This document shows, piece after piece, positions 1 through 64,000 of a stretch of 64,000 nt of DNA. The position numbers were made by a program, and so were the translations under genes. Below the pieces are notes generated by a model. The model made no database searches, was not told the origin of the DNA, and worked only from the letters and a program-made list of their open reading frames with translations. Every line of letters begins with the position of its first letter. Position 1 is the stretch's first letter. The DNA comes from Prevotella sp. UBA3757 (lineage in GTDB: Bacteria; Bacteroidota; Bacteroidia; Bacteroidales; Bacteroidaceae). The stretch is from NCBI GenBank assembly GCA_002371715.1, contig DFGF01000068.1, positions 2,032-66,031 of the forward strand, given 5' to 3'.

Positions 1-1157
1 TCTTCTCTGACTTTGTCAGCCAGAGCGAGATGCAGGCCATGAGCCAGATACCCGCCGACCAGCTGACGCCGCTGCTCGCCAACCTGACGGAGATGCGCAT
101 GGCCATGTTCACGTCCGACGCCCTGCGCTCGTTCTGGATCATCCTTATCGGTACGGCCCTGCTGCTGGCTTTCTGCTTCAGGAAACTGCGTGCCGAATGG
201 ATGGTTGCCGGCATGCTGCTGCTCTGCCTGACAGACATGTGGCAGGTCAACAAGCGCTACCTGAACGACGGCATGTTCGTGTCGAAGTCGATGCGCGAGG
301 CTCCCATTGAGAAGTCGGAAGCCATCGACCATATCCTGCAGGACAAGTCGCTGGACTATCGCGTGCTGAACCTGGCCACCTCGACATTCAACGAGAACGA
401 GACATCCTACTACCTGAAAAGCATCGGTGGCTACCATGCCGCCAAGCTGCGCCGCTACCAGGAACTCATCGATGCCCACATCCAGCCGGAGATGTCCGGC
501 GTGTTTGACGCTGTCAGCCGCTCTGCCGGCGACATGACGCAAGTGAATGGCGACTCGATATTCCCCGTGCTCAACATGCTCAACACGAAATACTTCATCC
601 TGCCACTGCAGGGTGGCCGGACGGTACCCCTGGAGAATCCCTATACCTATGGCAATGCGTGGTTTGTCGACAAGTTGCACTACGTCGATAATGCCAACGA
701 CGAGCTGGACATGACCGGCAAGCTGCCCCTGCGCCATGAGGCCGTGGCCGACCGCAGGTTCAGCCAGCAGCTGGGCGAGGCCGTCGCTCAGGATACGAAT
801 AGCGTGGTGCGCCTGACGGCCTACGAACCCAACCAGCTGACCTATGAGGTCAACTCAGGCAAGGGCGGCGTCGTGGTTTTCTCGGAAATCTACTATCCCG
901 GCTGGACGGCTACGGTGGATGGCGTCGAGCAGGAGCTGGGCCGCGTCGACTACGTGTTGCGTGCCCTGCAGGTGAAGCCCGGCCGCCACGAGGTGGTGCT
1001 GAGCTTCTTCCCCAAGACCATCGACCGCACGGAGACCGTGGCCTATATCAGCTACGGCGTGCTGTTGCTGATTATTCTGCTGCTGATATGGAAATATGTA
1101 CGTAAGCGTAATGACCGTACCAGCCAACCACAGCCAGACACAACAGCGGAAGCATAA
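1..1157 (+). CDS. YfhO-family membrane protein (GT-C-like), C-terminal part; begins upstream of the window
   Basis: Motifs SIGGYHAAKLRRYQELI and VVFSEIYYPGWTATVDG...RVDYVLRAL, plus a C-terminal TM helix, are typical of Bacteroidetes YfhO proteins. The frame is open from the window edge. Confidence 0.85.
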   Translation, partial: FSDFVSQSEMQAMSQIPADQLTPLLANLTEMRMAMFTSDALRSFWIILIGTALLLAFCFRKLRAEWMVAGMLLLCLTDMWQVNKRYLNDGMFVSKSMREAPIEKSEAIDHILQDKSLDYRVLNLATSTFNENETSYYLKSIGGYHAAKLRRYQELIDAHIQPEMSGVFDAVSRSAGDMTQVNGDSIFPVLNMLNTKYFILPLQGGRTVPLENPYTYGNAWFVDKLHYVDNANDELDMTGKLPLRHEAVADRRFSQQLGEAVAQDTNSVVRLTAYEPNQLTYEVNSGKGGVVVFSEIYYPGWTATVDGVEQELGRVDYVLRALQVKPGRHEVVLSFFPKTIDRTETVAYISYGVLLLIILLLIWKYVRKRNDRTSQPQPDTTAEA

Positions 1158-2400
1158 ACGACAGATTGGTGCTGGGCAGTCCGAACAGGCTCACACCACT
1201 ATCAATGATCATGGCCTGAATGGGCGGGAATACCGAACCGCCCAGGATGGCCATGATGAGTCCTGCACTGGCTATCTTGGCATGCTCGCGGACACCGTTC
1301 AGCGACAAGGCAAAGATGGTGGGGAACATCAGTGACAGGCAGCCGCTGACCAGAATCAGACAGTAGAGACCGTTGCGGTCGGTGAAGATGATGGCACCCA
1401 GCAGGGCTGCCATGCCCACGATGGCCAGTACTGACAGCATGCGCGACGGCGAGAACCATCGCATGAGCCACGTACACAGGAAGCGGCTTGCGGCAAAGCA
1501 TACCAGGGCGGCGATGTTGTACTTCTGGGCCACCACCATGGCTTCGTAGTCCGTCATGCCCTCGTCCACGAACAGGCGCATGCCATACTGGATGATGTAC
1601 GTCCAACAGGCCACCTGTGCCCCCACATAGCAGAACTGGGCCACGACGCCCATGCGGTACATGCCGTGGTGCATCAGCGCGCGCAGGGTGTCGACGACGG
1701 GATACCGCTGCATGTCCTTGTCGTTCAGCGGAAATCGCACGATGGCTATGATGACCAGGAGAATCATGACCACCGCAGCAATATATATGTATGGCTGAAT
1801 CAGGATGCCCAGGTCGTAGTTTTTCAGGATATTGAACTGTTGGAGCGGCATGGCATCGCGGATGTTGGCTTTCAGCGGATTCAGACCTTTGTGGACTGCC
1901 ATGGCCACAATCATGCCAACCACCGTACCCAGGGCGTTGAACGACTGGACGGCATTCAGCCGCTGGACGGCATTCCGCTCGTTGCCCATCAGGCAGACGT
2001 AGGGGTTGCACGTCGTCTCCAGAAACGACAGGCCGCAGGTCAGGATGAAGTAGGCTGCCAGGAAGGCGTAGAACTCGCCCACCATGCGTGCCGGCAGGAA
2101 CAGCAGTGAACCGATGGCGTACAGTGCCAGTCCGACGATGATGCCCTTCTTGAACGAGTAGCGCTGTATGAAGAGTGCCGCCGGTATGGCCATGCAGAAG
2201 TAGCCCAGGTTGAAGGCAATGGTGACGAACGATGCCTCGGTGGTGCCGATGCGGAAAATGCGCGAAAAGGCGTTGACCATCGGGGTTGTGACGTTGTTGG
2301 CAAAGCCCCAAAGGGCAAAGCAGATGGTAATCAGTACGAATACCACGAGGAAGTTCTTCTCCTGCTGTGTTGTTGTGTCAATCTTTCCTAATATCTTCAT
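1072..2400 (-). CDS. fucP: L-fucose:H+ symporter (MFS, FucP family)
   Basis: Motifs FALWGFAN, GYFCMAIPAA, LTCGLSFLETTCNPY, QFCYVGAQ and SLMFPTIF. Divergent from fkp. The ATG at 2400 is preferred because it lies downstream of a minus-strand promoter. Confidence 0.88.
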   Translation of the reverse strand: MKILGKIDTTTQQEKNFLVVFVLITICFALWGFANNVTTPMVNAFSRIFRIGTTEASFVTIAFNLGYFCMAIPAALFIQRYSFKKGIIVGLALYAIGSLLFLPARMVGEFYAFLAAYFILTCGLSFLETTCNPYVCLMGNERNAVQRLNAVQSFNALGTVVGMIVAMAVHKGLNPLKANIRDAMPLQQFNILKNYDLGILIQPYIYIAAVVMILLVIIAIVRFPLNDKDMQRYPVVDTLRALMHHGMYRMGVVAQFCYVGAQVACWTYIIQYGMRLFVDEGMTDYEAMVVAQKYNIAALVCFAASRFLCTWLMRWFSPSRMLSVLAIVGMAALLGAIIFTDRNGLYCLILVSGCLSLMFPTIFALSLNGVREHAKIASAGLIMAILGGSVFPPIQAMIIDSGVSLFGLPSTNLSFMLPLLCLAVVGWYGHYAYVHISISAAE

Positions 2401-2428
2401 GGTTAGTAAGTTTTTGTATATTTGCTTG

Positions 2429-2457
2429 CAAAGATACGAAAAAGTTTTGTAACTTTG
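2429..2457. promoter_or_regulatory. Back-to-back Bacteroidetes sigma-A -7 elements for fucP (minus) and fkp (plus)
   Basis: TATCTTTG on the minus strand at 2429-2436 and TAACTTTG on the plus strand at 2450-2457 both match TAnnTTTG. Confidence 0.7.
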
Positions 2458-2477
2458 CACTCAAATACATGAAAAGA

Positions 2478-5045
2478 ATGAAAAAACTACTCTCTTTACC
2501 ACCAAATCTGGTGGAGTGCTTCCACGAAGTGACCGGACTGCCGCGTGATGAATACTTCTGTACGTGCGACCCGATAGGCCACCGGTTAGGGTCGGGGGGC
2601 GGTACGACGTGGCTCCTCGACCAGGCCAAAGACTGGCTGGGTGGCGAGCGGTGCATCGTGCTGCATGCCGGCGGCCAGAGCAAGCGGCTGCCCTCCTACG
2701 CCGTCAGTGGCAAGGTGCTGACACCTATTCCCGTGTTCCGCTGGGAGCGCGGCCAGCGCCTGTCGCAGACGCTGCTCGACCTGCAGTTGCCGCTCTATGA
2801 GCGAATGATGGCGCAGGCGCCGCGCCGGCTGACCACGATGATTGTCAGCGGCGACGTCTACATCCGTGCCGCCGAGCGCATCGGCGACATCCCCGATGCC
2901 GACGTGGTGTGCTACGGCCTATGGCTCGACGCCTCGATAGCCCGTAACCATGGCGTGTTCGTCAGCGACCGCCGCACGCCCGGCGTGCTGAAGCAGATGC
3001 TGCAGAAGCCGTCGCCCGAACGGCTGCAGGCGTTGCTGCGTGACCACTACTACCTGACGGACATCGGCATCTGGATGCTGAGCGACAAGGCCGTCCGCCT
3101 GCTCGCCCAGCGCAGCACCTCCGAGGCGTCGCCCCTGCCCTCGTATTTGAAAGCATACGACCTCTATTCGGAGTTCGGCTGTGCGCTTGGCACCGACCCG
3201 ACCATTGACGACCCCGAACTCAGGGCCCTGACGGTGGCCATTGTCCCGCTGCCAGGCGGCGCGTTCTACCACTTCGGCACGTCGCGCGAGATGATCAGTT
3301 CGACGCTGGCCGTCCAGAACATCGTCAACGACCAGCGCGACATCATGCACAACGACCGCAAGCCCCATCCCAGCATTTTTACGCAGAACACCGTCGCGCA
3401 CTACCGGTTTACGGAAGAGAACTACAATATCTGGATAGAGAACAGCTACATCGGGCCGCGCTGGCGGCTGACCCACGACAATGTGGTGACGGGCGTGCCC
3501 GAGAACGACTGGGACATCACGCTGGGGCCCGGTGAGTGCATAGACGTGACGCCCGTGGGCGAGACCGACTACGAGGTGCGCCGCTACCATATTGACGATG
3601 CCGTGAACAGCAACGAGCTGGCCGAGCGGGCCAACCTGCGGCGGCTGTTTGCGCAGCGCCGCCAGTTCCGTAGCCAGAACTGGCCGGCACTGGCCAAGAA
3701 CTGGCAGCACTCGGTGTTCTACCAGCTCGACCTGGACGATGCGGCCCGCGAATACGGCGAGATGGGCATCCCGATGCCCGATGCCATCGCGGCCGATGCC
3801 CCGCTGATGACGCGCATCCACGACGCCATGTTCCGTGGCGACGACCAGAAGGCCTTTGCCCTGTTGCGCGAGGGCATCCTGTCGCCCCTCACCACGCAGC
3901 TGTCGCCGCACGCGTCGCCGCGCCTCTCGGCCTATCCCGACCAGATTGTGTGGAGCCGTTCGCCCGTGCGCATCGACCTGGCAGGCGGGTGGACCGATAC
4001 GCCGCCCTACTGCCTGATGGAGGGTGGCTCAGTGGTCAACATCGCCATCGAACTGAACGGTCAGCCGCCGTTGCAGGCGTATGTCAAGTCATGCCGCGAG
4101 CCGCACATCGTGCTGCGCAGCATTGACCTGGGAGCCATGGAGGTCATTGACACCTACGAGCAGCTGTCACAATATAATAAGGTAGGGTCGCCGTTCTCCA
4201 TACCGAAGGCCGCCCTGGCCCTGGCGGGTTTCCTGCCCGATTTCTGCGGCGAGAGCTACCCCTCGCTGCGGACCCAGCTGGAAAGCTTCGGCAGCGGCAT
4301 AGAGCTGACGCTGCTGTCGGCCGTACCCGCCGGCAGTGGTCTGGGCACAAGCAGCATCCTGGCAGCCACGGTGCTTGGTGCCGTCAGCGACTTCTGTTCG
4401 CTGGCGTGGGACAAGACCGAGATAGGCTACCGCACGCTGGTGCTCGAGCAGTTGCTGACGACCGGCGGCGGCTGGCAGGACCAGTTTGGTGGCGTGCTGG
4501 GTGGTGTCAAACTGCTGCAGACGCAGCGCGGTTTCGACCAGAACCCGCAGGTGCGCTGGTTGCCCGACGGTCTGTTTACCCAGCCGGAGTACGCCGGATG
4601 CCACCTGCTGTACTACACCGGCATCACGCGCACGGCCAAGACCATACTGGCCGAAATCGTGCGCCGCATGTTTCTGAATCATGGCGGCGAATTGCGCCAG
4701 CTGCGCGCGATGAAGGCCCACGCCATAGACATGTACGAGGCCATCCAGCGCCAGGACTTCGAGAGCTACGGCCGGTTGGTGCGCCAGACGTGGCACCAGA
4801 ACCAGCAGATAGACAGCGGCACCAATCCGGAGGGCGTGCAGCGCATCACGTCGCTCGTCGACGACCTCTGCCTGGGCTACAAGTTGCCCGGTGCCGGTGG
4901 TGGCGGCTACCTGTACATGGTGGCCAAGGACCCGGAGGCAGCCGCCCGCATCAAGCAGATTATCAATCAGGCCCAGCCCAATCCCAACGCCCGCTTCGTG
5001 GATATGAAACTCTCAAAGACGGGGCTGCAGGTGTCGCGCAGCTGA
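2478..5045 (+). CDS. fkp: Bifunctional L-fucokinase / L-fucose-1-phosphate guanylyltransferase
   Basis: MKKLLSLPPNLV start; LGSGGGT and LHAGGQSKRLP pyrophosphorylase motifs; GHMP kinase motifs PVRIDLAGGWTD, PAGSGLGTSS, GGGWQDQ and KLPGAGGGG. The start could also be 2469. Confidence 0.95.
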   Translation: MKKLLSLPPNLVECFHEVTGLPRDEYFCTCDPIGHRLGSGGGTTWLLDQAKDWLGGERCIVLHAGGQSKRLPSYAVSGKVLTPIPVFRWERGQRLSQTLLDLQLPLYERMMAQAPRRLTTMIVSGDVYIRAAERIGDIPDADVVCYGLWLDASIARNHGVFVSDRRTPGVLKQMLQKPSPERLQALLRDHYYLTDIGIWMLSDKAVRLLAQRSTSEASPLPSYLKAYDLYSEFGCALGTDPTIDDPELRALTVAIVPLPGGAFYHFGTSREMISSTLAVQNIVNDQRDIMHNDRKPHPSIFTQNTVAHYRFTEENYNIWIENSYIGPRWRLTHDNVVTGVPENDWDITLGPGECIDVTPVGETDYEVRRYHIDDAVNSNELAERANLRRLFAQRRQFRSQNWPALAKNWQHSVFYQLDLDDAAREYGEMGIPMPDAIAADAPLMTRIHDAMFRGDDQKAFALLREGILSPLTTQLSPHASPRLSAYPDQIVWSRSPVRIDLAGGWTDTPPYCLMEGGSVVNIAIELNGQPPLQAYVKSCREPHIVLRSIDLGAMEVIDTYEQLSQYNKVGSPFSIPKAALALAGFLPDFCGESYPSLRTQLESFGSGIELTLLSAVPAGSGLGTSSILAATVLGAVSDFCSLAWDKTEIGYRTLVLEQLLTTGGGWQDQFGGVLGGVKLLQTQRGFDQNPQVRWLPDGLFTQPEYAGCHLLYYTGITRTAKTILAEIVRRMFLNHGGELRQLRAMKAHAIDMYEAIQRQDFESYGRLVRQTWHQNQQIDSGTNPEGVQRITSLVDDLCLGYKLPGAGGGGYLYMVAKDPEAAARIKQIINQAQPNPNARFVDMKLSKTGLQVSRS

Positions 5046-5053
5046 CGTGGGTG

Positions 5054-5093
5054 ATTGAGAAATTGAGGGATTGAGAGATTGAGAAATTGAGAC
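5054..5093 (+). repeat. Degenerate 8-bp tandem array (ATTGAGRR x5), intergenic
   Basis: attgagaa attgaggg attgagag attgagaa attgagac. Confidence 0.85.
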
Positions 5094-5099
5094 CTGAAG

Positions 5100-5990
5100 A
5101 TGGAGTTCAGAACTGTTGTTGACATACCGAAGCCAGGCTTCGAAATCCGGCCCTGCGAGGAGCTGCTCTTCGTCGGCTCATGCTTTGCCGACGGCATCGG
5201 CCAGCGGTTCAGGGACGAGGGGTTCCCGGTGACCGTCAACCCCTACGGCACGATGTATAACCCCGCCTCCGTGCTGCACACCATTGAGCGTTGTCAGAGG
5301 GTGCCTCGCATCGTGTTTCTGACGCTGGGCACGAACCATGTCTACCGGCTGAAGGCCACTGGCGAAATCGTGGACAACTGCCAGAAGCGGCCCCAAAGCC
5401 TGTTTCAGGAGGAAACGCTGACGGTCGACGACTGTTGCGGCTACCTGGAGCAGGCCGTCCAGACGCTGCGGATGCGCAATCCCGACGTGCATGTGGTGCT
5501 GACGGTCAGCCCGATACGCTACCGGAAATACGGTTACCACGAGAGCCAACTGTCAAAGGCCACCCTGCTGTTGGCAGTCGACAGACTGACCGGGCATTCT
5601 GGGTGCTCTGAGTATTCTGAGTGCTCTGAGTATTCTGAGTATTCTGATTATTCCGATTATTCTGATTATTCCGAGTATTCCGATTATTCTGAGCATATCC
5701 ATTATTTCCCGGCTTACGAGCTGGTTCTTGACGAGCTGCGTGACTACCGCTTCTATGCTCCCGACATGCTGCACCCCTCGCAGCAGGCTGTTGACTACGT
5801 CTGGGAACGGCTGGTCGAGGCGTGTTTCTCGGCTGAGGCCAAAACGTTCCTGGACGAATGGCGCCCGCTGAAACAGGCGCTGGCCCACAGGCCGTTCAAT
5901 CCCGAATCGGCAGAATATCGGGCCTTTATGGATAAAACAATGTTAAAAGTCGCTGAATTACGGAAAAAATATCGTACCTTCGCACTATGA
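5100..5990 (+). CDS. GSCFA-domain protein (SGNH/GDSL-like)
   Basis: Motifs VGSCFA, NPYGTMYNP, LTVSPIR, SKATLL, YFPAYELVLDELRDYRFY and DMLHPS. Confidence 0.92.
   Translation: MEFRTVVDIPKPGFEIRPCEELLFVGSCFADGIGQRFRDEGFPVTVNPYGTMYNPASVLHTIERCQRVPRIVFLTLGTNHVYRLKATGEIVDNCQKRPQSLFQEETLTVDDCCGYLEQAVQTLRMRNPDVHVVLTVSPIRYRKYGYHESQLSKATLLLAVDRLTGHSGCSEYSECSEYSEYSDYSDYSDYSEYSDYSEHIHYFPAYELVLDELRDYRFYAPDMLHPSQQAVDYVWERLVEACFSAEAKTFLDEWRPLKQALAHRPFNPESAEYRAFMDKTMLKVAELRKKYRTFAL
5592..5696 (+). repeat. In-frame 9-bp tandem array (GAGTATTCT-like, about 11 units) encoding (SEY/SDY)n
   Basis: Directly visible; translates as GHSGCSEYSECSEYSEYSDYSDYSDYSEYSDYSEH. Confidence 0.95.
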
Positions 5991-8503
5991 ACTATTCAAT
6001 AGAGAAAATTACGACGCTCATAGGAGCGCGGCGCATCGGCCAGACCGATGCGCAGATAGGGTGGCTGCTCACTGACAGCCGCTCGCTGTGTTTCCCCGAG
6101 GAGACACTGTTCTTTGCCCTGAAAACGCAGCGTAACGACGGCCATCGCTATGTGGCCGACCTCTACCGCCGTGGCGTGCGCAACTTCGTGGTCGAGAATA
6201 ATTCTCAATTCTCAACCTTCAACTCTCAATTCTCTGATGCCAACTTCCTGGTTGTGCCGTCGCCTTTGGCTGCCCTGCAGCGGTTGGCCGAGCGCCATCG
6301 CGACGAATTTGACATACCGATCGTCGGACTGACAGGCAGTAATGGCAAGACGATGGTGAAGGAGTGGCTTTACCAGTTGCTGCAGCCGCAGTTTGCCGTC
6401 ACCCGCTCGCCCAAGAGTTTCAACAGTCAGATAGGTGTACCACTCTCCATCTGGCTGCTCAACGAGCAGACGGAGGTCGGCATCTTCGAGGCCGGCATCA
6501 GTCAGATGGGCGAGATGGAGGCCCTGCGCGACATGATTCAGCCCACCATCGGTGTGCTGACGTCCATCGGCCCTGCCCATCAGGAGAATTTCCGCTCGTT
6601 GGAGGAGAAGTGCATGGAGAAGATGCGGCTCTTCAGCGGTGCCAGGGTGCTGGCCTATAATAGCGACGACGACGTCGTCTCGCGCTGCATCCGCCGCAGC
6701 GGTTTCAAGGGCGAGAAGATAGGGTGGAGCAGGAACAACAGTTCGGCACCGCTCTATATCGAGGATGTGACCACCGGCCAGTCCCCATCACCCAACCCCC
6801 ATCACCCATCACCTGTCACCTCCGTCACCTATATATATAAAGGAACGCGAGGAAGCTACAGTCTGCCGTTCTTCGACGAGGCTTCGCTGCAGTGCTCCTT
6901 CGCCTGCGCGGCGGTAGCATTGTATCTGGGCGTGGCGCAAGACCAGTTGGCCGAACGGATGCAACGCCTGGAGCCTGTGGCCATGCGCCTGGAGGTCAAA
7001 GAGGGGCAGCACGGCTGTACGCTCATCAACGACTCGTACAATTCTGATGTCAATTCACTGGACATCGCCCTCGACTTCATGCAGCGCAGGGCCTCGGCGG
7101 TGTCGTCGCAGCGTCCGACGCTCATCCTGAGTGACATCTTCCAGAGCGGCATGACCGACGAGGCACTCTATCAGGAGGTCAACAGCCTCTGCGAGCAGCG
7201 CGGCGTGGGGCGGCTGATTGGCATCGGACCGCGCATCACGGCGCAGCGTTCAGCGTTCAGTGTCGAGTGTTCAGCGTTTTTCCCCACCACCGACGACTTC
7301 CTGCAGAGTCCGCTGCTGCAACAGCTGCATGACGAGATAGTACTCATCAAGGGTGCCCGCCCCTTCGGCTTCGACCGCATCACCGAGCGCCTGGAGCAGA
7401 AGGTGCACGAGACGATACTGGAGGTCAACCTCAATGCCGTGGTCAGCAATCTGAACTACTACCGCTCGTTCCTCAGGCCGGAGACCAAGCTGGTATGTAT
7501 GGTGAAGGCCGATGCCTACGGAGCCGGTGCCGTGGAGGTGGCCAAGACGCTGCAGGAGCACCGCGTAGACTATCTGGCCGTGGCCGTGGCCGACGAGGGC
7601 GTCACCCTGCGGCGCAACGGCATCACGCAGAACATCATGATCATGAATCCCGAGATGACGGCCTTCAAGACCATGTTCGACTACGACCTGGAGCCCGAGG
7701 TGTACTCCTTCCGGCTGATGGATGCGCTGATACATGCCGCCGAGCAGCAGGGTATTACGGGATGGCCCGTCCACATCAAACTCGATACGGGCATGCACCG
7801 CCTGGGCTTCGACCCGGAGAAGGACATCGAGCAGGTCATCCGGCGACTGAAAAGCCAGAATGCCATCATTCCGCGTTCGGTATTCTCACATTTCGTGGGT
7901 TCCGACAGCGACGACTTCGACAACTTCTCGACCCTGCAGTTCCAGCGCTTCGAGGCTGGCAGCCGGAAGTTGCAGGCCGCCTTCAGCCACAAGATACTGC
8001 GCCACATGGACAATTCGGCGGCCATCGAGCACTTCCCCGAGCGGCAGATGGACATGTGTCGGCTGGGGCTGGGCCTCTATGGCGTCGACCCGCGCGACAA
8101 TCGCATACTCTCCACCGTCTCAACGCTGAAGACCACCATCCTGCAACTGCGCCGCGTGCCCAAGGACGAGACCGTGGGCTACTCGCGCAAGGGCGTGCTG
8201 ACGCGCGACAGCCTGATAGCGGCCATCCCCATCGGCTATGCCGACGGGCTGAACCGCCACTTAGGACGTGGGGCGGGCTACTGCCTGGTTCGCGGACAGA
8301 AAGCCCCCTACGTCGGCAACATCTGTATGGACGTGGCCATGATTGACGTGACCGACGTTCCTGACGTCCGTGAGGGCGACAGCGTCGAGATTTTCGGCGA
8401 ACATTTGCCCGTCACCGTGCTGAGCGACGTGCTGCAGACCATACCCTACGAAGTGATGACCAGCGTGTCGAATCGGGTCAAGAAAGTGTACTTCCAGGAC
8501 TGA
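5987..8503 (+). CDS. alr: Bifunctional MurF ligase / alanine racemase fusion
   Basis: Mur ligase motifs GLTGSNGKT, SPKSFNSQIGVP and INDSYN; racemase motifs MVKADAYGAG, HIKLDTGMHRLG, PIGYADG and ICMD. Confidence 0.95.
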   Translation: MNYSIEKITTLIGARRIGQTDAQIGWLLTDSRSLCFPEETLFFALKTQRNDGHRYVADLYRRGVRNFVVENNSQFSTFNSQFSDANFLVVPSPLAALQRLAERHRDEFDIPIVGLTGSNGKTMVKEWLYQLLQPQFAVTRSPKSFNSQIGVPLSIWLLNEQTEVGIFEAGISQMGEMEALRDMIQPTIGVLTSIGPAHQENFRSLEEKCMEKMRLFSGARVLAYNSDDDVVSRCIRRSGFKGEKIGWSRNNSSAPLYIEDVTTGQSPSPNPHHPSPVTSVTYIYKGTRGSYSLPFFDEASLQCSFACAAVALYLGVAQDQLAERMQRLEPVAMRLEVKEGQHGCTLINDSYNSDVNSLDIALDFMQRRASAVSSQRPTLILSDIFQSGMTDEALYQEVNSLCEQRGVGRLIGIGPRITAQRSAFSVECSAFFPTTDDFLQSPLLQQLHDEIVLIKGARPFGFDRITERLEQKVHETILEVNLNAVVSNLNYYRSFLRPETKLVCMVKADAYGAGAVEVAKTLQEHRVDYLAVAVADEGVTLRRNGITQNIMIMNPEMTAFKTMFDYDLEPEVYSFRLMDALIHAAEQQGITGWPVHIKLDTGMHRLGFDPEKDIEQVIRRLKSQNAIIPRSVFSHFVGSDSDDFDNFSTLQFQRFEAGSRKLQAAFSHKILRHMDNSAAIEHFPERQMDMCRLGLGLYGVDPRDNRILSTVSTLKTTILQLRRVPKDETVGYSRKGVLTRDSLIAAIPIGYADGLNRHLGRGAGYCLVRGQKAPYVGNICMDVAMIDVTDVPDVREGDSVEIFGEHLPVTVLSDVLQTIPYEVMTSVSNRVKKVYFQD

Positions 8504-8532
8504 ACAGGACTGAATGTAAACGATTTAGTAAG

Positions 8533-8570
8533 AAAAAAGAGCGAAAGTTGCATAACTTTCGCTCTTTTTT
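8533..8570. terminator. Intrinsic terminator hairpin, probably bidirectional, after murF-alr
   Basis: aaaaaagagcgaaagttg-ca-taactttcgctctttttt. Confidence 0.75.
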
Positions 8571-8573
8571 TAT

Positions 8574-8581
8574 TATCTTTG
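8574..8581 (+). promoter_or_regulatory. -7 promoter element for the gatC-like/kduI/exuT operon
   Basis: TATCTTTG about 50 bp upstream of the ATG at 8631. Confidence 0.65.
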
Positions 8582-8630
8582 CACCCAAATAGACTAAAAC
8601 AAACAAAAAAATATCGATATTTCAAACACA

Positions 8631-9998
8631 ATGGAACAAGTATTCAGTTACATTATCAGTCTGGGCGCATCAGTCATGATGCCCATCCTGTTTACTATTA
8701 TCGGCCTCTGTATCGGCCTGAAGTTCGGACGCTCGCTGAAGTCGGGCCTCTATGTGGGTGTGGGTTTTGTAGGCCTGGGTATAGTCACAGCACTGCTGAC
8801 CACCAACTTCGGCGGTCCGCTGTCAGAAATCTCAAAGCTCTACGACCTGCAGCTCAAGGTGTTCGACATGGGGTGGCCTGCTGCCGCTGCCGTGGCCTAT
8901 AACACGGCTGTGGGCGCGCTGATCATCCCCATCTGCCTGGGTGTCAATTTCCTGCTGCTTATTACCGGTTGCACGCGGACGGTCAACATCGACCTGTGGA
9001 ACTACTGGCACTTCGCCTTCATCGGTGCCGTGGCCTATTTCGTCATGGACCAGTCGCTGGCCTGGGGCTATTTCGCTGCCATCGTGTGCTACATCGTCAC
9101 GCTGGTTATGGCAGACCTGACGGCCGACAAGTTCCAGGAGTACTATCCCGAGTGGCAGGGCATCTCGATACCACAGCCTTTCTGCCAGAGCTTCGTGCCC
9201 TTTGCCCTCGTCATCGGCAAGGCGCTGGACATGATTCCCGGTTTCGACAAGCTTAACATCGATGCCGAGGGTATGAAGAAGAAGTTCGGCGTCATGGGTG
9301 AACCGCTCATCCTGGGTGTCATCGTGGGCGCCCTGATTGGTGTGCTGGCCCAGCTCGACATCAAGAAGGTGCTGTTCCTTGGTGTGACCATGGGTGCCGT
9401 CATGGAGCTGATTCCGCGCATCACGTCGCTCTTCATTGAGGGTCTGAAGCCCATTGCCGAGAAGACGCAGGAGGTGGTGAAGCAGAAGTTTAACGGCAAG
9501 AAGGTGTATATCGGCATGTCGCCTGCCGTGGTCATCGGTCATCCCACCACGCTGGTCGTCTCGCTGCTGCTCATTCCTGTCGCTCTGGGGTTGGCCGTCG
9601 TGCTGCCTGGCAACCAGTTCCTGCCGCTGGCCTCGCTGGCCGGTATGTTCTACCTGTTCCCCATGGTGCTGCCGTTTACTAAGGGTAACGTGGTGAAGAC
9701 CTTCATCATCGGACTCGTCGCCCTGGCCATCGGCCTCTATTTCGTCACAGATATGGCCCCCGCCTTTACGCAGGCTGCCCATACCGTGTTCGAGCAGACT
9801 GGCGACAAAGCCGCCGACATTCCTGCCGGCTTCGACGGTGGTGCCCTCGACTTTGCCTCGTCGCTCTTCGGTTGGGTCATCTACAAGTGTGTGGCCTACC
9901 TGAAGTGGATTGGTGCCGGCGTGCTGACCGTCATCACCATAGCCATGGTGGTGTGGAACCGCATGCGTATCGCTGCCGAGAACAAGAAGAATGCGTAA
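8631..9998 (+). CDS. gatC: Galactitol-family PTS IIC-like permease (GatC family), orphan
   Basis: LGASVMMP, DMGWPAAA, TVNIDLWNYWH and VYIGMSPAVVIGHP; strongly hydrophobic with many TM segments. No IIA or IIB gene in the window. Confidence 0.85.
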   Translation: MEQVFSYIISLGASVMMPILFTIIGLCIGLKFGRSLKSGLYVGVGFVGLGIVTALLTTNFGGPLSEISKLYDLQLKVFDMGWPAAAAVAYNTAVGALIIPICLGVNFLLLITGCTRTVNIDLWNYWHFAFIGAVAYFVMDQSLAWGYFAAIVCYIVTLVMADLTADKFQEYYPEWQGISIPQPFCQSFVPFALVIGKALDMIPGFDKLNIDAEGMKKKFGVMGEPLILGVIVGALIGVLAQLDIKKVLFLGVTMGAVMELIPRITSLFIEGLKPIAEKTQEVVKQKFNGKKVYIGMSPAVVIGHPTTLVVSLLLIPVALGLAVVLPGNQFLPLASLAGMFYLFPMVLPFTKGNVVKTFIIGLVALAIGLYFVTDMAPAFTQAAHTVFEQTGDKAADIPAGFDGGALDFASSLFGWVIYKCVAYLKWIGAGVLTVITIAMVVWNRMRIAAENKKNA

Positions 9999-10016
9999 TA
10001 ACAATAAACAAACAAT

Positions 10017-11006
10017 ATGATGAAAAAAACGTTTTTGATTTCAATGCTTATGTGTAGTATGACCAATGGCTTTGGCCAGCAGAATGTAAACTTCCAGACG
10101 GCTTGCCATCCGGAGGATGTGAAACACTATGACACCAAGACCCTGCGCGAGCGTTTCGTGATGGAGAAGGTGATGGCTCCCGACGAGATTAACCTGACGT
10201 ACTCCATGTACGACCGTTTCATCTACGGCGGTGCCATGCCTGTTACGAAAGACTTGAAGCTGGAGACGCATCCTCAGCTGCGTGCCCCCTATTTCATGCG
10301 CAACCGTGAGTTGGGTATCATCAATACCGGTGGCGACGGTGTGGTCATCGTTGACGGTCAGGAGTATCCCCTTGGCTATAGCGAGGCCCTCTACATCGGA
10401 CGTGGCTGGCTGGGCAAGGACAAGAACGGCAAGGACATCGACTCGAATAAGGAAGTCATCTTCCGTTCGAAGGACGCCTCGAAACCTGCTAAGTTCTACC
10501 TGAACTCGGCTACCGCCCATAAGCACTACAAGACGCAGTGGGTGACGCTCGACGGCCGAAAGAACGGTAAGGTGCAGTCGCTGAAGGCTGTCGTCATCGG
10601 CACGAAGGAGAAACCACTGGGCACCAAGGCTGAGTCGAACCTGCGTACCATCAACCAGCTCATCGTCAATACCGCCCTTGAGGAAGGCCCCTGCCAGTTG
10701 CAGATGGGCTTGACCCAGCTGCAGGAGGGGTCTGTATGGAACACCATGCCGCCCCACACCCATGGTCGCCGTATCGAGGCTTATTACTATTTCAACGTGC
10801 CTGAGACGCAGACCGTCTGTCACGTCATGGGTCAGCCCCAGGAGAGCCGCGTCGTCTGGCTGCACAACGAGCAGGCCATCATGTCGCCCGAATGGAGCAT
10901 CCATGCTGCCTCGGCCACTTACTACTATACCTTCATCTGGGGTATGGCCGGCGAGAACCTGGATTACAACGACAAGGACAACATCCCCGTCATTGACCTC
11001 AAGTGA
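10017..11006 (+). CDS. kduI: 4-deoxy-L-threo-5-hexosulose-uronate ketol-isomerase, with an N-terminal signal-peptide-like extension
   Basis: [55 protein letters not shown] and FIWGMAGEN. Confidence 0.93.
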
Positions 11007-11152
11007 TTTACAATTTAACGATTTACAATTTACAATTTATTGTCAAATTTCAAAAATCTGATGATTGATTGCATATTGTGAGTCGTTTGGTAAATTGTTA
11101 ATTCTAAGAATAGCAAAATCAATAGTAAATAGTAAATTCTAAAATTGTAAAT
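11006..11152. repeat. Inverted pair of heptad arrays: (ATTTACA)n at 11006-11041 and (AATAGTA/AATTGTA)n at 11121-11152
   Basis: The right tract ends aaattgtaaat, the reverse complement of atttacaattt in the left tract. Confidence 0.75.
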
Positions 11153-11159
11153 AAACACT

Positions 11160-12617
11160 ATGTCTGCAGTACAAACTACCAAGATGTCCAATTTCCGTTG
11201 GGTCATCTGTGCGTTGCTCTTCCTGGCAACTACGATTAACTACATGGACCGTCAGGTCTTGTCACTTACATGGAAGGACTTCATCGCTCCCGAGTTCCAC
11301 TGGACCGATGGCGACTATGGTACCATCACCGGTATGTTCTCGCTGTTCTATGCCATTGCCAACCTCTTTGCCGGTAAGTTCATCGACTGGATGGGCACTA
11401 AGAAGGGTTACCTGATTGCCATCTTCGTGTGGTCGCTGGGTGCCGTGCTCCACGCCGGTTGCGGCTGGGTGGCTATGACCATTGAGGGCTATGACTCTAT
11501 TGAGGCACTGCGCATGGTTGAGGCTGGCTCTGATGCCGCCGTAGCCATTGCCACCATCTCCGTATGGCTCTTCCTCTCGTGCCGTCTGATTCTGGCTGTT
11601 GGTGAGGCCGGTAACTTCCCTGCCGCCATCAAGGCCACGGCTGAGTACTTCCCCAAGAAGGACCGTGCCTTCTCTACCTCTATCTTCAACAGCGGTGCCT
11701 CCGTGGGTGCACTGGCAGCCCCTGCCACCATTCCCCTGCTGGCCCGTGCCTGGGGTTGGGAAATGGCCTTCATCATCATCGGTGCCTTAGGTTTCATCTG
11801 GATGGGCCTGTGGATGTGGCTCTACGAGAAGCCCCGTCAGAATACGCGCGTCAACCAGGCCGAGCTGAACTACATTGAGCAGGACAACGACATCGCCGAG
11901 TCGCAGGACCGTAGTGCCCAGAAGGAGGAGAAGACCATACCGTTCTTCAAGTGCTTCACCTATAAGCAGACGTGGTCGTTCCTGGTCGGTAAGTTTATGA
12001 CCGACGGCGTGTGGTGGTTCTTCCTGTTCTGGGCACCTGCCTACTTCTCTGACCAGTATGGCTACACGTCCGACTCGGCCATGGGTATCGCCCTGATCTT
12101 CACGCTCTATGCCATTGTGACCATCCTCTCGATTGGTGGTGGCTATCTGCCCACGTATTTCGTCGACAAGAAGGGCATGAACCCCTACCTGGGCCGCATG
12201 CGTGCCATGTTCATCTTCGCCTGCTTCCCCGTTCTGGGCCTGTTCGCACAGCCTCTGGGAGCCTACAGTGCCTGGTGGCCTGCCATTCTGATTGGTCTGC
12301 TGGGTGCCGGCCATCAGGCTTGGAGTGCCAACCTGTTCTCGACCATCGGCGACATGTTCCCCAAGTCTACCATCGGTACCATCGTCGGTCTGGGAACCAT
12401 GGCTGGCGGTATCGGTTCGATGAGCATCAACCTCGGTTCCGGTAAGTTCTTCGACTGGGCTGCTGAGCAGGGTGCCGCTTTCACATTCTTCGGATTTGAG
12501 GGCAAGCCTGCTGCCTACATGGTGGTGTTCTGCATCTGTGCCGTGGCCTACCTCATTGGCTGGTGCATCATGAAGGCGCTTGTGCCGAAGTACAAGCCCA
12601 TCGAGCTTGAGGACTAA
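11160..12617 (+). CDS. exuT: Hexuronate transporter (MFS, ExuT family)
   Basis: RWVICALLFLATTINYMDRQ, EAGNFPAAIK...EYFPKKDRA, KFMTDGVWWFFLFW and HQAWSAN; lies downstream of kduI. Confidence 0.88.
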   Translation: MSAVQTTKMSNFRWVICALLFLATTINYMDRQVLSLTWKDFIAPEFHWTDGDYGTITGMFSLFYAIANLFAGKFIDWMGTKKGYLIAIFVWSLGAVLHAGCGWVAMTIEGYDSIEALRMVEAGSDAAVAIATISVWLFLSCRLILAVGEAGNFPAAIKATAEYFPKKDRAFSTSIFNSGASVGALAAPATIPLLARAWGWEMAFIIIGALGFIWMGLWMWLYEKPRQNTRVNQAELNYIEQDNDIAESQDRSAQKEEKTIPFFKCFTYKQTWSFLVGKFMTDGVWWFFLFWAPAYFSDQYGYTSDSAMGIALIFTLYAIVTILSIGGGYLPTYFVDKKGMNPYLGRMRAMFIFACFPVLGLFAQPLGAYSAWWPAILIGLLGAGHQAWSANLFSTIGDMFPKSTIGTIVGLGTMAGGIGSMSINLGSGKFFDWAAEQGAAFTFFGFEGKPAAYMVVFCICAVAYLIGWCIMKALVPKYKPIELED

Positions 12618-12636
12618 TCACCCCTAAGACCATATA

Positions 12637-12675
12637 TTTCCCGATAGGCCCGCAAGGGCTTATCGGGAATTTTTC
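12637..12675 (+). terminator. Intrinsic terminator after exuT
   Basis: ttcccgataggccc-gcaa-gggcttatcgggaa followed by ttttt; GCAA tetraloop. Confidence 0.85.
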
Positions 12676-12913
12676 TTGCAATCTTGCAAGGTTTTGTCTT
12701 TTGGAATAATTATTGTCTTAACAAAAAAACTATACAATATGGTCTTGCTGGAGAATGGGGTCCCTATCTGTTCAGCGTGCTAAAAATAATTCCCAGGCCA
12801 GGGAAAATTTCCTCTCTTGGCATGGCGCAAAATAGACTCGCGGAAGGCGTGAGCACTACTGCGAGTCTGAAGGAAATTGTTGTTTTGAAATATCTTAACA
12901 GTATACGTGCGGA

Positions 12914-13642
12914 CTATCGTTTCCTGGTGGTCAGCCGGAATTCCTGCGACTGTGACGTGATCTCCTTGTTGGCCTGGAAAACGCCGATGCGAACCACGGC
13001 CTCACCGTCCTTCAGCCGGTTGTCGGCCTTGAGCATGGCGGTATAACGGATGCCCTCCTTGGGCAGGATGCGCTCGACGGTGATGTTCTCAGATATCAGG
13101 ATGTGCTTGTTGCCAGTCAACTCGGTGACGCTGGGCTGCACGTTGTAGACGGGCTTGTCCGAGCGGTTGTAGACCTCGAAGACCACGCGGGCCTCTTCGC
13201 CACGGGTGAGGACGCCGTCGTTGTTGGCATCTATCAGTCGTGGATTGCGAATCTTGAGGTCCTGGCTGGCATCGGGAATGACAAACCCCTCGCCAAAGCC
13301 GTAGATGCGGTCGTCTACCTCGCCGTTATTGGCGTAGTCGGGCTGGTTGGCGGGCATGTCGGCAGGCATGTCGCGGTCTCTGCCCGTCCATTGCTCGTAG
13401 CGCTTTTGTTCAGCATTGTCAGCAGCAGCCCCGATGGCTGCGCCGACGATGGCACCGCCAGCCATGCCTATCAGCGAACCGGTATGGCTGCCACGCCATC
13501 CGCCACTGATGCCGCCAATGTTAGAACCTATCATCGAACCGAAGGTTGCACCGACGTATGCACCCGTGCCGGTGTATGTTCCGCAACTGCTGAGGAGCAA
13601 GGCGGCACTTGCCATCAAAAACAAAAACTGATTCTTCTTCAT
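12914..13642 (-). CDS. Lipoprotein with a glycine-zipper segment and a C-terminal beta-sandwich-like domain
   Basis: Lipobox LLLSSC; glycine zipper GATFGSMIGSNIGG...GMAGGAIVGAAIG; minus-strand TACCTTTG at 13668-13675. Confidence 0.75.
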   Translation of the reverse strand: MKKNQFLFLMASAALLLSSCGTYTGTGAYVGATFGSMIGSNIGGISGGWRGSHTGSLIGMAGGAIVGAAIGAAADNAEQKRYEQWTGRDRDMPADMPANQPDYANNGEVDDRIYGFGEGFVIPDASQDLKIRNPRLIDANNDGVLTRGEEARVVFEVYNRSDKPVYNVQPSVTELTGNKHILISENITVERILPKEGIRYTAMLKADNRLKDGEAVVRIGVFQANKEITSQSQEFRLTTRKR

Positions 13643-13813
13643 ACCTTCCTTTTTTTAGTTTACGTTGCAAAGGTATGAAAAACTTTGTAAAGTACGGCAT
13701 GGAAAACCCCGAAAAGTGCATAGGGAAAACCCTAAAGGTGAGTTGGTGAAGACACTTTCGCTTGAAAAAGTCAGAAAAAAGAGTTTTTTCTTTGCTTTTT
13801 CCTCACTAATTCG

Positions 13814-13821
13814 TACCTTTG
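13814..13821 (+). promoter_or_regulatory. -7 promoter element for the nrdJ-like/folB/amidase/MCE operon
   Basis: TACCTTTG about 30 bp before the ATG at 13853; divergent from the lipoprotein promoter. Confidence 0.65.
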
Positions 13822-13852
13822 CAGGCGATAAACGTTTATAGAATCAGGATTT

Positions 13853-14533
13853 ATGGATAACAAAGAGACCTTGGTGGGACTGTTGGCCCGCCAGATGGCC
13901 GAAGTCAGTGTGCATACAGCCAATGCCATGACGGCCGATGAGCTGGCCGGCATGCTGCAGCGTATGTTTGGTGTGCTGACGGCCGACGAGCGGCAACGGA
14001 TGGAAGTTGTAGCCGAAGCCTTTCTGCACGGCGTTGCCACGAACCGTAGGCCCGACGTGACGGAGGTGCGACCGAAGGAACTGGAGTGCGACGTCGTCCG
14101 GTTTCAAAACAATAAGGATAAGTGGGTGGCTCTGGTAGGTCTGCTTGACGGTTATCCCTATGAGATTTTTACCGGTCTGCAGGACGACGAGGAAGGCATC
14201 ATGCTGCCTAAGTCGGTGACGAAGGGCAAAATTATCAAGCAGGTGGCTCCTGACGGGTCGAAGCGCTATGACTTCCAGTTCGAAAATACGCGTGGCTATA
14301 AGATTACCGTCGAGGGCTTGAGCGAGAGGTTTAATCCCGAATACTGGAATTATGCTAAACTGATTTCCGGTGTGTTGCGTTACCGCATGCCTCTGGAGCA
14401 CGTCATCAAACTGGTGAGCTCGCTGCAGTTAGGCTCTGAGAGCATCAATACGTGGAAAGTCGGCGTGGAGCGCGCCCTGAAGAAGTATCTGGGCGAGATG
14501 GACGATGCGGAGAACAGTTCGAATAAAGAATGA
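13853..14533 (+). CDS. Truncated derivative of class II (B12-dependent) ribonucleotide reductase: C-terminal domain without the catalytic barrel
   Basis: RPKELECDVVRFQNNKDKWVALVGLLDGYPYEIFTG...EYWNYAKLISGVLRYRMP...SINTWKVGVERALKKY resembles the Bacteroidales NrdJ C-terminal region as I recall it. Only 226 aa. Confidence 0.75.
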   Translation: MDNKETLVGLLARQMAEVSVHTANAMTADELAGMLQRMFGVLTADERQRMEVVAEAFLHGVATNRRPDVTEVRPKELECDVVRFQNNKDKWVALVGLLDGYPYEIFTGLQDDEEGIMLPKSVTKGKIIKQVAPDGSKRYDFQFENTRGYKITVEGLSERFNPEYWNYAKLISGVLRYRMPLEHVIKLVSSLQLGSESINTWKVGVERALKKYLGEMDDAENSSNKE

Positions 14534-14548
14534 AGAGCGGATTAGGAG

Positions 14549-14917
14549 GTGAGGATAGCAGCGGGCAACATATTTCTGGAGCAGATGCGGTTCTATGCCT
14601 ATCACGGTGTGATGGAACAGGAAAGGCTGGTTGGAGGCTACTATCTGGTGACCCTTACCGCCGAAGCCGACCTGACGGCTGCCGTCCAGTCTGACGATGT
14701 GGCAGATACCGTCAACTATGCGTCGCTCTACGCACTCGTAGAGCGTGAGATGGACATTCCGTCGAGACTTCTGGAACACGTTGCAGGTCGGATAGGCCGG
14801 CGCGCCCTGGAAGAATTTGACAGGATAACGGCGCTGACCGTCAGAGTAGTCAAGGAGAACCCGCCGATGGGGGCAGACAGCCGGGGGGCTGGCGTGGAGG
14901 TAAAATTTAAAAGGTAA
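14549..14917 (+). CDS. folB: Dihydroneopterin aldolase
   Basis: FYAYHGVMEQER, SDDVADTVNY, SRLLEHVA and KENPPM. Confidence 0.93.
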   Translation: MRIAAGNIFLEQMRFYAYHGVMEQERLVGGYYLVTLTAEADLTAAVQSDDVADTVNYASLYALVEREMDIPSRLLEHVAGRIGRRALEEFDRITALTVRVVKENPPMGADSRGAGVEVKFKR

Positions 14918-15054
14918 AAAGGTAAAAAAGTAAAAAGGTTAATAATAAATAAAGGTGTAACAGATACAACGATGAAACTCAGGAATATACGATTAAATAG
15001 GATGGTCAAAGCATGTCTATTGCTTTTACCTTTTTACCTTTTTATCCTTTTACC
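14899..15054. repeat. Inverted pair of 8-bp arrays: (GGTAAAAA)n at 14899-14939 and (TTTTTACC)n at 15023-15054
   Basis: Directly visible. The left array spans the folB stop codon; the right one encodes LLPFYLFILLP in the amidase signal peptide. Confidence 0.8.
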
Positions 15055-16339
15055 ATTACACGCAGCCAAGAAAAAGACATTTACGCTCGTGATTGATGCC
15101 GGACATGGCGGTCACGACGCGGGAGCCATCGGTTCACTGACCAAGGAGAAGACCATCAACCTGAACGTGGCATTGGCCTTTGGACGGCTGGTGGAGCGTA
15201 ACTGTAAGGACGTGAGAGTCGTCTACACCCGCAAGACCGATGTGTTTGTGCCCCTGCATACCCGTGCCGACATTGCCAACAAGGCCAAGGCCGACCTCTT
15301 CATCAGCATCCATACCAATGCGCTGCCTAAGAGGCGCATCTCGCGCGGTCTGGAAACCTATACGCTGGGCATGCACCGCGCTTCCGATAATCTCGATGTC
15401 GCTAAGCGCGAGAATTCGGTCATCCTGATTGAGAAAGACTACAAACAGCGTTATCAGGGTTTCGACCCTAATTCCTCGGAAAGCTATATCATGTTCGAGT
15501 TTATTCAGGATCGCAACATGGCACAGAGCGTAGAGCTGGCCAAACTGGTGCAGAAGCGAACCTGCCAGACGGCAGGCCGTCAGAACAAGGGCGTGAAGCA
15601 AGCTGGATTCCTCGTGCTGCGCGAGACGTCGATGCCCAGCTGTCTGATTGAGCTCGGTTTTATCTCGACACCCGATGAAGAACGCTTCCTGCACTCGTCG
15701 AGTGGGGTGGAGATGCTGGGACGGGGCATCTACCAGGCTTTTGTCGACTACTACAAAAGTCACGACGTAAAAGGCAGCAAACAGGATGTCGTTGTCGAGA
15801 ATGCCGATACCAAAGCCACCAAGGCGGAGGCAACTGAGAAGCCTAAGACGGAGGATACCAAGCCTGCTGCAGAAGTTGTCAAGAAGGTTACGGCTGTCAA
15901 GAAGGATACGGCTGTCAGGCAGCCGGCTCCTGCGCCTACGCTTTTAGCCCAACTGTCACCGATGCCTGCTGAACCAGCACCGGCACCCGAGCAGCCTGCC
16001 ACCCAGGAAACCAAGTCTGTGTCAGTGCCTGACCAGGACTCGCTGGTCGCCCCACAGGCGGAAGCTCCCGTCTTTAAGTTGCAGATTCTGGCCTCGGCCA
16101 CAAAGTTGAGGCGTACTGACCCCCAGCTGAAGGGCCAGAAGCAGGCCGACTGCTTCCAGGAGGGTGGATTGTATAAATATACGCTGGGCAGTTCCGAGAA
16201 CTATCAGGAGATATATCAGCTGCGTAAGGCCCAGCTGGCCCGTTTTCCCCAGTCGTTCATCATTGCCTTCAAGGGCGGCGTGAAAATGGACGTCCGGCAG
16301 GCTATCAGGGAATATAGAAGTAGAAAAGTTAAAAGATAA
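14972..16339 (+). CDS. N-acetylmuramoyl-L-alanine amidase (Amidase_3) with a Pro/Ala/Lys-rich linker and C-terminal domain
   Basis: VIDAGHGGHD, EKTINL, RADIAN, FISIHTN and LIELGF; signal peptide. Alternative start at 15002. Confidence 0.92.
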   Translation: MKLRNIRLNRMVKACLLLLPFYLFILLPLHAAKKKTFTLVIDAGHGGHDAGAIGSLTKEKTINLNVALAFGRLVERNCKDVRVVYTRKTDVFVPLHTRADIANKAKADLFISIHTNALPKRRISRGLETYTLGMHRASDNLDVAKRENSVILIEKDYKQRYQGFDPNSSESYIMFEFIQDRNMAQSVELAKLVQKRTCQTAGRQNKGVKQAGFLVLRETSMPSCLIELGFISTPDEERFLHSSSGVEMLGRGIYQAFVDYYKSHDVKGSKQDVVVENADTKATKAEATEKPKTEDTKPAAEVVKKVTAVKKDTAVRQPAPAPTLLAQLSPMPAEPAPAPEQPATQETKSVSVPDQDSLVAPQAEAPVFKLQILASATKLRRTDPQLKGQKQADCFQEGGLYKYTLGSSENYQEIYQLRKAQLARFPQSFIIAFKGGVKMDVRQAIREYRSRKVKR

Positions 16340-16364
16340 ATACATAAAAATAATAGAGTGCAAT

Positions 16365-17270
16365 ATGAAATTTACCAAGGAAATCAAGATTGCCTTAGTG
16401 GCCATTCTGGCCATCGTCGTGCTGTTTTTCGGTCTGCAGTTCCTGAAGGGACTGACCATCTTCTCGAATGACGATTCCTACTACGTGACGTTCAACGATG
16501 TCAGCGGTCTGTCGCCCTCGTCGCCTATCTATGCCAATGGCTATAAGGTTGGCGTGGTGAAGGACATCATCTATGACTACAGCCCGGAGGGTAAGATTGT
16601 AGCCGTCATGGGGCTTGACAAGAACATGAGGCTGCCCCAGGGCTCACATGCCGAGATTGCCAGCGACCTGCTGGGCAATATCAAGGTCAACCTGGTGCTG
16701 GGCGATGACCCGCTGCACATGCTGGCAGCAGGCGACACCATCAGCGGTGGGGCAGAATTGGGCATGATGAGCAAGCTGGGCAGCATGATGCCCGCCGTAG
16801 AGGCTATACTCCCCAAGCTCGATTCCATCATGAGCAGCCTGAACGTGCTGCTGGCCGACCCCGCCCTGCGTAACACCCTGCACAACGTGGAGGGCATGAC
16901 CGGCAACCTCAATGCCACCAGTCAGGAACTCCGGAGCCTCTCGGCCTCGCTGAACCGCGACGTGCCCGGCATGATGCACAAGGCCAACGGCGTGCTCGAC
17001 AATACGCAACAGCTGACAAAGAACCTCTCGGCTGTCGACGTGGCGGCTATGACGGCCAGCGTCAACAAGACCCTGGAGAATGTGGAGCAGATGACCCGTA
17101 AGCTGAACTCGAACGAGGGCACCCTGGGACTCCTCATGCGTGATGCCTCGCTCTATAACAACCTGACGGCAACGGCTGCTTCAGCGGACTCGCTGCTCAT
17201 CGATTTGAAAGCCCATCCGAAGCGTTACGTACACTTCTCCATTTTTGGGAAAAGTGATAAACAAAAATAA
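16365..17270 (+). CDS. MCE/MlaD-family protein
   Basis: N-terminal anchor EIKIALVAIL; VSGLSPSSPIYANGYKVGVV; helical tail ending DLKAHPKRYVHFSIFG. Confidence 0.9.
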   Translation: MKFTKEIKIALVAILAIVVLFFGLQFLKGLTIFSNDDSYYVTFNDVSGLSPSSPIYANGYKVGVVKDIIYDYSPEGKIVAVMGLDKNMRLPQGSHAEIASDLLGNIKVNLVLGDDPLHMLAAGDTISGGAELGMMSKLGSMMPAVEAILPKLDSIMSSLNVLLADPALRNTLHNVEGMTGNLNATSQELRSLSASLNRDVPGMMHKANGVLDNTQQLTKNLSAVDVAAMTASVNKTLENVEQMTRKLNSNEGTLGLLMRDASLYNNLTATAASADSLLIDLKAHPKRYVHFSIFGKSDKQK

Positions 17271-17376
17271 TCGCAATTTTTAATTTGTCTAAATAGGTTG
17301 GCGTGGCCGACATTCCACTGCCGGGGCTTGGCAATTGCTTGATAATACTGCACTTTACGGCCATCTGATTTATCTT

Positions 17377-17413
17377 CCTGCACAGGGGTTGTACCTTGTG
17401 CAGGATTCTGTTT
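17377..17413 (+). terminator. Probable terminator hairpin downstream of the MCE gene
   Basis: tcctgcacaggg-gttgta-ccttgtgcagga followed by ttctgttt. Confidence 0.5.
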
Positions 17414-17643
17414 AAAGTGTCAAGTATCAGACACTTACAATTTTCAAAATGCCTGAGCGATAAAATCTTTTCAAAACTGTGGTAAGGTTCGGAATATGAA
17501 GAGATTACGCGCTCCCTTATGTTATGTGGCTAAAAATGCGGATTTGTTTTTTTGAAAAAAAAGTGCGAACTTTGCACTCGAAAATAACGAGACCATCATC
17601 TAGTCTTAAGTAAAAAAAATAAATAAAAAGTAAGTAACGCCGC

Positions 17644-19053
17644 ATGGGAAATAGTCCAAAGGCGCTTTGGGACAACTGCCTTAGTCTGATTAAGGAAAAC
17701 GTCACGGAGCAGCAATTCAGAACGTGGTTCGCGCCAATCGTCTTCGAGAGTTACAACGAAGACACGCGGACTTTACTCGTACAGGTACCGAGTATGTACG
17801 TGTACGAGTATCTGGAGCAGTATTATGTCGGCCTGCTGAGCAAGGCGCTGACCCGCTGTTTCGGTCAGAGCATCCAGCTGACTTACCGTATCGTGACTGA
17901 CAAGCAGCATGGCTTGTCGCAGGATGTAGAGGCTGAGGCTCCTGTCAATATCGACTTCCCGCAGCCCGTCGTGGGTGGCAATAAGGCTCCTGACATCCTC
18001 GATGCTGCCGTGCCGCAGGACCTCAATCCCCAGCTCGACATCCATAAGACGTTCCAGAACTTTATCGAGGGCGACTCCAATAAGTTGCCGCGTACCGTTG
18101 GTGTCTCGATAGCCGAGCATCCGGGTAAGTCTACCTTCAACCCCTTCTTTGTCTACGGACCGTCGGGGTGTGGCAAGACGCACCTTATTAATGCCATTGG
18201 CGTGCGTTGCAAGGAGATGTACCCTGCAAAGCGGGTCCTCTACGTGTCGGCTCGCCTCTTCCAGGTGCAGTTTACCGATGCCGTCCGCCAAAACAAGGTC
18301 AACGAGTTTATTCAGTTCTATCAGACCATCGACGTGCTGATAGTCGACGACATACAGGAGTGGGCAACAGCCACGAAGACGCTTGACACTTTCTTCCATA
18401 TTTTCGACCACCTGTTCCGTCTGGGCAAACAGATTATTCTGGCCTCCGACCGGCCGCCCGTTGACCTGCAGGGCGTCAAGGATCGTCTGCTGACGCGTTT
18501 TGCCTGTGGACTGATTGCCGAACTGGAGCAGCCTAATGTCCAGTTGTGCATCGACATACTGAAGGCCAAGTGTCGTCGGGACGGACTGAATATCCCTGCT
18601 GACGTCATCCAGTTCATCGCTGAGACTGCCAATGGCAGCGTGCGCGACTTGGAGGGTGTGGTCAACCAGTTGTTGGCCTATTCCATCGTCTACAACTCGA
18701 ATGTCGACATGCGTTTGGCCGAGCGCGTCATCAAGCGTGCCGTCAAGATAGACAACAAGCCGCTAACCATCGACGACATCCTCGAGAAAGTATGCACTCA
18801 CTACAATGTGCCCCAGCAGCAGGTTTTCAGTCGCAGCCGTAAGCGCGACTATGTGCTGGTACGTCAGGTTTCCATGTATCTGGCTCAGAAGTACACGAAG
18901 ATGCCAGCTTCGCGTATTGGTCAGCTCATTGGCGGCCGTGACCATTCCACCGTCATCCACAGCTGCTCGACCATCGAACAGCGCCTGAAGGTCGACAAGG
19001 CATTCCTTTCTGAACTCAACAGCATTGAGAACTCCTTCAAACTTAAGAAGTAG
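17644..19053 (+). CDS. dnaA: Chromosomal replication initiator DnaA
   Basis: FRTWF, FNPFFVYGPSGCGKTHL (Walker A), LIVDDIQ (Walker B), SVRDLEG, RQVSMYL and GGRDHSTVIH. Confidence 0.98.
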   Translation: MGNSPKALWDNCLSLIKENVTEQQFRTWFAPIVFESYNEDTRTLLVQVPSMYVYEYLEQYYVGLLSKALTRCFGQSIQLTYRIVTDKQHGLSQDVEAEAPVNIDFPQPVVGGNKAPDILDAAVPQDLNPQLDIHKTFQNFIEGDSNKLPRTVGVSIAEHPGKSTFNPFFVYGPSGCGKTHLINAIGVRCKEMYPAKRVLYVSARLFQVQFTDAVRQNKVNEFIQFYQTIDVLIVDDIQEWATATKTLDTFFHIFDHLFRLGKQIILASDRPPVDLQGVKDRLLTRFACGLIAELEQPNVQLCIDILKAKCRRDGLNIPADVIQFIAETANGSVRDLEGVVNQLLAYSIVYNSNVDMRLAERVIKRAVKIDNKPLTIDDILEKVCTHYNVPQQQVFSRSRKRDYVLVRQVSMYLAQKYTKMPASRIGQLIGGRDHSTVIHSCSTIEQRLKVDKAFLSELNSIENSFKLKK

Positions 19054-19135
19054 CTCTTGCCTTTTCTGCTCTTTTGTGGTGTTACTTCGGTAGCATGGCC
19101 ACGGCCTTGAACATGAATTGTGCCGCCGATGGCTG

Positions 19136-20083
19136 TCACCCAACAGCCCGCATGTTACGGGCAAGCTGGGCGGTGCTGCTGGCACCAACAAGTACGCTGG
19201 TGACGCCTTGTTGCTGTAGAATCCAGCGCAGGGCGCGCTCGGCCAGTGTGCGCCCTTCGGCCAGTGCCTCGGCGTTCCACGCCTGAAGCTGCTGGAGCAG
19301 CTGGGGTGTCAGCATCTCGTGTTTCAGGAAATGCTCGCGCGTCATGCGCGACCCCTCAGGAATGCCGTTGAGGTAGCGGTCGGTCAGCAGCCCCTGGGCC
19401 AGTGGCGAGAAGGAGATGAAACCTACTCCCGACTCGTGGCAGAGCTGCAGGATGCCCTCGTCCATGGGGGCGCGGTCGAGCATGTTGAGGCGTCCCTGGT
19501 AGATGAGCAGGGGCACGTCGCGCTCCTTGAGATACTGGATGGCAAAGCGCGTGGCGTCGAGCGGCCATCGTGAGATGCCGACGTAGAGGGCCTTGCCCGT
19601 GCGGACGATGTCGACGAGGGCCTGCAGGGTCTCCTCCAATGGCGTGTCGGGGTCGTAGCGGTGGGAATAGAAGAGGTCGACATAGTCGAGACGCATGCGG
19701 CGCAGCGACTGGTCGAGCGAGGCCATGAGATACTTGCGTGAGCCCCAGTTGCCATAGGGGCCGTCCCACATGTCGTAGCCGGCCTTGGTCGAGATGAACA
19801 GTTCGTCGCGGTAGGGCCGGAAGTCCTCGTCCATGACGCGCCCTAACGTCTGCTCGGCCGAACCGTACGGCGGGCCGTAGTTGTTGGCCAGGTCGAGGTG
19901 AGTGATGCCGTGGTCGAAGGCATAGCGCAGGATTTCCCTGGAGCGCTGGTAGTCGTCGATGCCTCCGAAGTTGTGCCACAGTCCGAGACTGATTTTTGGC
20001 AGCAGTACGCCCGAACGTCCGCAGCGCTGGTAGAGCGTTGCGGACTGTTCGTAGCGTGTGGGGCTTGCTGTATAATGATTCAT
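19136..20083 (-). CDS. Aldo/keto reductase (YghZ/MgrA-like)
   Basis: CGRSGVLLPKISLGLWHNFG, DLANNYGPPYGSAE, STKAGY, GSRKYLMASLDQSL and SPLAQGLL. Confidence 0.92.
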   Translation of the reverse strand: MNHYTASPTRYEQSATLYQRCGRSGVLLPKISLGLWHNFGGIDDYQRSREILRYAFDHGITHLDLANNYGPPYGSAEQTLGRVMDEDFRPYRDELFISTKAGYDMWDGPYGNWGSRKYLMASLDQSLRRMRLDYVDLFYSHRYDPDTPLEETLQALVDIVRTGKALYVGISRWPLDATRFAIQYLKERDVPLLIYQGRLNMLDRAPMDEGILQLCHESGVGFISFSPLAQGLLTDRYLNGIPEGSRMTREHFLKHEMLTPQLLQQLQAWNAEALAEGRTLAERALRWILQQQGVTSVLVGASSTAQLARNMRAVG

Positions 20084-20105
20084 GATGTTTGTGGAGTGTT
20101 TGGAA

Positions 20106-22676
20106 TTATAGTTTCTTGATGAGTCTGACCGCTGAGTTGAGTCCGCTTTTTACGGGTTCCCACTGGTCGTAAGTGGTCTTCTTGTAGTTGATGTCGACCA
20201 CGTTGATTTCCTCCATCTTGCGCCACTTCACCCCCCGGCGGTCCAGGTCGGCAATACGGTTGGCTGGCAGGTTGGTGACCTCAATGCGGATTTCGTTCTT
20301 GCCGGCCTTCAGGTCACCGGCCTTGACGTCGAGCACGTATGGCACGCTCCAGGCGCAGCCTACGAACTGGCCGTTGATGTAGACGCGGGCCGACTCGCGG
20401 ACGTCACCCAGGTCAATCTGCCAGGACTGTGCGTCCTTCAGGTCGCGCTTTTTCAGTTTCAGCAGGGTGGTATAGACGCCAGTACCCATGGTCACGCGCA
20501 CGCTGTCGTCGTCGAGCGTCTCCCAGGTCTGGAGTTGCTGGAGGTTGAAGGTCTTTGTCACCTTCGGTGCCTCCTCAGTGAATGCCAGCTGCCAGGGGCC
20601 GTTGAGCGGGTAGTCCTGTTGGGCGGAGGGTTGCGACAATGTTGCAGCAGACGGGGACAGGGCCGCTGTATTGGACGGCGTCGCTGTATTAAACGTCTGG
20701 ACGATGATGCTCTGACCGGAACGTAGGGCCAGGTGCAGTTTGCCTGCCGTAATGGTGGCGGGAGTGATGTCGCCATTGAGCGGGTTGAAGAGTGTGGCGC
20801 TCTGGAAGGGTACGGCCAGGGGAACGTCTGCCTCAATGTCACGTGGCGTGAGGTTGGCTATGAAGTAATGATAGCCCGTGTCGTTGCGGCGCCGGATGGC
20901 CTTCAGCCCGAGGCGCGTCTTCATGGCTTCCGGCTGGGCAGCACGTGCAAGCGCCTTTGCGTCGACGTTGTAGAAGACGGGTGCGCCCTGAGCCTTCAGG
21001 GCTGCAATGTGGTCTTTCACCGTCTGGGGCATGCGGCCCGAACCGGGGATGATGAGCCCCCGGTAGCGCGTGCCGGCAGCGGTCATGAGCGTGCCGTCCT
21101 TGTAGCGGACGCCCATGAGCAGTCGCTCGGAGATGTAGTCGCAGTCGAATCCGGCACGGTCAATGTCGAGTATCGTTTGGATGAACTCCGGCGCCAGCTT
21201 GCCCATGGCGTGGATTGAGAACTGCATGAGCAGCTTCTTGGGATTCTTTTGCCACATATCGCGTACGGGTAGCAATACGAGGAAGTCGTTGTCGGGCTGT
21301 CCCCACTGCAGGAAAGACTGGCTGCGCTCCACGTACTGCATGAAGTAGGGGGCATCGCGCCAGATGCTGTTTGTCGGTGACATGTCGATGGACGCATAGA
21401 ACTTCCAGCCCGGCCAGGGGTCGTCCTTGGGCGAATAGCAGGTGCCGTGGAAGTACATGTGGTTGACGCCGGCACAGAACATCAGGTCGAGGTCGGGCTT
21501 CAGCTGCGACAGCGACGTGCGGAAGTGCTCGGTGAGCCAGGTGAAGGTCTCGCTCGACGTGTAGGGCTTGCCACAGACGTGGGCGGCCGACGGGGCGTAC
21601 TTGAACATCGAGTAGTCAGAGTCGTTCTTGCGCGTCTTGCCTGGGTCGGTGCGCAGGCCCTTGATGCCGAAGTCGGAGAGTCCGAAGCCCTCAATCTCCG
21701 GGATGTCGACGGCGGCGTAGCAGTCGATGAGGTTGGCAGGTGACCCGTGGGCCTGGTTGCGCGTGGTGGCGCCGTGCGAGTGTGCCCAGGCTGTCCACTG
21801 CTGGGTGAAGTTCTCAAGCAGCAGGTCGCCGAGTGTCTCACGGTAGTCAGCCACGATGTTGGCGTCTGCGGCAATAAGCTGGGGCAGATGCGCCTCGAGT
21901 TTGTAGCCGCGGCGTTTCTCGAACTCCTGGAAGAGGGTGGGAGTCCAGGTGGCCTCGCTTACTTCGTAGCTGTCGTTGAAGAAGGTACGCGGATAGGGCG
22001 TGCCGGTGCGCTCGAAGGCTTCTTCGATGTGTTTCAGGTAGTTGGCAACGGCCTTTCGGTCGAAGTGGTCAATGACCAAGCCCTCGCCGCCGGGTGCGGC
22101 ACGCTTCACCTTCATGACACCATATTTAATATATACGGCAATGGCCTTCGTGGCCTCCTTCGACTGCAGGTCAACCATCTGTCCGTCCTTGTCGTAGGCC
22201 ACGATGCGGTCCAGGCGGCTGTTGACGGCATCCTTGCCCGACAGCGAGAAGTCCGGAGTCGTGCCCGGTGTGACGTCCCGCTCGACGAAGATGACCCTGC
22301 TGGCGCTCTCCTCCAGTGGCACCCACGGTCCGCCGAAGGGCCATCCTGTGCCTGTGGCCATGTCGAGCTCTATGCCGTTCTGCCGGCACTGCTCGCGGGT
22401 GTATCGCAGCATTTCCATCCACTTGTCGGAGAGGTAGGGAATGTTGTTCGCCTGGTTACCCTGGACGCCATATAGCGGCGTAATCTCGAGCGAGCCTATG
22501 CCGTGGTCGGCATATTGCTTCAGGTTCCACTTCAGGTTCTCCTTGTCGACGGCCGAGCCCAGCCACCACCAGCGCGCGCCAGCCTTGGCCTCGTTGGTGA
22601 CCGGTGGCCAGGACTGGGCCTCTGTGGTTGCGGCAAAGCCGCAACATACACAGAACAAAAGGAAGATTCGTTTCAT
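20106..22676 (-). CDS. Secreted glycoside hydrolase family 106 (alpha-L-rhamnosidase-like)
   Basis: RWWWLGSAV, GTGWPFGGP, VKRAAPGGEGLVIDH, FFNDSYE, NQAHGSP, PEIEGF and SSETFT; signal peptide. The start could be 22688. Confidence 0.82.
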   Translation of the reverse strand: MKRIFLLFCVCCGFAATTEAQSWPPVTNEAKAGARWWWLGSAVDKENLKWNLKQYADHGIGSLEITPLYGVQGNQANNIPYLSDKWMEMLRYTREQCRQNGIELDMATGTGWPFGGPWVPLEESASRVIFVERDVTPGTTPDFSLSGKDAVNSRLDRIVAYDKDGQMVDLQSKEATKAIAVYIKYGVMKVKRAAPGGEGLVIDHFDRKAVANYLKHIEEAFERTGTPYPRTFFNDSYEVSEATWTPTLFQEFEKRRGYKLEAHLPQLIAADANIVADYRETLGDLLLENFTQQWTAWAHSHGATTRNQAHGSPANLIDCYAAVDIPEIEGFGLSDFGIKGLRTDPGKTRKNDSDYSMFKYAPSAAHVCGKPYTSSETFTWLTEHFRTSLSQLKPDLDLMFCAGVNHMYFHGTCYSPKDDPWPGWKFYASIDMSPTNSIWRDAPYFMQYVERSQSFLQWGQPDNDFLVLLPVRDMWQKNPKKLLMQFSIHAMGKLAPEFIQTILDIDRAGFDCDYISERLLMGVRYKDGTLMTAAGTRYRGLIIPGSGRMPQTVKDHIAALKAQGAPVFYNVDAKALARAAQPEAMKTRLGLKAIRRRNDTGYHYFIANLTPRDIEADVPLAVPFQSATLFNPLNGDITPATITAGKLHLALRSGQSIIVQTFNTATPSNTAALSPSAATLSQPSAQQDYPLNGPWQLAFTEEAPKVTKTFNLQQLQTWETLDDDSVRVTMGTGVYTTLLKLKKRDLKDAQSWQIDLGDVRESARVYINGQFVGCAWSVPYVLDVKAGDLKAGKNEIRIEVTNLPANRIADLDRRGVKWRKMEEINVVDINYKKTTYDQWEPVKSGLNSAVRLIKKL

Positions 22677-22698
22677 CGTGATTTGCATTGAGGTTGGT

Positions 22699-22730
22699 AA
22701 TTTCTCATTCTCTCATTTCCTTATTTTCTC
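22699..22730 (-). repeat. Degenerate 8-bp array spanning the GH105 stop codon
   Basis: Plus strand reads aatttctc attctctc atttcctt attttctc. Confidence 0.6.
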
Positions 22731-23863
22731 AGTAGCTTGTAGTATTCTGAGAGGCCGAGGAGGTAGCAGCCGGTGCCATAGTCCTCGAAGTCGGGTACTG
22801 AGGTGAAGGTGACGGGCTGGCCTGCCGAGGGGTCTTTACCCGTGCCCTGGTTCCAACCCAGGAAACCGTCGCTGTGCAGGCAGGACTGGAGGGCCTGCCA
22901 TGCCTTGTCGCATGCGGGGCGATACTTGTCGGCTTTGAGGTACCCTTTCTGGATGCCCCAGGCCATGCCGTAGAGGAAGAGGGCGGTACCCGTCATTTCT
23001 GGGGTGGGGTATTCGCAGTCGCTGACCAGCGAGGCGTGCCAGAATCCGTCGGCGTGCTGACAGTTCAGCAGTCCCTCGGACATGAGCAGGAAGTCCTTCT
23101 TCAGTTGCTTGTAAGCCTTGTCCTTGGCTGGCAGCTCGTTCATGGAGCGCACCAGTGCGGCATATACCCAGCCGTTGCCACGGCTCCAATAGCAGTCCTT
23201 GCCGTCCTTCTCCTTGTAAGGCGGCACGTAGTCGGCATCGCGCCACCACAGTCCGCTCTTCGTGTTGAACAGTCCGCCGCCGCAGGTGTTACGGCTCCAG
23301 AGATACATCTTCAGGGCGTGGTCGCGGTATTTCGTGTCGCCTGTCAGCTTGTATATCTGCATGTAGAGCGGCATGGCCATCTGAATGGCGTCAATCCATG
23401 TCCACCAGCCGTACAGTTCGCCGTTGGCTTTCTTGTCGTTGGGCGTCACCATCTGGTGGTCCAGGTTGGCGATGACGACGCTGAGCACGTCGCGATAGTC
23501 CCTCTTGGTGTAGGGCACCAGTTCGACATACGTCTGTCCGCAGCACTGGTCGTCGGCATCGCACGTGTTCACGCCGTTGCGGGGTGTCCACTTGTGGAAG
23601 TCGGCCCAGCGCATGGCGTAGTCGATGTAGCGCTGCTGCGGGTCGACGGCGTTGAGCGCCATGAGTCCCTCGTAGTAGACGGCACGCGTCCAGAGTGACG
23701 AGGGGCGGATGCGCTTGACATTGGTAGGCAGGGTGGGGTCGGCGTACTTCGTCATGAAGTAGTCGTTGGTCTTGCGGGCGGCGTCGAGGACGATGGAGGG
23801 TTGGGCGTTGAGGGCTGTGACAAAGCCACAGCACACGCAGAACATAATCAGAAATCGTTTCAT
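22721..23863 (-). CDS. Unsaturated rhamnogalacturonyl hydrolase (GH105/GH88 clan)
   Basis: WTRAVYYEG, ADDQCCGQ, WWTWIDAIQM, YWSRGNGW, GFWHASL and EDYGTGCYLL; signal peptide. Confidence 0.85.
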   Translation of the reverse strand: MKRFLIMFCVCCGFVTALNAQPSIVLDAARKTNDYFMTKYADPTLPTNVKRIRPSSLWTRAVYYEGLMALNAVDPQQRYIDYAMRWADFHKWTPRNGVNTCDADDQCCGQTYVELVPYTKRDYRDVLSVVIANLDHQMVTPNDKKANGELYGWWTWIDAIQMAMPLYMQIYKLTGDTKYRDHALKMYLWSRNTCGGGLFNTKSGLWWRDADYVPPYKEKDGKDCYWSRGNGWVYAALVRSMNELPAKDKAYKQLKKDFLLMSEGLLNCQHADGFWHASLVSDCEYPTPEMTGTALFLYGMAWGIQKGYLKADKYRPACDKAWQALQSCLHSDGFLGWNQGTGKDPSAGQPVTFTSVPDFEDYGTGCYLLGLSEYYKLLRK

Positions 23864-23878
23864 AGTGCTATAATCCTT

Positions 23879-26251
23879 TTATTTAGTTTCAAGTTTTGTT
23901 GTTATGCTTTTGAAGGTGTTTGGCTTCGTTGTCAGGGTAATCTTTGACGGTTGGCGCCCGCTGCGCAGGATGACCATGGCCTGGCCCTGCCAGAGCCGTA
24001 TGTGATTGGCGGTCGACAGTTCGTCGCTGCTGATGTCGCCATTGCTGACAGCCACGATGCTGGCATCGCCGTCAACCTCGAATGTCAGCTCGTCGTCATA
24101 CGACAGCGTGCGGCGGCCCTTGCTGTCGACGGCCGTCACGCGGACGTGCTGCAAGTCCTTGCCGTCGGCCCGCCACTGCTGGTTGTCGGGTTCTATCAGC
24201 AGTTTGACGGGTTTGCCGGTCGTCTCGATGGCGTGGCGTGCCACTGGCTTGCCGTTACGGTAGGCCACAGCCTCCAGTTTCCCCTTCTTGTAGTCAATCT
24301 CACCCCAGCGAATCTGGTTGCGCAGTTTGGCGTTGCTGACGGTGTTGGCCTTGCGGCCCAGACTCTTGCCGTTGAGCAGCAGTTCCACCTCGTCGCCATT
24401 GGTGTAGACGATGATGTTGGCTTTGGAGCCTTCCTTGCGGTTCCAGTTTTCAGTCATACGGTCGCCAGCCATCTTGACGCCGTTCCATTCTGAGGCGTTC
24501 TCGCTTTCGAGGATGGCCAGATGGACGACGGGTTCGTCGGGCTTGAAGAACGACCGCATATAGTAGGACTTGGGTTTGGGGTCGAGCGAGATGTAGAAGA
24601 CACCCTGTGCCCACCCCTTCTGAGGCCATCCGAAGCTCTCGCCCAGGTAGTCGATGGCACCCCAGTAAGCCAGTCCGATGACCTTGTCAAGCTCCATCTC
24701 GAAGAAGTTCTGGCCCATCGCCTGAGTCGATGCCTCGCTCTGGTAGAACGTCATCCAGGGGAAGCGTCGCCCGTCACCGGGGAAGTACATATACCTATAG
24801 TTATAGGCCTGGATGTCGGTCTGCATAGCCAGGTCACAGGGCAGTGAGTCGGTCTCCCAGTTGCGGTAGCGCGGGTGCATGGCTACGGTGACCTTGCGGG
24901 TCGAGTCGTAGCGCTCCAGCACGGGCTTCATCATCTTGTAGCACGTCACGCCCCAGTCGTTGAAGGGCTGGTTGGGGTCCTGCTGCAGCTCGTTGCCGAG
25001 GCTCCACAGGACGACGCTGGGCGAGTTGCGGTCGCGCTTGACCCATTCCTGCACGTCGTAGGCCCAGTGGTTCATGAACGGTGCACGGCTGCCGGTGTGC
25101 TGTCTGGTCCATTTGTCGTAGAGTTCGTCGACCACCAGGATGCCGTACTTGTCGCACAGCTCTATGAAACTGCGGCTGTAGGGGTTGTGGCTGGTACGGA
25201 TATGGTTCATGCCAAACTCCTTCATCAGCAGGATGCGCTTCTCGATGGCGCGCGGATAGGCTGCTGCGCCCAGTGCGCCGAGCGTGTGGTGGTTGGCATA
25301 GCCCTTGAGCAGCACCTTCTTGCCGTTGACCTTCAGTCCGAACGACGGTCCGAACTCGATGGTGCGGATGCCGAAGTGCTCCGAATACGTGTCGCAGACC
25401 TTGCCGTCCTTGGTCATCAGCGTGACCTCGGCGCGGTAGAGGTTCGGCTGCTCGGTGTCCCAGAGTTGCGGGGCCTTTACCTCCACCTCCTTCATCCTGA
25501 CTTCCTGCGTGCGCGAGGCGGACCGGCGGGTGAAGTTCTCCTTCGACTCGTAGATGCAGATGCCGTTGGGGTCGTAGAGTTTCAGCAGCATGCTGACATC
25601 CTTCTGGCGGCTGTTGTTGGTATATTCTACGCCGACGGTGACGAAGCGGTTCTCGCGTGTGGTGATATAAAGCGGATGGCGCTCCAGATAGAGGTCTGCC
25701 GATGTCGTGATGAGGTTGACGTCGCGGAACAGGCCACCGCCGGTGTACCAGCGCGATGCCCGTTCGTTCTGTGTCTCGGCCTTGACGACCAGCACGTTGT
25801 CGCCAGCCTTCACCAGTTTGGTGACGTCAATCTGGAATCCCACATAGCCGTAGTCTGTTCCGCCAATGCGCTTGCCGTTCAGGTAGACGTCAGCCGTCAG
25901 CATGATGCCCTCGAAGTCAAGCAGCAGCCGCTTGCCCTTCAGCTGTTCCGGGCTGATATTTAAAATCTTTTTATACCAGCCGGTACCGATTTCCTTGAAT
26001 CCGCGCGCCGACAGGCGGCTCTTGATGTTGGCCGCTGCGTCGGTGTTGTCGGCTTTCTCGTCGGCAGCGGGTGGCACCCACGGCTGTGAAATCTGAAAGT
26101 CGTGGGGTACGCTGATGGTTTCCGTGTTGGTGAACAGTGAGTCGCGGCTGAATTGCCAGTCGAAGTTCAGGGTCTCGACTTGGCGTTGTTGTGCGTGAGC
26201 GGCGGAACACACGAACAGTGCTGCCGATAGCAGTGGGATGATTCGTTTCAT
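23879..26251 (-). CDS. Glycoside hydrolase family 2 (beta-galactosidase-like), secreted
   Basis: LLDFEG, SRWYTGGGLFRDV, FGIRTI, MNHIRTSHNP, RDRNSPSVVLWSLGNE (acid/base) and YQSE; C-terminal Ig-like domains. Confidence 0.9.
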   Translation of the reverse strand: MKRIIPLLSAALFVCSAAHAQQRQVETLNFDWQFSRDSLFTNTETISVPHDFQISQPWVPPAADEKADNTDAAANIKSRLSARGFKEIGTGWYKKILNISPEQLKGKRLLLDFEGIMLTADVYLNGKRIGGTDYGYVGFQIDVTKLVKAGDNVLVVKAETQNERASRWYTGGGLFRDVNLITTSADLYLERHPLYITTRENRFVTVGVEYTNNSRQKDVSMLLKLYDPNGICIYESKENFTRRSASRTQEVRMKEVEVKAPQLWDTEQPNLYRAEVTLMTKDGKVCDTYSEHFGIRTIEFGPSFGLKVNGKKVLLKGYANHHTLGALGAAAYPRAIEKRILLMKEFGMNHIRTSHNPYSRSFIELCDKYGILVVDELYDKWTRQHTGSRAPFMNHWAYDVQEWVKRDRNSPSVVLWSLGNELQQDPNQPFNDWGVTCYKMMKPVLERYDSTRKVTVAMHPRYRNWETDSLPCDLAMQTDIQAYNYRYMYFPGDGRRFPWMTFYQSEASTQAMGQNFFEMELDKVIGLAYWGAIDYLGESFGWPQKGWAQGVFYISLDPKPKSYYMRSFFKPDEPVVHLAILESENASEWNGVKMAGDRMTENWNRKEGSKANIIVYTNGDEVELLLNGKSLGRKANTVSNAKLRNQIRWGEIDYKKGKLEAVAYRNGKPVARHAIETTGKPVKLLIEPDNQQWRADGKDLQHVRVTAVDSKGRRTLSYDDELTFEVDGDASIVAVSNGDISSDELSTANHIRLWQGQAMVILRSGRQPSKITLTTKPNTFKSITTKLETK

Positions 26252-26277
26252 AGCTTGATTAGTTTGTAATGTTTGGG

Positions 26278-26336
26278 CAAAGGTAATAAAAAAAATGAAA
26301 AGAGCACAATGTTTTTCAGATTTTTTCGTACCTTTG
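26278..26336. promoter_or_regulatory. Divergent -7 promoter pair driving the two arms of the pectin cluster
   Basis: TACCTTTG on the minus strand at 26278-26285 and on the plus strand at 26329-26336. Confidence 0.7.
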
Positions 26337-26374
26337 CCGCATTAACATACTATATTGCTTAAAAACTATTGGTG

Positions 26375-27772
26375 ATGACAAGACTTTTATTCGTGTTTCT
26401 TTTCTGTGTGTGTGGCTTATTGGGACATGCCGCAAATGTCTATAGCGTGATGGACTATGGCGCCAAGGGCGATGGCAAAACGCTGGACTCGCCAGCCATT
26501 AACCGTGCCATCGAAGCGGCGGCAGCCAATGGTGGAGGGCGCATCGAGCTACCTGCAGGCTGCTACCTTTGTGGCAGTATCCGGCTAAAGGACAATATCG
26601 AGTTACATCTGATGGCCGGTGCCAAGATTGTGGCGGCTCCGGCCAGCATGAAGGCCTATGACGCCAGCGAGGTGTTTGGTGGCCCGGAATACCAGGATGG
26701 TGGGCATACGTATTTCCATAATTCCCTTATCTGGGCCGAGGGTCGTCATCACGTCGCCATCACGGGGCAGGGCATGATAGACGGCGTGGGCCTCACCAAA
26801 AAGGATACCGAGAAGGCCGGTCAGGTCCAGGGTGGCTCAATAGGTACCGGCGATAAGGCCATTGCCCTGAAGCTATGCCGCAACGTGACCATCCGCGATG
26901 TCACCATCTACCGTGGCGGCCACTTTGCCATCATCGTGACGGGCTGTGACATTGGTACGATTGACAACGTCACCATCGATACCAATCGCGATGGCATTGA
27001 CATTGACTGCTGCAAGTATTTTACGGTGAGCAATACGAAGGTGAATACGCCCAGCGACGATGCCATAGTCCTGAAGAGTTCGTATGCCCTGAAGCGTCCG
27101 GTGCTCTGCGAACATATCACGATTACCAACTGCATCGTGACCGGCTACAAGCTGGGTACTTTTCTGGACGGGAGCTATGTGCCAGAGAAGGTAAACTGGG
27201 TGTGCGGGCGCATCAAGCTTGGCACCGAGTCGAACGGCGGTTACCGCAATATCACCATCTCCAACTGCACCTGCATGTGGTCGAGCGGCCTGGCGTTCGA
27301 GGAGGTCGACCAGGGCATGATGGAGAACATCACCGTGTCGAACATCTCGATGTCGCATGTTCATCATTATCCCATCTACATCACTACGGGGTGTCGCAAC
27401 CGTGGGCCGAAGGAGAGTACGACCGTCTCCACAGCTCGCGACATATATATAAATAATGTGGTGGCCGACGACTGTGATTCGCTGGCAGGCATCATCGTGA
27501 CCGGCATGCCCGGTACACCCATCAGGAATGTCTCGCTCTGCAATATCCGCATCCAGTATCGCGGTGGCGGACAGAAGGTCAGCAAGCCCTACCGGGAGCA
27601 GGGCACCAACTACCCCGAACCGCGCTGGGCCGGGCCGACGCCGGCCTACGGGCTCTATGCCCGACATGTAGACGGCCTGACGCTGCGCAATGTGCGCTTT
27701 GAACTGATGCGCCCCGACGAGCGCCCTGACATGATTCTGGAAGATGTAACAAATCACGATATACAACAATGA
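26375..27772 (+). CDS. Glycoside hydrolase family 28 (polygalacturonase/rhamnogalacturonan hydrolase type)
   Basis: YGAKGDG...AINRAI, NRDGIDID, DDAIVLKS and RIKLGTES; beta-helix repeats; signal peptide. Confidence 0.88.
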   Translation: MTRLLFVFLFCVCGLLGHAANVYSVMDYGAKGDGKTLDSPAINRAIEAAAANGGGRIELPAGCYLCGSIRLKDNIELHLMAGAKIVAAPASMKAYDASEVFGGPEYQDGGHTYFHNSLIWAEGRHHVAITGQGMIDGVGLTKKDTEKAGQVQGGSIGTGDKAIALKLCRNVTIRDVTIYRGGHFAIIVTGCDIGTIDNVTIDTNRDGIDIDCCKYFTVSNTKVNTPSDDAIVLKSSYALKRPVLCEHITITNCIVTGYKLGTFLDGSYVPEKVNWVCGRIKLGTESNGGYRNITISNCTCMWSSGLAFEEVDQGMMENITVSNISMSHVHHYPIYITTGCRNRGPKESTTVSTARDIYINNVVADDCDSLAGIIVTGMPGTPIRNVSLCNIRIQYRGGGQKVSKPYREQGTNYPEPRWAGPTPAYGLYARHVDGLTLRNVRFELMRPDERPDMILEDVTNHDIQQ

Positions 27773-28938
27773 GAAAGCTATTGTTAATGATGACGCTCCT
27801 GTGTGGAGGCGTCGCCTATGGGCAGAAAGTCGATACCTTGCTGAACAAGGTGAGTGCTGAACCTTTCAATTTCTCCGTGGCAGTGCCTGACGGCAACTAC
27901 CGCGTGACGGTCACCGTTGGCCACAAGAAGAAGGCGGGCCAGACCGTGGTGCGTGCCGAGAGCCGCCGCCACTATGCTGACATGGTGACTACGAAGAAGG
28001 GCAAATACGAGACTGTAACTTTTGTAGTCAACAAGAAGAACCCGCAGATTGACGCCAAGACGCGTGTGCGGCTGAAGCCCCGCGAGCTGACCTACAACAA
28101 CTGGGACGACTCGCTGAACCTGTCGTTCTGCGGACCGATGCCCGCCGTGCAGCGCATCCAGGTGGAACCCGTCAGTGACGTGACGACGGTGTTCCTCTGC
28201 GGCAACTCCACCGTGGTCGACCAAGAGAACGAGCCGTGGGCTTCGTGGGGACAGATGATAACCCGCTGGTTTGGGCCTGATGTGGCCTTTGCCAACTATG
28301 CCGAGAGCGGACTGTCCTGCACGACATTCCTCGGACAGGGCCGGCTGGACAAAATTCTGACCCAGCTGAAGCAGGGCGACTACGTCATCGTGGAGTTCGG
28401 CCATAACGACGAAAAGGAGAAGAAGGCCGGCGACGGTGCGTGGTATTCCTATTCGCGCAACCTGAAGATCTTTGCCGACCGTGTAAAAGCTGCCGGTGGC
28501 CACATCATCTTCTGCACGCCTACGGCCCGCCGCTCCTTCAAGAATGGGCGCAACCAGAACACCCATGGTGACTATCCGGAGGCCATGAAGACGGTGGCCC
28601 GTCGTGAGCAGGTGCCTGTCATCGACCTCACCAGTATGTCAACCACTTTCTATGAGGCGCTGGGCGACGAGGGTTCGAAGAAGTCGCTGGTCCATTATCC
28701 TGCCAACACCTTTGCCAACCAGCCCAAGCCCCTGGCCGACAACACCCATTTCAATCCCTACGGTGCATGGGAGATAGCCAAGATGGTGGTGATGGGGCTG
28801 AAGCAGATGGGCTCGCCCCTGGTGCAGCATCTGCGCGCCGACTGGCAGGACTTCGACCCACAGCATCCCGACAGCCCTGACACCTTTGTCTGGCACATGT
28901 CGGCAGGCTCGAACATCACGAAGCCCGATGGAAATTGA
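27769..28938 (+). CDS. Rhamnogalacturonan acetylesterase (CE12, SGNH)
   Basis: LCGNSTV, WASWGQM, NYAESG, EFGHND and DNTH; signal peptide. Confidence 0.88.
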   Translation: MRKLLLMMTLLCGGVAYGQKVDTLLNKVSAEPFNFSVAVPDGNYRVTVTVGHKKKAGQTVVRAESRRHYADMVTTKKGKYETVTFVVNKKNPQIDAKTRVRLKPRELTYNNWDDSLNLSFCGPMPAVQRIQVEPVSDVTTVFLCGNSTVVDQENEPWASWGQMITRWFGPDVAFANYAESGLSCTTFLGQGRLDKILTQLKQGDYVIVEFGHNDEKEKKAGDGAWYSYSRNLKIFADRVKAAGGHIIFCTPTARRSFKNGRNQNTHGDYPEAMKTVARREQVPVIDLTSMSTTFYEALGDEGSKKSLVHYPANTFANQPKPLADNTHFNPYGAWEIAKMVVMGLKQMGSPLVQHLRADWQDFDPQHPDSPDTFVWHMSAGSNITKPDGN

Positions 28939-28955
28939 ACGTTGAACAACTGAAA

Positions 28956-29068
28956 GACTCTCCCCCAGCCCCTCCCTGTGAGGGAGGGGAGTGATTACTC
29001 TCAGGATGCCTATACTGCGGCAGGACATATTACTCCCCTCCCTCGCAGGGAGGGGCTGGGGGAGAGTC
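28956..29068. mobile_element. REP/MITE-like element with 40-bp terminal inverted repeats, each arm internally palindromic
   Basis: The left arm gactctcccccagcccctccctgtgagggaggggagtgat differs from the reverse complement of the right arm at 2 of 40 positions; about 33-bp spacer. Confidence 0.7.
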
Positions 29069-29089
29069 CTTTTTTTAACATTGAACATT

Positions 29090-29407
29090 ATGAAGCGATT
29101 TGGATTTAAAATGTATTTGAAGCCTGGCTGCGAACAGGAGTACGAACGCCGCCACGCTGCTATCTGGCCCGAACTGGTTGAGATGATTCATGAGGCCGGT
29201 GTTAAGAACTACAGCATCTTCTGGGACCGCGACACCAACCTGCTGTTTGCTTACCAGGAGTGTGAGGGCGAGGGCTCGTCGCAGGACACGACGGACGTTG
29301 ACCCCATTACCCAGCGCTGGTGGGACATGATGGCCGACATCATGGACACCAATCCCGACCATTCGCCGGTGACCATCCCCCTGCAGGAAGTGTTTCATTT
29401 AGACTGA
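29090..29407 (+). CDS. rhaM: L-rhamnose mutarotase
   Basis: MKRFGFKMYLKPG..EYERRHAAIWPEL, NYSIF, QRWWDMMADIM and EVFHLD. The upstream GTG extension runs through the palindromic element. Confidence 0.93.
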   Translation: MKRFGFKMYLKPGCEQEYERRHAAIWPELVEMIHEAGVKNYSIFWDRDTNLLFAYQECEGEGSSQDTTDVDPITQRWWDMMADIMDTNPDHSPVTIPLQEVFHLD

Positions 29408-29415
29408 TTGCCCCG

Positions 29416-32313
29416 ATGATGCGTCTCTTCATACTCGTGGCTCTTGTGACGTGCCACGCGCTGGTGCTCCCCTCCCGTGCCCAGCAGACCATCTCGCTGG
29501 CCGGCGCGTGGGATTTGTCGCTCGGTGACAGCACAGCTTATAACGACTACGTCATGTTGCCTGGTTCGATGCTCACCAACGGTAAGGGAGACATCGTGAC
29601 CGCCGAGACCCGCTGGACGGGTTCGCTCTACGACTCGTCGTTCTACTTCAACCCCTACATGGAGAAGTACCGGAAGGCCGGTAAGATGAAGTTCCCCTTC
29701 TTTCTGACCCCGGAGCGCCACTATACCGGGCGAGCCTGGTATCGGCGCAAGCTGTACGTGCCTGCCGACATGAAGGACCGCCGCGTGACGCTCTTCCTGG
29801 AACGACCGCACATTGAGACCACCGTCTATGTCAATGGCCGCGAGGTGGGTCACGACATGTCGCTGTCCACGCCCCACTGCTACGACGTCACCAAGTATCT
29901 GCACTACGGCGCGGGCAACACCATTGCCATCTGCGTCTACAATGGCATCGAGAATGTCTGTGTCGGCCAGGACTCCCATAGCGTCACCGACCAGACGCAA
30001 GGCAACTGGAACGGCATCGTCGGGCGTATCGAACTGCAGCTGCAGCCCAAGAAGCTGAACATCCGGCAGGTACGCGTCATTCCCGATGCGACCAGGCGCT
30101 CGGTGCACGTCAGCGTCCAGCTGGAGAACCACGTCGACGGTGTTCGTTTTCTGCCAAAACGCAACTATTTCGTCCATGTCAACGTCCGCTCCATCAAGGG
30201 GGACCACATCGGCAAGTCCGTGTCGGCCGAAGTCACGGAGGCTTTTGGGACAAAAAAGGAGTTTGACCTCTTTCTGGGCAACCATGCTCCCTTGTGGGAC
30301 GAGTTCTCGCCCAACCTCTATCTGCTGACTGTCGAGGCTGGCGACGACGTCTATGAGACCACCTTCGGCCTGCGCCAGCTGCGCATTGACGGCCCTCAGA
30401 TGTTCGTCAATGACCGTCCGCTCTTTCTGCGCGGAACCGTCGAGAACTGTTGTTTTCCAGAGACGGGCTATCCACCAATGGACGTTGACGAGTGGTTGCG
30501 CGTCTTCCGCAAGTGTAAGGCCTACGGACTGAACCATGTCCGTTTCCACTCCTACTGTCCGCCGGAGGCCGCCTTTGCCGCTGCCGACCGCGTTGGCATC
30601 TACCTGCAGCCCGAAGGTCCGTCGTGGCCCAACCACGGTGTCCGCCTGCGCCGGGGCCAGAAGGTTGACCAGTACCTGATGGACGAGACCCGTCGCATCA
30701 TCGATACGTACGGTCATCATCCCTCGTTCTGCATGATGGCCGTCGGCAACGAGCCTGCCGGCGACTGGGTCAGCTATTGCAACGAGTGGGTGAAGGCCAT
30801 GAAGGAATACGATGCCACCAAGCTCTATGCCGGTGCCAGCGTCGGTGGTGGCTGGGCCTGGGACGACGGTTCTGAATACCATGTCAAGGCCGGGGCCCGC
30901 GGACTGGACTGGGATCGCCGTGCGCCGGGTTCTGACGACGACTATTACCAGCAGCTGCTCTTTCCCCGCAACTACAAGTCGAAAGAACCGAACCGTTCGC
31001 CCATCGTGGCCCACGAGCAGGGCCAGTGGTGTGCCTTCCCCGACCTGAAGGAAATACCACAGTATAGTGGCGTCTACAAGGCTCGTAACTTTGAGATATT
31101 CCGTGACCTGCTGGCCGACAACGGCATGGCACAGCAGGCTGAGAATTTCCTGATGGCCAGCGGACGGCTGCAGACCCTCTGCTATAAGTACGAGACCGAG
31201 CGCAACCTGCGCACCAGGGACTATGCCGGATTCCAGTATCTGGGGCTCAACGACTACAGCGGACAGGGCACGGCCCTTGTCGGCCCGCTCAACGTCCATT
31301 GGCGCGAGAAGGGCTATTGCACGGCTCAGGAATGGCGGCAGTTCTGTGCACCACTGGTCGCCCTGGCCCGATTCCCGAAGTTCGTCTATACCAACGACGA
31401 ACGCCTCGTTGTGCCTGTTGAGGTCTATAATGCCTTCCAGACTGGCGTGAAGGACGCCAAGGTCACCTATGCGGTCACCGGCGACTCGACGACCATCGTC
31501 GAGGGCGCGTTGTTCAGCGGCATGATACCCATTGGCAAGAATATTGCTTTGGGCACGGTCAGCCTCCCGCTGTCTGGGTTTGTGAAGCCTGCCAAGCTCA
31601 CGCTCCGCATCCTGATGAACGGCCTGGCCTGGAACCAGTGGGACTTTTGGGTCTATCCTGCCACGCTGCCCGATACGGACAAAGACCTCCCCAAAGGCAT
31701 CTACGAGACCGATTCGCTCGATGACCGTGCGCTGAAAGTGCTGAAGAAGGGAGGTACCGTCTTGCTCTGTGCCGGCGGCAAGATTCGCTATGGCCGCGAT
31801 GTCGTCCACACCTTCCTGCCCGTGTTCTGGAACACCAGTTGGTTTAAGATGCGCCCGCCACACACGACTGGTGCCTATATCCAGGCCAGCCACCCCGTGT
31901 TCCGCGATTTCCCGACTGACGACTGGCAGAACCTGAACTGGTGGGAACTCGTCAACCACACGCAGGTCATGAATCTCGCAGAATTTCCCAAGGCCTATCA
32001 GCCCATCGTGCAGCCCATTGACACGTGGCATGTGTCGCGCAAGTTGGGCATGCTCGTCGAGGCCCGCGTGCTCAGTGGCCGTCTGCTGATGACGACGCTG
32101 CCTGTCAGCATGCGTCAGGTAGCCGACGGACGGAAACCCGTGGCTCGTCAGTTGCGCTACTCCATCCTGCGCTATCTGCAGTCCGATGATTTCCAACCCA
32201 CGCTGACGCTCTCGCCCGACGTCATTCAGCACCTCTTTGAGCGCGAGGCGCCACGTGTAGATATGTTTACCAACGAATCGCCCGACGAACTGAAACCGAA
32301 GATTGGCGGATAA
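29416..32313 (+). CDS. GH2-like glycoside hydrolase, secreted
   Basis: GNWNGIVG, TTFGLR, FLRGTV, LNHVRFHSYCPP, HPSFCMMAVGNE and AHEQGQW; signal peptide. Confidence 0.82.
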   Translation: MMRLFILVALVTCHALVLPSRAQQTISLAGAWDLSLGDSTAYNDYVMLPGSMLTNGKGDIVTAETRWTGSLYDSSFYFNPYMEKYRKAGKMKFPFFLTPERHYTGRAWYRRKLYVPADMKDRRVTLFLERPHIETTVYVNGREVGHDMSLSTPHCYDVTKYLHYGAGNTIAICVYNGIENVCVGQDSHSVTDQTQGNWNGIVGRIELQLQPKKLNIRQVRVIPDATRRSVHVSVQLENHVDGVRFLPKRNYFVHVNVRSIKGDHIGKSVSAEVTEAFGTKKEFDLFLGNHAPLWDEFSPNLYLLTVEAGDDVYETTFGLRQLRIDGPQMFVNDRPLFLRGTVENCCFPETGYPPMDVDEWLRVFRKCKAYGLNHVRFHSYCPPEAAFAAADRVGIYLQPEGPSWPNHGVRLRRGQKVDQYLMDETRRIIDTYGHHPSFCMMAVGNEPAGDWVSYCNEWVKAMKEYDATKLYAGASVGGGWAWDDGSEYHVKAGARGLDWDRRAPGSDDDYYQQLLFPRNYKSKEPNRSPIVAHEQGQWCAFPDLKEIPQYSGVYKARNFEIFRDLLADNGMAQQAENFLMASGRLQTLCYKYETERNLRTRDYAGFQYLGLNDYSGQGTALVGPLNVHWREKGYCTAQEWRQFCAPLVALARFPKFVYTNDERLVVPVEVYNAFQTGVKDAKVTYAVTGDSTTIVEGALFSGMIPIGKNIALGTVSLPLSGFVKPAKLTLRILMNGLAWNQWDFWVYPATLPDTDKDLPKGIYETDSLDDRALKVLKKGGTVLLCAGGKIRYGRDVVHTFLPVFWNTSWFKMRPPHTTGAYIQASHPVFRDFPTDDWQNLNWWELVNHTQVMNLAEFPKAYQPIVQPIDTWHVSRKLGMLVEARVLSGRLLMTTLPVSMRQVADGRKPVARQLRYSILRYLQSDDFQPTLTLSPDVIQHLFEREAPRVDMFTNESPDELKPKIGG

Positions 32314-32319
32314 ATCTTA

Positions 32320-32359
32320 GCGTCATACCGGCCAAAATGCCTGGTATGACGCACTTTTT
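32320..32359 (+). terminator. Intrinsic terminator ending the pectin cluster
   Basis: gcgtcataccgg ... ctggtatgacgc followed by acttttt. Confidence 0.75.
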
Positions 32360-32376
32360 GCAATAATAGCACATAG

Positions 32377-32427
32377 TTTTGCAAATATAGGAAGCTTCGT
32401 AACCGGAAACTTCCTATATTTGCAAAA
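32377..32427. promoter_or_regulatory. Perfect 18-bp inverted repeat with a TATATTTG -7 element in each arm; the plus-strand copy is a candidate promoter for the LRR/cohesin gene pair
   Basis: ttttgcaaatataggaag-N15-cttcctatatttgcaaaa. Confidence 0.65.
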
Positions 32428-32464
32428 TCTTTATGTCGTCTACAAATTAAACATCTATAAGCTT

Positions 32465-35400
32465 ATGAAGAAATCAGAGAATGCAATGCCACACGCTGGC
32501 ACGATGACCGCGAACCATGTTGCCTTTTGGCAGGCATGGCTCCTGTTGATGGCGGGCATCTTCCTGCCCCTGTCAGCGCAGGCCGACCAGGTGACGGTGG
32601 CCGACGCCAACGGCAACGAGCTTCGCTACACGTTCGACGGCGACGGCCCGGCCACGTTTACGAGAGTTGACAAGTACAGCAGCGATGAGGCCAAGGCGGG
32701 CCACATCATCATTGCCGACCGCGTGACTGACAGTAACGGCACCAGCCACGACGTGCGCTACATCAGCGGGTCCGTGGGCAACCGCAGCAACCTGGTGAGC
32801 ATCGTGTTCGGACAGAACATCGTCAGTACGGGCGGTCCTGAGGGTACGAACAACGATGCCTTCTATAGTTGCCGCAAGCTGGTGAGCGTGACGCTGAACG
32901 CGAACCTCGAACTGTTAGGAAGCTATACGTTCCAGGACTGCTACAGTCTGGCGCATGTCAACCTGGGCGACTGCACCAAGCTGACGACCATCAGGAACAA
33001 TGCCTTCGAGGACTGCGACCTCGTGCGCCAGCTGACGCTGCCCGCCTCGGTCACCACCATTGAACGGGGTGCCTTCTATGGCATTGACTCGCTGCGCACC
33101 TTCACCTTTGCCGACGGTTCGCCCGTCACGACGATTCCCCAGGAGTGTTTCGGCGCCTGCGTTTCGTTGGAGACGCTGACGTTGCCCGAGGCCGTTGAGA
33201 CCGTCGAGGGCAGTGCTTTCAGCAATTGCCGGGCGTTGACGGAGGTGACGTTTGGCAGCCGCCTCACCACTTTCGCTAACGACTGGTACATATTCTATAA
33301 CTGCCATCAGTTGCAGCGCATAGTGCTGCCCGGTGCCAACTATCCGTTTACGGGGGGACTGTGGCTGCCGTCCAACATCGTCCTTTACGTGCATCCCGAC
33401 TTGGTGGACACCTACCGCACCAGCGACTACACCAAGGACAGGCGCATCATGGCCATTGGTGCTACCACCGACGTTGCCGTCACCACAACCGAGGGTGGCC
33501 AGTTAGGCAGCAAGATTGAGGCACTGGCCAATCCCATGTACGTCCAGCGGCTCACCGTCAGCGGTCCGCTCAACGGCACCGACATCGACTACCTGCACGG
33601 TTTCCTGCCGCTGCTCGAGGTGCTCGACCTCTCCTCGGTGCACATCGTTGAGGGTGGCGAGAAGTACCATCTCTGGTCGGTCAGCGACAACGGCACGGCT
33701 ACGGTTTACAGTGATTACGACTATTACCGCTATGCCGTCGAGAACGACGTGGTGGGCAGCTACATGTTCCACAACATGCCCATGCTGCGCAGCCTCCAGT
33801 TGCCCAGGGCCACCACCGCCATTGGCGACTATGCCATGGCTGACGACCGCCGTCTGGCCACCATCGGCCTCGGCAATGCCGTCACCACCATTGGCCGCAA
33901 TGCTTTCTGCCGCACGGGCCTCACGTCGCTGGTGGTTCCCGCCGGCGTGACGCGCCTGGAGGCTGAGACCTTCTACGACTGCAACGAGCTGCTGAAGGTC
34001 ACGCTGCCCGACGCTATTACCTTCGTCGGCACCAGCTGCTTCAGCGAGTGCGACCTTCTCGAGGATGTCAACATCCCGGCCAGCGTTGAGACCATCGCCG
34101 AGTATGCCTTCTACAACAACGCCAGCCGAACGACACCCATCGTCCTGCCTGCCACGCTGAAGACCGTTGGCAACCATGCCTTTATGTATAATAAGGTGGT
34201 CAGGCGCATCACGTTCAGCGAAGGTCTGGAGACCATCGGCAACTATGCCTTCAGCAATTGCAACGCCGTGGAGAGCCTGACGCTGCCCGAGAGCGTCACC
34301 CAGATAGAGTACAATGCCTTCGAGGGCTGCGACAGCATCACCGAGTTCCGCTTCCCTCAGAGCATCAAGGAGGTGCCTGACGGCGTGCTCTACCACTGCG
34401 ACAAGCTGCAGAAGGTGGTGCTGGCCGAGGGTACGACCCGTCTGGGCCATTCCGCTTTCAGTTATTGTCCGCAGCTTGCCGACATCAATATCGCGACGAT
34501 GAACACGCTGACCTTCACCGGCCGCTACGTGTTCGAGAATACCGGCTTCACCACCATCACGCTGCCCAACAGCATCACCGAGATGGACTACTGCACGTTC
34601 CAGGGCTGTAAACAGCTCTCCAGTGTCAACGTGCCTACGGGCATCGACTATGTGCCCTACGACTTCTGTGAGGATTGCCCTGAACTGCTCAGCGTCACGC
34701 TGCACGACGGCATCCGCGTCGTCCGTCACGATGCCTTCTACGGCTGCCGTAAGTTGCGCACCATCGACCTGAACGACCAGATTACCGACATCGAGTATAA
34801 CGCTTTTTGCAACTGTGACAGCCTCCGGCTCAGCAAGTTGCCCGCTGCTTTGACGTTCATAGGTGGCAGTGCCTTCAGTCATACCAAGTCCATGACGGGT
34901 GCGATAGAAATCCCGGCTGGTGTCAAGCAGATTGATTACGATGCTTTTGCCCGCTCGGGCATCACCGCCGTCACCCTGCCCGAAGGTATTACTACGTGGG
35001 GAACAGGCCTCTTCGCCTCTTGCGACAGCCTGCGCAGCGTGCGGTTGCCTAGGGACATCAAGCGCATCACCGACTATATGTTTGAAAACTGCAAGTCGCT
35101 GCGCCAGATTCAGATTCCCGACAGCGTCAGTGCGGTGGGTTATTCTGCCTTCAGATATTCTGGGCTGGAAGCCATCCAGTTGCCCGATTCGCTGGCCACC
35201 ATTGCTTTCTATGCTTTTTATGACACTCAGTTGCGCGAGTTCCGTGTCCCCGACGGTGTCCATAAACATCCAGGCGATTGGGCTTGGGCATACTGCAAGC
35301 GCCTGAAGACCATCTATCTGGGCAAGAATCAGGACTATACGCAAGGTTCGGTTACCTCATTGGTGTATGGTTGCGACTCGCTGCAACTGATACGCATGTA

Positions 35401-37057
35401 TGCCGGTACGCCTCCCAACTACGATAGTAATTATTTGTCATTCGTTCACAGGTGCGTGCTCGAGGTGCCTGAGGATGCCGTCGAGCTGTATAAGGCTGCC
35501 GACACGTGGAAGGAGTTCAAGGAGATACGTGGTTTCTTCCAGGGCGACGTGCTCAACGACCTCGACTTTGCCGTGCTGCAGAAACTCTACCGCGAGCTGG
35601 ACGGTGCCAACTGGAAGCATCCCTGGGACCTCACCAACAACCACCGCTCCATGGGCAAGTGGCATGGCGTGCTGACCGTCGGCGACTACATCACCGAGAT
35701 CGACCTGACGGGCCAGGGCCTTGAGGGCGAGCTGTGCGACTCGCTGTTCCTGCTGCCGCGCATCGAGAAGCTCAATCTGAGCAACAACCACGTCCGTGCC
35801 AACCTCACCACGCTGCTGGCCAACCGCGAGGCCTGCACCACGCTCACCGAGGTCAACATGCAGGGCAACGAACTCACCGGCGACATCTATCCCTTTGCCA
35901 CCAAGTTGCCCAACCTCACGCGGCTCGACCTGAGTTACAACCAGCTGACCGAGGTCTCGCAGCCCATTCCGAACGAGAAACTGCCCAACGACCGGTTTGC
36001 CCGCGGTTTCCAGTTTGTCGACTACCAGACCAAGCAGGTCGTGGCCAATGCCCCCGTTACTGACATCACGCCGGGCATTCCCGCTGCTATCGAACTGAAT
36101 ACCGTCCAGACCTACCGCCATGAGTATGGCGACTACGGCTACCAGTGCAGCGACCTCTACCGTCACTATCTCAACAAGAATGGCGACTGGACGACCAGCG
36201 ACTGGGAACTCACCAAGGACTCCGAGGGTCTCTGGGTGCTCAATTCCAGCTACAGTTCGCGTGCCCTCCGTGCGCCGAAGGGCGTGCCCGTCATGTACAC
36301 GCATGGTGACCCCTGGTGGAGTCACCTCTCGTTCATTGTCCGCTTCGACTGGACTGACGGCGATGCCAATGCCGACCAGACTGTCGACGTCACCGACCTG
36401 CAGAGCGTCATCCACTACGCCCTGCACGACGGCAAGCCCGACGGCCAGCTCTTCAACTTCACCGCTGCTGACACCAATGGCGACGATTTCGTTAACGTCA
36501 GCGACATTGTGGGCAGTGTCGACTATGTACTGGCTGCCACGCTGACCGAACCCGCCAACACACCTTATTATAATCATAGGGCACCGGCCAGCCGGCCCAA
36601 CGTGCTCTCGACCGATGGCAGCACCGTCGTGCTGACCCTTTCCGATGCCGTTGCCGCCCTGCAGTTCACCGTCACGGGAACCACTGCCCAGCAGCTGCGC
36701 GTCAGCGAGGCCCTGCAGAGCCAGTTCTCCGTGGCTATGCGTCAGGTGGCCGGTGGTGTCCGTATCGTGGCCTATTCGGCTGAGGGCCGCTGTCTGGCCC
36801 CCGGTGTCCACCAGCTCCTGAGCGGACTGCCCGCCGGGGCCGCCATTACTGACGTGCGGCTGTCTGACAGCCAGGCCCGCTATCTGGACGTCGATTACCA
36901 GGGTGCGCTGACCGGCATCCGTACGCTGTCCGACGGCGACGCGCTGCCCGATGGCGTGCTGTTCGACCTGAATGGTCGTCGCGTCGGCCCGTGGCAGTCG
37001 CTGCCCGACGGCATCTATATCTACAACGGTAAGAAGATCAAGAAAATAACGAAGTAA
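32465..37057 (+). CDS. Large secreted BspA-type LRR protein with a second LRR block, dockerin-like domain, cohesin-like domain and T9SS-like tail
   Basis: Many LP.S/GV..I...AF..C..L repeats; L..LDLSYNQL repeats; duplicated Ca-loops GDANADQTVDVTD and ADTNGDDFVNVSD; tail FDLNGRRV...GIYIYNGKKI. Confidence 0.82.
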   Translation: MKKSENAMPHAGTMTANHVAFWQAWLLLMAGIFLPLSAQADQVTVADANGNELRYTFDGDGPATFTRVDKYSSDEAKAGHIIIADRVTDSNGTSHDVRYISGSVGNRSNLVSIVFGQNIVSTGGPEGTNNDAFYSCRKLVSVTLNANLELLGSYTFQDCYSLAHVNLGDCTKLTTIRNNAFEDCDLVRQLTLPASVTTIERGAFYGIDSLRTFTFADGSPVTTIPQECFGACVSLETLTLPEAVETVEGSAFSNCRALTEVTFGSRLTTFANDWYIFYNCHQLQRIVLPGANYPFTGGLWLPSNIVLYVHPDLVDTYRTSDYTKDRRIMAIGATTDVAVTTTEGGQLGSKIEALANPMYVQRLTVSGPLNGTDIDYLHGFLPLLEVLDLSSVHIVEGGEKYHLWSVSDNGTATVYSDYDYYRYAVENDVVGSYMFHNMPMLRSLQLPRATTAIGDYAMADDRRLATIGLGNAVTTIGRNAFCRTGLTSLVVPAGVTRLEAETFYDCNELLKVTLPDAITFVGTSCFSECDLLEDVNIPASVETIAEYAFYNNASRTTPIVLPATLKTVGNHAFMYNKVVRRITFSEGLETIGNYAFSNCNAVESLTLPESVTQIEYNAFEGCDSITEFRFPQSIKEVPDGVLYHCDKLQKVVLAEGTTRLGHSAFSYCPQLADINIATMNTLTFTGRYVFENTGFTTITLPNSITEMDYCTFQGCKQLSSVNVPTGIDYVPYDFCEDCPELLSVTLHDGIRVVRHDAFYGCRKLRTIDLNDQITDIEYNAFCNCDSLRLSKLPAALTFIGGSAFSHTKSMTGAIEIPAGVKQIDYDAFARSGITAVTLPEGITTWGTGLFASCDSLRSVRLPRDIKRITDYMFENCKSLRQIQIPDSVSAVGYSAFRYSGLEAIQLPDSLATIAFYAFYDTQLREFRVPDGVHKHPGDWAWAYCKRLKTIYLGKNQDYTQGSVTSLVYGCDSLQLIRMYAGTPPNYDSNYLSFVHRCVLEVPEDAVELYKAADTWKEFKEIRGFFQGDVLNDLDFAVLQKLYRELDGANWKHPWDLTNNHRSMGKWHGVLTVGDYITEIDLTGQGLEGELCDSLFLLPRIEKLNLSNNHVRANLTTLLANREACTTLTEVNMQGNELTGDIYPFATKLPNLTRLDLSYNQLTEVSQPIPNEKLPNDRFARGFQFVDYQTKQVVANAPVTDITPGIPAAIELNTVQTYRHEYGDYGYQCSDLYRHYLNKNGDWTTSDWELTKDSEGLWVLNSSYSSRALRAPKGVPVMYTHGDPWWSHLSFIVRFDWTDGDANADQTVDVTDLQSVIHYALHDGKPDGQLFNFTAADTNGDDFVNVSDIVGSVDYVLAATLTEPANTPYYNHRAPASRPNVLSTDGSTVVLTLSDAVAALQFTVTGTTAQQLRVSEALQSQFSVAMRQVAGGVRIVAYSAEGRCLAPGVHQLLSGLPAGAAITDVRLSDSQARYLDVDYQGALTGIRTLSDGDALPDGVLFDLNGRRVGPWQSLPDGIYIYNGKKIKKITK

Positions 37058-37067
37058 CACAACGACT

Positions 37068-40000
37068 ATGAAATACATCCGATTCCAACTGTTGGCCATC
37101 ATGGCCTGTCTGGCAACGCTGCTTCAGGCACAGACGAACGTGCTGCGTGTCGATTCAGTGAAATATCCCGCCGGCAAGACCGTCAGCCTGCCCGTCGTCA
37201 TGGAGAACCAGAGCGACATCACCGGTGTGCAGTTCGATATCTCCATACCCTTCGAACTCACGGCCCGCGAGGACGGCACGCTGCCCGTCACGCTCTCGGC
37301 CCAGCGTGCGCCCTACCACAAGGTGGTGGCCACCCGTCATGGTGGCCGGTGGCAGACGGCATCACTGCATGGCGGTGTCAACTATTATGCCGACTATCGC
37401 GTTATCGTCTACAGCGACAAGAACGACCTGCTGCTCGACAACGGCGGCACGCTGCTGACCATCGACATGCCGCTGCCCGCCGATGCCGTCAACGGCACGA
37501 CGTACCCCATCTACCTGGTCGATGGCAGCGTGACGCTCACCGACCGCCAGCAGCAGAACGTGCTGAGCAGTCAGCAGAGTGCCGCCGTCACCATCGAGGA
37601 AATTCCACGTCCCGACCTGCTGCCCACGGATGTCAGCTTCGACCCCGCAGCGGTCAATCCCGAGGGCGAACTGACCGTCCGCTGGACGGTGAAGAACATC
37701 GGGCAGGTGGCTACTGAGGCCGGATGGAGCGAGCAGGTGGCCCTGGTGGCCCTGTCGGGTCATGCCGAGAAGTCCGTTGCCACCGTCTATTACGACCAGA
37801 CGCTGGCCGCCGGTGCTGCCGTCAGCCGCGAGGCCAAGGTCACGCTGCCCGCCCTGCTGGGCATTGACGGACTGGCCAAGGTGCAGGTCACCGTCGTTCC
37901 TAACGACAAGACTGGCGAGCACCCGTCGCTGCGCGACAACAACGTGGCCTCCAGCGCGACCAACCTGACCGTCGGCAAGCAGCTGACGCTCGAACTGTCA
38001 CCCCTGCGCACCGTCGAGGGCAGCAGTCAGCGCATCATGGGCAAGCTGAGCCGCTCGGGCCGCTGGCAGGACGTCCGTACGTTCAGCCTGACAGCCAATG
38101 ATTCGCGTCTGCAACTGCCTGCCAGCGTCACCATTCCTGCCAATCAGTCGGGCGTGGTGTTCTACGCCACTGTTATTGGCAACGAGGTGCTCGATGCCGA
38201 CAGCGTGGCCACCATCACCGCCACGGGCGACGGCTACGACCCCGTGACGGCACGGCTCACCATCGAGGACGACGAGTTGCCGGCCTTGACGCTGACGGCT
38301 TCGAAGACCGACATCGTGGAGGGCGAGACCTTCCAGCTTACCGTGGCCATTGCCCGTGCCTCGGCCACCGATGTCACCGTCCGGCTGACCAGTGAGGACT
38401 CGAAGCGCTTCCAGTATGCGCAGCAGGTGGTGATACCTGCGGGCCAGACCTCAGTGACGCTGGATGTCACGGCCGTGCAGAACGACGTGCCCAACCTCAT
38501 GCTGGCCAACAAGTTCACGGTCTCTGCCGCGCGTTACGAGCGGGGCGAGGTTATCGTCGTGCTGAAGGACGACGACATGCCCGTGCTGACGCTGACGCTG
38601 ACACCCAACGTGGTCAGCGAGCAGGCCGGACCCACCGCCGTTGCCGCCGTGCTGACGCGCACCGGTCGGACTGACAACAAGATTACCGTCCGACTCTCCG
38701 ACGACTCGAACGGTGGATTATACTACACCCACAAGTCCATTGAGATGGCCAAGGGCGTGGAAACCGTCTACTTCAACCTCGGCCCCGTCGACAATACCGT
38801 TAAGGAGGGCGACCGCACCTACACGCTGACAGCCGGTGTCTGGGTGTCGTCGTGTAACTGTGCCTCGGCCGGTGAACAGGCCGGCAACGTCGCGGCCACG
38901 CTCACCGTGCTCGACAACGATGGCGCGTCGCTCTCAGTGGCCTCCCAGCAGAGCACCGTCAAGGAGGGTGGCACCACCGTGCTCACCGTCACGCGCAACA
39001 CCGTGTCGGACATCAGCCAGCCGCTGGCCGTGACCATCTCCAGCGATTACGACAGCCAGCTCACCTATGACCACCAGGTCACCATCCCTGCCGGTCTGAC
39101 CACTGTCGATGTTACCGTCCAGAGCAAGGCGAATGACGTCAGCGGCGACTCCCATACCGTCGTCTTCACCGTCTCGGCCGAAGGTTTCGGCTCCGGCACG
39201 TGCTTCCTGCTCGTCACCGACCAGACGCTGCCCGATGCCCGCATCAGCAGTCTGACGTCAAACGTCCAAAAGGCCATTGTGGGCAGTCCCATCACCCTCA
39301 ATGTCGAAGTGGTCAACGACGGTGTCTATCCGTTGCCCATGCAGACGCCCGTCACGCTCTACATCAAGGGTACGTCGGCAGCCATTGCCACACTCTACAC
39401 CTCCGCAGACATTCCAGCCGGAGGCAGCGGGACACTCACACGTGCGGTGACGCTGCCCGACAATGTCGGCGACCGTGTCTTCTATGCCATTGTTAACGAG
39501 ACGCGCAGCGTTGCCGAGTTGCTCTACACCAACAATACTTCTGAGGAACTGACCGTTACCGCCATTTCTCCCTTCACGGCGGCTGTCCAGACCGACAAGG
39601 CCGTCTATCGTCAGGGCGACCTGGTGATCATCAGCGGACAGATCAGCGGCGACCGCACGGCCAACGCCCAGATTGACGTCTACATGGTCAATGCCGGCGC
39701 ACGCGACGTCAAGCCGGTGACGACCGATGCCAACGGCCGTTTCACCCTTGAATGGCAACTCTTCCCCCTGCAGTCGGGCCACTTCACGGTTGGAGCCTGC
39801 TTCAAGGGCGACCCCACTACTGAGAAACTGGCCGCTTTCGATGTCTATGGCTTGAAGCGTACTGATAGCGGATACATCACCTGCGACGTGACCATCGGCG
39901 AACCTAAGACTGGTGTCATCCGTCTGGAGAATGCCGGTACGCTGGCCCTGAGCGGTGTCAAGGCTGAGGTGCTCGACGCTCCCGACGGCTGTCAGCCTCA

Positions 40001-43000
40001 GTTCACGATTGCCCCGTCCATTGGCGGCAACGAAAAGGTAGACATGGCCTACCAGATAGCGGCCACCGAGGCAACGCCGGGTAAGGACTGGGTGCCCTTC
40101 AAGGTGCGTGTCACCTCGGCCGAGGGTGCCAGCCTCGAGATTCCTGTCTACTACTATGCCCGCACGGCTACTGCCAACCTGGTGGTTGAGAAGCAGAACC
40201 TCGTCACCACGATGAACAAGGACAACGGGCGCGACTACAGCTTCACTGTCAGCAACAACGGTAAGGGCAACACTGGCAAGATTACCCTTGCATTGCCCGA
40301 ATGGATGAAGGCCCTGACGGGTGCCGCCATGCCCGGCCTGAACCAGAACGACACCGCTACCGTCGTGCTGCGACTGATGCCTACCGCCGACATGCAGCTC
40401 AACGTGCCCGTCACCGGACGTATCGGCATCAACTGCGAGAACGGCAACGGCACCTACATCAACTTCAACGTCACGCCCGTCTCCGACCAGACCGGTACGC
40501 TGGTCATCGATGTCACCGACGAGTTTACCTATTATACTGAGGAGCAGCCGCACGTCAGCGGAGCTGAGATCGTGTTGAAGAATCCCGTCACCGGCGCACT
40601 CATAGCACAGGGTAAGACCGGCGACGACGGCCTCTACTCCTTCACCTTGCCCGAGGGCTACTATCAGGTCAACGTCACAGCCGACAAGCACGAGTCCTAT
40701 CGCAACAATATCCTGGTCGACCCGGGCACCACCACTACCAAGGTCGTCGTCCTCAGCTATCAGACCATCACCGTCAGTTGGGATGTCGAGGAGACCGAGG
40801 TCGAGGACGAGTACAACATCACGACCACCGTGGAGTATGAGACCAACGTGCCTGCCCCCGTGGTGGAAGTCATCGAGCCCGACGAACTCGAACTGGCTCA
40901 GATGGGTGCTGGCGAGAGCCAGATTTACCATGCCATCCTGACCAACAAGGGTCTGATTACGGCTAATAGTACCGCTTACAAGGTTCCTGAGCGCTTCAGG
41001 GGCTACAAGTGGGAACCGCTTGTCCAGGCTTCCGATTTGAATCTGTCGCCCCAGCAGAGCTATGTCATCCCGGTGAAGATCACGCGCATGTCCTACCGCA
41101 AGGATACCCACGACGTGAGCGGTATCACGCAGTCTGACATTGAGTTTACCTGGGACTACGGCACCAATGTCGACGCCCCGGTGGTCGATGTGGCCGAGCC
41201 GGAGGGCATGGATCTTGGCGGTCTCACCATCGGCGACAGCCACACCTACGAGGTGAAGATTACCAATAAGGGCAATGTGCCCGTCTACGATGTCGTCTAT
41301 AGCATACCGTCGCGTACCGACGACCTCCAGTGGGAGATTACCCAGAAGTTCGACGACCAGTCGCTGGCCCCCGACGAGAGCATCTACATTCCCGTCAAGG
41401 TCCGTCGCATCGATCCTTCCGATCCCGGTTCCGGTGACCCCGGCTCCGGCTCAGGTTCCGGCCCAGGTTCCGGCTCCGGCACTTCCAAGAGTTCCGACAG
41501 CCAGGCTCCCTGTAGGGTCACTTCGCTGACCGACTGGCGATTTGAGTGCGGTCCCGACGGTAAATACGGCTGGTTCCCCCATACCATCAAGGTTGACCTG
41601 CCCTGTCCGAAGGACAATGGCGGCGGCTGGTACACCGTCTATGGCAATGGCCTCGGCTCACCAGGCGGTGGCGGTGGCGGCGGCTACGGCGCGTCGTCAT
41701 ACAGTGGCGGTGTCTCGGTCGACAAGGACTGCGACCCTTGCACCAATACCTATCTGCAGAAGTGGGCCGAGTGCGGCATTTCCTTCATTCCCAAGGCGGG
41801 ATGCATCTATGGCGCGTATGCCTGCAATAGAGACAAGGGTACTCACAACAACTGGCGCTACTATACCACATGTGGCCTGACGGCTGTCGGCTGTATGACT
41901 GAGTTCTGTGCTGAGGGTGCCGTGCTTGCACTGCCCGCAACGCTCGGTGGTAGCATCGTGCCTGCCGTGGCCTGCAGTGCTGTGGGTGCCGGCATCAACG
42001 TCATCAACTGTCTGATCAGTCTCACCGAACCGTGTGACGATAAGCATGCCTGGTGGCAGTCCTTCGTACCCTTCTCGTGGAAAGGCCCGGCCTTCACGCC
42101 GCGTCGTGCTGCTCCTGCTGCCGAGCCCAGCTGGCTGACCAGCTATCGTCTGGCTGCTGAGATTCCTGCTCAGGAGATATGGGCTTTCAATGCCTATGAA
42201 CTGGAGATTTTCGGCGACACCGCTTGGGTTGAGAAGACCACCGACGAGGAAATCTTCGCCGTGCTGAAGGCTGCTACCGCTCATGAGGGCACCGTCACGG
42301 TCGACCAGCTCCTGCCCGTCAAGCCGCAGGGCATCAGCGAGGCCCAGCTGGCCAAGTTCGTGGAGCGTCTGAACAACTCTACCGCCTTCGAACAGAGTGG
42401 TGGCGAGTCGGACAACCGCATCCATTATGAGAACTTCGAGAAGTATCTTGATCTGATTGAGAAGGCCGAGGAAGCTTCCCGCGCCATGGGCTATAAGGAC
42501 ACCGACGAGATGTGGATTGCCGAGTCTGTCAAGTTCAAGGAGAATGCCGACAACAAGGGCAACTCCGTCTGCTCCACCATTACGCTGCAGATCAATCAGA
42601 CGATGACCATGACCCGCCAGGCCTTCCGTGGCACGCTGACCGTCTACAACGGCAACAAGAACCAGGCCATGAAGGATATCAAGCTGACGCTCAACGTCAC
42701 CAACACCCGGACGCTTGAGACCGCCACGGCCCGCGAGTTCGAGATGCACACCGAGTCGCTCGTAGGTTTCCGTGGCGAACTGCCGATGGATGCCGGTTGG
42801 CAATTGGGTACCGACAGCACCGGTACGGCTACCATCCTCTTCATCCCGTCGAAGTATGCTGCTCCCGACGAGCCTGTCGACTATTCGTTTGGCGGCACAC
42901 TGAGCTATATCGACCCGTACACCGACCTGCTGGTGACCCGCGAACTCTATCCCGTCACGCTCACCGTCAAGCCGTCGCCCGAACTGGACCTGACGTACTT

Positions 43001-45563
43001 CATGCAGCGCGACATCCTGGGCGACGACGCACTGACCGACGAGGTGGAACCCATGGAGCCTGCTGAGTTTGCCGTCATCATCAACAACAAGGGCAACGGC
43101 GATGCCACCAACGTGCGCATGGTCACCAACCAGCCCGAAATCGTCGACAACCAGAAGGGACTGCTCATCGACTTCGAGTTCCTGTCGTCGCAACTCAACG
43201 GACAGGACAAGGTGATGGCCCTCGGACAGGCTATACCCACCGACTTCGGCACCATCCCCGCTCACACGCAGGCCTACGCCCAGTGGTGGCTGCAGTCTAC
43301 GCTGTTGGGTCACTTCGTCAAGTACAATGTTGAGGCCACCCACGTCACCAGCTATGGCAACGAGAACCTCTCGCTGCTCGACCAGGTGACCATCCACGAA
43401 CTCATCCGCGGCTTCACGCCATCTGTCAACTCTCAACTGTCACCTGTCACCTCTCAACTGTCACCTGTCACCTCTCTCCGCGCCTTCCTGGTCAACGACG
43501 TGACTGATGCCGCCGACATGCCCGACGCCATCTACTTCACCGATGCCACGCAGGACGCCGTCTACGAACTGGCCAGTGCCGCCATCGACAAGCGGAGCGA
43601 TACCGAGTACCACCTGACCCTCGTGCCCACGCAGGCCGGTTGGGCCTACGGCTCGCTGATGGACCCGACAGTGGGGCGTCAGCAGCTGGTCAGCATCCGC
43701 CGCCAGAGCGACGGTGCCGAGCTGAACGTCGACAACATGTGGCAGACCAGTCGCACGCTGCGCGACGGTCGCGAGCCCCTCAGCGAGTGCCGCCTGCACT
43801 TCGTGGCTAACATGCCGCTCACGGGCGAGACTTACATCCTGACCTTCGCGCCCAAGCCCGACGTCGAGCTGGCTGTCCAGGAGTACGTCGGTGTGCCGCG
43901 TGAGGGCACCGTGGCCGCTGAGCCTGTCCGTCAGCTCACCGTGCGCTTCAACAAGGCCATCGATGCCGCTACCTTCACCACCGACGACGTCACCCTGCAG
44001 TGCCAGGGCCGACGGCTCGACACCTCGGCCATGACCATCACCCGACAGTCGGACACCGACTACCTGCTGGGTCTCGACGCCCTGACCACCGCTGACGGCT
44101 ACTACGTGCTGACCGTCCAGACGGCCGCCATCACCGACCATGAGGGCTTCCAGGGTGCCGTGGGTCGTCAGGCCACGTGGGTTCAGTTCCAGGGCGGCAA
44201 GGTCAGCCTGGCCGTCAAGGCAATGCCCGCCGAGGGCGGCACTGTGCAGCCTGCCTCCGGGCAGTTTGATTTCGGCCAGTCCGTCCGCCTCGTGGCCACG
44301 CCTGCCGAGGGCTACGACTTCAAGTGCTGGATGGAGGGCGACAAGGTGCTGAACGACTCTGCCTCCTTCGCCTATACCGCTCAGGGCAGCACTGAGCTGA
44401 CAGCCGTCTTCACGCCCCACTACTATGATGTCACCGTCACCTGCAACGAGCAGGGCGGCACCATCGAGGGTGGCGGCACCGGCCGCTATGCCTACGGTTC
44501 TGAACTCTCCCTGACTGCCGTGCCCGCCCCGGGTTGGCAGTTCGACGGCTGGCTGCTTGACGGCAAGCCTGTCACCGCGTCCGACGCGTCCACCGCGTCC
44601 GCCGCCCGTCATTCGTCGTTCAACGTTCAACGTTCAACGTTCAACGTCCAACGTTCAACGTTCAATGTCACCGTTACCTCCTCTGTCACCATCCAGGCCG
44701 TGTTCACCGAGCAGCCCATGGGCCTGCTCAGTGGTCGTGTCACCCGCGATGAGGATGACGTGCCTGTGGGTGGCGCCCGCATCACCCTGCGCAGCGGCGA
44801 CGTCACATACGCTGCCACCACCGACGCCTACGGCTACTACCAGCTGAAGGTCGACGACAAGAGCCTGACCTACGACCTGCTCTGCCAGGCCGACGGCTAT
44901 ATATGGAGTCCCACCGAACAGGTCTGGTTCGACGAGGCCGCACAGACCCGTAACTTCTCGTTGCTGCGTGGTGCCACCATCGTGATGCCTCAGCAGGGTG
45001 CAGGCAGCTTCTCGTCACCCGTGGCTGTCCAGGTCGCTACCGAGACTGCCAAGGTCTGGTATCTGGCTAAGTACGACAAGCAGAGCTTCATCGTCGAGCA
45101 GCTCACCGAGGGCTACATACCTGCTGGCGAGGGTGTCATCCTCTCCGGTGTGGCCGGTCAGCGCATCGACATGGCTGAGGCCACGTCGGTTGCCTCCAAC
45201 CGTGCGCCGGCCATTGCGGGCAACATGCTCATCGGCACGCCCACGGCACCCTACGTCGTTGACGACGAGGGCATCTATCAGGTTCGCGAAGGCTCCGATG
45301 GCGCTGTCCGCTTCACCCTCTCTGCCCGGGGCGAGGTCGTGCCCAAGGGCAAGGCCTACTGCCAGTACGTGCTCAGTGGCCAACCCGCCGAGGTGCCCGT
45401 CATCTGGAGCGAGGAGACGCTGGTCAAGGCCGTCCTCGACGCTGCCGGCCATCCCGATGCCCCGCACTACGACCTCCAGGGCCGCCGCATCTACAAGCAG
45501 GATGCCGATGCCACCGGCAAGCGCATCCACATCGTCAATGGCCGTAAGGTCGTGGTTAAGTGA
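37068..45563 (+). CDS. 2831-aa secreted multidomain surface protein: cohesin-like, CARDB/Ig-like and Calx-beta-like domains, Cys-rich core, InlB-B-like repeats, T9SS-like tail
   Basis: Signal peptide; VSLPVVMENQSDITGVQFDI (cohesin-like); PDL...V.WTVKNIG (CARDB-like); LTIEDDE/VLKDDD; L.A.PAEGYDF..W repeats; tail YDLQGRR...IVNGRKVVVK. Confidence 0.78.
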   Translation: MKYIRFQLLAIMACLATLLQAQTNVLRVDSVKYPAGKTVSLPVVMENQSDITGVQFDISIPFELTAREDGTLPVTLSAQRAPYHKVVATRHGGRWQTASLHGGVNYYADYRVIVYSDKNDLLLDNGGTLLTIDMPLPADAVNGTTYPIYLVDGSVTLTDRQQQNVLSSQQSAAVTIEEIPRPDLLPTDVSFDPAAVNPEGELTVRWTVKNIGQVATEAGWSEQVALVALSGHAEKSVATVYYDQTLAAGAAVSREAKVTLPALLGIDGLAKVQVTVVPNDKTGEHPSLRDNNVASSATNLTVGKQLTLELSPLRTVEGSSQRIMGKLSRSGRWQDVRTFSLTANDSRLQLPASVTIPANQSGVVFYATVIGNEVLDADSVATITATGDGYDPVTARLTIEDDELPALTLTASKTDIVEGETFQLTVAIARASATDVTVRLTSEDSKRFQYAQQVVIPAGQTSVTLDVTAVQNDVPNLMLANKFTVSAARYERGEVIVVLKDDDMPVLTLTLTPNVVSEQAGPTAVAAVLTRTGRTDNKITVRLSDDSNGGLYYTHKSIEMAKGVETVYFNLGPVDNTVKEGDRTYTLTAGVWVSSCNCASAGEQAGNVAATLTVLDNDGASLSVASQQSTVKEGGTTVLTVTRNTVSDISQPLAVTISSDYDSQLTYDHQVTIPAGLTTVDVTVQSKANDVSGDSHTVVFTVSAEGFGSGTCFLLVTDQTLPDARISSLTSNVQKAIVGSPITLNVEVVNDGVYPLPMQTPVTLYIKGTSAAIATLYTSADIPAGGSGTLTRAVTLPDNVGDRVFYAIVNETRSVAELLYTNNTSEELTVTAISPFTAAVQTDKAVYRQGDLVIISGQISGDRTANAQIDVYMVNAGARDVKPVTTDANGRFTLEWQLFPLQSGHFTVGACFKGDPTTEKLAAFDVYGLKRTDSGYITCDVTIGEPKTGVIRLENAGTLALSGVKAEVLDAPDGCQPQFTIAPSIGGNEKVDMAYQIAATEATPGKDWVPFKVRVTSAEGASLEIPVYYYARTATANLVVEKQNLVTTMNKDNGRDYSFTVSNNGKGNTGKITLALPEWMKALTGAAMPGLNQNDTATVVLRLMPTADMQLNVPVTGRIGINCENGNGTYINFNVTPVSDQTGTLVIDVTDEFTYYTEEQPHVSGAEIVLKNPVTGALIAQGKTGDDGLYSFTLPEGYYQVNVTADKHESYRNNILVDPGTTTTKVVVLSYQTITVSWDVEETEVEDEYNITTTVEYETNVPAPVVEVIEPDELELAQMGAGESQIYHAILTNKGLITANSTAYKVPERFRGYKWEPLVQASDLNLSPQQSYVIPVKITRMSYRKDTHDVSGITQSDIEFTWDYGTNVDAPVVDVAEPEGMDLGGLTIGDSHTYEVKITNKGNVPVYDVVYSIPSRTDDLQWEITQKFDDQSLAPDESIYIPVKVRRIDPSDPGSGDPGSGSGSGPGSGSGTSKSSDSQAPCRVTSLTDWRFECGPDGKYGWFPHTIKVDLPCPKDNGGGWYTVYGNGLGSPGGGGGGGYGASSYSGGVSVDKDCDPCTNTYLQKWAECGISFIPKAGCIYGAYACNRDKGTHNNWRYYTTCGLTAVGCMTEFCAEGAVLALPATLGGSIVPAVACSAVGAGINVINCLISLTEPCDDKHAWWQSFVPFSWKGPAFTPRRAAPAAEPSWLTSYRLAAEIPAQEIWAFNAYELEIFGDTAWVEKTTDEEIFAVLKAATAHEGTVTVDQLLPVKPQGISEAQLAKFVERLNNSTAFEQSGGESDNRIHYENFEKYLDLIEKAEEASRAMGYKDTDEMWIAESVKFKENADNKGNSVCSTITLQINQTMTMTRQAFRGTLTVYNGNKNQAMKDIKLTLNVTNTRTLETATAREFEMHTESLVGFRGELPMDAGWQLGTDSTGTATILFIPSKYAAPDEPVDYSFGGTLSYIDPYTDLLVTRELYPVTLTVKPSPELDLTYFMQRDILGDDALTDEVEPMEPAEFAVIINNKGNGDATNVRMVTNQPEIVDNQKGLLIDFEFLSSQLNGQDKVMALGQAIPTDFGTIPAHTQAYAQWWLQSTLLGHFVKYNVEATHVTSYGNENLSLLDQVTIHELIRGFTPSVNSQLSPVTSQLSPVTSLRAFLVNDVTDAADMPDAIYFTDATQDAVYELASAAIDKRSDTEYHLTLVPTQAGWAYGSLMDPTVGRQQLVSIRRQSDGAELNVDNMWQTSRTLRDGREPLSECRLHFVANMPLTGETYILTFAPKPDVELAVQEYVGVPREGTVAAEPVRQLTVRFNKAIDAATFTTDDVTLQCQGRRLDTSAMTITRQSDTDYLLGLDALTTADGYYVLTVQTAAITDHEGFQGAVGRQATWVQFQGGKVSLAVKAMPAEGGTVQPASGQFDFGQSVRLVATPAEGYDFKCWMEGDKVLNDSASFAYTAQGSTELTAVFTPHYYDVTVTCNEQGGTIEGGGTGRYAYGSELSLTAVPAPGWQFDGWLLDGKPVTASDASTASAARHSSFNVQRSTFNVQRSTFNVTVTSSVTIQAVFTEQPMGLLSGRVTRDEDDVPVGGARITLRSGDVTYAATTDAYGYYQLKVDDKSLTYDLLCQADGYIWSPTEQVWFDEAAQTRNFSLLRGATIVMPQQGAGSFSSPVAVQVATETAKVWYLAKYDKQSFIVEQLTEGYIPAGEGVILSGVAGQRIDMAEATSVASNRAPAIAGNMLIGTPTAPYVVDDEGIYQVREGSDGAVRFTLSARGEVVPKGKAYCQYVLSGQPAEVPVIWSEETLVKAVLDAAGHPDAPHYDLQGRRIYKQDADATGKRIHIVNGRKVVVK
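43426..43474 (+). repeat. In-frame heptad array (TCAMCTS x7)
   Basis: tcaactc tcaactg tcacctg tcacctc tcaactg tcacctg tcacctc, encoding NSQLSPVTSQLSPVTS. Confidence 0.9.
44574..44668 (+). repeat. In-frame 9-mer array followed by a heptad (ACGTTCA)n array
   Basis: accgcgtcc-like x3, then about seven acgttca units encoding SFNVQRSTFNVQRSTFNV. Confidence 0.9.
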
Positions 45564-45588
45564 GCGAAGAACTCGTAGGCACTGAGCC

Positions 45589-45640
45589 AGAATGTCGGGC
45601 TGGAATGTCATTGAGGCAGTGGCGTTTCAGCCCGATTTCT
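45589..45640 (+). terminator. Long hairpin after the 2831-aa gene, possible terminator
   Basis: tcgggctggaatgtcattg pairs with cagtggcgtttcagcccga (several G-U pairs); weak U-tract. Confidence 0.45.
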
Positions 45641-45807
45641 GATTATTTCCCGATTCCGTCGTGGCAAATTTGTCATTTTTTCGCGCCGTCAGTTATGAAA
45701 TCTCGAAAATTATATGTAACTTTGCGGGCGGATGGTGTAAACGTATGGCGTAAGGACAGGTACGTGCCATAAATTAGAAACGACAAATAACAGGAAAGGA
45801 CAAGGAC

Positions 45808-46054
45808 ATGATGAAAACCAGATATGACGGCTATCATTTCTCTGAAAAGTCGGAGGACATCTATAATCCATATAGTGTCCTAAGTGCCTTTGCTAATCAG
45901 AAAATCTCCAATTGACGCCCTCATGCAGATCAACAACAAAGGCTATGCCATCCCCTATGTGACTGAAGGCCGCAAAGTCGTGAAGGTCGGTGTCCAGTTC
46001 AATATTGAGACGCGGACCATCAGCGATTGGGAAATAGAGTCGGACAACGCGTAG
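45808..46054 (+). pseudogene. Remnant of an AAA-ATPase / PD-(D/E)XK nuclease (DUF1703/PDDEXK_9-type) gene
   Basis: 45808-45915 reads [28 protein letters not shown]. In a different frame, 45914-46054 reads DALMQINNKGYAIPY..EGRKVVKVGVQFNIETRTISDWEI. Upstream TAACTTTG at 45717-45724. Confidence 0.8.
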
Positions 46055-46105
46055 ATAACCCCAAAAAGGCCGAAGGCCTGTCCAAGGACCTTAACATTGT
46101 CAATG

Positions 46106-46230
46106 GCCGCAAGATCGTTAACGACGAGCCGCAAGGTCGTTGCCGACGAGCCGTAATCTCGTTAACGACGAGCCGTAATCTCGTTAACGACGAGCCGTAA
46201 TCTCGTTAACGACGAGCCATAATCCCGTTG
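46106..46230 (+). repeat. 22-bp tandem repeat, about 5.5 copies, with a TCGTTAACGA palindrome in four units
   Basis: gccgtaatctcgttaacgacga x3 exact, with flanking variants; no spacers. Confidence 0.92.
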
Positions 46231-46319
46231 ATTCATGGCATTGTCCTGTTTCCTGGGAAGAACAACGGTGCCCATTTGTTTTTTTTACGACTTTTCTTGG
46301 ACGTTCCAAAAAAAGTTCG

Positions 46320-46327
46320 TATATTTG
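46320..46327 (+). promoter_or_regulatory. -7 promoter element upstream of the structured leader and pilin operon
   Basis: TATATTTG followed by CAG, about 260 bp upstream of the ATG at 46585. Confidence 0.7.
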
Positions 46328-46329
46328 CA

Positions 46330-46545
46330 GCCAGAGTGGGAAGGACCCGCTCTGGCAGAAGAAGCGTTATGCACCAAACTTGCGGATGGAAACCCAGGAA
46401 ATTTTCTGAGCAAGAGCTGATAATAGCAGGAGGGCACGACGGCTGGCGCATTCATGCGTGGGGCTATATCTCCAATTTCTATTATCAGGTTATCCTAGGA
46501 CCTCCATCCGGAACTGGCACAAACAGTCCCCGCTTCTGTTATGCG
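46330..46545 (+). ncRNA. Candidate structured leader RNA / cis-regulatory element, family not recognised
   Basis: 5' hairpin 46330-46356, then nested complementary blocks 46360-66/46531-37, 46383-90/46503-10, 46393-99/46493-99 and 46417-26/46479-88. Confidence 0.55.
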
Positions 46546-46584
46546 TGGAGGTGAAAATCGAAACTATAATATATAATAAGGTAT

Positions 46585-49500
46585 ATGAGAAAACTACTAA
46601 GAACGGTATCAACAACAGCCAAGCACCGCTGTCTCTTGCCACTGTCGTTGCTGGCAGTTATGCTTTGTATACTGGCGGGCTGTAGCGATCAAGATGTCGT
46701 TTCTGTACCAACAGGTATGCAGCCGTTGCTGTTGAGCGGACAGATAGAGCAGGAGAATATCACCCGTGCCAACGACTTCGGATTTGTCGGCGGCGACCGC
46801 ATGGGCATCTATGTGGTAGACCGCGTGAACGGCGAGGCGGGCACGCTGGGAGCCACGGGCAATCGTGCCAGCAACGTTCTCTACACCCTTGACGGTGACA
46901 GCTATCGCTGGACATCGCCCACCAGCATCTATTGGCGTGACCAACAGACAGCTGTTGATGTCTATGGCTACTATCCGGGCATGAATTATATCGAGAACCC
47001 CATGGCTTATCAGTTTAGTGTACAGACCAACCAGAATACCGAGGCTGGCAACGGCGAACTCAGTGGCTACGAGCAAAGCGACCTACTGTGGGGCAAGGCC
47101 GCCAACGTTGCATACACCACAGAACAAATCGTCGTCAAGTACCATCATATCCTGGCTGGTGTGCATGTGGCGCTGGTCAAGGGTGAGGGCATTAGCGATG
47201 CGGAGTGGCAAAAACTCGAGAAAATCGTGCTCATAGACAATACCGTCACTGAGTCAACGGTCAATCTCGCCACAGGTGTGGTAGCCCTACAGGGAACAGC
47301 CGTTGTCCCCATCCGCATGTCACCGCAGGCGGGCGACCAGTACCGTGCTGTTGTCATACCCCAGCAGGTGGCCGCAGGCAAGCATTTGGTTAGTGTCACC
47401 CTTGATGGCCAGACTTACAGCCACTCGCTGTCGTCAGCCATGCAGTATCTGGCAGGCAAACTGCATCGTTTCACACTTACCGTCAACAGGCGTGACGCCG
47501 CTGGCGACTATGAACTGTCGCTGGCCTACGATGGCATCACGCCGTGGACGAATGACGAGTCGAGCCACCAGTTTTCGGCTTTGGCCTATGTCACCGTGCA
47601 TTGTCCGGAAATGGGTAAGCTTAAAGAGAGTATCGCCCAGGCAGGATATGATTATCAAACAATCCAGAACATGAAGGTGACGGGCGAACTGACAGAGTCG
47701 GACTTCTACATGATGCGCGACGAAATGCCAGAGTTGCATCATCTGAACCTCAAAGATGCCAAGTTGAAACATATCTGCTATTATAACGGCTGGCTAGTCC
47801 ATGGCAGCCATGACTACGATTTGTTCATGGATGACATGATGCCTACCAATGCGTTCTATGGCAATCAGAGCATTCGCTCGCTCACGCTGCCATCTGCACT
47901 GAAGCGCCTGGGCGGCAATTGTTTCCGCGAAATGAGGCTGATGTATAGCACATTAGAGATACCGGAAGGGGTGACGTATATTGATGGTGATGCTTTCAGC
48001 TATAACGAATATAACGGTGTGGAGTTGTTGCTCCCCATAACACTTGACAGCATCTGCGGCTCGTTCCGTGATTGCGGATACAAGTGTGAACTGAAACTCA
48101 GCGACAACATCTCATACATCGGAGAGGGATCATTTTCCGGTCAGAACGGCTGTCCCAATTTCTATGGTGTATTCCATCTGCCGTCAAAAATCAAAACGCT
48201 GGCACCAGGCATGTTCGCAGGATTAGGCCGTACGGGCAATTTCACCGGCACCATCGAGTTGCCACAGGGAATCACCGAGACACCAGACTACAATTATTGG
48301 GGCAGTTGGGGGCCAAGCCTCTCTAATCGTATCGAGCTTATCCTGCCTTCGACGATGAAGCGCGTGGGCGACCTCTCGCTTGGTGCATACGTCACGAAGC
48401 TACAGCTCAACGAGGGGCTGGAAGAGATTGGCTATGGCAACTTCAATGGCAATGCACCCTTCCCCCTGCATTTGCCCAGCACGTTGCGCTCCATTGACCA
48501 TGACTGTTTTGTCAGTTCCCTCTATGAGGGCGAACTGACCATTCCCGAACAGTGTCTTTACATCGGTCATGGATGTTTCCGTGGAAACGAGTTTACGAAG
48601 ATTAATCTTCCTTCGCGTTTAGAGGAAATACAGGCCGACTGTTTCCGCGATAACCGCTTACTGACCCAGATAACAATCCCCAAGTACGTAGACTACATAG
48701 GACAGGGAGCCTTTGACGGCTGTGATGCGCTTCAGACGGTTATCTGTCTGGCTCAGGATCCGCCTGAACTCGGAGGTGATATTTTCCAAGGAACGTTTTT
48801 TGACAAGTGTGTGTTACAGGTGCCCGAGGCATCGGTAGAACGGTATCGCCACACTGCTGGTTGGAATCAGTTCAAAAGTATCACTGCTTATCATGAACTG
48901 GCCTTTAACGTGGCTGAGATATTGGCACTTGACAAGGGCAACACAACGAAAGGCGTGATTCGCGCCGAAGGCGACTGGGAGATTAGCAGCAAGCCCGACT
49001 GGGTAACTGTAACTCCTGCTTCTGGCCATGGCAAGGAAGAACTGACCATCACGGTCAGTCCGTACAATGCGACAGGCGAGCGAAGCGGCCAGATTGTGTT
49101 CAAACTTGCAGGAAAGGACTACACCACCTATACTGATGTGCGTCAGGTGACGGTAGACGGCGTGAAGGAAGACCAGAAGTTTACCCTGCAGACAGCATCA
49201 GCAGGAGCCCCTCGCGTGATACCTATATTTATTGTTGGCGAAGGCTATGATGCCTTTGACGTTGCCAGCGGACAGTACATGCAAGACATGCAGCAGACAA
49301 TGGACCATCTGTTCTCGTGCGAACCCTACAAGACCTACAAGGACTACTTTACTGTTTCCACGGCCATTGCCGTCTCACCCGAGCATGGTATCAATGGTCG
49401 CGTACGCTTCCAGCCCGAGAACTGGTGGACCAGCAAGGACGACCTCGTCTGGCAATATGCCAAGGAGCACGGTGAGGGCATCACCGACGCGCGTCACGGT

Positions 49501-50052
49501 GAGACCACCGTCATCGTGGTGCAGAACACCAACTATCTGGGTGGAAATACCACCAATCTGAGCGACGACGGCTTTACCATCAGCTATCTGGGTAAGAGCA
49601 CCGATACCTATCCCTATTCGCAGCGTGAATACGTCTTGCGCGAGGTGGGCGGCGTAGCCTTCGGTCATCTTGGCGTAGAACAGGTGAGCCACTTCACCTT
49701 CCTGAAATCATGTACCTGCCCGGGGTGTAACGCTATGTGCAACTATCGGAATGCCAAGAAGAATGGGTGGTATGATAATATCTCACTGTCGGGCAAGATG
49801 AGTGAGGTGCCTTGGAAAGACCTTATCTTTGACAGCCGTTATGCTCAGTATGTAGACATCTACGAAGGCGGCTACAACCACGCCCGCGGCGTCTACCGTT
49901 CAGAGCATATGAGCATTATGGGCGACTCGTTCCTACCTTATTTCAACACCATCAGCCGTATGTCGATTGTTAAGCGCATCATGCAGTATAGCGGCAGCAC
50001 GTTCACGTTCGATGCCTTTAAAAGTAAAGACAAAATAGAGATACCTGAGTGA
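46585..50052 (+). CDS. Lipoprotein: Mfa-like fimbrillin + BspA-type LRR + BACON + degenerate M64-like peptidase domain
   Basis: Lipobox LAGC; ITR^A site; GDRMGIY, VYGYYP, SDLLW; LRR repeats; W...KPDWVTV.P.SG.G (BACON); IFIVGEGY; zinc motif altered to REVGGVAFGHLGVE; YEGG...GVYRS. Confidence 0.78.
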   Translation: MRKLLRTVSTTAKHRCLLPLSLLAVMLCILAGCSDQDVVSVPTGMQPLLLSGQIEQENITRANDFGFVGGDRMGIYVVDRVNGEAGTLGATGNRASNVLYTLDGDSYRWTSPTSIYWRDQQTAVDVYGYYPGMNYIENPMAYQFSVQTNQNTEAGNGELSGYEQSDLLWGKAANVAYTTEQIVVKYHHILAGVHVALVKGEGISDAEWQKLEKIVLIDNTVTESTVNLATGVVALQGTAVVPIRMSPQAGDQYRAVVIPQQVAAGKHLVSVTLDGQTYSHSLSSAMQYLAGKLHRFTLTVNRRDAAGDYELSLAYDGITPWTNDESSHQFSALAYVTVHCPEMGKLKESIAQAGYDYQTIQNMKVTGELTESDFYMMRDEMPELHHLNLKDAKLKHICYYNGWLVHGSHDYDLFMDDMMPTNAFYGNQSIRSLTLPSALKRLGGNCFREMRLMYSTLEIPEGVTYIDGDAFSYNEYNGVELLLPITLDSICGSFRDCGYKCELKLSDNISYIGEGSFSGQNGCPNFYGVFHLPSKIKTLAPGMFAGLGRTGNFTGTIELPQGITETPDYNYWGSWGPSLSNRIELILPSTMKRVGDLSLGAYVTKLQLNEGLEEIGYGNFNGNAPFPLHLPSTLRSIDHDCFVSSLYEGELTIPEQCLYIGHGCFRGNEFTKINLPSRLEEIQADCFRDNRLLTQITIPKYVDYIGQGAFDGCDALQTVICLAQDPPELGGDIFQGTFFDKCVLQVPEASVERYRHTAGWNQFKSITAYHELAFNVAEILALDKGNTTKGVIRAEGDWEISSKPDWVTVTPASGHGKEELTITVSPYNATGERSGQIVFKLAGKDYTTYTDVRQVTVDGVKEDQKFTLQTASAGAPRVIPIFIVGEGYDAFDVASGQYMQDMQQTMDHLFSCEPYKTYKDYFTVSTAIAVSPEHGINGRVRFQPENWWTSKDDLVWQYAKEHGEGITDARHGETTVIVVQNTNYLGGNTTNLSDDGFTISYLGKSTDTYPYSQREYVLREVGGVAFGHLGVEQVSHFTFLKSCTCPGCNAMCNYRNAKKNGWYDNISLSGKMSEVPWKDLIFDSRYAQYVDIYEGGYNHARGVYRSEHMSIMGDSFLPYFNTISRMSIVKRIMQYSGSTFTFDAFKSKDKIEIPE

Positions 50053-50053
50053 T

Positions 50054-53000
50054 ATGAAGAAAAGACCATTATTTTTATTATTAATAGCCTCGCTGCTCAC
50101 CGCCTGCCATGAGGATATCGCAACGGGACAGTCGGCCAAGCAGGGAGAACCGCTCGACCTCTCGGCAACGGTCAGCCAGGAGTATGTGACACGTGCCAGC
50201 GACGGCGGTTTTGCCAACGGCGACCAGATAGGTGTATTCATCGCTAACTACACCACCTCCGATGGCACCCAGTGGCGGGCATCAACGCTACAACTCACTG
50301 GCAACCATGCTGACAACGTGCGCTTCACCTATAATGAGAGCGAAGGCAAGTGGACGGCCAGTTATCAGCTCTATTGGAAAGACAAACAGACGCCTGTCGA
50401 TGCCTACGGCTACTACCCGTTTGACGGCGAACTAAGCAGCATAGAAGCCTACCCCTTTGTCGTGCAGAAGCGGCAGGATGCCAGGCTGCAGACTGGTCGA
50501 CAGCTTTCGGGCTATGAGGCCAGCGACTTCCTGTGGGCCAAGGCAGAAAACAAACTTCCACATCAGGGTCCCATCATGCTGAATCATCATCACCTGATGG
50601 CTGGCATCAAGGTGGTGCTGACCGAAGGTGAAGGCTTTGATGAAGGTGAATGGGAGAAGATAGAGAAGAAGGTGCAGGTCGAGGGTACCAAGCTGCAGAG
50701 CACTATTAACCTGCAGACCGGGACTGTCAGCATCGTTGCCAGTTCTTCTGTAGAATCCATCGTTCCCCAACAGAGCAGCGATACCTACCGTGCCGTTGTC
50801 GTTCCTCAAACAGTGGCAGCAGAGCAGACCCTTTTCTCCTTCACCATCGACGGGAAGAGCAGTACATTTGCCCGTAGTGGGTCCGTGTCCTATCTCTCAG
50901 GCAAACTCCACCAGTTTACATTTAGTGTCAACAAGTTGTTAGAACCAGGCGACTATGAGCTTAAACTGACCGATGAAACCATTACGGACTGGGAGAACGA
51001 CAGCAAGAGCCACAATGGCGAGGCACGTGAGTACGTCATGGTGCATGTCGGCGAACAACAGTTTTTAGGCGACGTCATCGAAAGCCTTGGACTTGACCCT
51101 TCGAAAATCGTCAATCTGAAAATAACAGGCTATTTAGGTAAGTCGATTGCCTGGTATGACGAATGGACAGGACAGCCCCACTACCTGCCTGGCTCAAGGC
51201 ATTTTGAATATATGCGCAATAACATGCCCAATCTGGAGGCACTTAATCTGAGGGAGATTGTCAATATCAACGGACCAGCTGAAGACTATGCTCATAGTTG
51301 GAAACAATCAGCAGGTATTGAAAAAGTTCAAAGCAATCCCTACGAACAAGATGTTTCCAATTACGACCACACACTGCCTTATTGCGCTTTTGAGAATATG
51401 GCATCATTGCGTTATTTCGTATGGCCAGAAAAGGGATTAGAAGCCATTGGTAGCATGGCGTTTGCTGGGTCGGGACTGAGCGGGTCACTGATACTGCCCG
51501 AAGGAGTGATTTATATAGGTGGATCAGTATTCTCTGCTTATGGCCATAAGGCATGTAGTTTGACGGGCGATGTTTACATTCCGTCAACGGTTGAATATAT
51601 TGGAGGAAGCGCTTTCGGCTCTAACGACGGAAATGTCAATATGTGCTTCTTCACAAACGAACTCATCTTGCCTGCCAAGATGAAGTATTTGGGAAGTAAT
51701 GCCTTTGGCGGTTGTCCTTACATGACAGGCACCATTCGTGTACCTGACGGCATCACCGAGCTGAACAATGCCTGGCCTGACCAGATTAAAGGTCCAGTTG
51801 TTATTCCGCAGGGTGTCAAGAAAATCAATGGCATACCACGCGGTGCCACCCACGTCAAGATACCCGAAGGCGTGGAAACCATTGGATCCCGTGCATTTGA
51901 GATGACGAAACTGCTCAGATGTGACGTTCAGCTTCCCTCAACGGTCAAGACGATAGGCGACAATGCTTTCGTGAACTCAGCCTTGACACACATCACACTG
52001 CCCGAAGGACTGGAACTGATAGAAGGGGCTACCTTCTATAATTGTGAGAACCTGCAGGACACGGTTGTCATTCCCTCTACTGTCACACAGATACGAGCTG
52101 ATGCTTTTGCCTACTGTAAGCAGCTTACAGCCATCATCCTGCCTGCTGGTCTGCAGGGCATACAGGATGAAGCCTTTGCCAACTGCTACTCGCTCGACTA
52201 CATCGAGTGCTTGGCCAGTGAGCCTCCAGCCATTGAGGAAAACACCTTCAGCGGCGTAGAGAAGGATAACTTCACAGTGGTAGTGCCTGAAGGTGCTGTG
52301 GAGGCATATAAGAATGCGCCCCACTGGAAAGAGTTCAAACGCATCTCGGCATACCGCAACTTCGTTTGCCGCCCCATGAAGGCCAAACTGCTGAATAAGA
52401 GTAATGTGCGCGACGTGGTGCTCAATGCCGACGGTAACTGGAGTGTCACCAGCTGTCCTACGTGGGCACACGTCAGCCAGACCTCCGGATCAAAGAAGAC
52501 AGAACTGAAGGTGGCCATTGACGCTATGGCGCATGGAAGTGGCGACCGCACGGGCGAGATTGTTTTCACCCTCAACCGCAAGGACGATGAAGGCAACCCC
52601 ATCACCTGCAAGTACACCATTGAGCAATATGACTATGAGATTGACGAGGATGCCGTCCTGACGCTGCAGACGCATTCAAAAGGCAACGGCATCAATATCC
52701 TCTTCGTGGGTGATGGCTACGATGCCGAGGATATAGCCCACGGCACCTATCGCACCGACATGGAGCAGGAAATGGCATATTTCTTTGGCGTGGAGCCATA
52801 CAAGACCTATCGCCCATACTTCAATGTCTCGGCAGCTATGGCTATGAGCTACGAGAGCGGAGCGGTCGACTCGCCCGACAAGTGGCGCAACACGAAGTTC
52901 AACATCACCTGGGGTGCCGGCAATAACGGTCGCTTGGCCGTGCCGTTTGACGACATTGCCACCTACGTTCTCACCGGTATTACCAACAGTCCCGTGACAG

Positions 53001-53683
53001 CTGCCAATGTCGGCAATTCGCTCATTATCTGCGTGCCCAACAGCGATGCCTACGAAGGTCTGACTGCTATGTATGGCGACGGTTCGGCCATTGCCGTATG
53101 TCCGATGAGTAAGCTGGACTATCCTAACGATGCCCGCGGACTCATTCAGCACGAGGCCGGTGGTCACGGATGGGCGAAACTTGACGACGAGTATGTTTAC
53201 CACCGCGACAATATCCATACCTGTCCCTGTCTATGCTGCTCTCACGTGGATGGCATACAGTCGATGCACGCCATGGGGTGGGGACGTAACCTTTCACTCT
53301 CAGGCAAATATAGCGACGTGCCATGGAGTCACCTCATCAACCATTCGCAATATCGCGACATCGTAGATATTTATGAGGGTGGCCATATGCACGCACGCGG
53401 TGTCTATCGCTCAGAGGTAAACTCCGTCATGAACAACAACGTGCCCTATTTCAGTTCGTGGTCGCGCCAGATTATTGTGGAGCGCATCAAGAAGGTTGCC
53501 GGCGAGAAGTTCTCGTTCGAAGAGTTCGTAGCAAACGACAGTCGTCAGCAGGGCGATAAGTTCCTGGCAGCACGAAGGAGTACTCCTGTCTTCAACGAGC
53601 AACCAGTCTATAGCGAGCACCACCATCCAGTCATTAAACCAGGTCGTATGACCGACTATGTGAAGAAAGGAGGCAAAAGATGA
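50054..53683 (+). CDS. Lipoprotein: Mfa-like fimbrillin + LRR + BACON + M64-like metallopeptidase
   Basis: Lipobox LTAC; VTR^A; GDQIGVF, AYGYYP, SDFLW; LRRs; ILFVGDGY, EPYKTYRPYFNV, HEAGGHGWAKLDDEY and YEGG...GVYRSEVNSVM. Confidence 0.8.
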   Translation: MKKRPLFLLLIASLLTACHEDIATGQSAKQGEPLDLSATVSQEYVTRASDGGFANGDQIGVFIANYTTSDGTQWRASTLQLTGNHADNVRFTYNESEGKWTASYQLYWKDKQTPVDAYGYYPFDGELSSIEAYPFVVQKRQDARLQTGRQLSGYEASDFLWAKAENKLPHQGPIMLNHHHLMAGIKVVLTEGEGFDEGEWEKIEKKVQVEGTKLQSTINLQTGTVSIVASSSVESIVPQQSSDTYRAVVVPQTVAAEQTLFSFTIDGKSSTFARSGSVSYLSGKLHQFTFSVNKLLEPGDYELKLTDETITDWENDSKSHNGEAREYVMVHVGEQQFLGDVIESLGLDPSKIVNLKITGYLGKSIAWYDEWTGQPHYLPGSRHFEYMRNNMPNLEALNLREIVNINGPAEDYAHSWKQSAGIEKVQSNPYEQDVSNYDHTLPYCAFENMASLRYFVWPEKGLEAIGSMAFAGSGLSGSLILPEGVIYIGGSVFSAYGHKACSLTGDVYIPSTVEYIGGSAFGSNDGNVNMCFFTNELILPAKMKYLGSNAFGGCPYMTGTIRVPDGITELNNAWPDQIKGPVVIPQGVKKINGIPRGATHVKIPEGVETIGSRAFEMTKLLRCDVQLPSTVKTIGDNAFVNSALTHITLPEGLELIEGATFYNCENLQDTVVIPSTVTQIRADAFAYCKQLTAIILPAGLQGIQDEAFANCYSLDYIECLASEPPAIEENTFSGVEKDNFTVVVPEGAVEAYKNAPHWKEFKRISAYRNFVCRPMKAKLLNKSNVRDVVLNADGNWSVTSCPTWAHVSQTSGSKKTELKVAIDAMAHGSGDRTGEIVFTLNRKDDEGNPITCKYTIEQYDYEIDEDAVLTLQTHSKGNGINILFVGDGYDAEDIAHGTYRTDMEQEMAYFFGVEPYKTYRPYFNVSAAMAMSYESGAVDSPDKWRNTKFNITWGAGNNGRLAVPFDDIATYVLTGITNSPVTAANVGNSLIICVPNSDAYEGLTAMYGDGSAIAVCPMSKLDYPNDARGLIQHEAGGHGWAKLDDEYVYHRDNIHTCPCLCCSHVDGIQSMHAMGWGRNLSLSGKYSDVPWSHLINHSQYRDIVDIYEGGHMHARGVYRSEVNSVMNNNVPYFSSWSRQIIVERIKKVAGEKFSFEEFVANDSRQQGDKFLAARRSTPVFNEQPVYSEHHHPVIKPGRMTDYVKKGGKR

Positions 53684-56600
53684 AAAGTTACACCATATTA
53701 TATTATTTAGCCCTACCGCTGTTGCTGCTTGCGTCCTGCGCTGAGGAGATAACCGACAGCACCACCGCTGACAAGAAGAACGCGCAACCCATCCGTCTGG
53801 TCTCGGCCTATCCGGGTGTCGTTACCCGTGCCACGATTGATGGTGGCTTTTCAGTGGGCGACGAGATGGGAGTCTTTGTCGTAGACCGTAATGCCGAAGG
53901 AGAAGTCGGCGAAATGGCGCTGCGGGGCAATCGTGCCTCGAACATGCGTTTCACGTTGAACGACGATGGAACATGGGCATCACCGACACAACTTTATTGG
54001 AGTGAGAAAGGCAATAGTGCTGATTTCTATGGTTACTATCCGTTCGACGGTAACCTGTCGTCAGTCACTGCCTATCCATTCACCATTGCTGAGAAGCAGG
54101 ACGAAACGCTACGTTCCAGTGGTATGAGTGGCTATATAGCCAGTGACCTGTTGTGGGCCCGTCAGCAGAATGTGAAACCTACTGCGGAGACCGTCACGCT
54201 ACAGTACCGTCACCTGATGGCCGGCATCACCCTTCGTTTAGAGATGGGTACGGGCTTCACAGCCGAAGAGTGGGCGCAATTGGAGAAAAAAGTGTTCCTG
54301 TGTAACACCATTCTTAGCGGTACCGTCAACCTTCAGGAAGGTACAGTCCAGGCAGGCGATTCCGACGCAGGCCTTATCACGCCTCTCCCTCACGGAGGCG
54401 CAGCCTCCTATCGTGCCGTTGTTTTTCCACAGACTGTAGCTGCTGGTAAGGCGTTAGTTTCTGTGATGATAGATGGACGCGACTATTTCCTGAAGAAGAA
54501 CGAACCGATGGTCTACCTTTCGGGTAAGATGCACCAGTTTACCGTCACCGTCAACCGTTCAACGGCTACGGGCGATTACACCTTGTCACTCGACGACGAG
54601 AGCATCACACCGTGGGTTGACGACCCAGACCTGCACGAAGGTCTGGTACGCCAGTATCTGGTGGTGGGACTGTCAGAAGCGGGCACGCTGGCCGCCAAAC
54701 TTGCCGAGATGGGCAAGAATCCAGCCGACCTGTTGGCCTTAAAAATTGTGGGACCAGTAAACGGCAGTGACTATCAGACCATCAACCTGATGAAGAAGCT
54801 GACGCATCTGAACCTCATCAAGGCTATCCCTGAGGGAGAACGTCTCTATGGCATCGAATGGATTCCATTGGAAAAAGTGTTCTTCCCGGAAAAGGGCCTG
54901 AAATATCTTGACGGCTTCAACGAGACCCATTTGCGCGGTTCGCTGGTCATTCCTGAGGGTGTTGAGGAAGTGGGCGGTTTCTGGGGGAACGACTTTTCCG
55001 GTACATTGACGCTGCCGTCAACGCTTAAAGTTATGAGGATGCTCATCGACCCGTTCAAGGGCGATATTGCTATTCCTGACCAGATAGAGGTGTGGGAACC
55101 CACAGGATTCGGAGGTACCAAGTTGACAGGTACGCTGAACCTACCTTCTACGTTGAAGAAACTGAAGTATGTACCTTCTGGCTTGACAGGTACTATCAGT
55201 ATTCCGCAGGGATGTGAACTGACTGATATTGGTACTTTTTCGGGTTCTCAATGTACAGCTCTTATTCTGCCGGAAGGTATGACAGACATTCTGCATACAA
55301 CGTTCTTGAATTCAGAAATTCGGGGCGAGGTCCTTCTACCTTCCACGATTACACATATAGGACCAAGTGCTTTTGCGGGTTCAAAGATTTCAAAAATTAC
55401 ATTTCCTGATGCATTAAGACAGATGGACGATGGTGGTTATAACTTTGAAGGTATTTTTGCTGACTGCTCTCGTCTTTCCGGAACCATCAGATTACCCAAG
55501 AACGTTGCTCGCATACCAAAGGGATGTTTTCTCCATTGTAGTATGTTGGAAGGGCTGGTAATTCCAGCAGGAACAGCAATCCTTGATGAATTATGTTTTG
55601 CAGGATGCAACAATCTGAACTCCATCGTCTGTGAAGGCGAGGAGCCACCCTTTGTGGTAGACGGCGCTTTCGAAGGCGTGCCGAAAGACAACTTCACCGT
55701 TGAGGTGCCTGCGGGCTGTGTGGAGAAATATCGCAATGCCATAGGATGGAGCGAGTTCAAGCGTATTGCGGAATACAGCAACTTCGTATGCCGTCCTGCT
55801 CAGGCTCAGGCCTTGAACACGGCCCATAGTGAACAGTTGACACTTAACGCCGATGGCAACTGGACTGTAGCAAGCAAGCCCGACTGGGTGACGCTCTCGG
55901 CCACCACCGGCACAGGTAAGACACCGATTACGCTGACTTTCCAGCCGCTGGCAAAAGGTGCTGGAAACCGAACAGGAGAAGTGGTATTTCAGATGGTCCA
56001 TGAGGGAAAGACCGTCAGTACTGCCTGTACTGTCAGCCAGTTCGACTATCAATACGATGAGGACTACTGCCACACACTGCAGACCCACAGCAAGGGACGC
56101 GGCATCGACATCGTCTTTGTGGGCGACGGTTGGGATGGTGCCTCTATCAGCGACGGTTCGTATCTCAACTTGATAAAATACCAGGCGGAGTGCTTCTTTG
56201 CCATCGAGCCATACCGCTCCATGCGCGAATACTTCAACGTATATGTCACCTTCCCCCTGTCGCAGGAGAAAGGGGTGAACACGATGAGCCACTATGTGAA
56301 CAATCGCTTCGGCACCCTGCAGGGCTGGTCGTCGCTCATTCAGGGCTCACAGGCAGATTGCACTTCTACCCAGTTGATAATGGAAACCTATGAGGTGGAA
56401 CAGTATGTTGCCAGCAAGACTCCCGTAGAACAGGACAACCTGTGGCGCACACTGGTCATTGCCGTGCCGAACACTACCGATTACGAGGGTAATACCGTGT
56501 TCAACATTGGCGGAATGGCTATCTCCATCTGTCCTCCTTCAGAGCAGGCTTATCCGCGTGATACCCGTGGTACCATTCAGCATGAAGCAGGCGGACATGG

Positions 56601-57126
56601 CTTTGGCAAGCTGGGCGACGAGAACATCAGCCGCAATGCCTTTGCTACCTATTCTGTGAAGTCGCAGATTGACGATATGCACAGTCGTGGCTGGTACGAT
56701 AATCTGGCCACTACGGGTAAGTTACACGACGTGCCTTGGGCAGAATTCATCTTTGATGCTGCCTATAGTGACTATGTCGATGTCTACGAGGGCGGCTATG
56801 GCTATACGCGCGGTATTTATCGCCCCGAGGCTAACTCTTGCATGAACTATGGCATACCTTATTATAATACACCTTCACGCCTGTCCATCTATAAACGCAT
56901 CAAGCAGTATGCTGGTGAGAGCTGGACGATGGAGGAGTTTCGAGCCCAGGATACCTTCGAATGGGGACCGACGGAAGTCACGCGTTCAGCGGCGCATCAG
57001 ACTGACAACCTGACGCCGATAACCAGTGGTAATCATCATGCTCCTACGCTTGTCCGTTTCCGTGAGACAAGTGACAAGGTTCGTGCAATTCGGGAAAGAC
57101 TAAAGAATGAAAGAAATAAAAGATGA
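53680..57126 (+). CDS. Lipoprotein: Mfa-like fimbrillin + LRR + BACON + M64-like metallopeptidase
   Basis: Lipobox LASC; VTR^A; GDEMGVF, FYGYYP, SDLLW; LRRs; IVFVGDGW, EPYRSMREYFNV, HEAGGHGFGKLGDE and YEGG...GIYRPEANSCM. Confidence 0.8.
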   Translation: MKSYTILYYLALPLLLLASCAEEITDSTTADKKNAQPIRLVSAYPGVVTRATIDGGFSVGDEMGVFVVDRNAEGEVGEMALRGNRASNMRFTLNDDGTWASPTQLYWSEKGNSADFYGYYPFDGNLSSVTAYPFTIAEKQDETLRSSGMSGYIASDLLWARQQNVKPTAETVTLQYRHLMAGITLRLEMGTGFTAEEWAQLEKKVFLCNTILSGTVNLQEGTVQAGDSDAGLITPLPHGGAASYRAVVFPQTVAAGKALVSVMIDGRDYFLKKNEPMVYLSGKMHQFTVTVNRSTATGDYTLSLDDESITPWVDDPDLHEGLVRQYLVVGLSEAGTLAAKLAEMGKNPADLLALKIVGPVNGSDYQTINLMKKLTHLNLIKAIPEGERLYGIEWIPLEKVFFPEKGLKYLDGFNETHLRGSLVIPEGVEEVGGFWGNDFSGTLTLPSTLKVMRMLIDPFKGDIAIPDQIEVWEPTGFGGTKLTGTLNLPSTLKKLKYVPSGLTGTISIPQGCELTDIGTFSGSQCTALILPEGMTDILHTTFLNSEIRGEVLLPSTITHIGPSAFAGSKISKITFPDALRQMDDGGYNFEGIFADCSRLSGTIRLPKNVARIPKGCFLHCSMLEGLVIPAGTAILDELCFAGCNNLNSIVCEGEEPPFVVDGAFEGVPKDNFTVEVPAGCVEKYRNAIGWSEFKRIAEYSNFVCRPAQAQALNTAHSEQLTLNADGNWTVASKPDWVTLSATTGTGKTPITLTFQPLAKGAGNRTGEVVFQMVHEGKTVSTACTVSQFDYQYDEDYCHTLQTHSKGRGIDIVFVGDGWDGASISDGSYLNLIKYQAECFFAIEPYRSMREYFNVYVTFPLSQEKGVNTMSHYVNNRFGTLQGWSSLIQGSQADCTSTQLIMETYEVEQYVASKTPVEQDNLWRTLVIAVPNTTDYEGNTVFNIGGMAISICPPSEQAYPRDTRGTIQHEAGGHGFGKLGDENISRNAFATYSVKSQIDDMHSRGWYDNLATTGKLHDVPWAEFIFDAAYSDYVDVYEGGYGYTRGIYRPEANSCMNYGIPYYNTPSRLSIYKRIKQYAGESWTMEEFRAQDTFEWGPTEVTRSAAHQTDNLTPITSGNHHAPTLVRFRETSDKVRAIRERLKNERNKR

Positions 57127-57989
57127 ATGATATGAAGAAAATTGGACTATTAGCTGTCGCAGTACTGATGATGGCTGCGTGCAGCAATGACGAGACAAGT
57201 GAACAGGGCTATAAGGCTGACAATGGAGAGATGCTGTTCCAATTCGTTTATCCGGGCGTGACGCGTGCCACGGACACGAATTTTGAAAACACCGACAAGA
57301 TTGGTGTCTATGTGACGGCAAAGGATGAGCCGTTGCAGATTGGCGGCAATGAGGTGAACAACGAGCTGTTTACCTATAACGGGTCGTCGTGGACGTCAAG
57401 CCGCAAAGTATATTGGAACACGGGCAGCCACGACGTGTACGCCTATTATCCTTATTCAAAAACGGTGAACGACATCAGCGATTACGCGTTCCAAGTACAG
57501 GCCGACCAGAGCACGGCGGCGGGCTATACGGCCAGCGATTTCCTGTGGGCAGGCAAAAAAGGCGTAGCGGCTTCGGCCTCGCCCGTCACCATGACCTTTG
57601 CCCATAAGCTGTCGAACGTGGTGGTGAAACTGGAGAAGGGGGAGAACTATACAGGCGACATTCCTGCTTCGACGGAGGTGTATGTTCACTCGACGGTGAC
57701 AAAAGCGGTTATTGACCTCTCTACAGGCGATGCCGCCAAGGATAATTATGCAGGTACAGGGTCGGTGCGCTGTCGTCAGAAGTCGGCCACTGAGTATGTC
57801 GCTTGCGTGGTGCCGCAGAACATCACGACGCGCCGCCCGCTGGTGGAGGTTATCAGTGGCGGGGTGAGCTACTTGATGGAGGGTAAGATTTCGCTGAAGC
57901 CCGGCATGCGCCATACCATCACCGTGACGCTGGATAAGAATCCTGAGCAGACCAAGATTGACATCGGTGGCAGCATCGAGGGATGGTAA
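57123..57989 (+). CDS. Stand-alone fimbrillin (Mfa-like type V pilin) lipoprotein
   Basis: Lipobox MAAC; VTR^A; DKIGVY, VYAYYPY, SDFLWA, FAHKLS and VVPQ; ends GGSIEGW. The start could be 57132. Confidence 0.85.
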   Translation: MNDMKKIGLLAVAVLMMAACSNDETSEQGYKADNGEMLFQFVYPGVTRATDTNFENTDKIGVYVTAKDEPLQIGGNEVNNELFTYNGSSWTSSRKVYWNTGSHDVYAYYPYSKTVNDISDYAFQVQADQSTAAGYTASDFLWAGKKGVAASASPVTMTFAHKLSNVVVKLEKGENYTGDIPASTEVYVHSTVTKAVIDLSTGDAAKDNYAGTGSVRCRQKSATEYVACVVPQNITTRRPLVEVISGGVSYLMEGKISLKPGMRHTITVTLDKNPEQTKIDIGGSIEGW

Positions 57990-57997
57990 TTTCTTAA

Positions 57998-58028
57998 GTG
58001 AAGAATGAAGAATGAAGAGTGAAGAATG
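57998..58028 (+). repeat. Heptad array (RTGAAGA x4), intergenic
   Basis: gtgaaga atgaaga atgaaga gtgaaga atg. Confidence 0.85.
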
Positions 58029-58065
58029 CAACGCCATACTCTCAAAAAGAGAATTTGCTACCGCC

Positions 58066-58965
58066 ATGAATAAGGCGATAATTGGTTGCTGGCTTTTGGC
58101 CATAGGACTTACGGCATGCAGCAGTGATGATGCCGGAAGCTCGCAGGAATCTGACGTGCCGCCAGTGGAGAACCGTCAGACCGTAGATATTGTGACGCGC
58201 TCTGAGGGTGATGGCATCAGCGGAAGTGGTTTGAAGGCTGGCCTTTATATGGTGAACTATGCCGACGAACAGCAGATGCCGCTGCTGGCAAGCGGCAACT
58301 ATGTCAACAATCTGCTGATGAACCATAGTGATGGGGCATGGCAGCCGACTACGCCCATCTACTGGCAGAACAGCAATGTGAATGCCGACTTCTATGCCTA
58401 TGCTCCTTATGCCGCAGAGGTGAGTGATGCCAGGGCTATGATGTTTCGTGTAGCTACTGACCAGACGTCAGATGATGCGTATAATAAAAGCGACCTGCTT
58501 TGGGGAGCTGTCCAGGGGCAGTCGCCATTGGCCGGAAAATTCAACCTGATGTTGAACCATGTGCTGAGCAGTTTGACGATTGTTGTGGTCCCTGGTGCTG
58601 GATTCAGTGAAGGTGAACTGACTACTAATGATGTTTCTGTTAGCATCGGAGGAAGCAAGACACTTGGGACAATAGACCTGCAAACCGGCATAGTTACTGC
58701 TACCGGTGAAGTGGCTGACGTTAAATGCCGAAGCAATAGCGACCTGACTTATTCTGCTATTCTGCTGCCTCAACAGATAGCATTCGCTAATTTGGTGAAG
58801 GTTGACTGGAACGGCAATAGCTATACACTTCAGAATTCCTTCAAACTGGAAGCTAAGAAGCAATACCGGCTGACAATCAAATTAAACAAAACGCAGGGTG
58901 GACTGGACATTGGTATCAGTGGCTGGGATATCATCGACGAGGACTTTGGTGGTACTGTCGGATAA
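58066..58965 (+). CDS. Stand-alone fimbrillin (Mfa-like type V pilin) lipoprotein
   Basis: Lipobox LTAC; VTR^S; FYAYAPY, SDLLWG, LNHVLS, AILLPQ and ISGW. Start set at 58066 because the ATG at 58012 lies within the heptad array. Confidence 0.82.
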   Translation: MNKAIIGCWLLAIGLTACSSDDAGSSQESDVPPVENRQTVDIVTRSEGDGISGSGLKAGLYMVNYADEQQMPLLASGNYVNNLLMNHSDGAWQPTTPIYWQNSNVNADFYAYAPYAAEVSDARAMMFRVATDQTSDDAYNKSDLLWGAVQGQSPLAGKFNLMLNHVLSSLTIVVVPGAGFSEGELTTNDVSVSIGGSKTLGTIDLQTGIVTATGEVADVKCRSNSDLTYSAILLPQQIAFANLVKVDWNGNSYTLQNSFKLEAKKQYRLTIKLNKTQGGLDIGISGWDIIDEDFGGTVG

Positions 58966-59000
58966 TAACAACGAATTTCACGAACGAAACGAATTAGCAA

Positions 59001-62000
59001 ATGAAACGAATAATATGGGTTTTAATGTTCTTGTGCTTTGCTATGGTTGTTCCTGTCATGGCACAGACAGACGTGGAAGTGACCGATAGCACATCAGGCG
59101 AATGGGGTGGTGGACAGGGCGGCGACCTTGACCCTAACCATCCCGCTATCAAGATTACTGCCAAGAGCTACACCCGCGTCTATGGTGAAGCCAATCCGAC
59201 GTTCGAGTTTACCTCTGAGGGTGCAACGCTTGTTGGTGTGCCTGAAATCACCTGCGAGGCCACGGCCACATCGCCCGTTGGCACTTACCCGATTGTCATC
59301 AAGAAGGGTACGGTGACGAACTACAACGACACGTATGTCAATGGCACGCTGACCATCACCAAGGCCCCGCTGTCTGTCAAGGCAGGTACATACACCAAGA
59401 AACAAGGTGAGGAGAATCCTGCATTTACATTAAGCTACGATGGCTGGAAAAACAACGAAACTGAGGCTGTACTGACAAAGAAGCCTGTGGCAACGACGAC
59501 TGCCACGAAGGAGAGCGCACCAGGCGAATATCCCGTAACAGTCAGCGGTGGCGAGGCTCAGAACTATGAGCTGTCGTACACCCCTGGCAAGCTGATTGTG
59601 ACGGACGCCGATGCCGTGGTCGTGACTGCGAAGAGCTATACCCGCGTCTATGGCGATGCCAATCCAACTTTTGAGTACGAAGTCAGCGGTACAACGCTCA
59701 TGGGTGTTCCTGAAATCACCTGCGAAGCCACTCCCACTTCGCCCGTCGGCACTTACCCAATTATTATTAAGAAGGGTACGGTGACGAACTACAACGACAC
59801 GTATGTCAACGGCGTGCTGACCATCACCAAGGCTCCGCTGACTGTCAAGGCAGGGACATACACCAAGAAGCAGGGCGAGGATAATCCAGCATTTACGCTG
59901 ACTTACGACGGCTGGAAGAACAGTGAGACCGAGGCCGTACTGACGAAGAAACCGATGGCCACGACGACAGCCACGAAGGAGAGTGCACCTGGCGAGTATC
60001 CTGTAACAGTCAGCGGTGGCGAGGCTCAGAACTATGAGCTGTCGTACACCCATGGCAAGCTGATTGTGACGGACGCCGATGCCGTGGTCGTGACGGCTAA
60101 GAGTTATATCCGTGTCTATGGCGATGCCAATCCGACATTTGAATACGAAGTGAGTGGCACAGCGTTAGTCGGTGTGCCAGAGATTACCTGCGAGGCCACT
60201 GCAACGTCGCCCGTCGGTACTTACCCGATTGTCATCAAGAAGGGCTCGGTGACGAACTACAACGACACGTATGTCAACGGCACACTGACCATCACCAAGG
60301 CTCCGCTGGCAGTCAAGGCCGGCACATACACGAAGAAGCAGGGTGAGGAGAATCCTGCGTTTACGCTGACGTACGACGGTTGGAAAAACAACGAGACGGA
60401 GGCTGTACTGACGAAGAAGCCGACGGCAACGACGACAGCCACGAAGGAGAGTGCCCCGGGCGAATATCCCGTGACGATTTCTGGTGGCGAGGCTCAGAAC
60501 TACGAGCTGTCGTACACTCCTGGCAAGCTCATCGTGACGGATGCCGATGCCGTGGTGATTACCGCCAAGAGCTACACCCGCGTCTATGGCGATGCCAATC
60601 CGGCATTTGAATACGAAGTCAGCGGTACAACGCTCGTGGGTGTTCCTGAGATTACTTGTGAGGCCACGGCCACATCGCCCGTCGGCACCTATCCGATTGT
60701 CATCAAGAAAGGTACGGTGACGAACTACAACGACACCTACGTCAATGGCACGCTGACCATTACCAAGGCTCCGCTGGCAGTCAAGGCTGGTACTTATACT
60801 AAGAAGCAGGGTGAGGAGAATCCTGCATTTACGCTAACGTACGATGGCTGGAAGAACAACGAGACCGAGGCTGTACTAACCAAGAAGCCCGTGGCAACGA
60901 CGACGGCTACGAAGGAGAGCGCACCGGGCGAATATCCTGTGACGGTCAGCGGTGGCGAGGCTCAGAACTATGAGCTGTCGTACACCAACGGTAAACTGAT
61001 TGTGACGGATGCTGATGCCGTGGTTGTGACCGCTAAGAGTTACACCCGCGTCTATGGCGATGCCAATCCAACGTTCGAGTTTACCTCTGAGGGTGCAACG
61101 TTAGTTGGTTCGCCCGAGATAACCTGCGAGGCCACGGCAACGTCGCCCGTCGGTACTTACCCGATTGTCATCAAGAAAGGTAGCGTGACGAACTACAACG
61201 ACACGTATGTCAACGGCGTGCTGACCATCACCAAGGCTCCGCTGACTGTCAAGGCAGGGACATACACCAAGAAGCAGGGTGATGATAATCCAGCATTTAC
61301 GCTGACGTACGATGGCTGGAAGAACAATGAGACCGAGGCCGTACTGACGAAAAAGCCTGTGGCCACGACGACTGCCACAAAGGAAAGCGCACCAGGCGAG
61401 TATCCCGTAACCGTCAGCGGTGGCGAGGCCCAGAACTATGAGTTGTCGTACACTAATGGCAAGCTGATAGTAACCGATGCCGATGCCGTGGTTGTGACCG
61501 CTAAGAGTTACACCCGCGTCTATGGCGATGCCAATCCAACGTTCGAGTTTACCTCTGAGGGTGCAACGTTAGTTGGTTCGCCCGAGATAACCTGCGAGGC
61601 CACGGCAACGTCGCCCGTCGGTACTTACCCGATAGTCATCAAGAAAGGTAGCGTGACGAACTACAACGACACGTATGTCAATGGCACACTGACCATCACC
61701 AAGGCTCCGCTGTCAGTCAAGGCCGGCACATACACCAAGAAGCAGGGCGAGGATAATCCAGCATTTACGCTGACTTACGATGGCTGGAAGAACAGTGAGA
61801 CCGAGGCCGTACTGACGAAGAAACCGATGGCCACGACGACAGCCACGAAGGAGAGCGCACCTGGCGAATATCCCGTAACAGTCGGCGGTGGCGAGGCCCA
61901 GAACTATGAGCTGTCGTACACCCATGGCAAGCTGATTGTGACGGACGCCGATGCCGTGGTCGTGACCGCCAAGAGCTACACCCGCGTCTATGGCGATGCC

Positions 62001-64000
62001 AATCCGACATTTGAGTTTACCTCTGAGGGTGCAACGCTCGTGGGCGTTCCTGAAATCACCTGTGAGGCCACTGCCACGTCGCCCGTCGGCACTTACCCGA
62101 TCATCATCAAGAAGGGCACGGTGACGAACTACAACGACACGTATGTCAATGGCACACTGACCATTACCAAGGCCCCGCTGGCAGTCAAGGCCGGCACATA
62201 CACCAAGAAGCAGGGCGAGGATAATCCAGCATTTACGCTGACGTACGATGGCTGGAAGAACGGTGAGACCGAGGCCGTACTGACGAAGAAACCGATGGCC
62301 ACGACGACAGCCACGAAGGAGAGTGCGCCTGGCGAGTATCCCGTAACAGTCAGCGGTGGCGAGGCCCAGAACTATGAGCTGTCGTACACCCATGGCAAGC
62401 TGATTGTGACGGACGCCGATGCCGTGGTCGTGACCGCGAAGAGCTATACCCGCGTCTATGGCGATGCCAACCCGACGTTTGAATACGAAGTGAGTGGTGC
62501 AACGCTCGTGGGTGTTCCTGAAATCACCTGCGAGGCCACGGCCACTTCGCCCGTCGGCACTTACCCGATAGTCATCAAGAAAGGCACGGTGACGAACTAC
62601 AACGACACGTATGTCAATGGCGTGCTGACCATCACCAAGGCTCCGTTGACAGTCAAGGCCGGCACATACACCAAGAAACAGGGTGAGGATAATCCAGCAT
62701 TTACGCTGACGTACGATGGCTGGAAGAACAATGAGACCGAGGCCGTACTGACGAAAAAGCCTGTGGCCACGACGACTGCCACAAAGGAAAGCGCACCAGG
62801 CGAATATCCTGTGACGGTAAGCGGTGGCGAGGCCCAGAACTACGAGCTGTCGTATACCCATGGCAAGCTTGTCGTGACGGATGCCGATGCTGTCGTGATT
62901 ACCGCCAAGAGCTACACCCGCGTCTATGGCGATGCCAATCCGGCATTCGAATATGAGGTCAGCGGCACAACGCTCGTGGGCGTTCCTGAAATCACCTGCG
63001 AGGCCACGGTCACATCGTCTGTCGGCACTTACCCGATAGTCATCAAGAAAGGTACGGTGACGAACTACAACGACACCTACGTCAATGGCACGCTGACCAT
63101 TACCAAGGCCCCGCTGGCAGTCAAGGCCGGCACGTACACGAAGAAACAGGGTGAGGAGAATCCAGCATTTACATTAACCTATGATGGCTGGAAGAACAGT
63201 GAGACCGAGGCCGTACTGACGAAGAAACCGACGGCCACGACGACAGCCACGAAGGAGAGTGCGCCTGGCGAGTATCCCGTAACCGTCAGCGGTGGCGAGG
63301 CTCAGAACTATGAGCTGTCGTACACTAATGGCAAGCTGATAGTAACCGATGCCGATGCCGTGGTGATTACCGCCAAGAGCTACACCCGCGTCTATGGCGA
63401 TGCCAATCCGACGTTCGAGTTTACCTCTGAGGGTGCAACGCTCGTGGGCGTTCCTGAAATCACCTGCGAGGCCACGGCCACATCGCCCGTCGGCACTTAC
63501 CCGATTGTCATCAAGAAGGGTACGGTGACAAACTACAATGACACGTATGTGAATGGTACGCTGACTATCACCAAGGCTCCGCTGTCTGTCAAGGCCGGCA
63601 CGTACACCAAGAAGCAGGGTGAGGATAATCCTGCATTTACGCTGACGTACGATGGCTGGAAGAACAATGAGACCGAGGCCGTACTGACGAAGAAGCCGAC
63701 GGCAACGACGACAGCCACGAAGGAGAGTGCCCCGGGCGAATATCCTGTGACCGTTTCTGGTGGCGAGGCCCAGAACTATGAGCTGTCGTACACCCATGGC
63801 AAGCTGATTGTGACGGACGCCGATGCCGTGGTGATTACCGCCAAGAGCTACACCCGCGTCTATGGCGATGCCAACCCGGCATTTGAATACGAAGTCAGCG
63901 GTACAACGCTCGTGGGTGTTCCTGAAATCACCTGCGAGGCCACGGCCACATCGCCCGTCGGTACTTACCCGATCATCATCAAGAAGGGTACGGTGACAAA
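59001..64000 (+). CDS. Giant secreted repetitive protein with tandem MBG-like (Ig-fold) domains; incomplete, runs off the window and is absent from the ORF track
   Basis: ATG at 59001, signal peptide MKRIIWVLMFLCFAMVVPVMA, then 156-aa units ITAKSYTRVYG.ANP...GTLTITKAPL.VKAGTYTKKQGE.NP...NYELSYT.GKLIVTDADA. No in-frame stop seen where I checked. Confidence 0.88.
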   Translation, partial: MKRIIWVLMFLCFAMVVPVMAQTDVEVTDSTSGEWGGGQGGDLDPNHPAIKITAKSYTRVYGEANPTFEFTSEGATLVGVPEITCEATATSPVGTYPIVIKKGTVTNYNDTYVNGTLTITKAPLSVKAGTYTKKQGEENPAFTLSYDGWKNNETEAVLTKKPVATTTATKESAPGEYPVTVSGGEAQNYELSYTPGKLIVTDADAVVVTAKSYTRVYGDANPTFEYEVSGTTLMGVPEITCEATPTSPVGTYPIIIKKGTVTNYNDTYVNGVLTITKAPLTVKAGTYTKKQGEDNPAFTLTYDGWKNSETEAVLTKKPMATTTATKESAPGEYPVTVSGGEAQNYELSYTHGKLIVTDADAVVVTAKSYIRVYGDANPTFEYEVSGTALVGVPEITCEATATSPVGTYPIVIKKGSVTNYNDTYVNGTLTITKAPLAVKAGTYTKKQGEENPAFTLTYDGWKNNETEAVLTKKPTATTTATKESAPGEYPVTISGGEAQNYELSYTPGKLIVTDADAVVITAKSYTRVYGDANPAFEYEVSGTTLVGVPEITCEATATSPVGTYPIVIKKGTVTNYNDTYVNGTLTITKAPLAVKAGTYTKKQGEENPAFTLTYDGWKNNETEAVLTKKPVATTTATKESAPGEYPVTVSGGEAQNYELSYTNGKLIVTDADAVVVTAKSYTRVYGDANPTFEFTSEGATLVGSPEITCEATATSPVGTYPIVIKKGSVTNYNDTYVNGVLTITKAPLTVKAGTYTKKQGDDNPAFTLTYDGWKNNETEAVLTKKPVATTTATKESAPGEYPVTVSGGEAQNYELSYTNGKLIVTDADAVVVTAKSYTRVYGDANPTFEFTSEGATLVGSPEITCEATATSPVGTYPIVIKKGSVTNYNDTYVNGTLTITKAPLSVKAGTYTKKQGEDNPAFTLTYDGWKNSETEAVLTKKPMATTTATKESAPGEYPVTVGGGEAQNYELSYTHGKLIVTDADAVVVTAKSYTRVYGDANPTFEFTSEGATLVGVPEITCEATATSPVGTYPIIIKKGTVTNYNDTYVNGTLTITKAPLAVKAGTYTKKQGEDNPAFTLTYDGWKNGETEAVLTKKPMATTTATKESAPGEYPVTVSGGEAQNYELSYTHGKLIVTDADAVVVTAKSYTRVYGDANPTFEYEVSGATLVGVPEITCEATATSPVGTYPIVIKKGTVTNYNDTYVNGVLTITKAPLTVKAGTYTKKQGEDNPAFTLTYDGWKNNETEAVLTKKPVATTTATKESAPGEYPVTVSGGEAQNYELSYTHGKLVVTDADAVVITAKSYTRVYGDANPAFEYEVSGTTLVGVPEITCEATVTSSVGTYPIVIKKGTVTNYNDTYVNGTLTITKAPLAVKAGTYTKKQGEENPAFTLTYDGWKNSETEAVLTKKPTATTTATKESAPGEYPVTVSGGEAQNYELSYTNGKLIVTDADAVVITAKSYTRVYGDANPTFEFTSEGATLVGVPEITCEATATSPVGTYPIVIKKGTVTNYNDTYVNGTLTITKAPLSVKAGTYTKKQGEDNPAFTLTYDGWKNNETEAVLTKKPTATTTATKESAPGEYPVTVSGGEAQNYELSYTHGKLIVTDADAVVITAKSYTRVYGDANPAFEYEVSGTTLVGVPEITCEATATSPVGTYPIIIKKGTVT
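59154..64000 (+). repeat. 468-bp tandem repeat, 10 complete units plus a partial 11th
   Basis: The aagagcta anchor occurs at 59163, 59631 ... 63843, an offset of exactly 10 x 468. Confidence 0.95.

What the first reader, a model, noticed from the sequence alone, without database searches (positions are those of the whole stretch)
46330..46554. Unrecognised ~220-nt structured leader between a canonical promoter and the pilin operon
Seen: just after TATATTTG (46320-27) is an 11-bp hairpin (gccagagtggg/cccgctctggc). Four nested helices follow: agaagcg/cgcttct, cggatgga/tccatccg, cccagga/tcctagg and ctgataatag/ctattatcag, with an inner cgca-ttca-tgcg hairpin. The inner gcgtggggct (46456-65) is also partly complementary to agtccccgc (46525-33), which overlaps the outer helix, so two alternative folds are possible. 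The same stretch encodes an uninterrupted 61-codon ORF (46369-46554, MHQTCGWKPRK...). Inference: a cis-regulatory RNA switch, attenuator or antitermination leader for a transcript of 12 kb or more, or a small mobile promoter cassette. I cannot assign it to a known RNA family.
Basis: partly seen in the sequence, partly recalled or inferred. Interest (0 to 1): 0.75.

Follow-up and report, generated by a model that had tools for sequence, protein, structure and literature searches.

The report
Undescribed folded mRNA leader of Bacteroidia
The stretch before the pilin operon is one copy of a large, previously uncatalogued family of folded RNA leaders that sits between a promoter and the start codon of many unrelated accessory genes (surface proteins, defence genes, a beta-lactamase) across Bacteroidia, so it looks like a portable expression module whose mechanism is still unknown.

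Summary
Window 46330-46540 (+) holds a 5'-terminal hairpin and a ~180-nt rod of nested helices directly after a TAnnTTTG promoter and 45 nt before the first pilin gene.

It is not a one-off. A covariance model built from 13 homologs finds full-length copies in:
- 91 of 150 genomes of the same family (1-7 copies each);
- 42 of 148 genomes sampled across the order (up to 13 copies);
- 17 genomes of other orders of the class.

Helices covary strongly. G.U pairs outnumber A.C about 8 to 1, so the fold is selected on the sense strand, as RNA.

About two thirds of copies add a hairpin just before the start codon. Its loop pairs, with compensatory changes, with the 3' base of the rod, forming a pseudoknot. 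The window's copy is divergent and lacks this partner.

No Rfam 15 family matches. The 61-codon ORF is not conserved.

Downstream genes are unrelated to each other and mostly envelope or mobile-element cargo genes. Orthologous pilin operons in related genomes lack the leader.

Best reading: a portable, gene-independent cis-acting 5' leader. The mechanism is inferred, and the run-finding tool needed for expression data was closed.

First readers of this scan noted the same rod in five other genomes; none was followed up.

The parts
46239..46333 (+). Promoter region. It ends at the predicted transcription start. It is a paralog of a promoter elsewhere in the same genome.
   Evidence: 84% identical to G000:C111:7502-7597, which drives a PDDEXK_9/AAA-ATPase-type gene. 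The similarity stops where the 5' hairpin begins.
46320..46327 (+). -7 box TATATTTG of a Bacteroidetes sigma-A type promoter (TAnnTTTG).
   Evidence: Read. A TAnnTTTG-like box lies 35-67 nt before the conserved core in 51 of 63 copies examined, mostly at 43-56 nt. The motif alone is common: 26 in the window against about 15 expected.
46330..46356 (+). P0: 5'-terminal hairpin, 11 bp with a 5-nt loop, at the predicted 5' end of the transcript.
   Evidence: -18.3 kcal/mol, z = -5.4. A hairpin of different sequence occupies the same place in nearly all Bacteroidaceae-type copies.
46358..46539 (+). Rod: the conserved core of the leader family, with helices P1-P6 and an apical hairpin.
   Evidence: Covariance model R1 hit, 108.4 bits, E = 8.5e-24, model positions 1-172. 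Covariation is shown.
46369..46554 (+). 61-codon open frame inside the rod. Judged non-coding.
   Evidence: No Pfam match. The frame is not conserved in homologs.
46540..46584 (+). 45-nt A/U-rich spacer between the rod and the start codon. It lacks the pseudoknot hairpin present in about two thirds of family members.
   Evidence: The best duplex with the rod 3' segment is only -3.3 kcal/mol, rank 50 of 62.
46585..58965 (+). Downstream operon of five Mfa-like fimbrillin genes. Three are fused to LRR_5, BACON and peptidase M64 domains.
   Evidence: Pfam hits. Genes are packed with gaps of 36 nt or less.
45594..45636 (+). Terminator-like hairpin after the upstream 2831-aa gene. It marks the end of the preceding transcription unit.
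   Evidence: 20-bp stem followed by a T-rich tail.

Best explanation
Window 46330-46584 is a divergent member of an uncatalogued family of structured 5' mRNA leaders that is widespread in class Bacteroidia.

Shown:
- A promoter is followed at once by a 5'-terminal hairpin (P0), then a 165-180-nt rod of six covarying helices with near-invariant internal-loop nucleotides.
- In about two thirds of copies a small hairpin follows, whose loop forms a 7-9-bp pseudoknot with the 3' base of the rod.
- The start codon comes a median of 49 nt after the rod.
- The fold is selected on the sense strand.
- The genes that follow are unrelated to each other.

Inferred:
- The element acts in cis, at the RNA level, as a gene-independent expression module.
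- The terminal hairpin and the compact rod protect and insulate the 5' end of the mRNA.
- The rod, with the pseudoknot where present, holds the translation-initiation region in a defined setting.
- It is read by a conserved host component (ribosome, RNA polymerase or a general RNA-binding protein), not by a gene-specific ligand.
- In this window the module, joined to a locally duplicated promoter, has replaced the ancestral control region of the pilin-peptidase operon and now drives it.
For: - Structure: 48 pairs are 91% paired, against 38-46% when the partners are slid. 17 pairs have compensatory changes, and 0 of 500 shuffles reach the observed values.
- Strand: 96.4% paired on the sense strand against 85.7% on the antisense strand; G.U 12% against A.C 1.5%.
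- Spread: 91/150 genomes of the family, 42/148 of the order, plus 17 genomes of other orders, all full-length hits.
- Fixed layout: a TAnnTTTG-like box lies 35-67 nt (mostly 43-56) before the core, and a 5' hairpin is present, in most copies. The rod-to-ATG distance has median 49 nt, IQR 45-62.
- Pseudoknot: 42/62 copies have a duplex of -8 kcal/mol or better. Cognate partners of variant sequences rank 1-7 of 62. The 7-bp helix is 89% paired against 17-50% when slid, with 12 double-change cells against 5.2 +/- 1.8 in shuffles. The partner lies in a local hairpin in 36/41.
- Gene independence: 17 of 30 downstream proteins have no Pfam family. The rest span LRR_5, GT4, UDP-glucose dehydrogenase, MBOAT, trypsin, hydrolase and others. 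RM-type methylases follow in other orders. blaMUN-1 follows on B. uniformis pBUN1, directly after mobV, and a DUF4433 gene follows on a P. distasonis replicon.
- Near-identical rod 3' end, spacer and gene start occur in genomes of different families: L048/L065 are identical, L033/L066 nearly so.
- Replacement in this window: related pilin-LRR-M64 operons in 6 of 60 genus genomes have no rod. The nearest (57% identity) follows a LuxR-type regulator gene.
- The window's own promoter is a paralog of another promoter in the genome, and the similarity ends at the transcription start.
Against: - There are no expression data.
- The stabilising or translation-positioning role is inference from layout only.
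- A simple stabiliser would not need such conserved loop nucleotides.
- The window's copy scores low (108 bits against 150-188 for typical copies) and lacks both the pseudoknot partner and the conserved linker, so it may work differently or only in part.
- Downstream proteins are enriched for N-terminal hydrophobic segments (73% against 39%). That could instead point to a specific envelope-linked regulon.
- Sequences for the pseudoknot alignment were chosen by duplex energy, which inflates its percentage paired.
Confidence: 0.5

Rival explanations
1. Processive antitermination RNA, like the put RNA of phage HK022 or the EAR element. The nascent rod would bind the RNA polymerase that made it and make it resistant to Rho-dependent or intrinsic termination. 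That would allow foreign or very long operons, such as this one of 12 kb or more, to be read through.
For: - It lies immediately after the promoter in nearly all copies.
- It is independent of the gene that follows, and some copies are on mobile elements.
- Conservation across a whole class fits a conserved target such as RNA polymerase.
- It heads polysaccharide-type genes and this long operon.
Against: - Many downstream units appear to be single small genes.
- The tight spacing to the start codon and the hairpin or pseudoknot beside it are not needed for antitermination.
- No Rfam antitermination family matches.
Confidence: 0.15
2. Processed RNA. The leader would either be a self-cleaving ribozyme that gives the mRNA a defined 5' end, or be released as a stable small RNA of about 170-230 nt that acts in trans.
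For: - It is a large pseudoknotted fold with invariant unpaired nucleotides.
- It is multi-copy with no consistent gene association, as is typical of self-cleaving ribozymes.
- In low-GC variants the closing helix ends in a run of U that could act as a terminator.
Against: - The U run is not conserved in Bacteroidaceae-type copies.
- No known ribozyme or sRNA family matches.
- The constant short distance to a start codon argues for action in cis.
Confidence: 0.12
3. Riboswitch or thermosensor. The rod would be an aptamer or sensor, and the pseudoknot with the hairpin before the start codon would be the expression platform.
For: - Conserved internal loops plus a long-range pairing that touches the region before the start codon.
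- One third of copies lack the platform, as if regulation were optional.
Against: - The downstream genes have no common pathway.
- The unbranched rod has no multi-helix junction.
- No terminator/antiterminator pair is seen.
Confidence: 0.08
4. DNA-level element: a recombination site for exchanging cargo, a single-strand promoter of a conjugative leading region, or a MITE.
For: - It lies at the mob/cargo boundary of mobilisable elements.
- Copies sit near contig ends in multi-copy genomes.
- Near-identical cassettes occur in different families.
Against: - The 8:1 excess of G.U over A.C shows selection on the sense strand only.
- The promoter lies outside the hairpin, not within it.
- Copies differ by compensatory changes rather than being near-identical repeats.
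- The window's genome has only one copy.
- Only 3 of 48 upstream neighbours are integrases.
Confidence: 0.07
5. The 61-codon ORF (46369-46554) encodes a small protein or leader peptide.
For: An uninterrupted frame with an ATG. The ATG is invariant in Bacteroidaceae-type copies.
Against: - In 12 homologs the frame stops after 4-8 codons, with indels that shift the frame.
- Low-GC and other-order variants have no ATG there.
- No Pfam match.
- The ATG lies in a covarying helix.
Confidence: 0.01

Closest known systems
5' stabiliser leaders, such as the E. coli ompA 5' UTR and the B. subtilis aprE and ermC leaders (comparison from my own knowledge)
   Same: A hairpin at the very 5' end of the mRNA, followed by further structure before the start codon. 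Often on envelope-protein mRNAs. They act in cis.
   Different: Those are gene-specific and short. This is a module of about 230 nt shared by hundreds of unrelated genes across a class. It has conserved loop nucleotides and a pseudoknot.
put RNA of phage HK022 and the EAR element (processive antitermination RNAs; from my own knowledge)
   Same: Structured RNA placed directly after a promoter. Carried by mobile DNA or long operons. Independent of the gene that follows.
   Different: No sequence or model similarity (Rfam scans). put is two short stem-loops. This element keeps a fixed short distance to the start codon.
tetQ leader of CTnDOT (translational attenuation in a Bacteroides mobile element; from my own knowledge)
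   Same: A structured leader before a cargo gene of a Bacteroides mobile element that controls translation initiation.
   Different: The tetQ leader depends on a conserved 3-codon leader peptide and on antibiotic-stalled ribosomes. Here the short frame is neither conserved in length nor present in distant variants.
Bacteroides and Segatella sRNAs: FopS/GibS, ScnR157, and 6S (Bacteroidales-1)
   Same: Multi-copy or conserved non-coding RNAs of Bacteroidales with canonical TAnnTTTG promoters.
   Different: - FopS is a single-stranded seed plus a terminator hairpin, and is in Rfam.
- ScnR157 probe primers do not match.
- Bacteroidales-1/6S is in Rfam and does not match.
Integron attC sites and the repetitive intergenic sequences of rAID-1 arrays
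   Same: Imperfect hairpins that recur between unrelated accessory genes. Occasional tandem arrays.
   Different: attC sites lie 3' of cassettes, fold as bottom-strand DNA and need an integrase. This element has a promoter, lies 5' of the gene and is selected on the sense strand. The rAID-1 motifs could not be compared because no sequences were available.

Membership tests
Any Rfam 15 family (including 6S, Bacteroidales-1, 6S-Flavo, FopS, EAR, riboswitches, ribozymes) | A match to the family covariance model. | tested here: not met
   cmscan at E <= 1 found nothing overlapping the element in window 44000-48000, in five best-scoring copies or in five copies from other orders.
New leader family defined here (model R1) | Full-length match to the 172-position, 48-pair model. 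| tested here: met
   Window 46358-46539, 108.4 bits, E = 8.5e-24, model positions 1-172. The window sequence was one of the 13 used to build the model, so the match is partly by construction.
New leader family defined here (model R1) | Promoter and 5'-terminal hairpin directly upstream. | tested here: met
   TATATTTG at 46320-27 and an 11-bp hairpin at 46330-56. The conserved AAGACAUAUUAGAAAA linker is missing from the window.
New leader family defined here (model R1) | Pseudoknot between the rod 3' segment and the loop of a hairpin before the start codon. | tested here: not met
   Window best duplex is -3.3 kcal/mol, rank 50/62. About 20 of 62 copies share this lack.
Metabolite riboswitch | Downstream genes belong to one pathway or transport function. 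| tested here: not met
   Downstream proteins are heterogeneous.
Metabolite riboswitch | Ligand-dependent change of structure. | not testable with these tools
   Needs in-line or SHAPE probing.
6S RNA | Single housekeeping gene per genome, a large central bubble, and not in a 5' UTR. | tested here: not met
   1-13 copies per genome, always followed closely by an ORF, and no large central bubble in the consensus.
Leader-peptide attenuator (tetQ or erm type) | A conserved short ORF within the leader. | tested here: not met
   The frame length varies from 4 to 61 codons, and the ATG is absent from distant variants.
Integron attC, MITE or ssDNA promoter | Structure selected on DNA (either strand or the bottom strand); terminal inverted repeats with a target duplication; or promoter boxes inside the hairpin. 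| tested here: not met
   Sense-strand excess of G.U over A.C. The promoter lies outside the rod. The window's genome has one copy. Target-site duplications were not looked for systematically.
Processive antitermination RNA (put-like) | Modifies RNA polymerase in cis to read through terminators. | not testable with these tools
   Only the position after the promoter is consistent.

The most novel reading that the evidence does not exclude
The rod-pseudoknot leader is a class-wide, horizontally spread 'universal expression adaptor'. It would be an RNA that directly engages the Bacteroidia ribosome, which does not use Shine-Dalgarno pairing, or the RNA polymerase. Any newly acquired gene placed behind it (resistance, defence or surface genes) would then be expressed in any Bacteroidia host. 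That would be a bacterial counterpart of an IRES or put element, spread by mobile elements.
Probability: 0.25. Interest if true: 0.9.

Novelty: new variant of a known kind. Interest (0 to 1): 0.75.

Why it matters
Bacteroidia dominate gut, oral and rumen microbiomes, start translation without Shine-Dalgarno pairing, and have few characterised RNA regulators.

A structured leader of about 230 nt recurs hundreds of times before unrelated accessory genes. These include a beta-lactamase on a mobilisable replicon, restriction-modification genes and many surface proteins. Such an element would be a general determinant of how acquired genes are expressed in these bacteria.

It would also offer:
- a marker for cargo slots of mobile elements;
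- a ready-made expression part for Bacteroides and Prevotella genetics;
- a well-defined new target for RNA structure and RNA-protein work, with rich covariation and a pseudoknot.

For this window, it identifies the control region of an unusual pilin-peptidase operon as a recent replacement.

Tried and rejected
- Rfam scans at E <= 1 of the window, of five top copies and of five copies from other orders found no family.
- Coding reading of the 61-codon ORF: rejected.
- Leader-peptide (uORF) idea: rejected. The ATG is missing in distant variants and lies in a covarying helix.
- 6S RNA, FopS/GibS and ScnR157 identities: rejected.
- Motif strings were not found in the supplements of the S. copri and B. 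thetaiotaomicron transcriptome papers.
- The rAID-1 intergenic repeats could not be compared, because no sequences were held.
- A literature search on the cfxA/Tn4555 promoter gave nothing usable.
- Prezza et al. 2022 is not held.
- The 7-nt complementarity in the window between 46549-46555 (UGGAGGU) and 46500-46506 (ACCUCCA) is about what chance gives (my estimate, about 0.4 expected), so it was dropped.
- The stem of the hairpin before the start codon was misaligned by MAFFT (54% paired). Only the pseudoknot helix was scored formally.
- The rod was searched for before related pilin operons and not found.

Full report
**Observation**

- A TATATTTG box lies at 46320-27.
- A perfect 11-bp hairpin lies at 46330-56.
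- Nested helices follow: 46360-66/46531-37, 46383-90/46503-10, 46394-400/46493-99 and 46417-26/46479-88, closing on a small apical hairpin.

The minimum-energy fold of 46328-46560 reproduces these helices at -84.5 kcal/mol, z = -3.2 against dinucleotide shuffles.

The first pilin gene starts at 46585. It and the next four genes carry Mfa_like_1 domains, and three of them are fused to LRR_5, BACON and peptidase M64 domains. A terminator-like hairpin at 45594-45636 follows the upstream 2831-aa gene. The operon therefore needs its own promoter.

**It is a family**

A DNA search of 300 genomes of the same family gave short collinear matches to two separate parts of the element in several genera. 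Aligned, thirteen sequences share:
- a promoter box;
- a variable hairpin;
- a conserved core, AGAAGCGUUAUGC ... GAAAAC ... GGAAAUUUUCA ... CACGC-loop-GCGUGGGCUG ... UUUUCCUAGGACCUUCA ... CAGUUCCACGCUUCU.

RNAalifold and a cleaned 48-pair structure show strong covariation:
- 91% of cells are paired, against 38-46% when the 3' partners are slid;
- 17 pairs have changes on both sides;
- none of 500 shuffles reaches the observed values.

A covariance model (R1) gave the following full-length hits.

| Sample | Genomes with a hit | Copies per genome |
|---|---|---|
| Window's own genome | one copy only | 1 |
| Same family | 91 of 150 (23 of 27 genera) | 1-7 |
| Same order (about one or two genomes per family) | 42 of 148 | up to 13 |
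| Other orders of the class | 17 | mostly 1 |

Named carriers in public replicon records are Parabacteroides distasonis, Phocaeicola massiliensis, Bacteroides finegoldii, B. uniformis and Prevotella sp. oral taxon 299. There is also one phage contig.

**RNA, not DNA**

Across two model-guided alignments, 96.4% and 93.3% of cells pair on the sense strand. On the antisense strand the figures are 85.7% and 84.2%. G.U makes up 11-12% of cells and A.C 1.5-2%. These alignments are fitted to the model, which should be kept in mind.

**Layout of the whole leader**

- A TAnnTTTG-like box lies 35-67 nt (mostly 43-56) before the core in 51 of 63 copies examined.
- The transcript would then begin with a hairpin (P0) of variable sequence. 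A conserved single-stranded linker, AAGACAUAUUAGAAAA, follows.
- After the rod, the first long ORF starts a median of 49 nt downstream, interquartile range 45-62.
- In 42 of 62 distinct copies the spacer holds a segment, consensus (U)GUGGAACUG, that is complementary to CAGUUCCAC at the 3' base of the rod, just before the closing helix.
- Variant rods have matching variant partners. L072, L080, L083, L056, L046, L051, L037, L070 and L077 are examples. Nine variant copies (L037, L046, L054, L056, L070, L072, L077, L080a, L080b) have cognate partners ranked 1-7 of 62.
- On an unguided MAFFT alignment of 41 such copies, the 7-bp helix is 89% paired, against 17-50% when slid. It has 12 double-change cells against 5.2 +/- 1.8 in shuffles (0 of 500). 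Those 41 copies were chosen by duplex energy, so the percentage paired is biased upward. The cognate-versus-shuffled contrast is not.
- The partner lies inside a local hairpin in 36 of 41 copies. The interaction crosses both the closing helix and that hairpin, so it is a pseudoknot.

**The window's copy**

It is a divergent member, at 108 bits against 150-188 for typical copies.
- All rod helices are kept, by compensatory changes.
- The linker is missing.
- There is an 11-nt insertion between P3 and P4.
- No pseudoknot partner is present (-3.3 kcal/mol).

About one third of copies share the lack of a partner.

**What follows the leader**

Downstream genes are unrelated to one another. Of 30 scanned, 17 have no Pfam family. 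The others are LRR_5 proteins, a GT4 glycosyltransferase, a UDP-glucose dehydrogenase, an MBOAT, a trypsin-like protease, an alpha/beta hydrolase, and proteins with MORN, TM2, DUF1266, DUF4595, Zn_ribbon_2 or DUF3795 domains.

Further contexts:
- In other orders, three of the five copies examined precede genes whose N-termini I read, from my own knowledge and without a family search, as restriction-modification methylases.
- On B. uniformis pBUN1 the complete leader, pseudoknot included, lies between the stop of mobV and blaMUN-1, 51 nt before its ATG.
- A P. distasonis replicon has the same backbone followed by a DUF4433 gene.

By a crude hydrophobicity test, 73% of 64 downstream proteins have an N-terminal hydrophobic segment. 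The figure for 2067 ORFs of the window's genome is 39%. The copies are not independent, so the p-value overstates the effect.

Upstream neighbours include 4 Mob_Pre relaxases, one MobA-type relaxase and 3 integrases among 48. Ordinary housekeeping genes also occur.

The rod 3' end, the spacer and the start of the gene are identical in L048 and L065, and nearly so in L033 and L066. Each pair comes from genomes of different families. Tandem copies exist.

**Replacement at this locus**

Related pilin-LRR-M64 operons occur in 6 of 60 other genomes of the genus, and none has the rod. The nearest, at 57% identity, starts about 50 nt after a LuxR-type regulator gene.

The window's promoter region, 46239-46333, is 84% identical to a promoter elsewhere in the same genome that drives a PDDEXK_9-type gene. 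The similarity ends exactly where P0 begins. The control region here is therefore a mosaic of a local promoter and the leader.

**What it is not**

- No Rfam 15 family matches.
- The 61-codon frame is not conserved. Homologs stop after 4-8 codons, and distant variants lack the ATG.
- FopS/GibS, ScnR157 and the Bacteroidales 6S RNA are different molecules.
- I found no description of the element in the literature searches I could run. It may still sit unnamed in large candidate lists.

**Interpretation**

Three things are shown. It is a conserved, sense-strand RNA structure. It is fixed between a promoter and a start codon. It is independent of the gene that follows.

The rest is inferred. It works in cis as a portable expression module: 5' protection and insulation, plus a defined setting for translation initiation. 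Its nearly invariant loop nucleotides across a whole class and across mobile elements point to a conserved host machine as the partner, not a gene-specific ligand.

Rivals are processive antitermination, a ribozyme or released sRNA, a sensor RNA, and a DNA-level site. They cannot be separated without expression and mutational data.

**Earlier notes of this scan**

First readers described the same rod in five other genomes, and none was followed up. One of them called the helices purely Watson-Crick and foldable on either strand. The family-wide G.U excess contradicts that as a general statement. Another placed the rod between a mob gene and a beta-lactamase gene, which matches what I saw on pBUN1.

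Noticed in passing
L087:3900-4230 (B. uniformis NBRC 113350 plasmid pBUN1, NZ_AP019725.1 about 106267-106597): A complete copy of the leader (promoter TACTTTTG, 5' hairpin, rod, pseudoknot hairpin) fills the gap between the mobV stop codon and the extended-spectrum beta-lactamase gene blaMUN-1. So the expression signals of this resistance gene are this leader.
   Followed up: partly
L101, L102, L103 (genomes of other orders of the class): In orders other than Bacteroidales the leader is mostly single-copy. In three of the five copies examined it precedes genes whose N-termini look like restriction-modification or defence-type DNA methylases. I judged this by eye and ran no family search.
   Followed up: no
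L048 vs L065; L033 vs L066: The rod 3' end, the spacer and the start of the following gene are identical (L048/L065) or nearly identical (L033/L066) in genomes assigned to different families of the order. This indicates recent horizontal transfer of whole cassettes.
   Followed up: no
L078:4000-4375 (-); L080:1249-2541; L081:2723-4342: Tandem arrangements occur. In one locus two rods lie back to back, 46 nt apart, before one gene. In others there are arrays of small secreted-protein genes, each with its own promoter and leader, 1.1-1.4 kb apart.
   Followed up: no
window 46239-46333 and G000:C111:7502-7597 (L002:1501-1596): A 95-bp promoter region is duplicated at 84% identity within this genome. 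The second copy drives a PDDEXK_9/AAA-ATPase-type gene. A C-terminal fragment of such a gene lies at window 45884-46054, just upstream of the leader.
   Followed up: partly
window 46130-46220: Four or so tandem 22-bp units (cgttaacgacgagccgtaatct) lie between the PDDEXK_9 fragment and the promoter. Another first-reader note (e1-5456548) already covers them.
   Followed up: no
L090:2560-3200 (-) (G491, nearest related pilin-LRR-M64 gene): The related operon in this genome starts about 50 nt after a LuxR/GerE-type response-regulator gene instead of the leader. That suggests the ancestral control of these pilin-peptidase operons was a two-component-type regulator.
   Followed up: no
window 44604-44667: A short run of repeated ACGTT/GAACGTT units inside the 2831-aa gene gives spurious weak miRNA-model hits in Rfam. 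It is a low-complexity coding repeat.
   Followed up: no
G313, G338, G368, G308 (order-level genomes): Genomes with 7-13 copies have many of them within a few hundred bases of contig ends. In these lineages the leader, or what it is attached to, seems repetitive enough to break assemblies.
   Followed up: partly

Follow-up and report, generated by a model that had tools for sequence, protein, structure and literature searches.

Does a locus that fuses pilin modules to peptidase-like domains build a surface fibre with enzymes at its tips, or does it display separate proteins on the cell surface? We addressed this in a rumen Prevotella (Prevotella sp. UBA3757), in a window of 64,000 nucleotides (the whole stretch of DNA analysed), where ORF analysis identified five co-oriented lipoprotein genes, g1–g5, at 46585-58965 (Table 1). 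We consider the chances evenly balanced that the genes specify an assembly on the cell surface that resembles a type V pilus, with enzymes on its terminal subunits. Gut and rumen metagenomes contain the pilin-M64 fusion very commonly (>7,400 clusters), yet our literature search brought up no paper in which type V pili and M64 peptidases were connected. The layout is widespread yet unstudied, and may place enzymes at the ends of fibres on the cell surface.

Table 1. Positions of the operon features, counted from the first letter of the window
Feature	Position	Strand	Remarks
Promoter-like site	46298..46327	+	TGGACG-16-TATATT, contains TATATTTG; ~260 nt upstream of g1
g1	46585-50052	+	1155 aa; pilin, LRR_5, BACON, degenerate M64-like domain; without C-terminal tail
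g1 lipobox Cys	46681-46683	+	
g1 T-R	46762-46767	+	
g1 Mfa_like_1 module	46762..47547	+	Pfam E 1.7e-44, residues 60-321; ends ITPW
g1 degenerate motif region	49639-49683	+	REVGGV...VE
g2	50054-53683	+	1209 aa; pilin, LRR_5, BACON, M64-like peptidase (motif intact), C-terminal tail
g2 Mfa_like_1 module	50189..50992	+	Pfam E 2.6e-54; ends ITDW
g2 BspA-type LRR region	51041..52363 (approximate)	+	LRR_5 E 2.8e-50, 3 stretches
g2 BACON domain	52436..52591	+	24.8 bits; 66-68% identity in orthologs
g2 M64-like domain	52631..53563	+	Pfam; 4df9/3p1v E 1e-6; model; Foldseek
g2 catalytic motif	53150-53194	+	HEAGGH...DDEY
g2 Cys cluster	53222-53239	+	CPCLCC
g2 tail	53564..53680	+	Arg-Arg-Ser, His-rich, Pro-Val-Ile, basic end
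g3	53680-57126	+	1148 aa; pilin, LRR_5, BACON, M64-like peptidase (motif intact), tail
g3 catalytic motif	56581-56625	+	HEAGGH...GDEN; Cys cluster deleted
g3 tail	56980-57123	+	
g4	57123-57989	+	288 aa; short Mfa_like_1 pilin, Cys20, R48/A49
g5	58012-58965	+	317 aa; short Mfa_like_1 pilin, Cys36, R63/S64
g5 C-terminal extension	58927-58962	+	12 residues after the I-x-x-W strand; candidate donor strand
Possible sixth gene	59001..64000, past window end	+	signal-peptide giant, MBG_2 repeats, ~1966 aa

The operon and the pilin modules of its products

An earlier note on this DNA had described five tightly packed, co-oriented lipoprotein genes, each with a lipobox, a T-R site and Mfa-like pilin motifs, and had seen the first three continue past a terminal ITPW, ITDW or ITPW strand into LRR, BACON and M64-like domains. 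The ORF coordinates, motifs and Pfam matches described below bear out this description. The genes g1 and g2 are separated by a 1-bp gap, and g2/g3 and g3/g4 overlap by 4 bp each. The g4-g5 spacing is 22 bp, or 76 bp if g5 starts at the ATG at 58066, which is likelier than 58012. We take the promoter-like site upstream of g1 to be of the Bacteroidota -7 type, as it matches the consensus TAnnTTTG. The possible sixth gene begins 35 bp after g5 and extends to G000:C57:66932, and its product has a T9SS-like tail at the C-terminus. Over the first 35 residues, this product shares 49% identity with the giant found after g5 in the locus L005, the two giants being otherwise unrelated. Many glycoside hydrolases and large adhesins are also present in the neighbourhood of the operon.

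All five products have a lipobox (LAGC, LTAC, LASC, MAAC and LTAC, respectively), with acidic residues after its Cys. At the level of sequence, Thr-Arg is invariant in g1–g5 and stands 27–30 residues past the lipid Cys, a distance similar to that in Mfa1 (C20 to R49) and in FimA, which is cut at R46. In g2 (Cys18, R47/A48), T46 and R47 are both at least 90% conserved among 54 long homologs, as are the T and R of g4 among 48 g4 homologs, and the Arg site is absent only from the L005 ortholog of g5. As the Arg is present in five of five products, no Arg-less, anchor-type pilin was found among them. Neither does the operon contain an Mfa2-family gene; two are located elsewhere in the genome (C140 and C58).

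Mfa_like_1 was matched in all the products with E-values from 1.7e-44 to 4.8e-62 (4.8e-62 for g4 and 1.7e-49 for g5), and the Pfam scores of the domain matches in the operon are far above chance. For the N-terminal module of g2, AlphaFold predicts the fold of a type V pilin (pLDDT 88.8). Foldseek matched this model to 4k4k, 3ufi, 3sy6, 4eps, 5nf4, 5nfi and 6jzk (E 5e-15 to 1e-5), the matches including Mfa3, Mfa2 and FimA, and g4 matches 3ufi by sequence (E 1e-6). The pilin modules of g1, g2 and g3 end in ITPW, ITDW and ITPW. The domains, the lipoboxes and the near-invariant Thr-Arg fit type V pilins.

In g1–g3, LRR_5 scored 111-170 bits against a cut-off of 27.7, in three stretches each (E 4e-32 to 3e-50), and Peptidase_M64 scored 35-47 bits (cut-off 26). 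The BACON scores were 42, 24.8 and 27.5 bits in g1, g2 and g3 (cut-off 25); that of g2 is marginally below the cut-off, yet the domain aligns with the BACON of g1 and g3. The LRR is the least conserved module of g2 (33-56% identity among orthologs). BspA-type LRR surface proteins (LRR_5; NCBIfam HupY/LrrG adhesin) have the repeat type alone in common with g1–g3, whose LRRs reach 30-65 bits compared to the HupY equivalog cut-off of 1250 bits.

The M64-like domain and its tail

The C-terminal domain of g2 has the M64 fold in the predicted model (pLDDT 95) and not a non-zincin one; every one of the top 17 Foldseek matches is an M64 structure (E 2e-15 to 1e-10). The best of them is BF3526 (E 2e-15, TMq 0.65), and the T. 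ramosa IgA protease was also matched. The earlier assignment of an M64-like zinc peptidase to g1–g3 is upheld for the fold; the motif is lost in g1 and is HEXXXH in g2 and g3. The motif HEXXHXXXGXXD that defines M64 (PMC12402451) was not found in g1–g3; g2 and g3 have one residue inserted between the Glu and the second His, and therefore the domain represents a divergent M64-like subfamily and not a canonical member. They retain the residues for metal binding and catalysis, H-E-x-x-G-H together with the ligand Asp seven residues past the second His (D1046 in g2, D980 in g3). Peptidase_M64_N (PF16217) had no match in g1–g3, where BACON stands before the catalytic domain.

BF3526 of B. fragilis (4df9, 9qdi) and ThomasA, the IgA protease of Thomasclavelia ramosa (9qdh, 9i4z), have the same catalytic fold as g2, and in both the Asp ligand and the Glu next to it lie as far from the second His as they do in g2 and g3. 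The Cys cluster of g1 and g2 stands where ThomasA has a structural Zn site made of one Glu and three Cys. On the other hand, their motif is HEFGH, one residue shorter between the Glu and the second His than the HEAGGH of the operon, and the operon domains are only 16-20% identical to them, have BACON instead of Peptidase_M64_N and bear a conserved C-terminal tail. TldD and DPP III coordinate their catalytic metal through HEXXXH, and in TldD a distorted helical turn takes up the extra residue (PMC5810440). Like these enzymes, g2 and g3 have a zinc helix with two His five residues apart, and HEAGGH fits the HEXXGH of DPP III (M49); the folds, however, are unrelated, and the likeness is convergent and confined to the motif.

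HEAGGH is present in 195 of 267 homologs, and the H, E, H and D are kept in 238 of 263, with loss limited to particular lineages. Every g2 and g3 ortholog has the pattern HEA[GC]GH...DE, which no g1 ortholog retains. From these residues, the g2 and g3 peptidases look active. In g1, both His residues and the Asp ligand are lost, and the second His is missing in six of six orthologs; judged by its sequence, g1 is a conserved dead peptidase (pseudo-peptidase).

The C-terminal tail of g2 and g3 is ~45 residues long and has TR and Pro-hydrophobic motifs. A tail of at least 25 residues was observed in 232 of the 238 homologs that are catalytically intact by motif, while it is shorter than 15 residues in 19 of 25 degenerate ones, most of which belong to the single g1 lineage. 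Presence of the tail tracks the intact motif across the 263 homologs, in statistics that are inflated by kinship. TR[SGAT] was found in 140 of the 232 tails (6.9 expected from shuffles) and Pro-hydrophobic-hydrophobic in 189 (40 expected). The same domain with the same kind of tail also occurs on ordinary BACON-only lipoproteins devoid of a pilin module, and the non-pilin lipoprotein architectures comprise BACON-M64, BACON(n)-LRR-M64 and DUF4988-M64. Therefore, the enzyme does not require a fibre.

Conserved gene order and subunit roles

A synteny survey across Bacteroidales showed that the operon order is conserved across families. MAGs labelled Prevotella, Bacteroidaceae and Muribaculaceae keep the order g1-g2-g3-g4-g5 ortholog for ortholog (complete in L004, L005, L006 and L009; partial in L007, L008 and L012), and a minimal short-long-short form is present in a distant family (L013). 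The most conserved subunit is g4, with orthologs up to 91% identical; two of 300 evenly drawn genomes of the order have a g4 ortholog, in both cases beside long fusions. The conserved order, the minimal form and the joint presence of the g4 ortholog and the long fusions support a coupling of long and short pilins. To judge from their orthologs, the paralogs g1–g3 are ancient, each holding its own position from one Bacteroidales family to another.

The earlier note had considered the three long products to be interchangeable tips and the two short ones to be shaft or anchor subunits. Interchangeability is contradicted by the ortholog-by-ortholog order and by the conserved dead copy, g1. The tip role is reasonable, as the last pilin strand runs into cargo: tip pilins are without donor strands, and a donating strand requires a free C-terminus (PMC13655056). 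Since ~850 residues follow the last pilin strand in g1–g3, these are plausibly strand acceptors only, i.e. tips. For the short genes, the proposal is too simple: g5 alone has a candidate donor extension, but g4 ends flush at ...IEGW with no free extension past the fold. The free C-terminal extension of the g5 lineage (12-13 residues) is conserved in L004, L005, L006, L009 and L013; the other four products lack any free donor extension.

In the pilus-like assembly, the products of g1–g5 would be lipidated and then flipped to the cell surface. An Arg-specific protease would cleave after Thr-Arg, the counterpart of R49 in Mfa1 and R46 in FimA, freeing the groove occupied by the N-terminal anchor strand. 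With the last pilin strand continuing into cargo, g1–g3 could only accept a strand, and so each would cap a fibre or a short anchor-tip stub. Via its free extension, g5 would be the likeliest strand donor (stalk and/or anchor), and g4 may be a bare cap or adaptor. At the tip, the LRR would pick a protein ligand, BACON would act as a spacer and the M64-like domain would cleave, g1 being a non-cleaving binder. The tail of g2 and g3, with TR[SG] and then Pro-hydrophobic, may be a propeptide or pseudo-substrate that keeps the enzyme latent, and could be removed by the same Arg-protease that makes the Thr-Arg cut. Points against this assembly are that the operon has no Arg-less pilin, that g4 is the most conserved subunit yet is without an extension, that the M64-like domain occurs on non-pilin lipoproteins and that its motif departs from HEXXHXXXGXXD.

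Alternative readings and known pili

It is possible, if short of probable, that the long products are stand-alone surface lipoproteins, in which the Mfa-like module is only a membrane-proximal stalk that keeps the LRR-BACON-peptidase part clear of the outer membrane and nothing polymerises; g4 and g5 would then be independent small adhesins or a separate, co-transcribed minor fimbria. The non-pilin architectures that carry the M64-like domain and tail, the four products without a free donor extension and the missing anchor-type pilin all favour this, and Mfa_like_1 is also fused to many other cargos, so the module could be a generic display handle. However, the near-invariant Thr-Arg at an Mfa1-like position in the long proteins would be superfluous in a passive stalk, and the strict linkage of long and short pilins in distant families, the minimal three-gene form among them, and the conserved g5 extension also argue against it.

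A further reading concerns the biological role and is compatible with either a pilus assembly or stand-alone proteins: a nutritional battery and no targeted device, in which a proteolytic rumen Prevotella would trim peptides of feed or microbial origin with these surface peptidases, much as BF3526 trims pre-digested proteins, with the LRR only lengthening residence on particles. In favour of it, the host Prevotella comes from the ruminant gut, the surroundings of the operon abound in glycoside hydrolases and large adhesins, and the closest solved relative, BF3526, trims the N-termini of pre-digested proteins, intact IgA not being its substrate (PMC12402451). We nevertheless find this role rather unlikely, because three elaborate paralogs of ~1,150 residues, each with an LRR, and the conserved dead copy g1 suggest selective recognition of protein targets.

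Finally, a non-proteolytic adhesin complex, in which the g2 and g3 domains bind like that of g1, HEXXXH is non-catalytic and the tip is three-headed and adhesive, would suit the motif one residue longer than HEXXH, the conserved though certainly non-catalytic g1 and the binding or spacer nature of LRR and BACON, but it is improbable given that the lineage-confined loss of H/E/H/D (kept in 238/263 homologs) is the pattern expected under selection for function, that TldD and DPP III achieve catalysis with HEXXXH (PMC5810440), and that a pure binder gives little reason for a tail with a Pro-hydrophobic element that tracks the intact motif.

Among known systems, the pilus-like assembly resembles the Mfa and Fim pili of P. 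gingivalis (Mfa1-5, FimA-E) in its lipoprotein precursors, two-sandwich pilin fold, Arg position and five-gene operon of short structural pilins and larger accessory subunits. Unlike in those pili, all the subunits of the putative assembly fall in the small Mfa_like_1 subfamily, there is no Arg-less anchor of the Mfa2/FimB type, and the cargo of the large subunits is LRR, BACON and a metallopeptidase domain, in place of the adhesive or vWA domains of P. gingivalis. A precedent for the assembly is the Bacteroides tip pilin BfrT, which has a binding domain fused at its C-terminus and was shown experimentally to be surface-exposed and cut at R43 (bioRxiv 10.1101/2024.11.15.621889). In the DGR-diversified BfrT, BthT and BunT, as in g1–g3, an N-terminal pilin module is followed by extra domains up to a functional head, and the genes lie beside short pilins (bioRxiv 10.1101/2024.11.15.621889). 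A retroelement diversifies their cargo, which is a C-type-lectin binding fold, whereas the long products of the operon bear an LRR and an enzyme domain, and there is no DGR. The operon opens with its long genes, but in the BfrT, BthT and BunT loci the long gene is last.

Operon anatomy and pilin modules

ORF calling in the window gave five same-strand ORFs, g1 to g5, which are spaced along the operon by a 1-bp gap, two ATGA overlaps and finally 22 or 76 bp, depending on the start taken for g5. All five proteins matched Mfa_like_1 in Pfam (E 1.7e-44 to 4.8e-62), and g1, g2 and g3 also matched LRR_5, BACON and Peptidase_M64; NCBIfam contributed weak LRR-adhesin matches and nothing more. These results bear out the earlier note, which had described from the sequence a pilin operon of five genes with three members fused to LRR, BACON and M64 modules, and we regard this anatomy as near-certain. 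The upstream gene is closed by a hairpin and a T-run, a promoter-like site precedes g1, and no convincing terminator was found inside the operon. The G+C content falls from ∼0.60 to ∼0.51 exactly at the operon boundary (window 44000–64000).

Positions and sizes of the features discussed
Feature	Window position	Size	Strand	Remarks
dnaA	17644–19053
Two upstream giants	32420–45563			surface proteins
Upstream giant		1545 aa		eight LRR_5 stretches; weak Dockerin_1 match (E 3e-4)
Upstream giant		2831 aa		CARDB, CarboxypepD_reg, Flg_new_2; T9SS-like end
Hairpin + T-run	45594–45636			closes the upstream gene
Promoter-like site	46298–46327			contains TATATTTG; upstream of g1
g1 5′ leader	46330–46584
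Operon g1–g5	46585–58965		+	five ORFs
g1		1155 aa	+	long fusion
g2		1209 aa	+	long fusion
g3		1148 aa	+	long fusion
g4		288 aa	+	short pilin
g5		317 aa; 299 aa from likelier ATG at 58066	+	short pilin
MBG_2 giant	59001–64000, on to G000:C57:66932 (host genome)	∼1966 aa		starts 35 bp past g5

An invertible promoter, or phase variation, was not supported, the region around the promoter having a single weak 13-nt inverted repeat. A search of Rfam with the g1 leader, up to an E of 1, was negative, and the sequences that precede g1 in four related loci (L004, L005, L008 and L012) do not conserve it (mean column identity 40%); if structured, it would be lineage-specific.

In 5/5 proteins the lipobox Cys is followed by acidic residues, which fit the surface-export signal of Bacteroidota lipoproteins. 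A Thr-Arg pair lies 27–30 residues past the lipid Cys, invariant among the five; both of its residues reach at least 90% conservation across 54 long homologs and across 48 homologs of g4. Among known pilins, Mfa1 (Cys20) is cut at Arg49/Ala50 and FimA at Arg46 (PMC13655056). The N-terminal 340 residues of g2 were modelled with a pLDDT of 88.8; a short N-terminal strand (36–40) precedes the Arg, and a long final strand (301–312) closes at ITDW. The first 31 Foldseek matches of this model (E 5e-15 to 3e-5) were without exception type V pilins of Bacteroidales, including the tip pilin 4eps, Mfa3 (5nf4), Mfa2 (5nfi) and FimA (6jzk), in agreement with the type V pilin fold that had been proposed for the N-terminal domains. 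Elsewhere Mfa_like_1 bears other cargos, such as C-lectin/FGE-type folds, metallophosphoesterase, Flg_new repeats and nucleases.

The M64-like domain, its active site and its tail

The C-terminal domain of g2 (860–1170) was modelled with a pLDDT of 95, and all 17 significant Foldseek matches of the model were M64 structures (E 2e-15 to 1e-10, TMq ∼0.65), namely BF3526 of B. fragilis (9qdi, 4df9), BACOVA_00663 (3p1v) and the IgA protease of Thomasclavelia ramosa (ThomasA). The zincin type first assigned to this domain from sequence is thereby supported for g2. The defining M64 motif, HEXXHXXXGXXD, is kept in all clusters of a recent survey of the family, and BF3526 binds its metal through H311, H315 and D322, with E312 as the base (PMC12402451). 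g2 and g3 read HEAGGH, six further residues and D-E; the second His and the Asp are as far apart as in BF3526, and one extra residue lies between the Glu and the second His. The presence of HEAGGH in 195 of 267 homologs, and of close variants in most others, argues that it is a hallmark of the subfamily and no alignment accident. A HEXXXH variant of the M64 site is absent from the descriptions in the recent survey (PMC12402451). In TldD and DPP III, HEXXXH holds the catalytic metal on a locally distorted helix (PMC5810440), so the variant in g2 and g3 appears compatible with catalysis. In our view, g2 and g3 are quite probably peptidases of the cell surface.

The corresponding region of g1 reads REVGGV...V. 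The second His is replaced in 6/6 g1 orthologs and the Asp position is Lys or Pro in the five outside the window; the catalytic residue set is kept in all g2 and g3 orthologs. The loss across orthologs indicates that g1 is a conserved pseudo-peptidase. A Cys cluster, retained in g1 and g2 and deleted in g3, sits where ThomasA has its structural zinc site.

The g2 and g3 lineages finish with a conserved tail of ∼45 residues, and the g1 lineages end at most ∼7 residues past the M64-like domain. Among 263 homologs, the tail has at least 25 residues in 232/238 of those with H, E, H and D/E intact (median 45) and fewer than 15 in 19/25 of those with degenerate catalytic residues, counts that are inflated by homolog relatedness because most degenerate cases belong to one lineage. 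TR[SGAT] occurs near the start of 140 of the 232 tails (6.9 expected from shuffles), and a Pro-hydrophobic-hydrophobic element comes later in 189 (40 expected); non-pilin homologs have a similar type of tail. Cleavage by ThomasA is at a Pro-Val bond, and BF3526 favours positions following Pro (PMC12402451), from which we infer that the tail is a propeptide or pseudo-substrate. The TR of the tail resembles the pilin maturation site.

Subunit roles and a possible enzyme-tipped pilus

In type V pili the C-terminal strands are donated by stalk and anchor subunits, tips are without donor strands, anchors are without the Arg site, and C-terminal truncation of Mfa1 abolishes assembly (PMC13655056). 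As the final pilin strand of g1, g2 and g3 runs straight into the cargo, these proteins would only accept strands, and hence would be tips. The g5 orthologs, including that of the distant locus L013, have a conserved extension of 12–13 residues after the fold (W-D-I-I-D-E-D-F-G-G-T-V-G and variants), whereas g4 orthologs stop at the Trp, which makes g5 the best donor candidate among the subunits. The most conserved subunit, g4 (up to 91% identity among orthologs), could act either as a bare cap or as an adaptor. A classical anchor was not found in the operon; Mfa2-type genes are present elsewhere in the genome. Complex prediction for the mature g2 pilin (48–335) and mature g4 (49–288), with alignments supplied for each chain and without controls, gave ipSAE values of 0.17 and 0.21 against a mark of 0.32; these values carry no weight on either side of the binding question, and g5, given its free C-terminal extension, would be the more suitable partner. 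Whether g2 and g3 are assembled by strand exchange is, in our judgement, evenly balanced.

The genome has a single Peptidase_C25 ORF (1208 aa, contig C142), the size of which would suit a gingipain and the T9SS sortase PorU equally; for this reason it was not counted as evidence for an Arg maturase. Two other Mfa_like_1 loci lie in the same genome, one with three short pilins in a row (G000:C171:7287-9913) and one with several ORFs of 430–780 aa bearing tandem pilin modules (G000:C6:26831-35283).

Type V pili are adhesive fibres, and to our knowledge their tips are known to bear binding domains and not enzymes. In Bacteroides, tip pilins fused to lectin heads at the C-terminus are surface-exposed and cut at R43 (bioRxiv 10.1101/2024.11.15.621889), so a pilin handle with a functional head is already established. 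In the literature searched, no paper joins type V pili with M64, nothing relevant was found on Peptidase_M64 with fimbrillin, and Mfa_like_1 returned one in-silico remark on nuclease fusions; an enzyme head, a set of two active and one dead paralogs, an HEXXXH M64 site or a catalysis-linked tail is described nowhere in the searchable literature.

Tentatively, and with more doubt than confidence, we propose an unrecognised class of type V pilus with enzyme tips. The fibre tip would be one of two latent HEXXXH metallopeptidases or a dead-peptidase binder. An Arg-specific surface protease would cut after the pilin Thr-Arg, licensing strand exchange, and the same protease would cut at the TR of the C-terminal tail, which would hold a Pro-hydrophobic pseudo-substrate, activating the peptidase. 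If the fusions are true tips, Bacteroidales would be able to hold a peptidase, together with an LRR that selects targets, tens of nanometres off the cell, a new route for processing host, dietary or competitor proteins. Since Prevotella is the dominant proteolytic genus of the rumen, the family may matter in ruminal protein breakdown or in the handling of host immunoglobulins. The operon also supplies a natural set of active and dead paralogs, and an M64 active site of the HEXXXH form.

Conservation, spread and surroundings of the operon

The complete order g1-g2-g3-g4-g5 was observed in an uncultured Prevotella (L004), in Bacteroidaceae MAGs (L005 and L009) and in a Muribaculaceae MAG (L006), and partial copies in L007 and L008. 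L012, in a genome of another family, has a degenerate g1, g2, g3 and g4 beside two serine recombinases, and L013, in a further genome, is a minimal short-long-short form. For each operon protein the closest similarity is to the one at the corresponding position in other loci, which, together with L012 and L013, argues that the three long genes diverged into distinct paralogs long ago; the basic unit may be one long and two short genes. The same positional orthology across families rules out a recent duplication, and the earlier suggestion that the three long genes are interchangeable tips did not hold.

The operon is patchy. Of 300 genomes drawn evenly from the order, two have a g4 ortholog, which adjoins long fusions in both, and no close one was found in 150 genomes of the host family, six of the same genus included (best 49% identity). 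In its DnaA the host MAG (3.04 Mb, 76% complete) shares 91% identity with Prevotella MAGs from the ruminant gut. The low G+C, the recombinases of L012 and the lack of a close g4 ortholog in the genus are consistent with lateral acquisition. An intact 533-aa ORF is inserted between g1 and g2 in L007 (1142–2743). Short translated fragments in the spacer upstream of g1 (45800–46050) presumably resemble an AAA-ATPase/PD-(D/E)XK-type gene; the L007 ORF may be of this kind, and such a gene may be a mobile passenger at the operon.

The giant downstream of g5 has at least 21 MBG_2 repeats, a signal peptide that is not of the lipoprotein type and a C-terminus of T9SS-like character. The gene after g5 in L005 encodes another giant (Flg_new, Big_2, F5/8-C), and the two are alike over their N-terminal 35 residues alone (49% identity, E 8e-9), a pattern suggesting that variable adhesins linked to the operon share a conserved N-terminal handle. 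With the two giants upstream, the operon and the MBG_2 giant form a surface-protein island of ∼32 kb. A 22-bp tandem repeat in five copies lies at 46106–46251, and the stretch just 5′ of it (46083–46118) matches the 3′ end of the upstream 2831-aa gene (45518–45553) with 78% identity; the repeat apparently arose by expansion of a duplicated piece of T9SS tail-coding sequence. The presence of dnaA in the window makes it probable that the chromosomal origin is close by. Between dnaA and the island there is a polysaccharide-utilisation cluster (GH2, GH28, GH88, GH106 and a CE-type esterase).

Metagenomes commonly contain the fusion. Among 8,000 scored metagenome candidates (664–2116 aa, clusters at 90% identity), 7,406 match the g2 peptidase domain, and the matches listed carry Mfa_like_1, LRR_5 and M64. 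At 50% identity, 2,599 representatives match at E up to 1e-3, and the full fusion architecture is present in 58 of the best 150 of these. The M64-like domain is also found on BACON-only, BACON-LRR and DUF4988 lipoproteins.
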